Positions 1 to 64,000 of a DNA stretch of 64,000 bases are shown piece after piece; within the stretch, counting starts at the first letter, position 1, and each line of letters starts with the position of its first letter. Under the pieces are notes generated by a model. The model worked only from the letters and a program-made list of their open reading frames with translations, was not told where the DNA came from and did no database searches. Source of the stretch: Schmidtea polychroa (lineage: Eukaryota); contig CM097885.1 in assembly GCA_044892525.1 (NCBI GenBank), positions 28,336,001 through 28,400,000 of the forward strand. Reading direction: 5' to 3'. The translations under genes were made by a program, and so were the position numbers.

Positions 1-185
1 TTTAATAATAATAATAATAAGGTTCAAAAAAATAGAAACAACAATTTCAATTTATTTATAAAAAATTGTCTTCCTTCTCTGCGGAAATATTAAATTCTCA
101 ACAATATTTGTCAATTTTAATTTAAATTCTACTACAGACTTGTAAATTCAGTGTGATATAATTTTGGAATAATTTGATTAAATTA

Positions 186-186
<1 letters not shown>

Positions 187-278
<92 letters not shown>
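187..278. repeat. (TAT)n microsatellite; similar (AAT/TAT)n tracts at ~15088-15195, 20728-20820, 21746-21850, 26459-26780, 27750-27832, 42541-42615, 49224-49318, 52562-52710
   Basis: Direct inspection of trinucleotide runs; these explain the poly-I/N/L ORFs in the track. Confidence 0.98.
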
Positions 279-279
<1 letters not shown>

Positions 280-690
280 TTAAATTAAGATAAATAAATA
301 AATTCTGCAATTAAATCTATCTTAAAAGAAATTTTATTCAAAATGATTGATTGGAATTTTCGTGTCGATTGTAATTCAGATATCTTATTAAAAGTGTCAT
401 GAGATTATTAAAATTAAATATAATCAATCCTTGTTTATAATGGAAAATATAAAATTTCAAATAAATAAAATGTAAAAAATAACAAAATCCATAAAAACCA
501 AATTAGAAATGCAATAATCAAATCTTATAATTTGACAATATGTTCAATCAAGTTAAACAAAAAATTCAATCATTTTACAATCACTGTCAAATTAATTTTC
601 AATTAATTTTGGGCAATACCAATTTTATTTTAAATTGTATATAATTTAACCGATATTAAGAATATCGTTCTATAATTTAATATTATAAGA

Positions 691-823
691 ACTTTTTATT
701 AAATTTCACCACTGATTTCTTTTCAATTGACATTGTATTTATTAAAACTCTTGACTATGAATCAGTAAATATATCGATATTTTTTTGATATTCACGAATT
801 TTCGGCACTGCCTTTTCAAGTGA
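691..823 (-). repeat. ~135-bp dispersed repeat (family B), probable Penelope-like pseudo-LTR/3' end carrying a variant hammerhead
   Basis: Matches 21611-21745 (+), 20823-20863 (partial) and 58693-58950 (several pieces); shared core TTGACTATGAATCAGTAAATATATCGAT and CACCACTGATTTCTTTTCAATT. Confidence 0.75.
792..823 (-). ncRNA. Minimal type I hammerhead ribozyme, U3:A8 core variant
   Basis: Minus strand reads TCAC-TTGAAAA-GGC AGT GCC-GAAA-AT-TC-GTGA: stem I TCAC/GTGA, core UUGAAAA, stem II GGC/GCC, GAAA, palindromic AATT at stem III, UUC cleavage triplet. Confidence 0.65.
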
Positions 824-1170
824 TTTTGATCCAAGTTTTTTAATAAATACTATAATTTAATATTTAAATTTTTATTTGCTAAAGTACAAAATGATAAAAT
901 TATTATTATTTTGAAAAATGATTTATTTAATTAATATTATTCTAGATTACTATTTTTCGTTTAAACTCTGTCACAACATTTAGCATTTGCCAATAGTTAG
1001 GCTTCTCACTTCTACGGTTTTTCTCGAGCTCACCTTGTGACTTGAATAGGTGAATGTGAGTTCCTAAATTTACTTTTAAAGGATCTCTATTCTATGGCTC
1101 ATTTCTCAGTAATATCAATGATTCATATTAATATCAATTAATTTTCATTTTCATCAATGTATTGTGATAT

Positions 1171-1894
1171 TGTTGGGGTTAGCACAAAAACCAAAAATAT
1201 TTATATATAAAAGGAAAGCATAACAAATAATGGTAAAATCAATAAAAGTGAAAAATTAGTTAAAACTTACTAAAAATCAAATATTTAACGGGGTTATCGG
1301 GTATGGTTGAACGCTAAATTGATAGACGAGTTTAGAAATTATAATGAAAATTTAATAAAGTGTTCACAAGGGAAAGTTAATGCGGAAAAACAAATTAATT
1401 AAAATGAATTAATCTGTAATGGAAAGACGAGCCCATTGGAAACACGAAAACGGAAAGAAACCCGATGCGCAGTAAGACCCGATAGATCAGATAAGAGAGG
1501 GAATATTTCGAGCCACAATCTAGGATAAACAAATTAAAACAAATTAATTACCAAGGATTCCCGGGAAATAATTAATTGAAATTCTGTAGATAATTGCCCT
1601 CTCAGAAACAGTATAAAAAGAGAGCTCAGAAACAGAAAAACCACCATTTGGTCGATGAAAAAAAAGAGAAGCTCAGAAATCAGGCGATCAATGATAAGAA
1701 AAGAAATCTAGTAATTCAAAAAAAATTTAATACTCGTACCAGAAAAGGTGATTGAGCGAAAAATGCAAATAATGACAACTTGTAATTTATTTGAAATTGA
1801 ATAAAATTATTCTGTATTGGGTTTCGACTTATTTGTTTGAATAAGAACACGATGAGTCAGAGAGAGAACCGACTTTTAAAAATATAACCCAACA
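1171..1894 (+). mobile_element. Solo LTR (724 bp), Gypsy-type
   Basis: Termini TGTTGGGGTTA...TAACCCAACA, 4-bp TSD ATAT on both sides, internal TATAAAA (~1612) and AATAAA (~1800). Confidence 0.8.
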
Positions 1895-2829
1895 ATATTA
1901 ACCAATTGTCGATAGGAATTTTGTCTCGATCAAGCTCTCATGTTCAATCAAAATCGAATCCCAACAAAACAACTTTTATTCAAACAAAAATTGACTACAA
2001 TTTGATTGTTTAACAATTAACAAATGATAGGCTAGACACCCTTTGAATATCATTTCCTAATCAAATAAAAATCTGATTTGGCTAACTAATCACTTTCAAT
2101 TTCGTCCATGTTTTGTCTTTGCCTGCTTTAGTAAAAATCCATTGGTGGTATCTCATTGAAAGGAGATTGCTTGTGACATTTCAAACGTAACTTGAAAAAA
2201 CTGTCATTTATACTCAAAAAGACATAAATTCTCTTGAGTCTCAAAGACTAAGATTCAGTTAGATCTTTGGCCAGGATCACACAATAGGACATTCTTAACA
2301 CTAAATTTCGTCTTTGATTCTCCAGTCGAGATGAAGTTTTCAGCACCAAAATTGTCAATATTATTTTACACAAAAAACTAATTTTAATTTCCGTCTTAAA
2401 CATTAATAATTTTTACTTTTATAAATTTCATAAACTATCCGTAAATAACATTATAAATTGTTATAGATGAATGTTGAAGGTGTCCATTAATTGAAAACCT
2501 TTTGCAAAATTCAAGATCCAACATATATTATCCACAAATTATCGACAAACATTCTATTATTTTAAATTACATATTTATATTGTAATTATATTCAGATTTA
2601 AATTGTTAATATATTATTTACAATTATTATTTCGTTATATTAATTATTAAATGCTAAATTAATTAAAATACAATTTTTAAATTAATTAATTAATTTAGTT
2701 TAATTACATGCCAAATTTAACTTGATCCTTACTAAGGAAATGGAAAAAGACACAATATTGACAATGACATTTTATTAATACATTATTAAAGTAAAATGAA
2801 GGATAACCACAAAATTATCAAACTCTGCC

Positions 2830-3048
2830 TGTTAGGGATATTTAAATAATTAATTTATAAATAAAATATATATTATATTATAAGAAAAAGTATAAAAGCT
2901 GGCACGCATAATTATCATTATTATTTAATTAATTAATTCGCCATTTAAATCGGGTGTTTTAATAATACCAGATTTGGGCAATAATTTGTATTTTGCATTT
3001 TGTATTAAAAATAAATATTTCTAGATTAATTATTGGTTATTATTAACA
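2830..3048 (+). repeat. 5' LTR
   Basis: TGTTAGGGATA...TATTAACA, direct repeat of 8156-8374. Confidence 0.97.
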
Positions 3049-4169
3049 TGGCGACCCTGGCAATGATCAATAAAATGATCCCGGATATTTACGATGGCAG
3101 CGTCGATGTAGACGTTTTTATTGGAGAATGCAAGAGGTATTTCCAATTATGTGGACTAGAACAATCCAGCCAAAGTATGATGATCAAATGTTTAATCGCA
3201 AGAGAGTTGTTGCCAATTTATGAAGCAATAGAAGAAAATGAAATTTGTTTTGAAGACAGATTGAAAAAGGCTTTCAAGAAACCAACGACGTTGATAGGGG
3301 ATTTTCTAACCCTCTGCAATTATGAAAAGAACGATGATACTGCTCCAATATATTTCGAAAAAATAGAAAAGATGGTTGACCAAGTTCTGAAGCACAAATG
3401 GGACAAGAAAGAATTAATGTCATATTTTTTGGTCCATTGTATCAAAGACAAGGATACACAGAAAGAAATAAAGATGAGAGATGCGATGAGCGTCGAGGAA
3501 ATAAAAGGAGTGATAAAGAAGGTCGATGATATAAACATTGAAGTATCCGGAATTTCAGTTTTGAATAGAAGGAAGGAAACGTTTGCGAGTATTGTCAAGA
3601 CGAGACAAGGATTTGCCGATAGACAGAACCAAAGCAGAACTTTTACAAATTCACAACGAAGTGAACACAGATATGATTCAACACCGAGGATGAAAGCCGA
3701 TAATTTCCAGAACAGATTCCAACAAAGAGAAATGCCGGTTAGAAGCAGACCAGTTATTACATGTTGGAATTGTCAGGAGGTGGGTCATATGAGTCGAGAA
3801 TGTCGGAAACCAAGGGTTCAGAAATGCTTCCAATGTGGAAAAGAAGGGCACCAATCCAGAGAGTGCAATCAGAGATTACAGAATGCAGAGATGAGATGTT
3901 TTGCGTGTAAAGATATTGGACACAACAGAAGAGAATGCCCATCAATATCGTGCTCAGGATGCGGTAGAAGAGGCCACCTACGATTTCAATGCTGGAATCA
4001 GACAGACAGAAGAAGATACGCAGACGAGCGGGGACCACCGAGACGGACACAGGTAGCCGCGTTTCAGGCTGATCAAGCCGAGAACGACGTAAAGATTTCA
4101 TGCCAAGACGAAGACTACCCAAACCAAGAAGCTCCATCGTTGGGCGAGATGATCGGAGCAATGAATTAA
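3048..4169 (+). CDS. gag: Gag with four CCHC zinc knuckles
   Basis: CWNCQEVGHMSREC, CFQCGKEGHQSREC, CFACKDIGHNRREC, CSGCGRRGHLRFQC; first in-frame ATG at 3048. Confidence 0.92.
   Translation: MATLAMINKMIPDIYDGSVDVDVFIGECKRYFQLCGLEQSSQSMMIKCLIARELLPIYEAIEENEICFEDRLKKAFKKPTTLIGDFLTLCNYEKNDDTAPIYFEKIEKMVDQVLKHKWDKKELMSYFLVHCIKDKDTQKEIKMRDAMSVEEIKGVIKKVDDINIEVSGISVLNRRKETFASIVKTRQGFADRQNQSRTFTNSQRSEHRYDSTPRMKADNFQNRFQQREMPVRSRPVITCWNCQEVGHMSRECRKPRVQKCFQCGKEGHQSRECNQRLQNAEMRCFACKDIGHNRRECPSISCSGCGRRGHLRFQCWNQTDRRRYADERGPPRRTQVAAFQADQAENDVKISCQDEDYPNQEAPSLGEMIGAMN
3049..3062 (+). promoter_or_regulatory. Primer binding site, probably tRNA-Arg
   Basis: TGGCGACCCTGGCA directly after the LTR, complementary to a tRNA 3' end ...GGGTCGCCA as in Arg(TCG/CCG) tRNAs. 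Confidence 0.75.
4118..4159 (+). promoter_or_regulatory. Putative -1 ribosomal frameshift signal (gag to pol)
   Basis: C CCA AAC heptamer in gag frame at 4118-4124, 6-nt spacer, stem-loop GCTCCATC...GATCGGAGC (4131-4159); the -1 frame is open downstream. Confidence 0.7.
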
Positions 4170-4284
4170 TGGGTAATAATGACGATTGTGTATGCCAGTA
4201 TAATTGTATAAGTAAATATAAATATATTAATAGTATTAGTAGTAAAGTGAATAGTATAATTCCTTTTGTAAATAATGTATATAA

Positions 4285-4633
4285 CAGGGGTGCCCACTAA
4301 TTTTTCTAGGAGAGCTACATTCACATCAAAAATGTGTATGCGATCTACTTTTTTAATACTTACATAATATTTAAACTAAATAAACAAAATTAAATTAAAC
4401 TAAATTAAACTAAATAACATTTTGGAAATGGTGAAATCAAAATTAAAAAATGTTATTTAGTATTACCATAGAAATGGAACACAGAACATGAAAATTGGCA
4501 AAAAATTTAAGCATAAAACAGAAATTTTATATAAAATCTAAATTTATATAAAAAATATTTTTTTTATGAAGATCTACTAAAAAATCCTTCGCGATCTACC
4601 GGTAGATCGCGATCGACCTTATGGGCACCCCTG
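4285..4633. mobile_element. hAT (Charlie/Buster-like) MITE nested in the Gypsy pol 5' region
   Basis: 12-bp TIR CAGGGGTGCCCA/TGGGCACCCCTG, perfect 8-bp TSD GTATATAA (4277-4284, 4634-4641), palindrome GCGATCTACCGGTAGATCGC. Confidence 0.95.
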
Positions 4634-4892
4634 GTATATAATGTAGAAAATATTAATAATAACGTGAATAGTATAAGTCCTTTAGTAGATAATTTAAATA
4701 AAGTAAATAATAAAATGTTGGATGAGAATAATGTAATCAGAAATAATGGTAGCAGTAGAATTGTAGGAAATATCGATATAGTTGGAAAAAATAATGAGCT
4801 AGAAACAAATTTTAAAAAAAGCGAATCAATGTGATATAATAGAAAGTGTAAAAAATAAAGTTACGGATATTCATGATGCAATTATTTTAAAT

Positions 4893-5624
4893 ATGCCTAA
4901 TGAAAACAATTTTGAAAAAATAAAAATTGATGACGATAATAAAAAAGAATGTAAAAATAATTGTACTCAGATTTTATCGATAGATGATGTAAAAAAATTA
5001 AAAAAAACAGAAAATATGATTTATGTACATAATGAAAAGGATAAAATATTTGATACATGTGACTGTAAAATACAATATAGAAGTGAAACATATTTGAAGA
5101 AGGATGAGTATAATATTGTTTATGATAAAATGGGTGGACGTCCAAGTGTAATAATAGGCATAAATAATTACTTTAAGAATTGTTTGTTGGATACAGGAGC
5201 TAGAATGAATGTGATTGATAGTTCGATTATAAAGGAGATCGGAAATCCAGTTTTAAACGAACACGGAGACAAAATCTGGTGCGCAAATGGTAGTCCATTA
5301 AAAACTTTGGGAAGAATCAAGCTTAGAATAAATATAGGAAGTAGAGAAGAAAATATTGTTTTTGTAGTAGTTGAAAATGTATCTCCATCGATAATTGGAG
5401 GAATCGATTTATTACGTAGGTTTGACATAAAACTAATGAAAGTTATCGGAAATAACATCGAAAATGCAAGCGAATATAATAATATGGAAATATGCAACAT
5501 TGAAGCCAAATTTGGGAAAAGAACGAGTGATGAACTTCGATTTAAAAGAGCAATAGAATTAATAGGATTAAGGTGTGACGACAAACTTTATGGAGTAATA
5601 AAAAAAATGCCGAAGTATTTATGA
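4893..5624 (+). CDS. pol: Pol segment with aspartic protease (frameshift-bounded)
   Basis: LLDTGA active site and IIGGIDLL motif; joins the RT frame by a 1-nt change in the A8 run at 5600-5607. Confidence 0.85.
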   Translation: MPNENNFEKIKIDDDNKKECKNNCTQILSIDDVKKLKKTENMIYVHNEKDKIFDTCDCKIQYRSETYLKKDEYNIVYDKMGGRPSVIIGINNYFKNCLLDTGARMNVIDSSIIKEIGNPVLNEHGDKIWCANGSPLKTLGRIKLRINIGSREENIVFVVVENVSPSIIGGIDLLRRFDIKLMKVIGNNIENASEYNNMEICNIEAKFGKRTSDELRFKRAIELIGLRCDDKLYGVIKKMPKYL

Positions 5625-8161
5625 TAGATAAGTGGGATATAGGCAAAACCAATCTATTAAAGCATGATATTAAAACTGTTGAAGGACCAATCCATTTGAA
5701 CCCAAGAAGACAGGCAGCCCACCTAGAAGAAAAGATTGAAGAAGCTATTAAAAATTTGGAAGAAAACGGCATAATTAGGAAGTGTGACTCACCGTGGAAT
5801 ACGCCGTTAGTATGTGTCTGGAAGAAGGAGAAAAATGATATTCGATTATGTTTAGATTTTAGAAGTTTAAATAAAATGACAGAAAGACAAATCTTCCCAA
5901 TGCCTAATATCGAACAGATGTTAGATTCATTAAATGGATCAATGTACTTTAGCACCATTGATCTGGGAAGTGCGTATTATCAGGTTGAATTGACAGCAAA
6001 TTCGCAAGAAAAGACAGCGTTCTCAACAAGATCTGGGCAGTTCTGCTTTAATAGGATGCCATTTGGGATTGCTGCTGCTCCAGCTACATTCCAAAAATTA
6101 ATGAATATGGTTTTAGGAAAATTATTATGGAAAATTGCTATAGTGTATTTAGATGATATTTTAATATTCTCAAAAGACAAAGAAGATCATATAAAAAGAA
6201 TAAATGAAGTATTAGAAAAAATAAAAGAAGCAGGATTGAGAATAAAACCTGAAAAATGCAAATTTTTGGTGAAGGAAACAAAATTTCTTGGTCACATTAT
6301 AACTTGCGAAGGTGTTAAAGTCGATGAAGCTAAAATAGAAGCAATAAAAGGGTTTCAAAGACCAAAATGTTTAAAGCAATTGAGGAGTTTCTTAGGACTG
6401 TGTAATTATTACAGAAAATTTATAAAAAATTATTCAAAATTCGCAAGAATATTAGAATCGATGTGCGGAAACAATAAAGACAAGTTAGTTTGGTCACAAG
6501 AATGTCAAGAAAGTTTTGAGGAATTGAAGAAAGCACTATCAACTAAACCAGTTCTAATATATCCTGATTATGAGAAAGAATTTATTTTGGATACGGATGC
6601 CAGTTTCAACACTATAGGAGCTGTTTTGTCACAGATTGATGATCTAGGTAATGAACGTGTTATTGCCTATGGTTCACATACGATGAGTAAACATGAAATA
6701 GGATACTGTATCACGAGAAAGGAACTTTTAGCAATTTATTACTTTGCACAGCATTTTAAGCACTATCTTTACGGCAAGCGATTCCAGCTAAGAACGGATC
6801 ACAAGGCTATAACATTTATGATGACAACAAAAAAACCTATAACGGCACAATTTCAGACATGGATAAACTTCTTAAGTAGTTTAGATATGGATATTAAATA
6901 TCGAAAAGGAATTGACCATTCGAACGCTGACGCATTATCGAGAGATAAATGTGGGAAATGTACACAGTGTATGGAAATCCATGAAGATGCCAAGACAGAG
7001 AAAGTAAAAACCAGATTGTTGGCAATGACAGCCACTAAACATGGATTGCAATGGCAAAAAGGTAATGAAGAGATAGAACATATGAGAAAAGCAATAGATA
7101 AAAATGAGACTACAAGATTTAAAATCATCGAAGATTTAATTTTAACAAGAGAAAATAAAATTTGGATTCCAAAAGTAAATAGAATAGAATTTGTCAAAGA
7201 GATGCACAAAATGTTGTGTCACGCTGGATGCAAGAAGGTAATCGATTATATAAAAGTTAATTACGATATGGAGGAATTAAATACAATCGCGACTCAATAT
7301 ATTCAAAGTTGTGAAATATGCCAGAAACGAAAAACATTGACAACAAAAACAAAAGAAATAATTGTAAAAACACAAGTGGCGGAACCGTTTGAGGTTATAG
7401 CGATAGATTTTTGTGGACCTTTGCAGGCAAACATTCATGGAAAGAAATATATTTTGGGAATTATAGATATGTGTAGTCGATACATTTCGTTGACAGCAGT
7501 AGCAAAGCAGGACGAAAAAACTACAGCGGATACTATTGTGAAATTCTGGATATTAAAATACGGGGCACCGAGAATTATTCATGTTGATTGTGGAAAAACA
7601 TTTGAGTCTAACTTGATAAAAGAATTGGCTAAGAATCACAATATACAGGTACAATTTTCTAGCCCTTATCATCATAACACTAATGGTTTGATTGAAAGAC
7701 AATTTCGAACAATACGAGATTTTATCAGTACATCATTAAGAGATAATCTTAAGAGAAATTGGTTTGAAGTGTTACCTGAAATTGAGTTTACTTTAAATGC
7801 TACCATTCAAAGCACAACTGGAAAGAGTCCATCAGAAGCAGTATTTGGTTTTCGGATATCTAGAGAATGGAACAATAATAAAAGAATATACAACGATAGA
7901 AGTAAAATAGTGGAGGAAGTGCAATCAAAACAAAGAAATTTAAATTATAAAAATGAAAACCGAATACACCGAGAATTCGATATAAATGAAGAAGTTTTAG
8001 TTAAAGTAGATTTGAGAAAAAAAGAGGAGGACCGATATACAGGACCTTTCGTAATTGTTAGAAAGATCCATGCAAATAGTTATGAATTACGAGACAGAGA
8101 TGGGAAAATTATAATCCGCAACGTTGAATGGCTAAAACCTTTTAAACAGGGGAGATGTTAG
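5621..8161 (+). CDS. pol: Pol: reverse transcriptase, RNase H, integrase
   Basis: RMPFG, YLDD, TDAS, RTDH, HxxG..C..C zinc finger, IDFCGP, D-G, GLIER, GPF motif. Confidence 0.96.
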   Translation: MIDKWDIGKTNLLKHDIKTVEGPIHLNPRRQAAHLEEKIEEAIKNLEENGIIRKCDSPWNTPLVCVWKKEKNDIRLCLDFRSLNKMTERQIFPMPNIEQMLDSLNGSMYFSTIDLGSAYYQVELTANSQEKTAFSTRSGQFCFNRMPFGIAAAPATFQKLMNMVLGKLLWKIAIVYLDDILIFSKDKEDHIKRINEVLEKIKEAGLRIKPEKCKFLVKETKFLGHIITCEGVKVDEAKIEAIKGFQRPKCLKQLRSFLGLCNYYRKFIKNYSKFARILESMCGNNKDKLVWSQECQESFEELKKALSTKPVLIYPDYEKEFILDTDASFNTIGAVLSQIDDLGNERVIAYGSHTMSKHEIGYCITRKELLAIYYFAQHFKHYLYGKRFQLRTDHKAITFMMTTKKPITAQFQTWINFLSSLDMDIKYRKGIDHSNADALSRDKCGKCTQCMEIHEDAKTEKVKTRLLAMTATKHGLQWQKGNEEIEHMRKAIDKNETTRFKIIEDLILTRENKIWIPKVNRIEFVKEMHKMLCHAGCKKVIDYIKVNYDMEELNTIATQYIQSCEICQKRKTLTTKTKEIIVKTQVAEPFEVIAIDFCGPLQANIHGKKYILGIIDMCSRYISLTAVAKQDEKTTADTIVKFWILKYGAPRIIHVDCGKTFESNLIKELAKNHNIQVQFSSPYHHNTNGLIERQFRTIRDFISTSLRDNLKRNWFEVLPEIEFTLNATIQSTTGKSPSEAVFGFRISREWNNNKRIYNDRSKIVEEVQSKQRNLNYKNENRIHREFDINEEVLVKVDLRKKEEDRYTGPFVIVRKIHANSYELRDRDGKIIIRNVEWLKPFKQGRC

Positions 8162-8374
8162 GGATATTTAAATAATTAATTTATAAATAAAATATATATT
8201 ATATTATAAGAAAAAGTATAAAAGCTGGCACGCATAATTATCATTATTATTTAATTAATTAATTCGCCATTTAAATCGGGTGTTTTAATAATACCAGATT
8301 TGGGCAATAATTTGTATTTTGCATTTTGTATTAAAAATAAATATTTCTAGATTAATTATTGGTTATTATTAACA
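8156..8374 (+). repeat. 3' LTR, preceded by PPT AAACAGGGGAGA (8144-8155)
   Basis: Direct repeat of 2830-3048. Confidence 0.97.
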
Positions 8375-8576
8375 CAGCCAAAATTTCGTGGTTATATTTA
8401 AGAATTTTATCGATCTATATTCATCTAATAACAAACACTTAATTGAGAGAAAATGTATCATGATTATTATTTATTTGTATTTAATACTTTACAATTGGTG
8501 ATACAACATCCCGTTATTTAATTCTCCTTCTTTCTTTTAGTCTTTGAAATTCAGGATGATATTTCCCAGTAGCTCT

Positions 8577-9179
8577 TCAAACCGCTCTAGCTCTTCCAAT
8601 ACATTGAGTCTCACTGAAAAGAACCTCGGCACCGCGTCTAAGCATCATTGAGTATGATCGTCCTGGTACCCCATATCTTTCATCCAATAGTTTCATTGCA
8701 GCTTCAAAAGCCTGTGAGCCATATCCAATATAGACAATCAATTGCAGAGGCTTCCTTTCCAAATACTGTCTCAAGTACAAGTATTTCCTTTCGCTGGGTT
8801 CATCTGTGTCCTCGACGCAGGCTCTCAAAATTGCTCTCCATCCAGGATACTTCATTACCCTTCCATTAAATGTCGGGAGCTGTAAGGACTTCAATCCCAC
8901 TATTAACTTCGGTTTTTCATTACGATCTTCACTCCTAAATGATTTTTCTGTGACATTCAGCGATTCCGCTTTAAACCTTTCTTCCTTCTGCGTGAAGACC
9001 ATATCACCTATCCTGCTAAAATCCACTTCTAATCGTTTCAGATCTGTTTCAATTTCTCTTACTTCTTTCTCTCGTCCTAACTCCAAGACATTATTCTTCA
9101 GCTGCTCGAATTCTGTCATGACTTCTTCATACTTGTCTTCGTAAGCCTCCATTCTCCTTTGTTCTTCCACAGTGTCCAA
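8577..9179 (-). pseudogene. BEL/Pao retrotransposon Gag (DUF1759-like) remnant
   Basis: LPTFNG..Y..W...K..YL..YL..A...L.ERYG pattern typical of Pao gag; no pol or LTR seen. Confidence 0.75.
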
Positions 9180-9689
9180 TCCATCTCCTAAAGCCCTGTT
9201 TCATAAACGCTCTAATGAAATCTTCAACTTTGTTCGTCATTTGTAACCTGCCTCGAACTCAGCATCTTATACTGGACTTCCCCTGCAAGAACCAAGTCCA
9301 GAATAATCCCATCTATTATAAGTAATATATTTTATTATTTATTATTAATTATATTACTCCAAGAAATAATTTAAATGTTTTTTTCAAAATTTAATTATAA
9401 ATTACCTAAAATAAATATAAAAAATAATTGAAAAACAAATTTTGACAAATTATATTTGGTCTCCTTTGCAAATTTATAATAAATTTCATTTGTCAAATAT
9501 TGTTTTTATCAGATGAATTTTTCAACTTTAAAATTTTAAAAAGAAATGTGTGAAAATTACTATTATAATCAAAAAATAATTTCCTGAATTCTGTTTATAG
9601 ATTTCAATTGTTTACTCTTTCTTCTGGTCAGTGAGTTCAATTTTGTATATTTAATTTTGAATAAAGCAAAAAATTTCTAATTAGAATTG

Positions 9690-9724
<35 letters not shown>

Positions 9725-9725
9725 C

Positions 9726-11735
9726 TAGGGTTTCTGAAACCGTTAACAAAAACGGTAAAAGGACCATTTTTGGATACCATTTTCCGCTTTTTGTCCATTA
9801 TAAAAAATTAGAAGCAAAAAAATGTAATTAGTTACATAATTTACAATTTTGAAATATAATGGAATTTGATTTTATTGATATTTTTGATAAATTTGAATCA
9901 TTCGAGTTTTCAGTTTTTCAATTTTTGGTTTTGTTCTGATCGAAAAATATTTGTGATAGATATTTATATTTAATTTATGCATAAAATACAAGATTAAGCA
10001 AGTAAGTATTTGATAATTATGTTGTTACTTTGTGTAGCATTCTTATTTAATTTATTTTTCAGACATAATTTGAGATTATACTTCAAAAATTGAAGATAAA
10101 GTTACTAAGGAAATTAGCGGTATTTGTCATCATTGTCGGAAATCAATGCTCAAAAGGATCATACACTTCTTTGAGAAACCATATGAAATCTCATGGAATT
10201 TTTGTCAAAGATGAAGATACTCAAGATATTATATATATCTTCATCAGCCAGTAAATAAGAAAATGAAAACAATGCTGAATTTTTGTTCAAAAGCAATCAT
10301 TAAATGAAATTGTGTCAGCTACTGACGGAATAACTATCCGCGCATTAACTAGAAATAATTATATAAGAAAATCTATTCAGCGAGATGTATTCAAGCTTCT
10401 TGTCAATGAAAGTGATATCATGAAGTTAATTATTGATCACTATTGCGACAAACAGGCTGAAATGACCAAAGAAATCAAGACGAAAATCGGTATAAACGTC
10501 CATGAAAGCATTGAAAAAAAACTTTTAAAACAGGCTTCGTGAGAATTTATGGATCGTGTCCTGCTGAAAGCATGGCAGATAGCGTGAAGAATCATTTAAA
10601 ATTATTTGTAAAGTATCAGATCGAGATACCGCAGCTTCAACACAAGATAGTGCAGCCGTAAATAAGAAATACATGAAAATAATGGACGTTTTTGGTCAAT
10701 TTTGTATTAATCATACAATTCATTTAGCGGTTTGTGATACATTTTATAAAAAGCGAGATAATTTAATCGACACAAGTGATCTTGATAGTCTTGATGCAAG
10801 CGAAGAGGATTCTTTTGACGAATCAAATATGGAAATACTTGACGATCAATTTGATGAGAACATTGACTTTCATGAATTGCTAAGAAAGCACGGGAATTTG
10901 TTAAATTTATCAAATTTTCAACGGTTCGTAATCATATATTTCAATTGAAAGTCAAATTACATCACGGCCATGGCATTGAACTTCATTTGGATGTTAAACA
11001 CCGGTTGGAATTCGATTCCTACAATGATTGAGGCAATTTTAAAGACGAAAATTGCATTATTTGAAACGTTCTCGGAATTGTATAACTTGGATATGATAAA
11101 TAATTTGGATTTCAATGGATTGGAAGAACACTTCTTCAGGCTATGGCTCCAATCAAACTCGCAATTAAAGTTCTTAGTAGACAGGATTCGACTTTGTTGA
11201 CAGTTGATACAGCTATATATTTACTTATAGCAAGCTCGCAGAATTGAATTCTGACATTAGCAGTGAACTATTTGCCAACTTCAAAAAGCGCATAGACTAA
11301 AGATGGAATCGTGATGTGACAAATTTGTTAAAAAGTCTTAGGGATCCTTCTAGTATTCCTTCTAAATCCATAATTGATTTTGCTGGAAATTTATCATCAC
11401 GATTATTTGGAACTAATGACGCCGATTCAACCCTAAATGATGAACCCAGTGCTCAAACTGATGCTGCAAAAGAACTTTCATTGCAAGATGAGTTCCACAT
11501 GTTGCTGAATAAAGGTGCTCCAATGACTACAATCGGATCAAGTGATAAGTTCAAGCGGCTCAAACAGGAGTTTACATTTTCGCAATGCTGGCAAGCGAAC
11601 CGATAATTTGCAAAAATTATATGATGCTCTTCTTTGTATTAAACCAACATCTACTTATATAGAACAAGTTTTCTCCGCTTGCACAAATTTAACTCAAGAT
11701 TGTCAGATAATTCGCTTAATGCTCTATTTTATCTA
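9726..11735 (+). mobile_element. Degenerate hAT (Ac-like) transposon; 5' end present, 3' end lost
   Basis: TAGGGTT terminus; fragmented ORFs with BED-like C..C..H..H, CINHTIHLAV (CxxH), GWNS (RWNS) and PTSTYIEQVFS. Confidence 0.8.
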
Positions 11736-11935
11736 TTTTATATAAACATGTTTCACAATCTATTCTGCCGGTGGATGGAATTGCATCTTATTATAATTAT
11801 TGCGATCTATTCAATATGAATTTACATGCTGAAAGGCCAATAGGTTTAGTTCTCCCCGAAAAGTGGTCATGGGAAATTACTGATGAATTTATTTACCAAT
11901 ATCAATCATTTTGTCATCATCAAAACGATTTGACA
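11735..11935 (+). pseudogene. EIF3L: Isolated fragment of eukaryotic translation initiation factor 3 subunit L
   Basis: SYYNYCDLFN...LVLPEKWSWEITDEFIYQYQSF closely matches the conserved eIF3L segment SYYNYCNLFN...LELPNQWLWDIIDEFIYQFQSF (from memory); no other exons nearby. Confidence 0.85.
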
Positions 11936-12198
11936 TTCCGACAAGATTTGAAAAATATAAAAATAATAAAAATAAAACTACTGATTGCATTAAGTTATGG
12001 AAAACTCAATAATATTAAAAATTAACCTTCACTTTTTTACCATGTCCTGATTTAGCTCTTATTCTACTATTCACGTTTCGTATTTATTCACCTTCACAAT
12101 CTTCTCACGAACTCACATTCGACAATCTTGATTTTGTACAATCTTATACGTTCCAACTCTAACATTCCAAACATTTTGTTCTAGTATGCTATTAAAAA

Positions 12199-12677
12199 GG
12201 GTTTTGGACATAAAGCCGACAGACAAAAGGCCGATGTTATCAAAACGACGAATAGACAAAAGTCCGCCATGAACAAAAGAAAAAAAAGAACATGTTTTAT
12301 TTTAATAACAAGGACCAAAAAATAGCAACGATTAAAAATGACCGGGAATAGCGTATAATTTAAGTTTTTAGATTTTTATTGTTGAAATATTTTTCCGCAT
12401 CTTTTTCTTTAAATAAATGATATTATTTTAATTATTTATTTTCCTATACCATAATATGTCTATCCATAATAAATGACGAAATCAAACATCAACTTTCATA
12501 AGTAATTCAAACTATAAACTAATTGTTCAAAGCTCATTGTTAAGTATTAGGTGACAGAGGGCAACATGGAAGAGATATAAAAATACTTTATCGGCCTTTA
12601 AGCCTGCCAGTTATTTGTCCTCGTCGGCTTTTTGTTTATTCAACCATTTGTCTATGTCGACCTTTTGTCGTAGACCC
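12199..12677. mobile_element. MULE-like MITE
   Basis: Imperfect TIRs GGGT...GACA-AAAG-CGAC with subterminal GACAAAAG repeats; 9-bp TSD TATTAAAAA/TATTAAAAC. Confidence 0.65.
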
Positions 12678-13446
12678 TATTAAAACACATAAAGTGACGT
12701 GCGTATTATGCATTTATATTTTCCATTAAATCTAGAATACCTTACGGTGGTGTGCATTGATTACGTCATCATTAGTTGCCTGAGAGATGTGTAATACACA
12801 AAAAAGAGTATTGTCAGAGTAATTAAACATAATCTACAGTTGAAAACTAATATATAATTGATACCAAACAATAATTATCACATATTTATTAAAAATAATA
12901 ATCAGAATTTTAATTTAAATCAAATTATTAGCATCTATTTCATAAAACGTGAAATTCAGCTGAATATTGGTGTAAAATATTCAGGAATAGCCAAAATTTT
13001 TTTTTCCTATTAAACAATTGGCTTTTATTATTTAATTTATTTTTATTTCAAGTGCACCCTGGGAACGTTTGCTCAATAAATGGAGTTGGTAATTGAGAAT
13101 TAATTGCAGCATATGTTTAAATCATTTTTTTCCTTTTTTAAGACTATTTTATATTTAAGATTTAAAATTATAAATTTTTTTTAAATATACTCCAATAAAA
13201 ATATTTCCATTTTTAACACAGAAAACATTTAAATAAATTTAATTACAAATAAAAAAATTTCAATCAAGATAATTCATTTTGTAATTCAAGAAATAGAAAA
13301 GGGCTATTAGAACCGTAGTGATCCGACAATTGGCAAATATCAACCAAAGCTAAAGTCATTTAATAATACCTTATGTAATTTAGTCGTGTAATATTTGAAA
13401 AATATCAAATAATATAATATTTTTAATCATTACATTAATTTAATTA

Positions 13447-14434
13447 TGTTGAGGATACCTAAATAACAATTTATAAAGAAATAAATAAAATTACCTGGGG
13501 AAGATCACCTTGACAAACGGGACGATCTGTTAGAACTCAGAAAAAAAACAGAAGTAAAAAGAAATTAAAAATGAGAAAGATAAAGGAAATAAAAGGAATC
13601 AAACAGGAAAATGAAAACCAAGGTCAGTACTAATTAATTAGTACAAAAATGAAAAGGAATTTTGAAATTGGGGAAAAAGGAAAACAACAATATCCTTATC
13701 TCGAAAGCTTGCCAGTGATAACAGAATTAATGGTAGAAGGCGGTCAAACAAAAAAGGGAAAATAACTTGACAGCTGTCAGAGATAAAAATGGGACAGTCG
13801 GGGAAAGCAGGAGAAGGAAAATGGAAAACACTTGATTATCTGGAGTGCCCCAAGAGAAGCGAACTATATAAGGGAAAACTGGTCGACATGAAATTAGAAC
13901 GAAAATTTAGAGACAAAAGTGACGCGAAATTGAAAACAATTTGGAAGACGATTTGAGAAACGATTATTGATAAAATTATTGGAGAAAATTAGACGTTGGA
14001 CGAAACGTTTTTGGACAAACGTTTGTCAAAAATAATTGTAAAGGAAATAATTGTGGAAAATAATTATTGGAGAAGAGTTGAAGAAAAGAATTAGTTGAAT
14101 AATAAAACGAAAAGAAGTTATTTGATTATTTGAATAAAGTTGTGAAGAAAGTCAAAGAAAACAACCAGCTCAAAATCTCAGTTTAGAAACCAATCAATAA
14201 TTTCTGATCTTTAAATCCGGTGTTATACGCAAGTGCTATTCCTCACTGAGTGTTGTAATAAACATTGTATAGTCACCAAGCAGAGTGTTGAATTGATTGT
14301 CAGTGTAATGAGAAAGTTTATTTGTGATTATCAATAAAGATTTCTGTTGACAAGTGTTATTTGTGGATCAGTCAAAGACACTCTTAGAGTCAGAGTAAAA
14401 CATTTAACTTTATCACCAATCCAATAACCCAACA
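13447..14434 (+). mobile_element. Solo LTR (~990 bp), same family as 43644-44529
   Basis: TGTTGAGGATACC...TAACCCAACA termini; flanks ATTA/ATTG; aligns to the reverse complement of 43644-44529. Confidence 0.8.
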
Positions 14435-14774
14435 ATTGAAATTATTAAAAAAGTAATGATTTATCATTCTATTTGTTTTTATTTTTACATCTTGTATTTA
14501 TATGTGACCAATGATCCTAGGATTTCAATGCAATTTTATATAAAATATGTTTATAAACATTCAAAAGACAAACATATTTTATAAAATATTTTCATGTTTG
14601 ATGGGTAGTTTGAAAATTTATGAATTTTTTTGCTAATTAGTATAAGAAATAATTGCAGTCAAATCAAAGTTTTAAGACAATCACAAATGAAATTAAAATA
14701 ATTTTATATTAACGAAATAAAAGAAAGTTAAATGAAAAATAAGATGAAATAGTAATATAAATACTACTACTAAT

Positions 14775-15032
14775 ATAAACAGCACAAGCTTTGTGATACC
14801 CAGTGCAAGTCCCAATAGTAGACTAGTTTCTGTGACCAAGCTAAAAAGTAAGTTATGTGATTTTCAGGTACCAGGGAAATTATGCAATAAAGTTCAATCA
14901 GCAATATTGTATACTTACCTGGCGCAAAGAGAAATCTTCGCGACTCCTGCATAGTACTGATGAGAGCCAAAAGCTTGAAATTAGTTTACTATTGGGACTT
15001 GCACTGGGTATCACTAAACTTGCACTGTTTAT
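14775..15032 (+). mobile_element. U1-headed hammerhead repeat (family A), copy 1; 5'-truncated with an inverted 3' segment at 14775-14830
   Basis: ATACTTACCTGGCG at 14911; hammerhead at 14951-14992; 14775-14830 is the reverse complement of the element's 3' end. Confidence 0.85.
14951..14992 (+). ncRNA. Minimal type I hammerhead ribozyme (three C-to-T changes versus copies 2 and 3)
   Basis: ATAGTA-CTGATGA-GAGC CAAAA GCTT-GAAA-TTAG-TT-TACTAT. Confidence 0.75.
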
Positions 15033-15086
15033 TTTAAAGTGTAATACATCCGACAAAAATTATTTACAGTTATTTTATAATATTAC

Positions 15087-15195
<109 letters not shown>

Positions 15196-16185
15196 TATGT
15201 GTGTATATCAAAATATGGATAAATATTTTTTGATCATCACAACTATTTGTTTAGAAATTCTAAACAAATTCACCGAAATATTTCAAATACCTATTTCAAT
15301 ATGTATTATAATAATGAATCACAGTAATTTCGACAAATATTAATATATAATAATGATAAATACATAAATAAATGAAAAAATACACTGTATAAAATGCAGC
15401 AAAAATCGAAATTTGAGACATTCTAAATGAAGCAGATATCAATTAGATGAAAATATTTTATCCTTTCCATTTTTTAATTAAATTTTAAACAAATTAAAAT
15501 ATTAATAAATATCTTTAGTCTTTACAGATCTAAGGGGACACAACCTCTGCATCTACAACTTTGAGTGTTGAAAGAATCTTTAGTTCTTCTAATAACTTCG
15601 GTTTTGGAGGTCTCTAACTCTTTGCTATTTTTATGTCCTTATTTTTTCTAAATTTAGTGGATAAAAGTTATGAATAATAAATCTTTGATAATTTGTAATG
15701 ATTTCCAAAACATTCCTGTGATCATAACAAATTTAGAAATCTGAGGAAATAATTTTATGAGTTTTCTAACTCGGTACTTAATTTCCGTTTTTCATTTCCT
15801 TTCATTTTATTCAACTCAAATTACAAGCAATCGGTACTAACAAAGAATTGTATTTCCATGAAAGGTTTCATTAACCGCCATATTTTCTAAGATTTTGCAG
15901 TAAATATTTGGGTACCAATTATTTTCATATTATGTAAATGTATTTGTAAAAAATATCAAAAAATATTATAATTCGAGTTTTCCGAATTCTCAATTTGATG
16001 TCTTAAACACCAAAGCGCTATTGATAGGACCTATATTGAGATTAAATTAGATCTTTAATAATAAATCAAAAAATTAACTTATAATAAATGAATTTTGGTC
16101 ATTATCAAAAGTGACATTAAATAAAACACTACAATATAGGAGGATAGAAAAATTTAACGATAGAAGAGAAAAGTAAATTCATAGA

Positions 16186-16906
16186 CACCTAATTCTGTTT
16201 TTACACGATAGATACGTTCCTAAAAAATTCGTGTAAAAAAAGATATTGGCTGAATGGAAAAATAGTAGATTGGTTCCATACCTAAAAAAGCAACAAAAAT
16301 ACAATAAAAAAACAAAAGTATAATAATAAATATAAAAAAATCCTTGTTAGAGTTCACAAAAGAATTTATTTTTCGAGCTTACACATTTTAATTTATTAAA
16401 TATATTATATAAAAAATAAATTATGATTTGGACAAAAGAAAATAATATCAGAAATTCATTAATATAAAAAAAGTTAAAATAATATAAACATAACAAATTT
16501 TTATTCATTGTCATTTTCTGACACACGTATACGTTTGCGTAAGACTGCAATATCACTGCTATCACTCGAATTATTTTGTTCATTGTCTTGGGAAATTATT
16601 TATGTATTATTATCACTAGTCTCCTGTGTTGATAATTCAGAAATATTTAGAACGAAATCAGTTATTGGTTTCGTGTTAAACCATTATAAAGTTCTCTGTA
16701 AGATATTCATATATTCATGTATGTATACATAATTTGTGAAAAATGAAAATAAAAGAAATTAATTGAACATCAAAAAAAAATTCATTGAATATTGAAAATC
16801 GTGTTAAAACAAAGCAATTCGTGTAAAAAGAGAAAAAAAAATTCTTTTTAATTCGTGTTAAATCAAATTCGTGTAAAAACAATTCCTGTAAAAACAGAAT
16901 TAGTTG
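16186..16906 (-). mobile_element. pogo/Tigger-like non-autonomous element
   Basis: TIR CA(C/A)CTAATTCTGTTTTTACA, TA at right flank, subterminal TCGTGTAAAA repeats, possible transposase tail remnant ~16500-16660. Confidence 0.7.
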
Positions 16907-17460
16907 TATACAAGTAGCGTGCACAAAACCTTCATAATAAAAAAACATACAGTTTGACAATAAATGAAACTATAATTTTAAATTTCAAAATAAAATTAAG
17001 AATATTTATGAAGACATTTCTGATACGTCCTCAAAATCAACTATTTCATACATAGTAAAACATCAAAAAATTATGTCATTTTGGTTTTAAAATTTAGTTA
17101 ATTTATAAAGTTTATTGTAGAATATCTACCGTAGACAAAAAGGAATAATTAATACTATTGAAGACGAGTGTGGTTATTACAAAGTATACCGTATTAAAAT
17201 TTCCCCTGTTCAAGACTTTATTACAACGACTTTCAAAATTTCGATATGCTGCTATATGCAAAGCAGGTAATGAAGACCTCCAGAATCTAGATAATGATAA
17301 TTTAAGAAACTATTACCATCATATCAAAAGATTTTATCCAAACTGTCTATAAAAGAAGACATTTTGCGTGAATTGTAAATATTTTAAATTAATAAATAGA
17401 TTGCTTAGCTTCCTATGCATAAATTTAGGGACGTAACTAAAAGGCATAGGAAGCATTTAA

Positions 17461-17616
17461 ATTATAGATTATCAAATATAAATTAGGGATGAAATATTTT
17501 AATAAAATCTTTATTTTGGGTTTGTTATGAGAATTGAATGAAAATAAAAAAACAATGTATATTTTTAGTAAAGTCTTTTCAAATAAAAGTCAGTATAACT
17601 ATGGTCGCTCTAGCTA
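17461..17616. repeat. ~155-bp unclassified dispersed repeat; second copy 61861-62015
   Basis: ATTATAGATTA..AAATATAAATTAGGGATGAAATATTTTAATAAAA...CTAGCTAT in both places. Confidence 0.8.
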
Positions 17617-18299
17617 TCCTCGTAGTTTGTCAGTCTTCAACAATAGTTTCTTTTTTTATATATGTAAGCATAAAGTGATGATTTCTTGGTAGCAGCATTA
17701 ATTAAATTTTTAAACAATTAAATGATAATTTAAGACTTCGCTGCATATTTATTTTAAATATTTTAAAACAAACACTTTTTTCCTTTTTAAAATTTCTTTA
17801 AAAAAATATTATTTTAATTATGTTTTAACATAACTATTATTCAATATACATCAACATACAAAAACTTAATTAAAAACATTCAACACACACGTATTTAGGG
17901 CATTCTGCACATTGATTTTGGGATTAAAAGTTCTTATCGAAAATGCTTCAAATATCACACACTCAAAGCAATAATTAAATTTTTAAAACCAGACATTTCT
18001 AATTCTCTCATACAGCCTTTTTGATTCTTAATATTTGACAATCCCTTCGGTCGACAATGTTCTTGCACTCGAGTTTAGAGATTATGGAAAGTCTCTCCAA
18101 TGTATGGAGAATTGACGGTAATAAAAATACTTGTATTAACCAAAATATCCTTTGTCTTAGGAAATAACAGCTTATTTTATGCATCACACAATTAATTACA
18201 AATAAATCTAATTAAAGTTTATTCAAAGTAAATGATAACTATCACTATAAAATATGATATCAATGACAATTTATCAAATAAAAATATATAATTTATTAA

Positions 18300-19796
18300 C
18301 CCCTTTACAATGTGTCACGAGTTAACTCGTCATAAAAAATGTTGGGCTTAACCGTTCATCACGAGTTAACTCGCCATCAGATGTAAAAGTCTTCAGTGTG
18401 CCGTGCGTCCCGAGTAAACTCGTGTAAATACGAAAATAACATAGGAAATGTATATGGCGGTTAATCCAACAACTATTTCAACAGTGAAAGATGTTTAATT
18501 GTCAAAAGGAACATGTTGGGTCTGATAAACTCACTCTGGTATTGAGCATATCGAAGCATCAGCTAAATGCCTTTGACTTGATTCCTCATATAGTAATAAC
18601 TCATGTTCGGGGAAAACGGCAAGCATAAAGTCCGATTTATAGAAATTCGTGTCCAAATTTCCATGTGTCTGTTCCAGTTTTATTGTTCAAATATATAGAA
18701 ATTCATATTTGGATAATGGATCAACTATCCACTAAAAGTCAATAATTTTTGAACCTTCAACTGATTTGAATTTATTAAACTTCATTTTATCAAGATATAA
18801 TTTCCATACGATTACATAATCACATAAATCCACACTTACAAGGAATGAGTTAATTTCGTTGATTAATTTTGTTATTGATTCTGAATGTCCATATAATATA
18901 TCACTCTGTTTGCCATCTTCTAAACTGCATACAATTATAATATCATCCATTCCAACAGTGATTGCAACTCTTGATTTAATGTACCAAACTACATTTTCCA
19001 TTTTGAAATCAGAACGCCAAACGAAATTTAAATCTTTTTATTTTCAAATTCACCGAAAAAAGTACAAAATTTAAACAACTTCTCGAAATTCCAAACTTGA
19101 CATAAAATCCAAAAATTTGAAAAACTGATAAAATCTCCAAAAATTCGATATCAACTCGACAATTGTCCACGTCTGTGCGCGCACACAAATTAATCCAATT
19201 TAAAAGCAAAAAAACGCACACGAAACTTCAACTCATAATTTACCAGGTGATAAAAGTAGGTCATCGCGTGATGCCAAAAGTGAAAGTGAAAAGTAGACAA
19301 AAACCAAAATGTACGAAAGAACAAAAAATTTTAATTATGATTTTATTATGATTATAATTTATAACATTTTTTCTTATTATAAGAGATGTAAAGTGTGTTG
19401 CAATAGACCTGGTCCCGATGGAAGAAAATTTAATAAAGAGATACGATACCACTGTCCAGAGTGTGATACAGCACTATGTGAATCTCCATGTTTTGGTGTT
19501 TATCACACCAAATATGATAACTAAAAATAATTGACATCGAATATACGTTTCAGTTTAGTTCGTTATTGAACAGTACAATTTAGTATTGAAATTTTGAAGC
19601 AATGTTAAAAAATTTAAAATATTTTACAAAAACTTACAAAAATTCAGGTTTTTCTTACTTTCCTCACAATTTCTAAAAGACAACTCATTTTCAATTAAAA
19701 AAATATTTTATTTTGCTAGGACAACAAAAAATATCAAATTATGAAAGAAAAATATACACGGTTTGCATAACAGAAACCTTTTCCACGGTAAAGGGG
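18300..19796 (+). mobile_element. Non-autonomous piggyBac carrying a WD40 gene fragment
   Basis: TTAA TSDs (18296-18299, 19797-19800), TIR CCCCTTTAC/GTAAAGGGG, subterminal CACGAGTTAACTCG repeats, C-terminal cysteine-rich domain RCKVC...CPECDTALC...CFGVYH at ~19380-19524. Confidence 0.9.
18732..19001 (-). pseudogene. WD40-repeat protein fragment (possibly AAMP-like)
   Basis: LYGHSESIT...FLVSVD...VIVWKL WD40 repeat; degenerates after ~18730. Confidence 0.6.
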
Positions 19797-20562
19797 TTAA
19801 TATAAAAAAATAATAAATAAATCTTAAAGTCATATTAAAGGTTCATAGAGGTTAATAGACAAACATGACAACGATTTAATTATAAGAATGCGCCATTCAA
19901 TAATTCATTTGACATATTTCGAAAATTTATATTTTTTGAAATTTAAAATTTATTTAATTTAATTTAATACATTTTAAACAACAACTTACATACCCACAAA
20001 TTTCAACCCAAACTAGCATTTGTAATTTGCATATTCATTTTCGGATTTAATAATTTCGGTCATAATGATTAGTGAAATTTATTAATAAAATTTTCAAATC
20101 AGACATGCATATTGACCTCATACAGGCCTTTTTCTATCTTACATAACGATTACAGGGAAACTGTGAAAATACATCATAAAACGAATGTTTGAATTGTAAT
20201 TTCTTATAGTTAATAAAATAAATGAATAAATGGTCACGTGTAATGAAAATATCAAAATAATTGTCATAAAAGTTATTTGGTAACAATAAATTAGTTGATC
20301 AGCCATAATTTCGATCAAATATTTGACGATCTTATACAAAATCTTTGTGATCCAGGTTTAGAAATATTTTAAATTTATATTTTAAATACTTCTACCTTCA
20401 TCTTTTTTTGATTTATATAAAAGTATATTAAATACTTGTATCAAATACTCATAACACAGAGGAGTATCAAATAAAGTCCGATATTAAAATAAATAAATTT
20501 TTGTTTATACATATATTATTTTGGATGGTTTTATGTTATTTATTTTCCAATGAAACGAATGA

Positions 20563-20596
<34 letters not shown>

Positions 20597-20726
20597 TAAA
20601 ATGATGATTGCTTGGTAGCAGCATTTATTATTTAAAACAATAAAATGATAATTTAAGCCTTTTGCTGCAAATAATGTATTTAATGAAAGAATTTTTGACT
20701 ATACGATAGTCCTTGTCAATCTTGTC

Positions 20727-20822
<96 letters not shown>

Positions 20823-21127
20823 TGTATTTATTACAAAGTTTGACTATGGATCAGTAAATATATTTGTTTCCGCCAATTTTGGCGTTTTTTATCGCGTTTG
20901 TGTGCGCGTTATTGTCAGACTTGAGTTAGTGTTGGTGTGCGCGTTATTGTCAGACTTGTGTTAGTGTTGGTGTGCGCACACAGACGCGAGGAATGAGTAC
21001 GTTTTGATAGTTATGAAAGATTGATTATTGTTTTGTTTGTAAATTGTAGATTTGGGGGTTTTCTAGAAGTTTTTGTTTAAAAGGGTTTCGGTTTGGAGAA
21101 GTTGAAAAATTGGAATTAGTTAAAAGG

Positions 21128-21495
21128 ATGATGGAACAAGTGACTTTGAGATTTCTTACTGACCACGATGGACCTATTATAAAGATTGCAACTAACCCAA
21201 TCTATCCAAACAGTCTTATTTCTGCATCAAGGGATAAATCTAGGATTATTTGGGATGAATTTGAAAGTGATGTTGTTATGTCAAATGATGGTCAATTTGC
21301 ATTGTCTGGATCATGGGACGGAACTTTAATGTTGTGGGATTTATCTTAAGGAAGACATTGTGAAATTGTGAAAATATGTGATATGATTAACAAACCTATC
21401 TTCTCACCAAACATATATTGGTTATGTGCTGCAACTGGATCGTCTATCCACATTTGGGATTCGGAAAATGAAGTTTCGGTTGGAGATTTAGAGTA
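21128..21495 (+). pseudogene. RACK1: RACK1 (GNB2L1) fragment, internally deleted, no introns seen
   Basis: MEQVTL..H.G....[39 protein letters not shown] and FSPN.YWLCAATG.SI.IWD are hallmark RACK1 segments, with large deletions between them. Confidence 0.9.
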
Positions 21496-21610
21496 TGAAC
21501 AATTATTCAACGATCATGTTATTGGAATACAGTATTCTGTAGATGATTTGATTGAAATTAAAGTACCAATGCATTTTCGTTCTTGTAACTCTTTTCAATA
21601 TCGAAGTTTT

Positions 21611-21851
<241 letters not shown>

Positions 21852-22529
21852 GCAGTTTTTTAATTATATAAAGATTTGTAATCACTAAAATAATTTTAAA
21901 TGGGTAATTTCAAATTAAATAAAAACGTTATTCATTTCCAAAAGTTTTTCCATTAAATAGCATGACAAATATTTTATCTAAAATTACTTTCAATGAAAAT
22001 TTGTAAGCAAATCGTAAAAATCAATAAAGGAAAAGTGAAAATTTTCCCATTATAAAGATTCTTGCCTTCATAGAAATTATTAGATAATTTTTATCAAAAA
22101 CATTTTTTGTTAATAATACATTTTATTTGAATGTTTAAATCAACGGCTAATTACGATTTGCGTCGATTTAATTTTCCGAAATTTCCAAATTGTCAGTGAG
22201 TTTATAATTTCAACTTTTATTGGATAAAATTTTCTATAGTTGCGAAAATAAACTTGATGAATTCATTTAAACAAATAAATACTGTCTAAAAATTTTAAAC
22301 TGCATGATGAAAAATGATCTCACAAATTTGAATTAATTACGTATTGTTTTATTTTCTATGCAACCACAAAAATATCACGTCTTAATTGTCTGCTTATATC
22401 AGATTCAAATTGAAAGCGGTTTTTATATGATAGTAAGATGTAAGATGACAGGAGATAAAACTATGAGCCATCATTTCAAATAACATTTAGGCTAAATCAT
22501 TAAAATATATTTAAATTATCTTAATGTTT

Positions 22530-22940
22530 TTTTAAATAAAGCTTTGGAGCTAAAGTATTTAAATATTTTGGCCGCGTTTAGAAACATTTTTTGTTTTATA
22601 TTAAAGTTTAGGTAAGATTTTTAAAATGTCTTATTAAAATATATTTCGGCGCACTTTAAAAAATATGTTTATATAAAGCTTACACGCGACCTTCTGATTA
22701 TAATGTGGGGAAAAATACTACATCATTTTAAATAAATATTTGGCATTATCCTAAAAAATATGTTTTGTTTTAATACATTTAGGTGGGATTTTCGAAATGT
22801 ATTTATATTTTTTTTCATTAACATCTTTGTTTTAATAAAATTTTAGAGGAAATTTTTAAAAAGTATTAAATTATTTGACAAATTATTATAAACATGTTTT
22901 CTTTTATTAAAGTTTAGCGGGATTTTTAAAATATGTTTTT
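22530..22940. repeat. Degenerate tandem repeat (unit motif GTTTTATTAAAGTTTAGGT.GGATTTTTAAAA)
   Basis: Motif recurs at ~22592, 22767, 22828, 22901. Confidence 0.55.
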
Positions 22941-23344
22941 TTTAAATACGTATATACTGGCGCTATAAGTCGAGAAATTTACGTCAACTTTTCAAGTCAA
23001 AATAGCCTTATATTTATAGCAGCATCTGGTAGATCATTGATCAATGTCTGATGGGAATGCAAATTAACCATATAAACGTTCCTTGGAAATAAGTCCTTAC
23101 AACAAAGATGAATTGAAAAAGAATAAAAGATGAAAATAGTTTTATTTATATTACATTGTTGTTGCTATTATTATTGGTATGCTTGAGTTAAAAAGAAATT
23201 TTCAAAATCAATTAAAATTTAATTAGAAGAACTAAAAAATATATAAAAGCCAATATTTTTAGATGTAAAACTTGGAAACAGGCAGCAATTAATTAATTAA
23301 ATAAATCAAATATTATCAGATTGAGAAATGTGTTAAACACGTTC

Positions 23345-23630
23345 AACCGTTACGATATATCCGTGATTGTGGTTTTGCGTTCTTCCTTCATAATTGACAA
23401 ACATTCCTGTATTTTAAAATCATAAATTTTACAAGAACGACCAACCTTTACACCATCAAACCCTAACTGACGACCATGTTTGAACTGGCTAATCCAATCA
23501 TAGATTGTGGTACAAGAGGGACATTTATTGCCATAAGTTATCTGCAACTGATTCCATATTTACTGACTGTTATCAATATACAAAAGAAAGAATGTAATCA
23601 CAATTCGATACTCGACATGACGTAGAATGA
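23345..23630 (-). pseudogene. mariner transposase N-terminal HTH remnant
   Basis: YG..CPS.TTIYDW..QFK.GR....D....GR pattern of mariner transposases. Confidence 0.75.
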
Positions 23631-24249
23631 TTTGACAAATCAATTTAAAATGTGTTTTCTCACGTCGTTAAGAAGAATATTAAAATAAACTATATTTTTG
23701 TAACCATAGATAATATATAATGATTTCATTAGAATAGTGTTAAAGTTCAATTTCATTTTTATGGGATAGTCCAGTTAATTATTGAATTTACCATTGATAT
23801 TCATCTGAAATTTTGCCATCCCATTGAAATTATTTAATTTATAATTATTATTTAAAAATGTATAATTTTTCTAAAAAATATACGATTTTCTTCATTTTAA
23901 ATTATCCTAATGGCCTTTGTAATGATACTTTTTGACAATACTATTTTGTTTAATCAGATAATTGAAAGATATAAAACTCAAAGTTAACGAATTTTATATT
24001 AAATAATAAAACAAATTCTAAAATTTTTAAATTTATTCGAAGTAATAATTGCATTTTAATTGTCAATTATTTTTTCCTTCAAAGGGGCTTAAATGACAAT
24101 ATTACAAATTTATTTTATTTCTCACTACTCATATTTTGTTATCCTTAAATTTGTTCGTTAAAACAAAGTTTTTGGAATATTCTGTTATAAAAATATAAGA
24201 TAGTCTTAAATTTATTTAATTATTTTATTATATTTTGATATTTGATATT

Positions 24250-25350
24250 TGTATAAGAATTATCTGATAATGAAGTTGAGAAAGGACATTTAAAAATGAG
24301 GTAAGATACGTCGTAAACCCAGAAATAGCAAAGTTTAATTAATTACCATTTATTAGTCTTAAATGGTTTATGGTAGAGATAGTACTTAAAAATGAAATAT
24401 AAGAGATTGCCACTACCACATTCTTATATGATGTCTCGAGAAAATAACATAGAAACACAGTTTACGTAGAATTAAAATCTAAACACGTAAAAGCACTAAT
24501 TAAAACCAATAGAATCAGCAAAACAAACACGAAAATCATAAACATAAAAATAAATATAAAATCACTAACAAATACAAGAAGTATCACAAGAACAAACATT
24601 GATATAACAAAAATAAAAACACAATTAAAATATATTCAATTCAGAGCGATATTAAAAAATAAGACATAAAATAAAATATTTATTAAAAATTACAAAAAAA
24701 TAAACTGGAAAAATAAAGGAAATCGAATTTGAGAATTTAACTCCACGTGCTTTTGATCAAAGAAATGACTCAAAACAAGCTACTTTTATTAATATCACAC
24801 TTTAGAATCTCTGAAATTTTGTCAAAACGATTTCATTAGACTCACTTGATTTATGGGCAGGTAATCCTATGGAAGACCGCCTTAAGTAAGTAGACTAAAC
24901 AAATCTGATACTGGTCAAAAAATATTTTTCTTATCACTTTTGCTTTCTTTTCCGCTTTGATTTCAGTTTGTTCAGTTCTCTACAATAATATTTGTCTTCG
25001 GCCAGGATGGCGACTTGCATGAGTTGATAGCTCCTCGTCAAAATCCACATCTAAAGATCTTCTCACAAAGAGCTGGGACCAATCAAACGTTTCCCTTATC
25101 AAGCTTGAAATTTTCCATTAAATTTATTTATATATTTTCCCCTTAATTAATTAATTAGCCTGTATTTCTTTATTAACTTTGGGAACCCCTAATCCATTTT
25201 ATTTTACTATATTAATTTTTCAATTTTTTAATTAATTTTTGTACTTCAATTATTATTTTTTAATTTTATTACATTGAACATTTTATTACTTTGGACACAT
25301 ATTTCTGTGTATTTATATTTTATTTCCGACTAATCTGGGCAACCCCAACA
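24250..25350 (-). mobile_element. Probable solo/degenerate LTR related to 1171-1894 (left boundary uncertain)
   Basis: Minus-strand start TGTTGGGGTT as in the 1171 element and a TGGGTTT.CGAC motif near the far end; no TSD found. Confidence 0.45.
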
Positions 25351-26455
25351 AAATAGTGAATTAGAAAAAAGAAAATTAAGATGCTATTTTCTCGGGTTCT
25401 GATTCCAATAGTCCAGCATTATAAATTAATCATTTGCCTTAAAAGGTAAAATGAGAAAACTTTCGGTTATAAGATAACTCTTTTCAATCTCTCAGAATTT
25501 AGCTATGTTTAAATGTTCAAATTATTGCTGGTTTTCCTCTTCATATTCATTTTCTTTTTCATTAGTTTAAATTTAATTAAGTAAAATTTAAAATCAAAAT
25601 TAAATTATAAGATTTAAAATTACTACACTTTTCGAAAGGTTCTTTTATTTAAAAAAAAATTCTCAAAAACTAATTACAAACTTAACATTTTGCAATTTTT
25701 ATTTCCAAAAGATTTTAAACGTACTTTTAACATTGAAATAAAATAAATTCTAATTATTGTAATAAAAAATTATTTTAATAAAGTAATGTGTAATTAATTT
25801 AATATTTTTAAATTATTTTTGTAAATGAAGATATTTTATATGATTTAAATAATTATATTATCTTTTTGAATAAAAAAATACGGTTATTTCGTATCCATGA
25901 ATGGTGTTAATAATAAATGTGTTGTAGATTTTTTATAATGGCAAAGATGTTAATATAATTTTCAAAGGAATATTTCTTTCATGGGGATTTATCTTTTTAG
26001 GGTCACATTAATTCTTACCCGTGTTATACCTAAACTACTGTTTACCGCTCTGGAACCTCTTTGACAATTGTTGAAAATATAATTATATTTTATTTATATT
26101 AATTCCAATAATTTAACTTTTTCAATTAGATTACGGGGTTTTCTCAATTTTTAAAGTAATTTAATTTTTAGTAAAGATATTCTTTTTTGAAAATAAAGTA
26201 AAACTATTCTAAAACAATAATTAATTCAAATTTTCAACAGAAAATTATAAAAATATAAAGATCTATTCATTTCGTTTGCTTTGATCTCTTTCTTGAACGT
26301 CATTTAGTTTTACACAAACTATTTTTTATTTCATTAATTTTTTATGTATTATGATAATATTTTAGATTTACAAATGATACGACTGCCGGCAATTTTCGAA
26401 TCGCATTAAAAAATAATTTCAATTATTTGTATATTTCTATACTTGTACAAATAAA

Positions 26456-26640
<185 letters not shown>

Positions 26641-26646
26641 TAATAA

Positions 26647-26772
<126 letters not shown>

Positions 26773-27339
26773 TAATAATGATAATGATAATGATGATTAT
26801 TTAAACAAAGCTGTAAACATTATATTATTCAAATTTTGCAAATCACAAAATTCAACGGCTAAATTGTTTTCTTTTCAAAATAAAAAGTTTCCTTTTCTTG
26901 AAATAGTTTATTCGAAATTTATTTTATGTTGTATTTTATAATCATTTCATTAGCAATTGGATCTGTAAATAAATGTTCCTGTAACGGATATTATCCAAAT
27001 AAACAATTATATATTTTTTCAGTCTTTTGAGATTTAGAGGTCAAAACAAATGAATTAAGAGCTTTCTTAGGAATTCGACAATAAATTTACTCTTCAAATT
27101 TCTGTGTATTTAAGAGTAGATTTAAAAAAAATTAGGAAAAAATTTTGTTTTGACTGAAAATTTATTTTAGTTATTAAATATTGTTTAAATATTTCAAAAA
27201 TTAATTAAATATAGATTTTTAGAAAGAAAAGTTTTACCTGGATAATATTTATTTTAATTTTAAATTGATTTTACTGCATCATGAGATATTTTAATTTTTT
27301 TTCAAAAGAGATTAGAATTTATTGATCTATAGTAGATGG

Positions 27340-27611
27340 ATTGGTCACCGCTGGATCAGGTCACCGCTGGTACACATACACCTAACCTCTACTCCTCCCC
27401 CGAAATATTTTTTTAATAAATCTTTTTAGGACAAAGACAATGACTCATCCGATGACTCATCATGTTAAGAACAGAGACAATGAGTCACCCGATGAGTCAT
27501 CATTATTTTTAGAACAAAGTCAATGACTCATCCGATGACTCATCAATAAATTATTATTATTTTTCTAATTATTATTAAATGATCCAGTGGTGACCTACTT
27601 TTTGTCACGCC
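27340..27611. mobile_element. Small non-autonomous element with GGTCACC.CTGGATCA inverted repeats and three ~41-bp internal tandem units
   Basis: GGTCACCGCTGGATCA (27343) versus TGATCCAGTGGTGACC (~27580); CCTAACC motif; units ACAAAGACAATGACTCATCCGATGACTCATCA. Confidence 0.55.
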
Positions 27612-27747
27612 AAAGGTTAGTGTTATTATCAACCGATTTAATTAATCGTTTTCACATTTTAAAGCCCAGTACAATATCTTTTTAATGATATATAGATATC
27701 ATTATTATCATTATTAGCTTTAAAGATATTAACGCCTGCGCGGGAGA

Positions 27748-27820
<73 letters not shown>

Positions 27821-27835
27821 ATTATTATTATTAAG

Positions 27836-28150
27836 ATAAACATTACAAGCTTTGTAATACCCAGTGCAAATCCCAATAGTAGACTAGTTTCGAGCTTCTG
27901 GCTCTCATCAGTACTATGCAGGAGACGCGAAGATTTCTCTTCGCGCCAGGTAAGTATACAATATTGCTGATTCAACTCTATTGCATACTTTACCTGCTAC
28001 ACTGGAAATCACATCTCTTGCAAATTCGCTAAATCATAGAATAAAATATCTGCAAACCTGTAAACATGAAAAATCATATTCGCCTCGGGAGATACCGTCA
28101 TACACACAAACTGTTTACAAGTGCATCCGTAAACCTTTAGCATTTTTAAC
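27836..28150 (-). mobile_element. U1-headed hammerhead repeat (family A), copy 2
   Basis: U1-like head ends at 27957, hammerhead 27876-27917, shares its 5' boundary with copy 3; 3' end abuts (AAT)n. Confidence 0.9.
27876..27917 (-). ncRNA. Minimal type I hammerhead ribozyme, intact core
   Basis: ATAGTA-CTGATGA-GAGC CAGAA GCTC-GAAA-CTAG-TC-TACTAT. Confidence 0.88.
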
Positions 28151-28437
28151 TTGTAATGGATTAAAATATTTTTTTACGGATGTCAATTATTATAACTATT
28201 ATTATTTTGATTATTTTTATTAAATATTAATTTTTCAAGGTCATATTATTATTTTTCAAAATATTATTTATTTTTCAAGGTCATATTTTTAAAATATAAA
28301 TTTTCAGAGTTCCCGCCAATGGATTTTAGTATTTGATAGCTCATTCGAAAGGTATATGAGAGGTAAGTATCATAGTCATACCCAAAAAGGTCCAAGGATC
28401 CGAGGTTCAAATTTTTAAAACATAATAATATACATAT

Positions 28438-28674
28438 TGTGATGTAATTATAATGGGATATTTAATTTCCCTAACCTTTACCCTATATTACTTAATGCCT
28501 GCATGTGTGATTTATTATTTTTGATTGTCTGGGTCCTCAAATTATGTGACTGATTATTATTTTCCAAAAACCTATTGCTGATTGTGCTGGTGTCGACACA
28601 CCGGGTAATATAAATAGTACCACAATTCCATAAATAAAGTTTTTGGAATTTATTAATTATTCTTGTTCTTTACA
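28438..28674 (+). mobile_element. Possible small solo LTR
   Basis: TGT...ACA ends, internal TATAAATA and AATAAA, flanks CATAT/TATAT. Confidence 0.4.
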
Positions 28675-28745
28675 TATATCAACAAAAGTTATACAAAGGT
28701 GAGTATATCCTTGAAGATCGTACCCTAGAAGTTTAAATATTTAAA

Positions 28746-28812
<67 letters not shown>

Positions 28813-28816
<4 letters not shown>

Positions 28817-28872
28817 GACAAGATATTTTATTCTTAAAATATTTATTTTTACAAACATAACCCATTAAACTA

Positions 28873-28923
<51 letters not shown>

Positions 28924-31784
28924 CAATATTATTATTATTATTATTAATATTAGTGAAAAACCTAAAATATTTACACACATAAGTTATGGGGTAGAGTATT
29001 ATTGTGTGTTTGCAATAATAAAGGGTAAAAAATATTAAGTTTTATCAAAATACATGTAAATTTCTTTAAAATCTATGAAAAATCTATGTTTTCTGTGTGT
29101 GCCTGTACAGAAAATTGTCAATAAGGAGCAATAATTAGGGGGAAATTGGCACGTTCATCATATTTACATCAGCTTTAATAATAACAATATATTAATAATA
29201 ATAAACTAAAACATTTTACTTTCATAACAATTGATCTCCTCAGCATCATTGATGTTGTTGTTCATCTTGTAAATAATGAAATAGAATTAAAATGAAGAGT
29301 GATACAGTATCATTTATTACGTAGTATTTTAGGAATATTTTACGTTGCAGTATTTTAAATTAATGAGCTTTTATTATGCGATGTTCAAATATATGTGTGC
29401 TTGCAAATATTTGTTCAGAATTTTCATCAGTGTTTCCTCAATTTTATTTTAAATTAATGTTGTTATTTGATATATTAATTAACTGAAAACATTAAGTAAA
29501 CTTTATTTCACCTCAAATTCATCATATTACTCCATGTAAATTACTTTATTAACCAAACGATCATGTTTCTATGATAACTATGTTACCTCAAATAGTATGA
29601 AATTCTAAGAAAGATAGAAATTTGACTAAAATTACTCCAAATGATAAAGAATTTATACCAAAATTATTAATGAATTGTCAATAAATGATCATGTATTTCT
29701 CACAAATTTTTAAATTAACTAATGAGTCTATTAAATATTGTCTGAAAATATTTTCTAAATATTATTTTAAATGACTAAAAATCACAAAGTTAACCAATAT
29801 TCTTAAATTATTCGCACAAAATATCCATGTTTTGGTAAAAGTTACTCAAAAATCCCTATTTAAAAATGTTAACCTATACGACCATGTATTTCTCACAAAG
29901 ATATATTACACCCAATGATCATCTTATTAAATTAGAAAAGAATTGTAACCCTATATGAACATGTATATCTAACTAATATACATAAGTACCTTAATTGGTT
30001 AAATGATAACCAAATGATCATGTTTCTATTATAACTCCTTTAAATATTTTTGCCTCGAACAAAGATAGAAATTTACTCCAAATGATAAAGAATTTCTACC
30101 AAAATTATCAATGAATTCCTGAATGTTGTTATTAATGACCATGTATTTCTCACGAAGTTATATAAATTATTTTAACACTAGATTTACCACACCCTTCAAA
30201 ATGACTGGTTTTACAATTTCATTTTTGAATTCCTACTTCGCCTTTATTTTTTTTGGAAATGATTGATTGATTTTTAAATTGATAACTAAAAGAATAATAT
30301 TATGCTGTTAGTTTTATATTTTTATTCATAATCAAATAGATTTTGATTATCATCGGTACTTATACCGAACCAGTCAAAAATGACTGGTGCATTTTTCTAT
30401 GTAATACAATAAAATTACATAGTTTTAAAAAATTCTAAATGCTCCGAAATTGTAACACGATAAAAACAAAATTTCAAGCTGGTGATAATTACATAATTCG
30501 CAATAAATTTGCAGTCGTTGACTGAATTTTGTGAGGTGTTTACTGTGGAATTTTGCTGAGTACACTGGAAAGAAACAATTCTTTGGATAACAAATAATTC
30601 AAGATATTTTTTGGTAAGAAAACTAAATACAGAGAGAAATATTATTCTATTAAAGTGAATTGATTTTTATATCGCCAGAAATTACCAGAAACTGTGTCTT
30701 TTTATAACAATACTAAATTTGGCGTCGATGTTACTGATAAAATGGCACGAAAATATAATGTAAAATCAGGTTCCAGAAGATGGCCACTTCAAGTTTTTTC
30801 AATATTCTAGATTTAGCTGGAATAAATGCCTGGATATTGTATAAAAACACGACAGGTGAAAATATATCAAGAAAAGATTTTTTGTTTCGTCTAGCCGAAG
30901 AACTTGCTTCTGAATACCAGATTAAAAAAACCACCAGAAGCAGCTGATATACCAAGTTCAATTAGCACCCTTCATATACGTAAATGGTGTCAAATAGATA
31001 CTGTAATAATAATAGGACCACGACTATTTGTAATACATGCAAAAAACTGTGGAAAATGTACACAAAGCAAAATCTACGTATGTAAAAATTGTGGCAAACC
31101 CAATACTACTACTACTTTATAGGTTTCCGATTCAGAATTGAAATGGAATTTTAAAATCTTGATTATGTTATATGTTTACTGTGCTCTTTATTATACGGTA
31201 TAGTAATAAAAAATATGTGTATCTTACGTTGTGGATATGACTCGAATATTTTATGTTTCAATCAATTTATAATTAATAAAATATATTACAAATTCACCTA
31301 ATTGGAGTAGTTTTTATTTTTAAAAAATATATAATGACGGAAAACCCTACCAACCATTTTTCCAATATCAGTCATTTTGACTGGAATTGGTATAACTGAC
31401 ATTGTTAAATTGACGGTATATCTAGTGTTAACTATTGTAGCTGAATAAATTACCTATGAAATGTTAAATATTCATATTTTATTACCTTTTGCTATATATT
31501 ATTTTAAATGACTAAAAATGACAAAGTTAACCAATAAATTAGTTGCTCGAAATAAGAAATCGGTAAGTTACATTTAAATATTCTAATTATTCACAGATTT
31601 CTGATATATTACTCAAATGATCATCCAATTCTCATTAAATTACCTAAGAATTTTTAACTAATATACATGTGCTTTAATTTACTAATTAATATTAATATAC
31701 CCTTGCGACATGTTGAATGTGAGCAGTACCCTTACGACCAATTCCCATAGGGGGACAAAATATCTTGTCAGATAAACTCTGACT
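28813..31784. mobile_element. TIR-bounded repeat-rich element (Polinton/Maverick-like end sequence), interrupted by a piggyBac
   Basis: TCTGACAAGATATTTT at 28814 is inverted relative to AAAATATCTTGTCAGATAAACTCTGACT ending 31784; related end at 39929; internal degenerate GA(T/C)CATGT repeats. Confidence 0.45.
30176..31427 (+). mobile_element. piggyBac (PGBD4-like) deletion derivative
   Basis: TTAA TSDs, TIR CACTAGATTTACC/GGTATATCTAGTG; remnant YNNTKFGVDVTD...SRRWPLQVFFNILDLAGINAWILY at ~30680-30910. Confidence 0.9.
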
Positions 31785-32840
31785 ATATATAAGAACTTAC
31801 AATATGCTACCCAAATTGTCTTTATTGATTAATTTGTTGTAGATAGATTTGCATTGATATATCAAAATGTCAGATAATACTGATATTTATAAATTAACTA
31901 AATAAAATACACAAAATGTGATTTTGCTATATTACTTAAGAATTTAGTTATGTTTCTAGTTAAATAATTGAAATAATTGGTATATGTATTTCTGTATTAA
32001 AAAATTGGTTATGAATTCTAGAATAACCATATTTTAATTAATTGGTAAAGTCAAAAACCATGGATTTCTAACTAAATTGTCTGGAAATATTTTACTAAAG
32101 AAATTGCTATATATTTAAAATAACCATGTATTTTTCACTAAATGACCTAAAATTTGCTATATGGTATTGTTAAATATTTTAAAATAATCATAATAATAAG
32201 ATTTAAAAAGATAAATTGATATTATGTCAGGGCATGATAAACTAATATAATTGTATGACTTATAAATTTGCAATACAAGTGCATAATTAACCCTACACTG
32301 CATGACCTTTTATATTTGATAGGAAAAAATGTTTTTTAAGGGGAAATTACCGCCTGAGTTCAGGAAAAATACACAAAAAAATTAAAAATCACTAATTTAG
32401 TAGATATTATGCAATTTCAATATGTATCACCAGTGATACATTATGCAGTAATACAAATGGTGTAATAGGGAAATACATAATATAACAATAAAATGCATAT
32501 ATCTTCAATATAACACAACTTGTTTGGCAGTTTATTATAATTCAAAATAACAATTCATTATAAGTTCAAATAAAAAATATATAATTAAAAAAATAACTAA
32601 AAAATATAAAAAAATATAAATTAATTCATAATAATTTGATATAATATGACTATAGGAATGATTTATTTGTTCAAATGGAAATTGGTAAAACAATTTCTAT
32701 TTTTTAGAAGGCACAAATTCAATTTACATTTTTCACATATGATAGAAGATAAAAAGTTGCATTTTGGATTTTTACATCGTTGCCTCTCATCAGTCCATAT
32801 TGGCCAATGTGCAAATTTGTCCAATCGAACGTCTGCTGGT

Positions 32841-34183
32841 TAGGGTGGAGCTTAAAAATTAAAAAAAATTAAAAAAAGTATTTTTGAAAGTCTTACCCTC
32901 CTAATCTGTTCCTTATAATATAGAAACACTACATAAAAAGTTTGAATAATAAATTATTGTGTTTAGGGGTAGCTCAAGTGCTTCAAATTTACCAAAATTA
33001 TGAAAATTACATAAATTCTCAATTTATTTGTAACAAATCAGTATAAATTTTTCAACACAATTAGATTGCAATCTCAGTTCAGTTTTGGGAAGAGTTCAGG
33101 GTGTCAGTTCAACAATTTCCAAATTTATTGTTTATGTGGTACTCCAGACATAGTTTGTTTCCTGCTGTCAGGGTACATTCGACGATGATCCTCGACAACT
33201 TGCAGGAGGAATTGTAACTGTGATTCATCGTGAGTTAACAAGCCGCTGTATTTTTTATCAGCTCAATTAGTCTGAAAAAAATTAGAAAAGGCATTTTTAT
33301 CAATCATTTGGCATTTGGAATCACGAATTTTACCATTTTAAATATGAAACATTAAAAACAGTTATTTAGCAGTGTTAACTCAACAATAATTGTATTAATA
33401 AAGTAGAGCAATATGCCTCAATCAAGCAAACATTCTGAATTGCCATACTGCTGCAACAATTCTAAAAATATTTGGACTCAACCAGTCAACCTCTACACTG
33501 CAATACACAGATTGTCAAATAAGGTCATACACATTACACAATCAAACACATACACACACAAATTACACATATTTGAAACTTTAAGATAAACCATAAACCT
33601 GTAACATGTGATAATACATTGTATAAATTTAAAAATAATTTCAAATACCTGGTTTGCTGTAGTGTAGTGTTGATGAAAAAATAATCACATTTACAAATTT
33701 ATCACTATTTCAATCATTAATAATAAATAGAAACAAAAATTGTATTTCTTCTGCTTAAGTTAGCAAAATGGCTGTCAGCTTTGGTAGTCTATTGCATTGC
33801 CTCTAACCTGTGAATAAGTAAGCAAACCTACATGCATCAAGGGCAAAAGTTAGTTACTTTTATTAGAAATTAAAAAACACTAAGCTGATGCAAAAATTTT
33901 ATGATAATAATGATAATTACGTAATATCATAAGTTTAGTTTTATTTTGTTTGAATGAACAATTCCAGCTATTATTGATTGTAATGATTAAAAATGATTAA
34001 AGCCCCTTAACCAGTAACCACACGGCTTGTGAAATATATTTTACACTGAAAGAATACAATTATGGACCCGTCGGAGTCTGACGACCAGAGTGCTGGAAAC
34101 TCCACTGTCATTGAGCTACCTCTAAATATTGTTCAATTGTGCTCATATGTTGTCTGAATTATTATTTCATAAATAGGAACAAG
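32841..34183 (-). mobile_element. hATm-like transposon 3' remnant inserted in the piggyBac transposase
   Basis: TAGGGTGG terminus; minus-strand LTHDESQLQFLLQVVEDHRR resembles the C-terminus of hATm-type transposases; splits piggyBac HYP|PADVR. Confidence 0.6.
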
Positions 34184-35341
34184 TGGATAATGAGTTGCTG
34201 ACGTTTTCTGCCTTTTCGCTTCAATTGCAGTTTTTATTTTTGTGCTAGATGGTCTACCTTTTCGGGTTGTAGACGTGCAAGTTTTACATAAACTCTCAGC
34301 TACTTCAAGTCGAAAATCCAATAATGACATAGTGTCCTTGTATCTTTCGTCGAAAGCGCGTTTATATAATAACCATGAATTTACCAATGATACATCTATC
34401 AAGTGGTAAAAAATTCTTATGTACCATTTTTTGGATCTTATTTTAATTTTATATCTACAAATAAGACTATCAGTTTTATCAACTCCACCCATAAAAATAT
34501 TATATTCTTTGATTATATTTGGGCATTCTAAAGTAATCATTTCCTTTCGATTTTTGTCAAAACGTTCAGCTGTTTGTATTGGCTCCTTTCCTGTGAACGT
34601 CGAAATCAAATTTACAAGCTTGTTATCTTTCCAAACTACAGTTGCAATTTCAATTTCATCAATGCATCCAACATATTCTACAATAGTGCCACGTTTTTCC
34701 TTTTTTAATTCTATTTCTGTAGGTAGCTTGCAATTTGGGATGCGATTTCTGCGAACTGTTCCAACGGTATATATTTGGTTTTTTGATAATTCTACAACTA
34801 ATGGTAACGTGGTATAATAATTATCGAAATATATACGATAAATTTCATATTTTGGAACACTGCGTAATAATTGTGATGAATATAATATAGTTTGTTCGAC
34901 AATATTTTCCAATAGTTCATCAGTCCAAAGATATTTAAAAAATTCATACGATGTTTCTAGATTTAAAACACTTGTTGGGAGAGTTGAATTTCCTTTGAAG
35001 GCGAGTTGATCGGATTTATTTGGAAAATCTTTTTGTTTCCACAAAATTTTTGAATATTTATTTCTTAAATCTTTCGCCGCTACTTTTGGATCAACAAAAG
35101 TGCTACTTGTACTAGGAATATTTGATATATTTTCACAAATTTGTTCCGTTTCATCATTCATTATTACAGGTAAATTTTCAATGTCAAACAAATCGTTATC
35201 ATCGTATTCAATAGGTGGCAAAATTTTGGGATTGATAACAAATTCACATTCAGATTCCAATTCATCAAATTGATCTTCACTGTCGTCCCATGCTTCCATA
35301 ATGGCTTGTATTTCCTTTTCATTTAGCGTGTCTCTATTCAT
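34133..35341 (-). pseudogene. piggyBac transposase (first catalytic region deleted, C-terminus displaced)
   Basis: FDNYYT, GTVRRNR, WKDNK, YN..MGGVD..D, KKWY motifs. Confidence 0.9.
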
Positions 35342-36499
35342 TTTTACTGTAGAACTAAATTAAAATTATTTATATATTATATTATATTACTAACATTATT
35401 TTAGATAAGTAGTAAAGCTAACATATTATAATAAAAACATGCGACAGATTATAATAGTACTGTATATTTTTGTTATAATATTTATATTTACTACAATGCA
35501 TGATGTATCAACAGTGATACATGAAGTTAATATTGATATATAAAGGAAATAACAATAAGTTATATAATAAAATGTTGTTTTAATAAATAATATAGTATAT
35601 TATTAAACAAATTTAACTCAACTTACGCTTTTTATATAAAAAATTCAAAACGTATAACTGATTGTTGTCTAAGTACTTTGTACACTTTCACTTAAACTGT
35701 AAGACGTTTTAAAAATTGATTTGGTAATACAAAACTATTGAGAATTACATTACGGTTTTTTTGTATTATATTGCAAATATAGCCAATACAATGTAATATG
35801 AGAGAACATTTACCGAGAACAAGAGCGAGACAGTTTTTATTCTAATAAGATAATTGTGTATCACCAGTGATACAATATGCAGTGTAGGGTTAACAAAGAC
35901 TTTACAAAAAATGTGTTTGATTAACAAAGATACTAGAAATATTATCTTTGCATTTTGTCGAAGATGATTATGACAGTAATATCAGGGGGAAAAATGGACA
36001 GAGGAAAAGCATCATTATGATTGATAATGAATATGTCATGAATTGTAAATTTCCATATATATAAATAACACTATTTCAAAAATTAATCCAAAAATTAAAA
36101 CAAAATGAATTAATAATGTATGTATTTTAATCAAAAAGTATTACAATAAAACAATAAATTTATAAAAAACAAATTAAAACATTTATTTACGAAACAATAA
36201 TAACCAATACATAATGTCACACACATAATGTCAACTTAAAAATATTGGTTAGGGTTTCTTTTGCTTTTCGAGCATCTTCATGGTTATTGCGAAGATCTTT
36301 TTCCCATTTTGATGAACTCATGGGTATATTTCATTCTAAATAATCTAAAAATAATATTATATATTATAAATACCATATCATTTCCTTCATCATATCACTA
36401 CCAGTTGGTAGTTGCGTTCGTACCCAATATATTTAATTACCAAGATGATTTCATACTGTTCAATGTTTGAAAATTTTCCCCATCATAGCACCGTCATTA

Positions 36500-36763
36500 C
36501 TATGATTCATTTGATATAATATTGATTTGTATTGAGAACTTACATGTATATAAAGTATGATATTCATTTATCAATGTTGAACAGGCTTGACAATTGTGAA
36601 CATTCTTCTCGTGACACTTAGAGCAACCAATTACATGACCACACGATAAAAACAAAACCGAAACTTGATTTTCTTTACAAATTGAACAAGTTAAATACCT
36701 TTTCTTAACATCGTTCAGTTTTAACGTTAGCTTATTTTCAATTCTTATCCGGCACGTTTTCAA
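36500..36763 (-). CDS. IAP-type RING finger ORF, probably mobile-element cargo or a fragment
   Basis: CSICKENQVSVLFLSCGHVIGCSKC...CQAC = C3HC4 RING of IAP/MDM2 type. Confidence 0.6.
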   Translation of the reverse strand: MKTCRIRIENKLTLKLNDVKKRYLTCSICKENQVSVLFLSCGHVIGCSKCHEKNVHNCQACSTLINEYHTLYTCKFSIQINIISNES

Positions 36764-37222
36764 TGATAGATGTTAAAACTATTGATGATGTTTTCAAACG
36801 GTTAAATTCAAATCTAGCATGTAATCAACCTGCATGGTTCAACAAAGAGTTTGCAAGATTTTATGATGCCTTTGATTAAATCAATTTCAAAGAAAACGAA
36901 AATTGGTATATAACAATTGCAATTTAGGGATATAAAGTTGATAATAATGATGTGTATTCTCCTATTTCGAAAATTATGTCTGCTAGACTTTCACAACTAT
37001 TTTAATGTTGTATTTTATGTATTTAATAAATTTACTAGTCATATTTGTTTTTTCTCTTTATAAACAAAGAAATTGCAACATTAATGCAAAAGACATGCAA
37101 ATTTAACAAAGACAATCTATAAACAAACTTGCAATATAGTTTTAAAGTGGTAAAAATGACTACAGGAAAAGTTTAACATGATTAATTAATTACCGATTTA
37201 TTTAAAATTTTTAATCAACTTT

Positions 37223-37516
37223 TTGTTGAAAAAATTAGCAGAAATAGCTGGGGTAAAAATGGAGTACATATTATCTGTTACAGATGCATTAAATATAGGC
37301 TGGGTAGTTGAGAGTCAAGATACAGGATTTAATGATCAGGAAGTTGAAGAAACCGACGATACTCAAGAAACTGATGACAAAATCTATGAACCTATAGATG
37401 AACCTATAGATGAACCTAAAGATACGGAAAATATTACGAATGATAACAATTGTAACGATTGTGTAGATCATGTCTTCGAAAATGTTATGAAATGTGGACA
37501 TGACTATTGCGAATGA
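37223..37516 (+). pseudogene. Acidic ORF ending in a truncated RING-like motif
   Basis: CNDC...MKCGHDYCE* followed by PCKNC after the stop. Confidence 0.4.
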
Positions 37517-39469
37517 GTAGGAAGTTAGTGGCTCCCTGCAAAAATTGTTGCAACTAGTTTCTTTTTTGCTTTTTGATTACGTAATTTTTGCAGGAAGCCA
37601 CACATATTTTTTTCAATACAAATAAACGGCCTATAGAAAAAAGGCTATTGTTGCAGGAAGTAACTCATATTTTTTTCAATACAAATTAAAGGGAACTATA
37701 GAAAAAAGCCAGGATTTCTCTTACAGGGTTTCCTTGGTCCTGGGATTTTCAATACAAATTTCAATTATCGATAAAAAATCCGTAGTAGTGCTTGAAAATG
37801 ATTGGCTGAATCGATGAATAATTATGATCAATCAATATATTTCATCTCTAGTTAGGTATTTGATGGTAAGTATTTGTAGAAAATTTAGTGGATTTTAATC
37901 TTTTAGTGGGCTCTTATTATATAGATACTAAATTATTTCAATGGAAGAATGTTTGGTGTTTCTAAGAGTTAAAGAAAATTCATATTTTTGAAGAATTCTC
38001 TAAGGATTTTAATAGAATTGACTGAATTAAAGGGGATATAACCTCAAGGGATATAGTCGGTTGGATAATGATATTTAAAGGGGTAAAAATATTTGGTGAG
38101 AGATCGGTTAAGATTGGAATATATGATCTTTTAATGGGGATTTACTCATTTGGATTTAATGATGGATCGGTTAAGAGGGGAATATATGATTTTTTAAGGG
38201 TGGTGTTGGTAAAATATCAATGTTTTAAGGGAAATTGCTATACATTAGTCAGTTATGAATCAATAATAATGTGAAATTATATCGTTTTATTATGTTGTGA
38301 TGAATGCACTGTAAATTCATTTAGATTTCTGGTTTAGAATTATGTTTTATTAAGTAGGGTTAATGAGAAAATTACTTGGTTTCGACAATGAAATCTTTAG
38401 AGATAATTTGAATTGATATCAACTTTAAATTATTTTTATCTTTATTCAGGTGAACAATGACAAAAGTTGAGAAATATTGACTTAAAACATTGACTAAAGA
38501 AAATTCATCTTTATTGAAAGAAATTTATCGGGTGATTTAAATTAGTAATTAAATCGGTTGAATATCAGTAAAATATGACCATTTGAAGAAATATATTTTA
38601 TTGGATGGATAAATTTAATTTTTCAATGGAACTACTCAGTTATATTGTACAGTAATATTTATTTTAAATTTCGAGTGATTTAGAACAAAAATTTAATTAT
38701 AACTGGTTTTATCAATTGATTTTATAAATTGTTTATAGTTAATGATTTTAGAAGATTTTTATGAAATATGTTTGATTAAAGAAATTAAAGATAGTTAATG
38801 TCATTTAAAGGGATTTTAAGGAATCTTATTAGTCTGAGGAGAATATATGATCATTTACAAGTACTTATCATTAAAATACCAATCTTTAATTATTGATTTA
38901 TTTAGGGGAAAATGATTCTTTTAAGATGATTTTATTTGAGAACTCGCTTGGATATAACAAATATTGTCATTTAAATGAATTTACTGGTTTATTAGATGTT
39001 ATCATTAGTGGGCTTATATCAGTCTCTTGGTATTTAATGATAATTATTTTTAGTGTAGATTGACGACTTTGATAATTGTAATGAATTTATACAGTTTTTT
39101 TGAATATTTTGAGCAATCCGTCAATCGATTTGAGTATACATGTGTTACTTTTAAAGAAAATAATTAAAATTAATTTATTTCAATTAATTTATTCAATCTA
39201 AATCAATTATCTACTAGATTTTATTTCAAAATTCTTATTAATTTATTAACTTAGCTGATTCATATTAACTTGAATGATCAGTATTTTCTTTATTTACTGG
39301 ATGATTAATGACTAGAATTTAAAGTTCTTTATTGTCCATTAATTACATTTTGATATTTAGCATGCTTTAAATAATTTAAATTTTTACACTTATTTAATCA
39401 ATTTTTAGCAAGTTATTGATGCCTTGAGTTCAATTAACAATATTTAATTGCAATTATTTTTAAGTGTTG

Positions 39470-39929
39470 TTAGTTGATTGTTGATACTTGTTGATACAAT
39501 ATTTAATTGCAATTATTTTTAAGTGTTGTTAGTTGATTGTTGATACTTGGTATCTAGTTGTAAGTACTTGGTAACTAGTTGGTTGCTTGTTGTTGTTAGC
39601 TAGTGTGGATACATTGTTGGTATCTTGTACTTGGTAGTTGGTACAGTGTTGTTAACTGATTGTTGTTATATAGTTGTAGGTTGATAATGCTTAGTACCTG
39701 TTTGTTGTTGGTTGTAAGTACTTGGTTGTTGTTAGTACTTAGTTGTGGGTATGTGGTTGTAAGTACTTGGTATCTAGTTGTTAGCTGGTTGTTAGTAATT
39801 GATAGATAGTTAATGGGTATGTGGGGGTTGAGTGTTACTAACATCCTTACGACCAGTGCCTTTATGACCAATACCCTTACGACCAATACCCATAGAGTGT
39901 CAAAACATCTTGTCGGATAAACTCAGACT
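39470..39929. repeat. Degenerate GTTGTAAGTACTTGGT repeats plus terminal sequence CCCTTACGACCA...AAACTCAGACT
   Basis: Same end as 31730-31784; same short repeats at 40200-40420, 42420-42535 and inverted at ~47050-47120. Confidence 0.6.
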
Positions 39930-40424
39930 ATATATAATAAAATGAATCAATAATAACTATTTTTTGAATACAATTTTTTAATACAATCAATTAAAAGAAG
40001 AATGTTTTGTGAATTAGAATTAGAATTCTATAGTCTTTTATTGTAATTTAAATTATCCTCATTTCTACGTGGTGTTTTAAAGTGATTGATAATTATTCAT
40101 TATTGATTGTAATTAAAAATATTTTTGAAGACTAATAAAAAAATTTAATTTATTTAAAAAGCATTTGATAAAATACAATGAAGAATATTTAGTTGATTGA
40201 AAGTTAGTTAGTTGTAAGTATCTAATTGTTTGAGAGTTAGTTAGTATTTGGTATCTGGTACCTAGTCGGTTGCTTGTTAGTACATGGTATCATGTTGTAA
40301 GTATTTGGTACTTATTTGTTAACACCTGGTTAAAAATATTTAGTAGCCGGTAGTTGGTATATGATTGTAAATAATAACTAGATAGTACCTAATTTTTAGG
40401 TATCTAGTGGTATTGAATATCTAA

Positions 40425-42270
40425 TACAAGCTGCAATAAACAGCGGAAAAGGAGTTCAGATAGCAGGATAAAAAATAAGTATCCTAGCCTATGCAGATGA
40501 CCTCGTCTTAATGGCACCACAACATCACTTGATACAAGAACTGCTAGACATAATCGTAGAACAAGCTAAACTAGCCCATCTGATATTTAAACCAGAAAAA
40601 TGTGGATATTATATCAACAAAAATGACAACGTTGGCTGGGAAAACAACATTTATCTTAACCGCATCAAGATCAAAAAGATAAACGAGGAAAATCTATACA
40701 CTTACTTTGGGGTCTCAATAGGAAATACAAAAAAAACGACCTAAATGAGATCTTCCAAGAAGTGGAAGCCAAAACAACAAGCATATTCAAATCACTCATA
40801 AGAGCTCAACTAAAGATAGAAGCATAAAACACCTTCTGTCATTCGAAATTCATATTTATCTTACAAGCAGAGGAAATAACAAAAACCCAAGCAGAAAAAT
40901 TCGATGATAAAATTAGAATGATGATAAAAGATAAAGAAGTGCTAGATCTACAACAGAAAAGCCCACTAATGGATGCCATCCTCTACTCCCCTAAAGATAA
41001 AGGAGGAATAGACATAACCAAAATCGTGGATGAACAGATGATACAAACAATAGAAAGATTCCTAAAACTGATAAACAGCAAACATACAGCAATAGTAAAA
41101 ATTATCGCAGAAGAACTGATTGATGTAGCCGAAACCAGAACTGAAACTCCCATCAACTCACTACCAGAAGCATTGAAGTGGCTGGATGGAACATATGAAC
41201 ATAAAAGATCAAGCTTAGCCAAAAAATCCTGGCTCGATAGAATAAAAAACGCAATCACACAACTGTACAAAGACCACAATATAAAGGTTAACTTTATAAT
41301 TAGAAATATAGGTAGAGGATGCAACATCAAATGGAACTCACAAGAAAAACCGGAAGAAGTTTTTCCACCTCATCTAGATGAATCCTCAAAGAAACTACAC
41401 TGGATGATTAGTGAGGCATACTTTCAAAAATGGACAGAAACCAACTGCCAAGGCCATATTTTGAGATTACCAAAATCAGAATACACAGACTGGTACTTAT
41501 CATTTCTAGATAGAATGACTACTACATGAAAGATCACATAATTAAGGCTTGAGCTAACATGCTTGACATAAATATGAAACAATCAAACCAAGGAGGCAGA
41601 TTAGGCAGCACAAAGTGCAGAAATTGTGAAAATCCCCACGAATCATCCATACATGTCCTAAACATATGTGTGAGAGGAACCAGAATGAGGACCAACAAGC
41701 ACAATGAAATACAAAAAGCACTGGAAGAAATATTAAGAAACAAAGGAATCAATTTTGAAACAGAAAAAAACCAAAAGAAGCGAAGGAAATGTTAAAACCA
41801 GACATTGTAGCCAGATTAAAGGATCACATAATGATAATAGATGTAAAATGCCCATTTGATGACCATCCAACCATTGAAGCATCAAGAACAAAAAACCAAA
41901 ACAAATACAGAAAATTAGCACAAGACATCCAAGAAGCAACAAACACATATGCAACAGTAGAAACATTCGTGGTATGCTCCCTCCAAACATGGGACAAACG
42001 GAATAATGATGTATTTAGAAAATTGGGACTCAGATATGAAGAGTACATGCCCATAAAGAACGAAATGATAGATAGAGTGATTAAAGGCTCCAGAAAGACA
42101 TATGAAAATCATTGGGGCTTCCATCAATAACACAAGAAAACAAGAATGGATGATTGTTCCCGCATCCTTAAAATGGCACACACGAATATTAAACACCCCA
42201 TACAGTAGCTCGCCTACTGTATTTGGCCTGACATATTTATTATGCTGACTTTCATTTTCATTAATAAAAT
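40425..42270 (+). mobile_element. 5'-truncated non-LTR retrotransposon with restriction-like endonuclease (R2/NeSL/R4 group), degenerate
   Basis: LAYADDLVL RT motif at ~40483; P.DKGG; CRNC...E...HVLN.C zinc knuckle; KHN; LKPDIV; IIDVK; K..KY; 3' UTR hairpin TACAGTAG..CTACTGTA and AATAAA. Confidence 0.9.
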
Positions 42271-42538
42271 TTTGTACAATGTTTGTTAGAAGTACAAAGT
42301 TGTAAGTATCTCTTTGACTTTTTAGATTTTGACAAGCATATAAGAAATATTTTACTTACTGAATTAAGAAGAGCTTATTATAAGCAAATACTTGATGAAT
42401 AAATTTTATGTGTATGTATGTGGTTGTTAGTACTTGTTTGTTTTTTACTTGGTTGTTAGTACATGGTACTTGGTAGCTGGCTGTAAGTACTTGGTATCTA
42501 GTTGTAAATACCTGATATTTTTGGTATCTGATTGTTGA

Positions 42539-42617
<79 letters not shown>

Positions 42618-42675
42618 CATTAAAATTTTCATTTGACTTTGAAAAATATTTCATTGAAATTTGTATTTAAAATTA

Positions 42676-42904
42676 CCATATTAGTCCGAATATAACACGA
42701 CCCCGTATTTAATTTAAGTCTTAAACTTTAAGAAATACTCATAAAAAAATTAAAATTAAGGGAAATTCAATTAGATAACCGTTTGGTTAGGTAATTAAAA
42801 GTAATGCGTAGGTTATATTCATGAAAATAAATTTAATTAATTTAAACCAAAATTTAATAAAAATAAAATGTTAAAAATTGTCGCGTTATATTCGGGCAAT
42901 ACGG
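42676..42904. mobile_element. pogo-like MITE
   Basis: Imperfect TIR CC(G/A)TATT..CCGAATATAAC.CGAC with TA on both flanks. Confidence 0.75.
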
Positions 42905-43643
42905 TATTTCATAAAATCGATATTTCATAAACATCGATATATATTCAATTTAAAATTCAATTTAAAATAAATTTGTTGCTTGTTTTAAAAGATCAAAGAA
43001 TTTAATTTCCATTTTGATTAATTTTTAAATGCTTCATTTCTTTTGTCAAATTTTCTAAAATTTCCGATTTATATTTAACAACGAAAACTCTATTTTAAAA
43101 ATAAAAATAGTTAATAGAATTTAGTTAAATTTATTGATAGCAAATATTTGAATAAAATAATATTTTCTATCTGTCATCCTATCGACTATTAATCAACGCT
43201 TTTTTTCTATTTAACATAAATTTTTACCGCTGCCTTTTTCAAGTGTTAAGATAAATTATGATATTAGTAATAAAATGTATATTGAAAAATAATAAAAGAT
43301 TTTCAAATATTTTTATTAATATATATTATCATTACATTATAATAATTAAAATCAATTAATTTAATTATATAAATTAACTAAATGATTTATTTATCTTATG
43401 GTTTTGATTTTTTTTGATTTTTCAATTAACAAATAAACTTTGCTTTAAAGTTTGAAATTGTTCCGGTCTTTTAATGAACAAATGCTGAACCTATTTTAAA
43501 TTCAAAAAATTATAAAAAATTACAGAAGTCAATAATTTAAACAATGTCTTTTTCCTCAACTATCATTTCTTTCATGTACTCCAAAACAAGCAAGTTCTTA
43601 CCTTTGTGGGGTATTAGTAAAATCCTATGTAAATTATTGGTTG

Positions 43644-44529
43644 TGTTGGGTTATCGAGTTGGTGATAAAATTAGAATTCTTACTCTGACTTCAAGCGTGT
43701 CTTTGACTGACCTACAAATAACAATTAACACTTGAAACTTTATTGAATATTGAATAACAAGTATTAAATAACAAGCTAACAATTATACCGTGCTTATTAC
43801 AACACTATGACGAGGAATAGCACACTCGTATAACTTTGATTTGACAAATCTCTGACAACCGAGGAGTGTAATAATTGGTAATTTTAACTGGTTGTTCTCT
43901 GATTTTGACTTGGTTTTACTCGCCTAACTTTATTCTATTATCAACTGAATAAACTCTTGCTCTCTTTATTTCTGTTTTCTTTTTAGTTTCTCTGCTACAA
44001 TTTTATTCAAATATTTCTTCTAAATTGTTCTCTCAATAGCTTCTCCAAACTGTTCGATACTACAATTCCCCCACATCTTCTTAATTTTGTAACACGTCCT
44101 CTTCACAGTTTCTCTCTGCTGCTTCTGCTGTGCCATCTCCTTTTATAACTCGTAAATTTGTGGCACTTCAGTTTATCTCCAATTCCACATTTTTTCTCCA
44201 ACATGATGTCCCAGTTTTCCCTGCGACCGAGTTATCTTTGACAGCTGTCGCAATATTTATAATTTTTTCCTTTTGCGGCTCTGGCCTGTTATTGTTGTTT
44301 TTCTGTTTTCCTAATTTCGAAATTCCTTTTCCTTTTTGTACTAATTAATTAGTTACTGACCTTGATTTTTATTTTCATGTTTGGTTTCTTTTGTTTCCTT
44401 CGTCTTCCTCATTTCTCATTTCTTTTTGCTTCCGCTTTCTTTTCTGAGTTCCAACCGATCGTCATGACCATTTTCCCCCAAGTAATTTTATTTATTTGTT
44501 TATAATTTGTCATTTAGGTATCCTCAACA
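43644..44529 (-). mobile_element. Solo LTR, same family as 13447-14434, opposite orientation
   Basis: Minus strand TGTTGAGGATACCTAAAT...TAACCCAACA; flanks GTTG/GTTT. Confidence 0.8.
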
Positions 44530-44534
44530 GTTTT

Positions 44535-44695
44535 ATTATTCTACAATATATTTAAAATTATCTAGAAATATATTTAAAATTATCTAACAATATATTTAAA
44601 ATTATTCAACATTATATTAGAAGTTATTCCGCAATGTATTTAAAATATTCCAAAATTTAATTTAAAATTATCCAACAATATATTTAAAATTTTTA
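44535..44695. repeat. ~22-bp minisatellite (AAATTATCTAACAATATATTTA)n
   Basis: About seven degenerate tandem units. Confidence 0.75.
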
Positions 44696-45186
44696 AAATA
44701 GTAAGGAAATATTTTTATTACCTTTAAAAAACACTTTGTCAGCCATATAATTAAAAATCGATATCCAAGTCAACAAAAACAAAAAAAAACAAACAAAACA
44801 AACTAACATATAATAACTTTAATATAATAAAAATTAATTCAATAGAAAATTAATATTTTAGAATAATATATAGATATGAGCATTCTGGACCAATGTGAGT
44901 TTTCGCACCATTGCAGGATTTTTTTGACCAGAAAGGAATTACAGTATGTATTTTTAAGTGAAATTTTGTGTTTAAGTTCAAAAGTGTGCAAAGTGCAAAT
45001 TTTGACTATTTTAAGGAATAAAGATTTTTCTGACTATAACCAGAGTCCTCTAGTTAGTGATCCCTTGAAATATTTGAAATTTTCTTTTTATAAAAAGAAT
45101 GACTTCGTCGAGTCTCCTTCCTCTAGAGACTGAGCTTTTAACATATTTGGAAATTTGGTTTTTCAGTCTCACACTACTCATTTCAT

Positions 45187-45600
45187 CAGTGCCGGATTTA
45201 GATCTGATAAGGCCCTAGGCTATTTGAAATATGGGGCCCTCTACAAGACAAGATATCATATCTTAGCGCCAAATATGATTTTCGGATACCTAGAGGGATA
45301 AACTGAAATACAATTAAGAAGTATAGATAGTGAAATAATAAATCTAAAATCTAAAATCATTTTTATTCATAACAAACTTAAAAATGCAAACTCTGATAAA
45401 AAGAAGCAAAAGATCTTTAAAAAAAGCAATTTACAAAGGCTTATTATCTAATCTCTTGAAACATGCTATGAGAAATTATATTAAACTAAATTATTTTCTT
45501 TCTTGCTTTGTCTGAGCAAAGTCACTGAGGACATCATCGAATGATAAACTGCGAAGTTTGTCACTTTTTATACACAGGAGACTAGGAAACATAATTTGGA
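45187..45600 (-). mobile_element. hAT 3'-end remnant
   Basis: CAGTGCCGGATTTA terminus with GGCCC subterminal motifs; minus-strand ...FDDVLSDFAQTKQERK* tail. Confidence 0.55.
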
Positions 45601-45694
45601 ATAATCCTATTACACACTGTTTAATTAAAAACAAACTGTTTTAATTAAAACACACTGTTTAAATATTTAACCAAATTATTTATTTAAAATAAAA

Positions 45695-46660
45695 ATGCCG
45701 CGAATCCAAAATATAACAAAACTTACGGAATTAATATACAACGATGAAGAGCTAATTGCAACCAGATTTAAATCCGACAGTCTTTATGATGACTTGAAAA
45801 AATCCAAACTTGAAGTATTAGAATTTGTGGCTAGCTTAGGACTTATTAAAAATACCATGGATTGTGAAATGTGCAATGCACACATGAAGTTAGTAAAAGC
45901 GAAAAGGCTAGTTGATGGTTATGTGTGGAGCTGCACACTCCCATGCCGAAAATCAACTTCTGTGCGATTCGACTCAATATTTTTCGATAGCAAGTTACCG
46001 CTAAAAGATTTGTTGATGACTATATTTTTTTGGTCAAAAAATCAACAACAAGATGAAATTTCTAATGATTTGACTTTAAATAAAAATACATTGGTCGAAA
46101 AATGTAAAGATCTTCGTGAATTGTGTGCGATGGGTTTGGAGGGATTTAACGATGTATTGGGGGGTATTGATGCGGACGGAAATCCAATCGAGGTTGAGAT
46201 TGACGAGTCATGTTTTTCGAAAAGGAAATATAATAGAGGCCGTCTAACAAACAGTAAGTGGGTTTTCGGCGCTTATGAAAGGGGTACTAAGAAGTGTTTT
46301 TTGGTAATAGTGCCTAATAGGAATGCTGATACTCTATTAAGAATAATAAATACGCGTATTCTGCCAGGAACAAGAGTAATAAGCGATGGATGGGCGGCTT
46401 ATCGTCGTATAATTGAAAGCGGGCTTTTTACGCACGACGTTGTCATACATGCGGACAACTTTGTTTCACCAACAGATACAAGCGTTCATACGCAAAATAT
46501 CGAATCAACATGGGCTCATGCTAAAAGAAAATTACGAAACCAATACGGATCGAAAAAATTATATTTAGCGGGTTATTTAAGTGAGTTTTTGTTTCGTCGG
46601 AAGTGTGATAAGTTTAAGGTCTTCAATGAGATTCTGCTGGTCATCCGGAAATGGTGGTAA
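45695..46660 (+). CDS. Merlin (IS1016/ISXO2-like, IS1595 family) DDE transposase, intact 321-aa ORF
   Basis: C..C...C...C zinc motif, VEIDES.FSKRKYNRGR, WVFG, PGT.VISDGWAAY, H..V.H..NFV, HTQNIESTW. Confidence 0.92.
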   Translation: MPRIQNITKLTELIYNDEELIATRFKSDSLYDDLKKSKLEVLEFVASLGLIKNTMDCEMCNAHMKLVKAKRLVDGYVWSCTLPCRKSTSVRFDSIFFDSKLPLKDLLMTIFFWSKNQQQDEISNDLTLNKNTLVEKCKDLRELCAMGLEGFNDVLGGIDADGNPIEVEIDESCFSKRKYNRGRLTNSKWVFGAYERGTKKCFLVIVPNRNADTLLRIINTRILPGTRVISDGWAAYRRIIESGLFTHDVVIHADNFVSPTDTSVHTQNIESTWAHAKRKLRNQYGSKKLYLAGYLSEFLFRRKCDKFKVFNEILLVIRKWW

Positions 46661-47255
46661 ATTATATTTAGGTTATTATATAAAAAATATTTTTTATTAA
46701 AAAATGAAAACCTTTATAGAATCTTTAAAAATTTAAAAATTGTATATTTTTTTATTTTGAATTTTATCGTAAATTTAATTTTGAATTTAAATTCTTGAAA
46801 AAGTTTTATTTTAATTTATTTTATTTATTTCAGTCAATGAGAACGCGGAAAATGAATTTAGAAAAGATCATCAAAAAGCATTTGAAAATTGAAATAGCTA
46901 AAATCCCAAGAAACTGACAATAAATATTTTTCTAATCGAAAGTTTTTTCATACTATTCAATATTTACTTTGCAGCAAGATGCATATATTATCATTTACTT
47001 GTTTAATATAAGTAATAATAATAATAATAAATCAATCAATTAAATCAACCTAAAATACTAACAACTGGTTACTAGCAACCAGGTACTTACAAACCAACAC
47101 ATAGGTACCAACAAACTAACATAAATAGAATATCACAAGAAAAAGAAACGTAAAATTTTCAAAATTTCCATCGACTTCTTTGATGACATCACATTCCTTG
47201 TCATCAAATTACACAAAAGCTTGGTGAGTTCATCTTCATTATCATCCGTTTAAAG

Positions 47256-47574
47256 CAGTGGTTCTCAACCAGTGTTCCGCGAAAAAAATGACATTTTATC
47301 TTTAAATATGCATTTAAGATACATATCATCAAAAACCTCAATTAATTTTTTTTATAAGATGATTCAATAAGAAAGCCGTTACACAGATATATAAACATAC
47401 AAATATAAAAGTGTTTTTATTGCTTGTTATTGTTGCGCGTGGTATTTTCTTTGCTTATAAGAAGGCATTTTTTACATTTACGACAGATTTATAGTAATTT
47501 GTGATTGGTCACTCATTGTGGGCAAGTATTTTTTTGTCAGTGTTCCGCGTTTTTATATTAATTGAGAACCACTG
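47256..47574. mobile_element. hAT (Charlie/SPIN-like) MITE
   Basis: TIR CAGTGGTTCTCAA/TTGAGAACCACTG, perfect 8-bp TSD GTTTAAAG. Confidence 0.95.
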
Positions 47575-49223
47575 GTTTAAAGTATTTTCATTGTTTGTAA
47601 TACATACTTCATTATGTCCGTATCCACGACTTTTATTTATTCTTACCAAAACCATTTTATTATCTTTATTTGTCAATGCAATTTTTGAATTTTTAAAGCT
47701 ATGATTTTTTGTTCCTATTCAAAATTGAGGGAAATTAAAAGTTACGTCTTCTTATAACAATTAGCTTTTAGGCATTTTGATTTACCTAATAACTCTTAGC
47801 ATTTTGACCTTAAAATAACCCACTCCTCATATCCCTCACTCTTACTTTCATCACTCATCTAGCCATGTAAACCAAACCCTACTGAGATTCACCTATAATA
47901 TAAAAAAAGAATCAATAACGTCATAATATAGAAACTTACCTAACTCTGATGTTATTCTCCCCAATTGCTATGAGATGCAATCTAAACTAAAGAAATTGCA
48001 AAAGTGAGAAAAATTAAATATTGCATACAAACACAATTCATACTATAAATGCTTGTAAGCTTACAATATGCATTTGAGGCAATGAGATACACTTCTATAA
48101 TAAGTTTATTTTAATCAATTTTTAGAAAAAAATTATGGTGAAAAAATTGAGTTTCCGTAAAAATGAAGAGATATCGTCGTAAGATTTACTTAAAAGTTAA
48201 AATTAATTTAATGTTTCCTTAGCATTTTGGAAATTTCTGTCCAAGTCATAATTAATTTATTATTTCCAAAGGATTTCACATTTTCCTGGACCTTTTACAA
48301 TGCCCATTACCTTAACAACAAACCATAAATTTTAAATTTTATTTATAAGTTTTAAAATTGTAATATTATTACAGAATTTCGGAGAGTGACATTTAAAAAT
48401 GGAGAAGGTTATTTCTATTTTCTCCATAATCGTATATTTTTCTCGAAATGTTTAAAAAATACATATTAATGGATATTACTTAGGTTTTTAAATAAATGAT
48501 TGATCAAACGTATTTTGAATTGAAATATTTATTTAAATAAAATAAAATAAATAATCATCTGAAAATGTTGAAAAATTAATAAAATAATGACTGTGAATCG
48601 AATAATTTATTAAAACAAATTATTCAATACTTTGATCTACGCAACAATTTGTATTATAGAGTGTATCTCAGTGGAGTTTGATGAACGCATTTCTCTTCTT
48701 ATAGCAGATTTAATTTAGAAAAGGTGTAATATAAGCCTAAATATTTGTGAGTTAGATCAAAGATTTTATTCCTCGGATAATTTTGAAATATCTGAGAAAA
48801 CTCTTGTTTAAATTAATGTATGAAATTAGGATTTGAGAAAATTAAAATTAAATTTATCAAAAAATCCTAAGGAGAAATATATAATATATGATATATTTAC
48901 ATTTGTAAACATTTATAAATCGCAAAAAAAATAAAACTTATTATTACGAAATATTAATATTTTTATTTTATATTGAAATTTAATTCATCATTTCTCAGCA
49001 GGAAATTATCCAGTGTTCTTTCATTAAATCTCCATTTGCACGACAATGAAAGAAAATAAATATTAAAAGCAATTAGTAATTTTAATTTAATATAAATTTA
49101 TTTAAATAATAATTTTTTCAAAAACCTCAAATTATAAAAAAACCAAAAGATTAATCAAATATTTGTAAGGTTTTGTACAAATGAGATTGATGATAATTAA
49201 TTTATTTATATTAATATGATTGC

Positions 49224-49317
<94 letters not shown>

Positions 49318-49497
49318 TATTATCATATTTAATTAAAGTAAATGGTAAATGATTTAATCATATTTCCTTGCACAGTATTAAAGAGGAGAAATGGAATTTT
49401 TTGATTTATGTTTTTAAATAAATTTTAATTTGAGTATATTAGTATTTCATATTATTCTTCAATATTGGATATCAAACTACAAAACAATAATAAATAA

Positions 49498-49820
49498 TAT
49501 AAACATTACAAGCTTTGTGATACCCAGTGCAAATCCCAATAGTAGACTAGTTTCGAGCTTTTGGCTCTCATCAGTACTATGCAGGAGACGCGAAGATTTC
49601 TCTTTGCGCCAGGTAAGTATACAATATTGCTGATTCAACTCTATTGTATACTTTCCCTGCTACACTAGAAATCACATCACTTGGAAATTAGCTAAATCAC
49701 AGAAAAAAATATCTGCAAACTTGTAAACATGGCTTATGAAAAATCATATTCACCTCTGGAGACACCGTCATACACAGAAACTATTTACAAGTGCATCCGT
49801 AAATCTTTAGCATTTTTAAC
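49498..49820 (-). mobile_element. U1-headed hammerhead repeat (family A), copy 3
   Basis: U1-like head ends at 49620, hammerhead 49539-49580; colinear with 27836-28150. Confidence 0.9.
49539..49580 (-). ncRNA. Minimal type I hammerhead ribozyme, intact core
   Basis: ATAGTA-CTGATGA-GAGC CAAAA GCTC-GAAA-CTAG-TC-TACTAT. Confidence 0.9.
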
Positions 49821-49839
49821 ACCATTACAAATAATATAT

Positions 49840-50001
<162 letters not shown>

Positions 50002-50526
50002 TCGTTTAATTGTGAAAAACATTGTTTAATATGGTAATTATAAGCATCTTCAAGCACCTACAAAGAGAAGAGGAAATAAGTAAATTGCCGAAACTTGATA
50101 TTTTTATTATAAAAATCAAAGATACTTATCATAGTAATAATGTCTCAATCATTGGTGTAGCTAGGACTGGGTAACATGCTATTGGTTATTGTAGGCGTTA
50201 CCCTAATATAATTAACTAAACATGCACGTACAAACAACACTAACGATACAGCTGTCATCAGAAGTAATATTAGACAATATATACATCAAAACATTTTGGA
50301 TCAAACAAAGAAATTTACAATTGCACTCTCGCCTCACAGATCTAAAGAACTTTTATCTAAAGACCCAAGCCAACATAATAAATGTTATAATGAAACGTAC
50401 TATTAGTCAATGTGGAAGTACAGTCCAACTCCATGCTTGTGGCTTTGCTATTCTAATATTTTAGATGTGACTTATTGTGAATCTTGTTGGTTTTTTTCAA
50501 ACACCAACAGTCAATAGTAGTTAGTT

Positions 50527-51869
<1,343 letters not shown>

Positions 51870-52561
51870 ACAAAATTAATTTAAATAAAAATAAATAATT
51901 AAAAGTATTTAAAAATTAAGACACAAAATTAATTAAATAAAGTAATTCATTAATCGAATTAAAATAATTAAATACTAATATTATTAAAAAGAATATTTAG
52001 GTTTATTAGGGTTATTGCATAATTATACGCGTGTATATCGGTAGTTTACCTGTCAAAGAAGGTTTAGAGAATTCACAGCAATTTCTTAAAGGTTTCTAAA
52101 TTTCATCAATTTCATTGATTATAAACTATCGAAAATATATAAAAAAAATTATTAATTTTATGACTGAGCTTAATTTGCAAATTTAATTTTACAATAAAAA
52201 GATTATTTATTTTATTTGTCAAAGTTTTTGTTCTTTTAAATTAATAATAAGATACTTATTCTACCTGAATTGATTGTGAATTTGTTTTTATTTAAATTTT
52301 GAAACTCGTTGCATATTTTGTCGTTTGAATTATTTTTACAGAAGACAAAAAATAAAGAAATTAATTTTTATTTCAATTATATATTTCTATTAAATTTGAA
52401 AATTCATAGAATTTCATTTTACTATTTCATTGACTATTTGAAAAATATTAATCAGTTCGTACTAATCCGATGATTTATAAAAATTCGAATTTTTCTATTT
52501 ACTTTTGCCATTTTTTGTTACAAATTTTTAGTAAAATTATTTTATTATAATTATTATAATA

Positions 52562-52607
<46 letters not shown>

Positions 52608-52610
52608 TTA

Positions 52611-52710
<100 letters not shown>

Positions 52711-54043
52711 CCCCCACAACATTCCTTATAATCTAGATGAGAGACTGCCTTTCTATTTTCAACTGTACAATACTATCTTCACCTATGCTTATACCACGAT
52801 GAAACTTGTAAATGTACATTTAATTCCAATGAATAAAAGTTTCTATAATCTAAAGAAATCGATAGAATTATGGTATCGTAACACACAAGCTTACATGTGT
52901 GTAAAAATTTAATGTTTTAATTAATAAAAGTTTATATAAAAATCGAGAAAGTGGTGCAAAAATAATTTAGCATACAAGCACAGCACACATAATAAAAAAT
53001 GCATGTAAATTTTTTAGAGGCTTTTTCATTTTAATGAATAAAAGTGATTAACATATAGCTAACATATTATTATTTCCAATTTATCCAAACAACATGGCGG
53101 AAAATATTTGAGAAAATCTTAGTAGAGAAAATGACATAAAAATTTCAAACGATTTATAAAATTATATAGAAATTTAATATTTCTTTAGAATTTCAAATTT
53201 TCAACCAGGTCCTACTACCTTATTTGATTTTGAGGGGGAAAATATTTGGATAGAAACAGAACATGTCAAAATTCGATTAATTGATGTTTTCAAAAATGGC
53301 AAAGATTACTATGAATTTGGAAAATTGCTGAAAATAAGCAAAAAATCGATTGGAACAATAATTTACAGATACATAAACTGGGAGAAATTTACAAAGGAAA
53401 AAGTGGCAGCACGAATGACTTATTGAAATATGTTATATATGCAATGTTATATATGTCAATTATATTTTATATTAGTAATTTACTATAGCAGATTCCAATG
53501 TCTTAGGTTGAAAAAAAGCAAAGAAAATGAATAAAAAAATAGCTCCGCAATTAACCTCGCACTTGGCCCCGCAAATGTTCAAGACGGCGCTGCCCAGTAC
53601 ATATTCATTTTGTACATTGAATGCACTACAATGTTTCGCTTCGCAGTGCCATTTATATTTTTGTAATTTTCATATTTTCCACATGCTTCGCAAATTTTAC
53701 TTTCTTTTCAATCATCCTCTTCATACTTTGTTCATTATGTTTTCATATCAACTCATCTCTTAATAAATAAATATGCAATGAAGAATGAAAATTAAATCAA
53801 AGAAAATAATATTTTTGGTCAATATCATAGTGGCAAAAAATACTTTATCCTAAAAAAAGTTTGGGTAAAAATATTTCAATTAGGATATAATAAATATAAT
53901 AAATGCCTTTAAGTTGATTTTTAAGCTTTAAGACAGTACCGCCAGATCTCCATGTTTTTCTGAGCTTTTCATTAGATATCTTTAGACATTTTGATATATT
54001 TGATATTTGCGTTTTGATAGTTGTTTTGTGTGATATGTGAAGC

Positions 54044-54445
54044 ATTATTGATAAGAACTTTTAATCCTAAAATCAATGTGCAGAATGAAGTGAATACGTG
54101 TGTGTTGAATGTTTTTAATTAAGTTTTTGTATGTTGATGTATATTAATAATAGTTATGTTAAATAATTATAAAACTAATTAAAATAATATTTTTAAATAA
54201 TTTTAAAAGTTTAAATATAATTGATTATTGAAAATTATTTTTTAAAAAATAATTGTTTAAAATTTTTATTTATAATTTAAAATTTATAGATTTTATAATT
54301 TGTTTATATATTATCAATATAGTATAGTTATTTAAGTTATTCGTGAATGTAGGTAACCTGATGATGAAAGTGATGCTATCAAAATATATAGTGAAAAAGA
54401 TGTACGAATGCCGATTTTTATTAATAAAATCTTTACCGTGTTTAT
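54044..54445 (+). mobile_element. PLE 3'-end remnant with decayed hammerhead (54355-54393)
   Basis: AATCCTAAAATCAATGTGCAGAATG matches 51375-51400; CTGATGA...AAAA TATATA GTG (GAAA mutated to AAAA). Confidence 0.7.
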
Positions 54446-55700
54446 TTAAGTATTTACGTTTTGATCTGTCTTGTAGGATGAGATAAATGGATATGTAAAT
54501 TTATATACATTTAGTACATAATTTAATAAAGATTCTATTATTTTTAATTACTCACAGCAGACTTTGAAGGATTTTTATTTGTTATAGACAGTGCTTTTTT
54601 ACTGGAACAAAAGGTGCCGGAAAATATATGTACTATCGTTAATATGCAAAAAAATGACGCTGAAATTAGCAAACAAATAAAATAATTATGCAGGACACAA
54701 AATATACACTTATTACCGGCGACAGAAAACGATTTTAATGACGTATATTAATGGCGTATATTTACCGTGAGCATGTTTTATATAATAGTAATAACACATA
54801 GGAAGCACGGAGTTATGATTCACTCGCTTTGGCATACTGCTACTACTTTTAATTTGATTGTAATTAACTATTTAAAATTGACTATTTAATTTTCTTACGA
54901 TAATGGCGCATTATATTTAGTAGCCCACGGACGCCGAATTTCTTAAGACAGCCCTGTGTATGTTTAACTATTTATTCAAAAATTTTTATTTTGTATGTAT
55001 TATTTAAATATGTTTCATTAATCCTTTTTATTCTTACTTTTGATTGACTTTAATCCTTATTTCACCTTTTTTTATTTTAAGTTGTTATTTGATATATCCG
55101 ACAAGAACAAGGGTTATTTCTTAATTTACACAATGGCTTTTAAACTTTGCAGATATACTTTTAGTAAAAAAAATAGCATTGTACGCTTTGTTGCTTGTTT
55201 CATGGGAAATTGAGTATTGTATTTGGGCGGAATTTATGAGATTGTATTGCGTACTCATTACTCTTTTTCTAGAATTCAAATAATTTAGTGCGTACTTTAG
55301 GTAGCATCACATAAGTAGATAGAATCTTTGTCATTTCATTTTGATAATTAATAAAATGTCATTCCAAATCATGTTCATAACCATTTTAACGCTGCAGTCT
55401 TAATTCATCTAAATTATCATATGGGTGTCGCAAATGTTTCCCGAATTCTAGCATGTACATGTGTGCACACACCAATGAGATAGATAATTGGACTTGTTGA
55501 TTGGTTCGCCGATTAATTTCAATGCTATTGGATTAACTTTAGAAAATATGCGATTATTAAAAACAATTAAAAAGATCTTCATAAATAATTAAATTTTTTA
55601 TAAATCTAAGACAGATGTGTTAAATGAAATTGGTTTTTTCTTTATCAAAAAAAAGATTTCACTTCATTCCCACTCAACGAGTATTTCCAATTTCCAATTA

Positions 55701-56510
55701 TTAAATAGACACAGGGCTGAAATGCATCAATCGACTAATTTTTATACGATTTGTCTGGGAATCGGGTTTTCTCCAAAAGAAAAATCTTTGAAATTCATTT
55801 CGAAAATTCTCATTCAACCAACTATATAAAATGGGATTAGTGCAAGCCGAACTCAAAACCAATAAAAGACATACAGCCTGAGTTATTGTAACGGTTTGCG
55901 TATAACTAACAGTGGACTGGGTTGCCGTTGCGCTGTAATACGATGTGACATTTTCCATATCTTTATTGTAATAATACAACTGAAAATCCATGGCCATATT
56001 GTTGATATTCAATGGCAACCAACTCAAAGTAAATACTACCGCGATACTGAATAACAAAATGTTTACTTTTCGTTGGCGGCTGATTTCAACTGAATGTTTT
56101 TGCTCTTTTAATAAACTGAAAGAACTGAATTGAGATAAATTTTTAGAATCTTGAAGTAGATTTGATTGCGTTGCATGATTTGTACTGGCACATTCCTGTT
56201 TTGGATTGTTTGAATGTTTCCTGATTCGACTTTCCATTCTTTTATATATTTTTGTGTACACGGTTAGCAAAATAATTAACGGCAAAAGATATTGAAACAA
56301 CATTCCGAACACAGAATAAACTAATTTCATTTCACGGAAGAATTGTTTGCTAGACAATTCTGTGCATTCATATCGAATCGAATGAACGGAATCCACATGA
56401 GAGAAAATTGCCAAAGGACTTGCTAGAATAAACGCAAAGAACCATATCAGGATTATTACTCCCGTGGCGCCACGGTTGTCCAATGCTGTTTTTGTAGGAT
56501 ACATTATTAC
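55701..56510 (-). CDS. Terminal exon (end of TM3 to C-terminus) of a rhodopsin-class neuropeptide Y/F receptor-like GPCR
   Basis: Acceptor TTTATTTCAG|GTAATAATG; VIMYP, IW...LASPL, C.E, QYLLPL, FTLSWLPLN, SSACTNPILYSWLNENFR motifs; TM1-3 exon not found in the window. Confidence 0.9.
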   Translation of the reverse strand, partial: VIMYPTKTALDNRGATGVIILIWFFAFILASPLAIFSHVDSVHSIRYECTELSSKQFFREMKLVYSVFGMLFQYLLPLIILLTVYTKIYKRMESRIRKHSNNPKQECASTNHATQSNLLQDSKNLSQFSSFSLLKEQKHSVEISRQRKVNILLFSIAVVFTLSWLPLNINNMAMDFQLYYYNKDMENVTSYYSATATQSTVSYTQTVTITQAVCLLLVLSSACTNPILYSWLNENFRNEFQRFFFWRKPDSQTNRIKISRLMHFSPVSI

Positions 56511-57354
56511 CTGAAATAAAACGAAAATAAAAGATGTTCCAGATTTGCTTTTAATAAACTAAAGAAAAATTAAACATGTTTTCATTTAAAAAAAATTTGT
56601 TTTATTTATCTTCATTTCTTTAATGGACTATCGATCAATATTTTGATTAATATTTTATATAAAATTCGTTTTAAACATAAAAAATATCTATAGTCAAAAA
56701 AGATAAAGGAACTCAAAATAAAAATCTATGGTTAAAAACAATGAAAATGAAGATTATTGATAATAATAGTTTAATTTATTATTTTAATTACTTTTAAATC
56801 ATTTTAAAAATACCAAATAAATAATAGGTTTATAAATATTTATTTTAAGTTATTTATCAAAATTATTATTTTCAAAATATTTGACAGCAGATTTTTACAC
56901 ACAATTTTTATTTATTTATTCGATCAATACTGGCGAAGTACGGTGTGTTGAAAGAGTATGGACGTAATCAACACAAGTTAGTGACTTGAGATTTCGATTC
57001 ATTATTCTTGACACGACAGTAATTTAAAAGGTTACCCGATAATTTCAAGCTAAGAGTTAAACTTACTGTTCCTGCTATTGTAGCGCGTATTTGACCCTTT
57101 ACATCTAATGACATCTCATACTGGTTATAGCTCAATTTCATTTCGCTGAAAGCTATTTTATTCCTCTAATAATACAAATATTCCATTTAGGATGTTATAG
57201 TCACGTTTGTTAACAGAATTAACCCGATAAATACGTCTATTAACTAAGAACATCCATGTAATTAATGTTTAAAAAGGAATATATAATTTAAAGTTATTTA
57301 TTTGAAAAACGCCAACTAAGTATACTATATATTATATATATTATATAGTATATA

Positions 57355-57870
57355 ACATTGCTAAATTGATAAGCGAGTTCTGAACACAGACCAACTGGAG
57401 TTGGAGTCTTATTAGTTAACATGCTACCAATCTTGCAAGACATTGAAATAATCCTAAATATAGTCTAATCTAAATATTTAAGGATCTTATGTTTAAATTC
57501 TTTGACACCCTCAGAATAAGGCAATACAAAAGCGTATTTTTGATCCATGTGCTTAGATCTAATTTTCAACCTTCCGAACTTGACAACATTTTAACTTTAA
57601 CATCAATCAACCTGTGCAAGAATCATCAGTATTCAATATCCATTTATCAACGCTTTCTTTTATCGTGCGCTCAAGAAAGGATTTATATTATTCATTTTTA
57701 AGTAGCAACACAACCAGAGAATCAATACTTTTCACTAAATCGATAAACATGAATGATAAAACCAAAAATAATCCTCGTACCATATTTCGCTTGTATTTAT
57801 ATTCACAAAAGCTCTCAGGAGTAGTATAAAGACCAGCATCAGTCGCTTTTCGTATATTTCAGTCTAATTG
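57355..57870 (-). mobile_element. PLE remnant related to 50527-51768, inside the presumed GPCR intron
   Basis: Minus strand GLYTTPESFCEYKYKRNMVRGL, FVLPYSEG, TPVGLCSELAYQF parallel the 50587-51315 ORFs. Confidence 0.8.
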
Positions 57871-58692
57871 TCTTTTGATTGAAAAAGCTATTTATTTAAA
57901 CTGGATATTCTTAAAGCTTTATGTGAAAAAATCATTCAATCCAACAAAGAGACATCAATAAAGAAAAATCTTAAAAAAATCTAAAAGGCAGTTAGAAGTA
58001 GTCACACCACACCAAAGGAAAAGAACGTAGATCACATTATCCCAATCAACATTATTTCCTCAATACAGTTTACTACCCCTCCCTATAACTTATTTAAATA
58101 TTTCATTTAAATCTTAAAAAATAATTTAAGTCATTGGTCAACCGAGAAAGTAATCACGCCTCCTGCCAATTGTTACGGGCTTATTCACTAATAAATCCCA
58201 CTATTATCTTTAAAATTATAAATAAAAGCATGAAAAGTAATAAAATAAAAATAGAACTTCTCATTTTTGAAAGTAAATAAGTCTTTCTATATTTTTATCA
58301 TAAACAATTTCAAATGATTGAAATGTCGACAAGTTTTGCTTCACAAAATATTTCAGTACAATAAACTTTTGAATATCTTATGAAAAGGGAAATTATTTCA
58401 TTTTATTTCCTCTAACCTTCAAAAGAAATTCTGTCTGGTTAAAAATTAATCTAAGAAAAACGGTAATCATCTAATTGAGGTTTAGGAAATGTAAATGTTT
58501 AAACATTTTCAAAGTTTCAGTATAAATTTTTATATTTAATTCATTAGACTATTTTCTGTTTCTTTCTTTTGTATTTTTCAAATTTTATTTCCATTTCAAT
58601 AATTTTATTTGAAACATTTATGCCGTATAATAATTGAGTGAAGGAAACATTATTTTGAAAATCATTCATATTTTACATAGTTTCTTCAACAG

Positions 58693-58760
58693 ATTTTGTG
58701 AATATAAAAAAAAACATCGATATATTTACTGATTCATAGTCAATTTCTTAATCAATTGAA

Positions 58761-58796
<36 letters not shown>

Positions 58797-58980
58797 TTTT
58801 TAATAATTGAAAAGAAATCAGTGGTGAAAATTGGAAAAAGTACATATAATATATATTGTATTTATTAAAAAAGCTTAAAGACTATGAATCAGTAAATATA
58901 TTGATGTTTTTGATATTCACGAATTTTCGGATTTGCCTTTTTCCAGTGAATTGAAAAGAAAAATTGGAAAAAAAGTTCTT
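58693..58980. repeat. Cluster of family B pseudo-LTR pieces in both orientations around (AAT)n, with decayed hammerhead 58917-58949 (-)
   Basis: CATCGATATATTTACTGATTCATAGTCAA (+), AATTGAAAAGAAATCAGTGGTGAAA (+), GACTATGAATCAGTAAATAT...TTCACGAATTTTCGG (-). Confidence 0.75.
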
Positions 58981-59149
58981 AACTTATCTTATGACTTACA
59001 ACTACCAAGAATTCCAATTCTAAATCCACATTGCAATGTGATATGGCTTTCATTCTGATTTTTTATAAGGGCCATGAAGTAGTCATAAATATCATGATAG
59101 TTTTTGAACAATAGCATGCAAAGCATCACTTAAAGCACCAAAAGATTTT

Positions 59150-61036
59150 TCAGGTTCGTTGTTTTTTTAACCATGAACTCGAACCCTGTTGAACCCAGAA
59201 ACTCATGCAGGTTCGGATTCATAAATTTAAAAAAATTATTCTGTGAAACATCCCATGAAACATCCTGAATTATATAAGGAAGCTCAAAATCAGCCTTCAG
59301 CAGGTAAAATCAGTCAGATTTCCAATAAAAGAGCCAGAGCAGAAGAAAATACACTTGAACAGTATTTGAATGTAATCAAAATGTGCAAAAAAAGTTTTAT
59401 TGATTCATGCTTAAAGTTAGTAACCGTTAATGGCCGCCCTTTCACAATTTTTGAGGATTCTGGCATGAAAGAAATAATTGATTCGATTATGAGTGCACTA
59501 AAAATATCAGTTAATAGCCATAATGTAGTTGATCCTGTTAACGACAAAGCAATGGAAATGAGAAATAAAATTAAATTGGAAATGTCAAAAAAAATAATTT
59601 CAATCAAAATTGATTCTGGTTCTCGCCTTGGAAGATGTATTGTAGGAATAAATACTCAATATATTTTGACGGAAAAATAAAGCTACGAACTTTGGACATG
59701 CATGAGGCCCAAAATAGCCAAACATAAAAAATCTTATCATCAGTGTTCTTGATTCTTATGGCATCAAATTGCATCAAGTTTATTCAATTACGTCAGATAA
59801 TGGGAAAATATGATTAAAGCTGCTGAATTATTGAAAGACGATTATGAAAACTTTGAAACGGAAGATGAATTTCACATAGCTGAAGAAAATGCTTTACTAA
59901 TATTGAACAAGAAGGAGCAGAAACATTAGCAAATTCGTACCCAAATATTATTCATTTCAAGTGTGTTGCTCATAGTGTACAGTTGGCAGTGCTCGATACG
60001 ATATCTAGTCCTGCTTTTAAGAAAATACTAGATGAATGCAGAGCTATTTGCAAAAAATTACGAACACCAAATATTTCTTCTTTAGCTAAGAAGCTAAACA
60101 TGAAAAATAGCCATACTAGACTGTCCAACTAGGTGAAATTCGACGTATGACATGATAAAAGTCCTTTTGGAATGCAAATATTTTTATTCGGATTTAATGA
60201 ATGTTGAATTAACTATGAATGATAGTATTTGGAATATTTGTGAAGAATTTGTTGAAGTTTTTGCACCTGTTAAAAAATTAACACTTAAACTACAAGAAGA
60301 TCAGATGAATTTAGGTGATTTTTATGGAGTCTGGCTGAGTTTTAAATTAGAGCTGACAAAAAATGATCAAACAAAAAAATTATCCAAAGAATTAAATTAG
60401 AATAGAAAAAAACTTTATTAATAATCCACTTTTGATTGCAGCAGTATATCTAGATAGCAGATTTAGATTAATGCTAAGTCCTGAAGACGTTTCCAATAGT
60501 AAGAGGCAAATTTTAAAAACAATAAAAAATTTCAAAAATTTACAAATGGAGAGAGAAGAAGATAATTTTATTACAACAGAAAATTTTAGTTCTTCAGAAG
60601 AAGAAGAGGAAATTCTTGAACAAATTTTAAAGAAGAAAGAAAAGTTTTTTCAAATTAATTCGGAAAATATAAATTTCACATCTTCCATTAATAGTTCAAT
60701 TAAAAATGAGATGGAAATATACGAAAGTTATACAAGGCTGGCAAAACAAAAAAGTATTTTAGAATTTTGGGAGCAACATACTTTACTATATCAGTTGGCC
60801 CAAATAATATTTGCAGTCCCTGTTACACTAGTTAGCGTAGAGAGGGCTTGTTCAGCTTTAAAATGTATACTATCACCACAACGAGCAAATCTAAAAAATA
60901 TTTTAACTGTTAAATTAAATGAAAAATTTTTGAAAAATAAATAAAAGATTGTGCTTTTTTTTCTAAATTTTGAACCCGAACTTTTTATTTTGATTAACCC
61001 GAACCAGAACCCAATTTTTCCGGGTTTCAGTCTCTG
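59150..61036 (+). mobile_element. Degenerate hAT (Ac/ZBED-like) transposon
   Basis: GRPF, TSDNG, CVAHSVQLAV, CPTR*NSTYDM, AVYLD.RF, PVT.VSVER motifs; GAACCC subterminal repeats; right terminus GTTTCAGTCTCTG. Confidence 0.85.
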
Positions 61037-62014
61037 ATTTTGCAGAAATGAAACTGGTTAACAATATTTCCCAGTTGCTATTGAATAAAAACTTTCCAAC
61101 CCGCTGTTTGTTTTATTATTTAGACATCAAATCCGACACCTTTTTCTTACAGTAACTATTAATATGTGATTTGTTTCAAAATAATTAAATTTTAATGAGC
61201 TAAACTGACAAATGGAATTTGTATAAATTTTTAAACAAATTTTAAGAAAATAATTTATAAAAAAAATAAAATATTCATGACTTATTTCTACAAATATTTT
61301 AATTTTTCAGCCCAGTATTTTTTGTTATACTAATATTCAATTTTTACCATTTCATTTTATTTTACTTTAGACCTGGTGTGCATAATTATCCACATCATCT
61401 TCATTATTTTTTTAGAGAACTAGAATCAATATTTTTTAATCACGCTTCGATTATTTAATACTGGCAATATTTATAAGTGTAATATAAGTTTTGGTTAGCG
61501 TTTGTGAAGTTGCTTGTGAAATACTCCATAATTAAATCATCATTGTCGAGCAATTTTCAAAAGTACAAGGTTAGTATTATTTAATTTACTTTTACACAGA
61601 AAATGTAATTAAAATTAAAATATTTATAATCACTAATGTTGATATAAATCACATTTGATCAGCCATGAGTATTTTCCTAACTTATTCAAAAATTAACAAT
61701 ACAATCGATTAAAAAACTATGCACATCATTTTATTAATAATAAATTTAAGAATAAAAATAATTATTTTGGTTTTCTTTGAGCCTAATTGAACTCAAATAT
61801 ATTAAAAAAATTTTATTTTATCTCAAGCAAAAATGAATCAGGTCTAGCCTCCCCAAATAAATTATAGATTATTAAATATAAATTAGGGATGAAATATTTT
61901 AATAAAACCTTTAATTTGGTTAGGTTATGAGAATTGTATGAGAATAAAAAAAATGTATATTTTTAGAGAATTTTTTTCAAATTCAGGACAGTACTACTAT
62001 ACTCGTGCTAGCTA

Positions 62015-63177
62015 TTCAAGAACAAATAAGTATTTTCATCCCTGAAAGAAAAAAAGTGGGTTTAAAAAATGTGAGCCCAACGCTATGGATAGACCGCCAC
62101 AATTCTGCAGAGATTATGATAGAACTTATGGAGCCAGTCATACATTCTTTGGAAATAATTGCAGAATGGTTAGACAGAGATTCATCTATAGTAGGAAAAA
62201 TGTAGTCAAACTTGTAGTCTTAGAAGACATTTTCAGCCTTACGATAGGTCTATGTAAGGCATTGCAATCGACAAAAATTGAAATATGCAGAAGTTTGCAT
62301 CAACCTGCTTCAAGAAAAAGGAAAAAATTGTGAAAATGTGTTTTCTGCACTATTTAGAGACGCAAATTTATTAGCTAATAAAGTATCTGAAACATACATT
62401 GATGTACCACTAGTGAAAAAGAGACAAATGCATCGATGTAATGTTCCAACTATAAATTCAGAAGAATATTTTCGCATATCATGTTATATAACTTTTTTAG
62501 ATCAAACCCGACTAAGTCAAATGTATGATAGATTTGTAACTCACAAACATATATTAGAATCTTTTCTCTACCTAATTCCATCGGATGCCAAACTAAAGAA
62601 AATGGACGAAGAACTTCAAAATTGTAAGAACCTAATTGACTTCTATCAAAAAGATATTGATTGTAACAAAAAAACTCTTGAATATGAGTTTAAGCTGTGA
62701 TACAAAAAATTTGAAGAAATTAAAATCAAACCGACTGCTGCTATAGCTACACATTAGCAATATGTGATCCAATTTTTTATAAAAATATTTATATTCTTCT
62801 CACAATATTTGCTACTTTCCCGGTATCAACATCTACAACAGAGCGTTCTTTTTCATCACTTAAATGCCTGAAGTCATATTTAAGAAATAACATGCATGAA
62901 AAAAGGTTAAACGGTTTGGCTTTGTTATATATTCATTTAGACATTAAAACAAGTCCCGATGAAATACTTTCTGAATTAATGAAGATCAAAGACGAATTAA
63001 TATTATATTGTAATATGTTCTATGTAATATACATTGTTAATAATTAATAATAAATTTGTTAATTATCTTAAAATATTTTTTCTATTTTTCCATGTCAACT
63101 TTTAACATTGCTCGATTAATTGCAATTATAAATAATTTTGAGCCCCTCCCCAAGCTGAAATCCTGGCTACGTCTCTG
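62015..63177 (+). mobile_element. Degenerate hAT (Blackjack/Tip100, PRKRIR-like) transposon, 3' part
   Basis: PTLWIDR (PTRW), EEYFR, PVSTSTTERSFSSLK.LKSYLRN.M.E.RLNGLALL.IH; terminus CTGGCTACGTCTCTG. Confidence 0.85.
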
Positions 63178-63599
63178 GTTAAAATAATATCTAAATTATT
63201 TAAATTGAAAATAAATTAATATTTCGACTCTTTTAAGAACTCATTAATGATAAACTATGTGAATAAACTCAAATAATTTCATATATTTTTGTTTTTATAT
63301 TGCGCCATCTATGAAAACCCAACTTGTTTATCTGGGTTAAATGAGATATTCGCGTGGAGGTAAAAACAATCAAATTACGTGTTTTTCCTTGACAAATGTA
63401 AGAAATTTTCTGGCTGGAATTTTTAAATACAATACACTTTTACTTGTTGTGATATTTTACAAATAATTTAAATAAAATTAAACAATTCATAATCTTTTCG
63501 GCAATTCTTTAAAAAAAATATATGAAATAAATTTATGAATTCTGAAACTCTTTTATGTGGTTACAATATGGAAGTTTATATCAATATCTCTGATCGTTT

Positions 63600-64000
63600 G
63601 CATAGTTAAATGAATTATTTCGCTTGTGCTCTAGAAAAGATGTGTCTATCCGGTTAGAAAGTTGAGAAGTTAATGCTCATGCATTACCCAAAGAAGAATC
63701 ATGTTCTTCATTGGTGACTACCTAAACTTTATTTTTAACTAGGTAAGTTATTAAGTTTTTTTTTTCATAGAACGATTGCTAGTGGGCAAAAAAGGACCCT
63801 CGCTGTTTTGAAAATACTTAGAACCGAGATTTATTATTTCTATTCTCAACGCATCAGTTACAATTGCCTTTCCCGATTCTTCACTAAACTTAAGAAAACT
63901 GATGTAGTGTTCTTCAATCGCTCTAGATATGGAATTTTTTATATTTTCTGCGTCTTTGGACATCAAGTCTTTATTTACTTCAACGTCATCAGTATCTATT
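63600..64000 (-). pseudogene. ZMYM1/TTF-type hAT transposase N-terminal remnant (runs off the window)
   Basis: LR.EII..G.KYFQN..GPF segment resembling hAT-derived ZMYM1-like proteins. Confidence 0.5.

Follow-up and report, generated by a model that had tools for sequence, protein, structure and literature searches.

In the stretch of Schmidtea polychroa DNA analyzed here (64,000 nucleotides, below called the window), copies of one repeat join a sequence matching the 5' end of U1 snRNA to a hammerhead ribozyme. The locus raises the question of what kind of element this is, and whether its U1-like stretch serves as a transcript start, as a splice-site-recognition arm, or simply as one strand of a structured RNA. 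The original prediction, made from the letters alone, saw a non-autonomous retroelement headed by a captured U1 promoter and 5' end, and releasing a U1-like RNA by self-cleavage.

Copies in the window

Three copies carrying both the U1 motif and a hammerhead are indeed present (motif at 14911, 27957 and 49620, core at 14957, 27911 and 49574). The U1-like 11-mer has no other match in the window, whose GC content is 21-33%; the match at 14911 is on the + strand, those at 27957 and 49620 on the - strand. The features of the three copies are the following.

27836..28184, - strand: copy 2, an almost complete unit of subfamily A (about 370 bp), whose 3' end is at 27836
27942..27957, - strand: U1-like arm of copy 2, 16/16 bases as in host U1 nucleotides 1-16; 18/19 as in the C4 U1 variant, to 27939
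27979..27996, - strand: upstream arm of copy 2, the pairing partner of the U1-like arm together with the 6 bases preceding it
27925..27946, - strand: GC-rich hairpin of copy 2, its 5' strand corresponding to U1 nucleotides 12-16/19
27872..27922, - strand: canonical type I hammerhead of copy 2, core start at 27911, predicted cleavage after 27882, palindromic helix III
27836..27871, - strand: 3' stem of copy 2, ending at the main insertion end (putative start of reverse transcription)
27750..27833, no strand: (TAA)n microsatellite, 3' flank of copy 2, the target
28017..28024, - strand: look-alike of the host snRNA -68 motif in copy 2, one mismatch, at -66, not significant
49498..49820, - strand: copy 3, truncated on its 5' side (unit position about 52), with the arm at 49605-49620, the core at 49574 and predicted cleavage after 49545
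14827..15036 (about), + strand: copy 1, 5'-truncated; arm 14911-14926, core 14957, three changes in the hammerhead
14771..14830, - strand: 3'-end piece in inverted orientation, joined to copy 1 at its 5' junction

The hammerhead cores of copies 2 and 3 are intact, and the three changed positions in copy 1 include the cleavage base. The GC hairpin is found as described, pairing best in copy 2. ATAC and GUC are 76 nt apart, and the usual 3' end lies 46 bases past the GUC site, close to the tail of about 45 bp reported before. The 5' boundary thought to be common to copies 2 and 3 is not a true end: copy 2 matches the family for at least 34 bp more, to 28184, the unit continues head-to-tail into the preceding unit, and at many loci the DNA found before the supposed boundary is the 3' end of that preceding unit.

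Repeat unit and family size

The true unit is 367-383 bp long, is repeated head-to-tail, and contains one canonical type I hammerhead. Its GC content is 34%; in a 372-bp unit the U1-like arm lies at position 251, the predicted cleavage site at 326. The sole stop-free frame across copy 2 (104 codons) extends into the microsatellite, and no LTR layout is present in the unit. A 20-mer taken from the 3' half of the hammerhead is matched 2,436 times with one mismatch or fewer throughout the 781 Mb of genome searched, its reversed control never. The U1-like motif is not a chance occurrence, since a 15-mer derived from it has 1,181 exact matches in the genome (a few being U1 genes) against none for the reversed control. 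On the proposed check of copy number and tandem arrays, the family numbers at least 2,400 copies, and 97 hammerhead pairs spaced by 358-388 bp occur genome-wide (none in the control), in arrays of up to 12 units. The longest array found, 12 units of 378 bp, is located at C2:10176055-10180225.

Sixty-five near-full copies divide into subfamilies A (50 copies) and B (15 copies), the members of each being about 96% identical to their own majority sequence. Eight units of a 378-bp subfamily, taken from six loci, were compared. Five of them differ by 0-5 bases, and come from four loci, two of which overlap; among the remaining units one differs by 9-12 bases and one is out of register. As the units 0-5 bases apart reside at loci separated by up to 54 Mb, the family moved recently, and is, judged by sequence, a recently active retrozyme family.

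Seven near-identical loci at C1:6.37-7.22 Mb host a hairpin-deleted copy of the element, and have common flanks with a distant RT; they represent either a local segmental duplication or a carrier element. A candidate second family, featuring the U1 arm and a different helix II, was rejected, its 21 matches being 20 mutated copies of the same family and one unrelated sequence. A pattern scan of metagenomes gave 30 matches, none with both hammerhead helices, and these are attributed to chance.

Hammerhead ribozyme and RNA folding

The ribozyme had been described as a minimal hammerhead. It rather fits the definition of canonical type I (taken from PMC4209133), having 6 bp in helix I, which bears a looped extension, 4 bp in helix II, and 1-2 bp in the palindromic helix III. 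The CTGATGA core is kept in 36 of 40 copies. In the suggested Rfam scan of the window U1 gave no match, and the hammerhead matches remained below cut-off (23.9 bits for HH9 on the copy 3 hammerhead, the cut-off being 52). The palindromic helix III can pair between two copies, as had been supposed, the core strands cofolding at -6.2 kcal/mol; weak-helix-III canonical type I hammerheads of newt and axolotl cleave well as dimers (PMC7229834).

The unit-length RNA folds far better than its shuffles (z = -8.3 linear, -9.6 circular), and the hammerhead strand folds at -121 kcal/mol, the minus strand at -92 kcal/mol. By analogy with the coding Penelope family of this genome, the hammerhead strand is the sense strand. 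No covariation signal was given by RNAalifold on 30 close copies.

Insertion ends and mobilization

Ends were analyzed in 70 distinct copies from the first 40 Mb of contig C1, picked by the hammerhead 3' half alone among the first 100 of the 2,436 matches. At the 3' side, 39 copies stop 46 bases past the cleavage site, 25 add a tail of about 50 bases, and 6 continue into the next unit. The sequence then passes into AT microsatellites or unique DNA, and poly(A) tails are absent. A microsatellite follows 22 of 64 element ends, 15 of 28 ends of a coding Penelope-type family, and 3.5% of random windows. The 5' ends are spread over the whole unit, 51 of 70 lying more than 10 bases beyond ATAC. One copy only starts at ATAC, and the U1 motif, being internal (position 251 of 372), does not head the element as originally claimed. 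Eleven of the 70 fall inside the 21-base GC hairpin, where about 4 are expected on an even distribution, an excess noticed post hoc. Inverted pieces are frequent at 5' junctions, that of copy 1 included.

Two 3' ends with an intervening tail have been interpreted as the trace of internal initiation by the Penelope protein (PMC11167929). A fixed 3' end with an optional tail, ragged 5' ends, inversions and microsatellite targets bear out the idea of a non-autonomous hammerhead retroelement of Penelope type. The end pattern, as read from the copies, points to Penelope-like mobilization, and hence to a non-LTR retrozyme.

The genome has a coding Penelope-type family of 3,876 candidates, with open frames to 873 amino acids and more and a match to RVT_1. 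It has the same layout of two 3' ends and a sense hammerhead, with a terminal sequence different from that of the retrozyme. The unit is not the terminal repeat of an ORF in any of 161 element loci (some overlapping, out of a family of at least 2,400 copies), a sample in which a rare coding parent could be missed. The Penelope protein is matched at 26 of the 161 loci, one of which (L239) has a fragment on the same strand, 0.9 kb upstream. The mobilizing enzyme would, by analogy, be of Penelope type.

A decayed Penelope-type RT/GIY-YIG element is found in the window at 50521-51765 (+); it carries a hammerhead (51673), and its target is (TA)n. It belongs to the coding family just described, which is young and abundant and has two alternative 3' ends, and related pieces reside at 54027-54456 and 17785-18106. 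This relic, located beside copy 3, was considered as parent of the retrozyme and rejected, because it is on the opposite strand and has a different terminal repeat.

The U1-like stretch

Host U1 genes gave 42 matches; 28 snRNA matches fall in 12 regions, and at least six distinct 5' ends were found. The element matches one U1 variant at 16/16 bases and the C4 tandem variant at 18/19. The match starts exactly at U1 +1, and there is no further match before or after. The original prediction would have been weakened by a host U1 diverging right after the 11-mer; instead, 5-8 further bases match. No U1 prefix longer than 13 bases arose in 20,000 dinucleotide shuffles, and 1 of 3,000 shuffles matched 16 bases at some place in the six U1 variants. 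From these comparisons the U1 match is taken as real and beyond chance, coincidence retaining a low residual probability.

Capture of a U1 promoter is not supported. The 195 bp upstream of the motif belong to the structured unit of the element itself, and base pairing of the arm is predicted for the unit-length RNA. When these 195 bp were compared with the flanks of 20 U1 loci, no alignment was seen beyond AT-rich words of 10-14 bases among the matches listed, the first loci falling outside these.

Several host U1 variants have a C-to-U change in the splice-site arm, a change described for planarian U1C (PMC6312358). A tandem array at C4:74.00-74.07 Mb (period about 1.77 kb) contains two different U1 variants per unit, one of which has this C-to-U change, and a U4 array of similar kind is located at C4:78.9-79.1 Mb. 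Short sequences in the tail of the element that resemble the U1A and U1-70K loops were dismissed as chance, being in the wrong order and inside stems.

Pairing and divergence of the arm

In folding predictions of the unit-length RNA the U1-like arm is paired with a probability of 0.85-1.0 at 15-16 of 16 positions, its partners being an upstream inverted copy and the GC hairpin. A diverged relative was seen in a second species, organism B (run X12, which like run X7 consists of contigs and may derive from RNA), by aligning public contigs to locus L003. Small shares were given by sediment metagenome runs too. Five of the 8 pieces listed stop at L003 1620-1628, U1 +1 being 1622. Majority differences affect the 3' strand of the hairpin (1590, 1594 and 1595), the vicinity of helix I (1585) and loop II (1562 and 1563); among the rows listed, none is inside the arm. 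GUA replaces GUC in 40% of the depth. In one upstream form of organism B (6 contigs, agreement 0.75) 9 of 30 bases differ, counted by eye; 8 of these keep pairing, one pair by changes on both sides, and the ninth belongs to a loop. Another form, also of 6 contigs (agreement 0.67), has arm base 2 changed, and its partner seemingly with it; a third, of 2 contigs, has one base changed inside the splice-site arm. The changes that keep pairing indicate that the upstream region evolves as the RNA structure holding the arm. Run X10, labelled organism B too, contains near-identical family pieces along with a diverged form, as a result of either a mixture or a common family.

Between species the hammerhead domain has fixed differences at 6-7 of about 118 positions, and with so few the unchanged 16-mer is not significant alone. 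Divergence drops at U1 +1, both between species and between subfamilies A and B, all but one of the A/B differences being upstream of this position. Substitutions in 40 ungapped copies (30 truncated or gapped copies were left out, and counts are small) amount to 15/440 in U1 nucleotides 1-11 (3.4%), 58/1,240 in the hammerhead (4.7%) and 92/1,360 upstream (6.8%). Buried as it is in a hairpin, the arm more probably represents a relic of capture than a functional decoy for splicing.

Origin of the element

The explanation that we hold to be probable is that of a non-LTR retrozyme mobilized in trans by a Penelope-like element, in which template switching captured a fragment of the U1 5' end, since retained as a stem. 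Tandem copies would be transcribed, neighbouring hammerheads would pair through the palindromic helix III and excise unit-length RNA, and this RNA may circularize, as suggested by the retrozymes of newt, axolotl and coral. A Penelope-type RT/GIY-YIG protein would then start reverse transcription 46 or about 95 nt past the cleavage site, the product inserting into AT-rich, often microsatellite, DNA. The U1-like stretch may have been derived from U1 snRNA at the RNA level: a reverse transcriptase stalled in the GC hairpin could have switched to U1 through the common GC(G/U)G bases and copied on to the first base of U1, an inverted (fold-back) duplication then supplying the U1 stretch with its partner strand. 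The stretch would now be one strand of a structural hairpin, neither a promoter nor an exposed splice-site arm. Addition of U1 pieces by template switch has been proposed for SINEU (PMC4494074). Against this explanation, no coding parent was found at the 161 loci, and no ancestral form devoid of the U1 piece was seen. The divergence drop at U1 +1 and the upstream position of the A/B differences would fit a functional boundary at ATAC as well, and the small counts from the 40 ungapped copies make U1 nucleotides 1-11 the part that changed least.

Alternative readings

It is unlikely that the sequence of the arm is itself selected inside the unit-length RNA, either because it masks donor-like sites in cis or because it opens to bind U1 proteins or pre-mRNA donors; the further step, that such binding protects or routes the retrozyme RNA, is improbable to the same degree. 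The arm is the same in both subfamilies while its partner changes, and in organism B the partners of U1 nucleotides 16-17 changed, nucleotides 16-17 themselves did not. The partner strand resembles a 5' splice site in subfamily A, although it has no GU donor in subfamily B, and a perfect donor would bind the arm at -14.0 kcal/mol, its own partner at -8.9 (computed values). However, given the 6-7 differences of the hammerhead domain, a stretch of 16 bases would stay unchanged in about a third of cases, and the arm does vary in organism B, as seen in the form with base 2 and its partner changed and in the 2-contig form.

A motif unrelated to U1, whether a 5' splice site on the antisense strand or a coincidental match within a structured repeat, seems quite unlikely. 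The reverse complement of nucleotides 1-11 is a perfect donor, introns occur in Penelope terminal repeats (PMC4209133), and the 11-mer alone would arise by chance in about 2 of 10,000 units, in genomes with many repeat families; the one shuffle in 3,000 with a 16-base match counts on this side too. Yet a donor covers 11 bases at most, leaving nucleotides 12-16/19, for which the chance is 0.0002-0.001 per U1 variant, and an antisense reading is at odds with the hammerhead strand, sense by the Penelope analogy, being the one which folds far better.

Promoter question and the 76-nt RNA

Very unlikely is the possibility that the unit holds an snRNA-type promoter, with start at ATAC and cleavage at GUC yielding a capped 76-nt RNA which shows the U1 arm and lacks an Sm site. 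The 76-nt piece is predicted to fold like the 5' end of U1, with nucleotides 1-10 mostly free and a helix from nucleotide 11; conservation rises at ATAC; and newt satellite 2 is cited as a user of an snRNA promoter (PMC2220036). A motif of the host may also be invoked. An octamer-like ATGYA located at -68 before several U1 and U4 genes may be a planarian snRNA promoter element: it is found at -68 in 5 of 8 distinct U1 upstream sequences, in the held-out U4 genes at -68 and -71 (2/2), and in U5 genes at -76 (3/3). The motif was picked by eye, its window is not among the top information windows, and a free motif search upstream of 11 snRNA genes performed no better than shuffles. Host U1 paralogues are barely alike upstream, and the two U1 types closest to the element include ones lacking ATGYA.

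The element has a one-mismatch version of the motif at -66 in 22 of 26 copies and the exact motif in none; one-mismatch matches are also given by 34% of random windows. With a host motif defined on few genes, the matrix p is 0.01-0.37 for subfamily A, according to the window, and 0.58-0.83 for subfamily B. Moreover, the upstream bases evolve as pairing partners of the arm in RNA, homology to the flanks of the U1 loci searched was not found, and one copy out of 70 starts at ATAC, with the proviso that copies derived from read-through or circular RNA need not show the start site. The model of a U1 mimic, with its snRNA-type promoter, start at the captured U1 5' end and capped 76-nt RNA, is coherent but very unlikely; as unlikely is its extension, in which the same arm would be free in the 76-nt RNA and locked in a conserved hairpin of the unit-length and circular RNA.

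Other features of the window

An LTR retrotransposon at 2830-8374 (+) has a Gypsy-like domain order (zinc knuckle, RT, RNase H, integrase), and its identical 219-bp LTRs indicate a very recent insertion. DNA transposon remnants, made up by DDE_Tnp_1_7 (piggyBac-like), ISXO2-like (Merlin-like) and hAT pieces, reside at 34133-35359 (-), 45671-46660 (+), 59231-60944 (+) and 62248-63047 (+). Two frames at 40828-42130 (+) resemble the C-terminal part of a restriction-like-endonuclease non-LTR retrotransposon; a Pfam scan of the first gave no match. An exon of a rhodopsin-family GPCR (7tm_1), neuropeptide-receptor-like by eye, is located at 55701-56558 (-).

Relation to known elements

Metazoan non-LTR retrozymes, as those of coral, mussel and axolotl, resemble the present unit in being non-coding tandem repeats of 150-450 bp with a GC content below 50%, in having one type I hammerhead per unit and strong self-pairing, and in occurring as monomers and multimers in genomes which also host Penelope elements (PMC7229834; 10.64898/2026.07.22.740005). 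In the same two sources platyhelminths are mentioned as having retrozyme-type repeats. The planarian unit differs by carrying a 16-19-base piece of the U1 5' end. Newt satellite 2 and axolotl HHR_Amex1 have a comparably weak palindromic helix III, a similar unit size and, by analogy, an expected cleavage as dimers. For the snRNA-type promoter reported for newt (PMC2220036) the planarian unit offers a weak and non-significant candidate, the one-mismatch motif at -66; a transcribed U1 sequence in the newt unit was not reported in the available portions of the literature searched.

Penelope pLTRs (Poseidon of Anolis, PMC11167929; PMC4209133) are alike in that a sense hammerhead is followed downstream by two 3' ends separated by about 50 bases, in 5' truncation and inversion, and in AT-rich targets. 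In contrast, the present unit is joined to no ORF in the 161 loci, its hammerhead is canonical and not minimal, and it has no sequence match with the terminal repeat of the Penelope family found in the window. SINEU of crocodilians (PMC4494074) is similarly a non-autonomous retroelement with U1-derived sequence, for which a template switch was proposed and, in the accessible part of that source, no promoter was found. The same part describes U1/U2 heads at the 5' end, poly(A) tails, Tx1 partners and no ribozyme, whereas the U1 piece described here is short, internal and paired.

No description of a planarian retrozyme, or of a hammerhead repeat bearing U1 sequence, was found in the main texts searched, and repeat catalogues may already list the family under a name of their own. 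The main text of 10.64898/2026.07.22.740005, which links animal retrozymes to Penelope repeats, mentions neither planarians nor snRNA in the part available. The retrozyme class is known; the short, internal and paired piece of the U1 5' end is what sets this family apart.

Some retrozymes seem to lack promoters according to the accessible part of a review (PMC7761336), and planarian U1 variants have been tied to stem-cell splicing (PMC6312358). Should the start at ATAC be true, it would explain how some retrozymes are transcribed, and the family would be a mobile element producing a U1 mimic, its thousands of copies turning a decoy of the U1 splice-site arm on and off. A young and abundant retrozyme with Penelope-type ends supports the notion that Penelope proteins move animal retrozymes and offers a system in which this can be tested; it also seems to be an instance in which a ribozyme element captured snRNA sequence.
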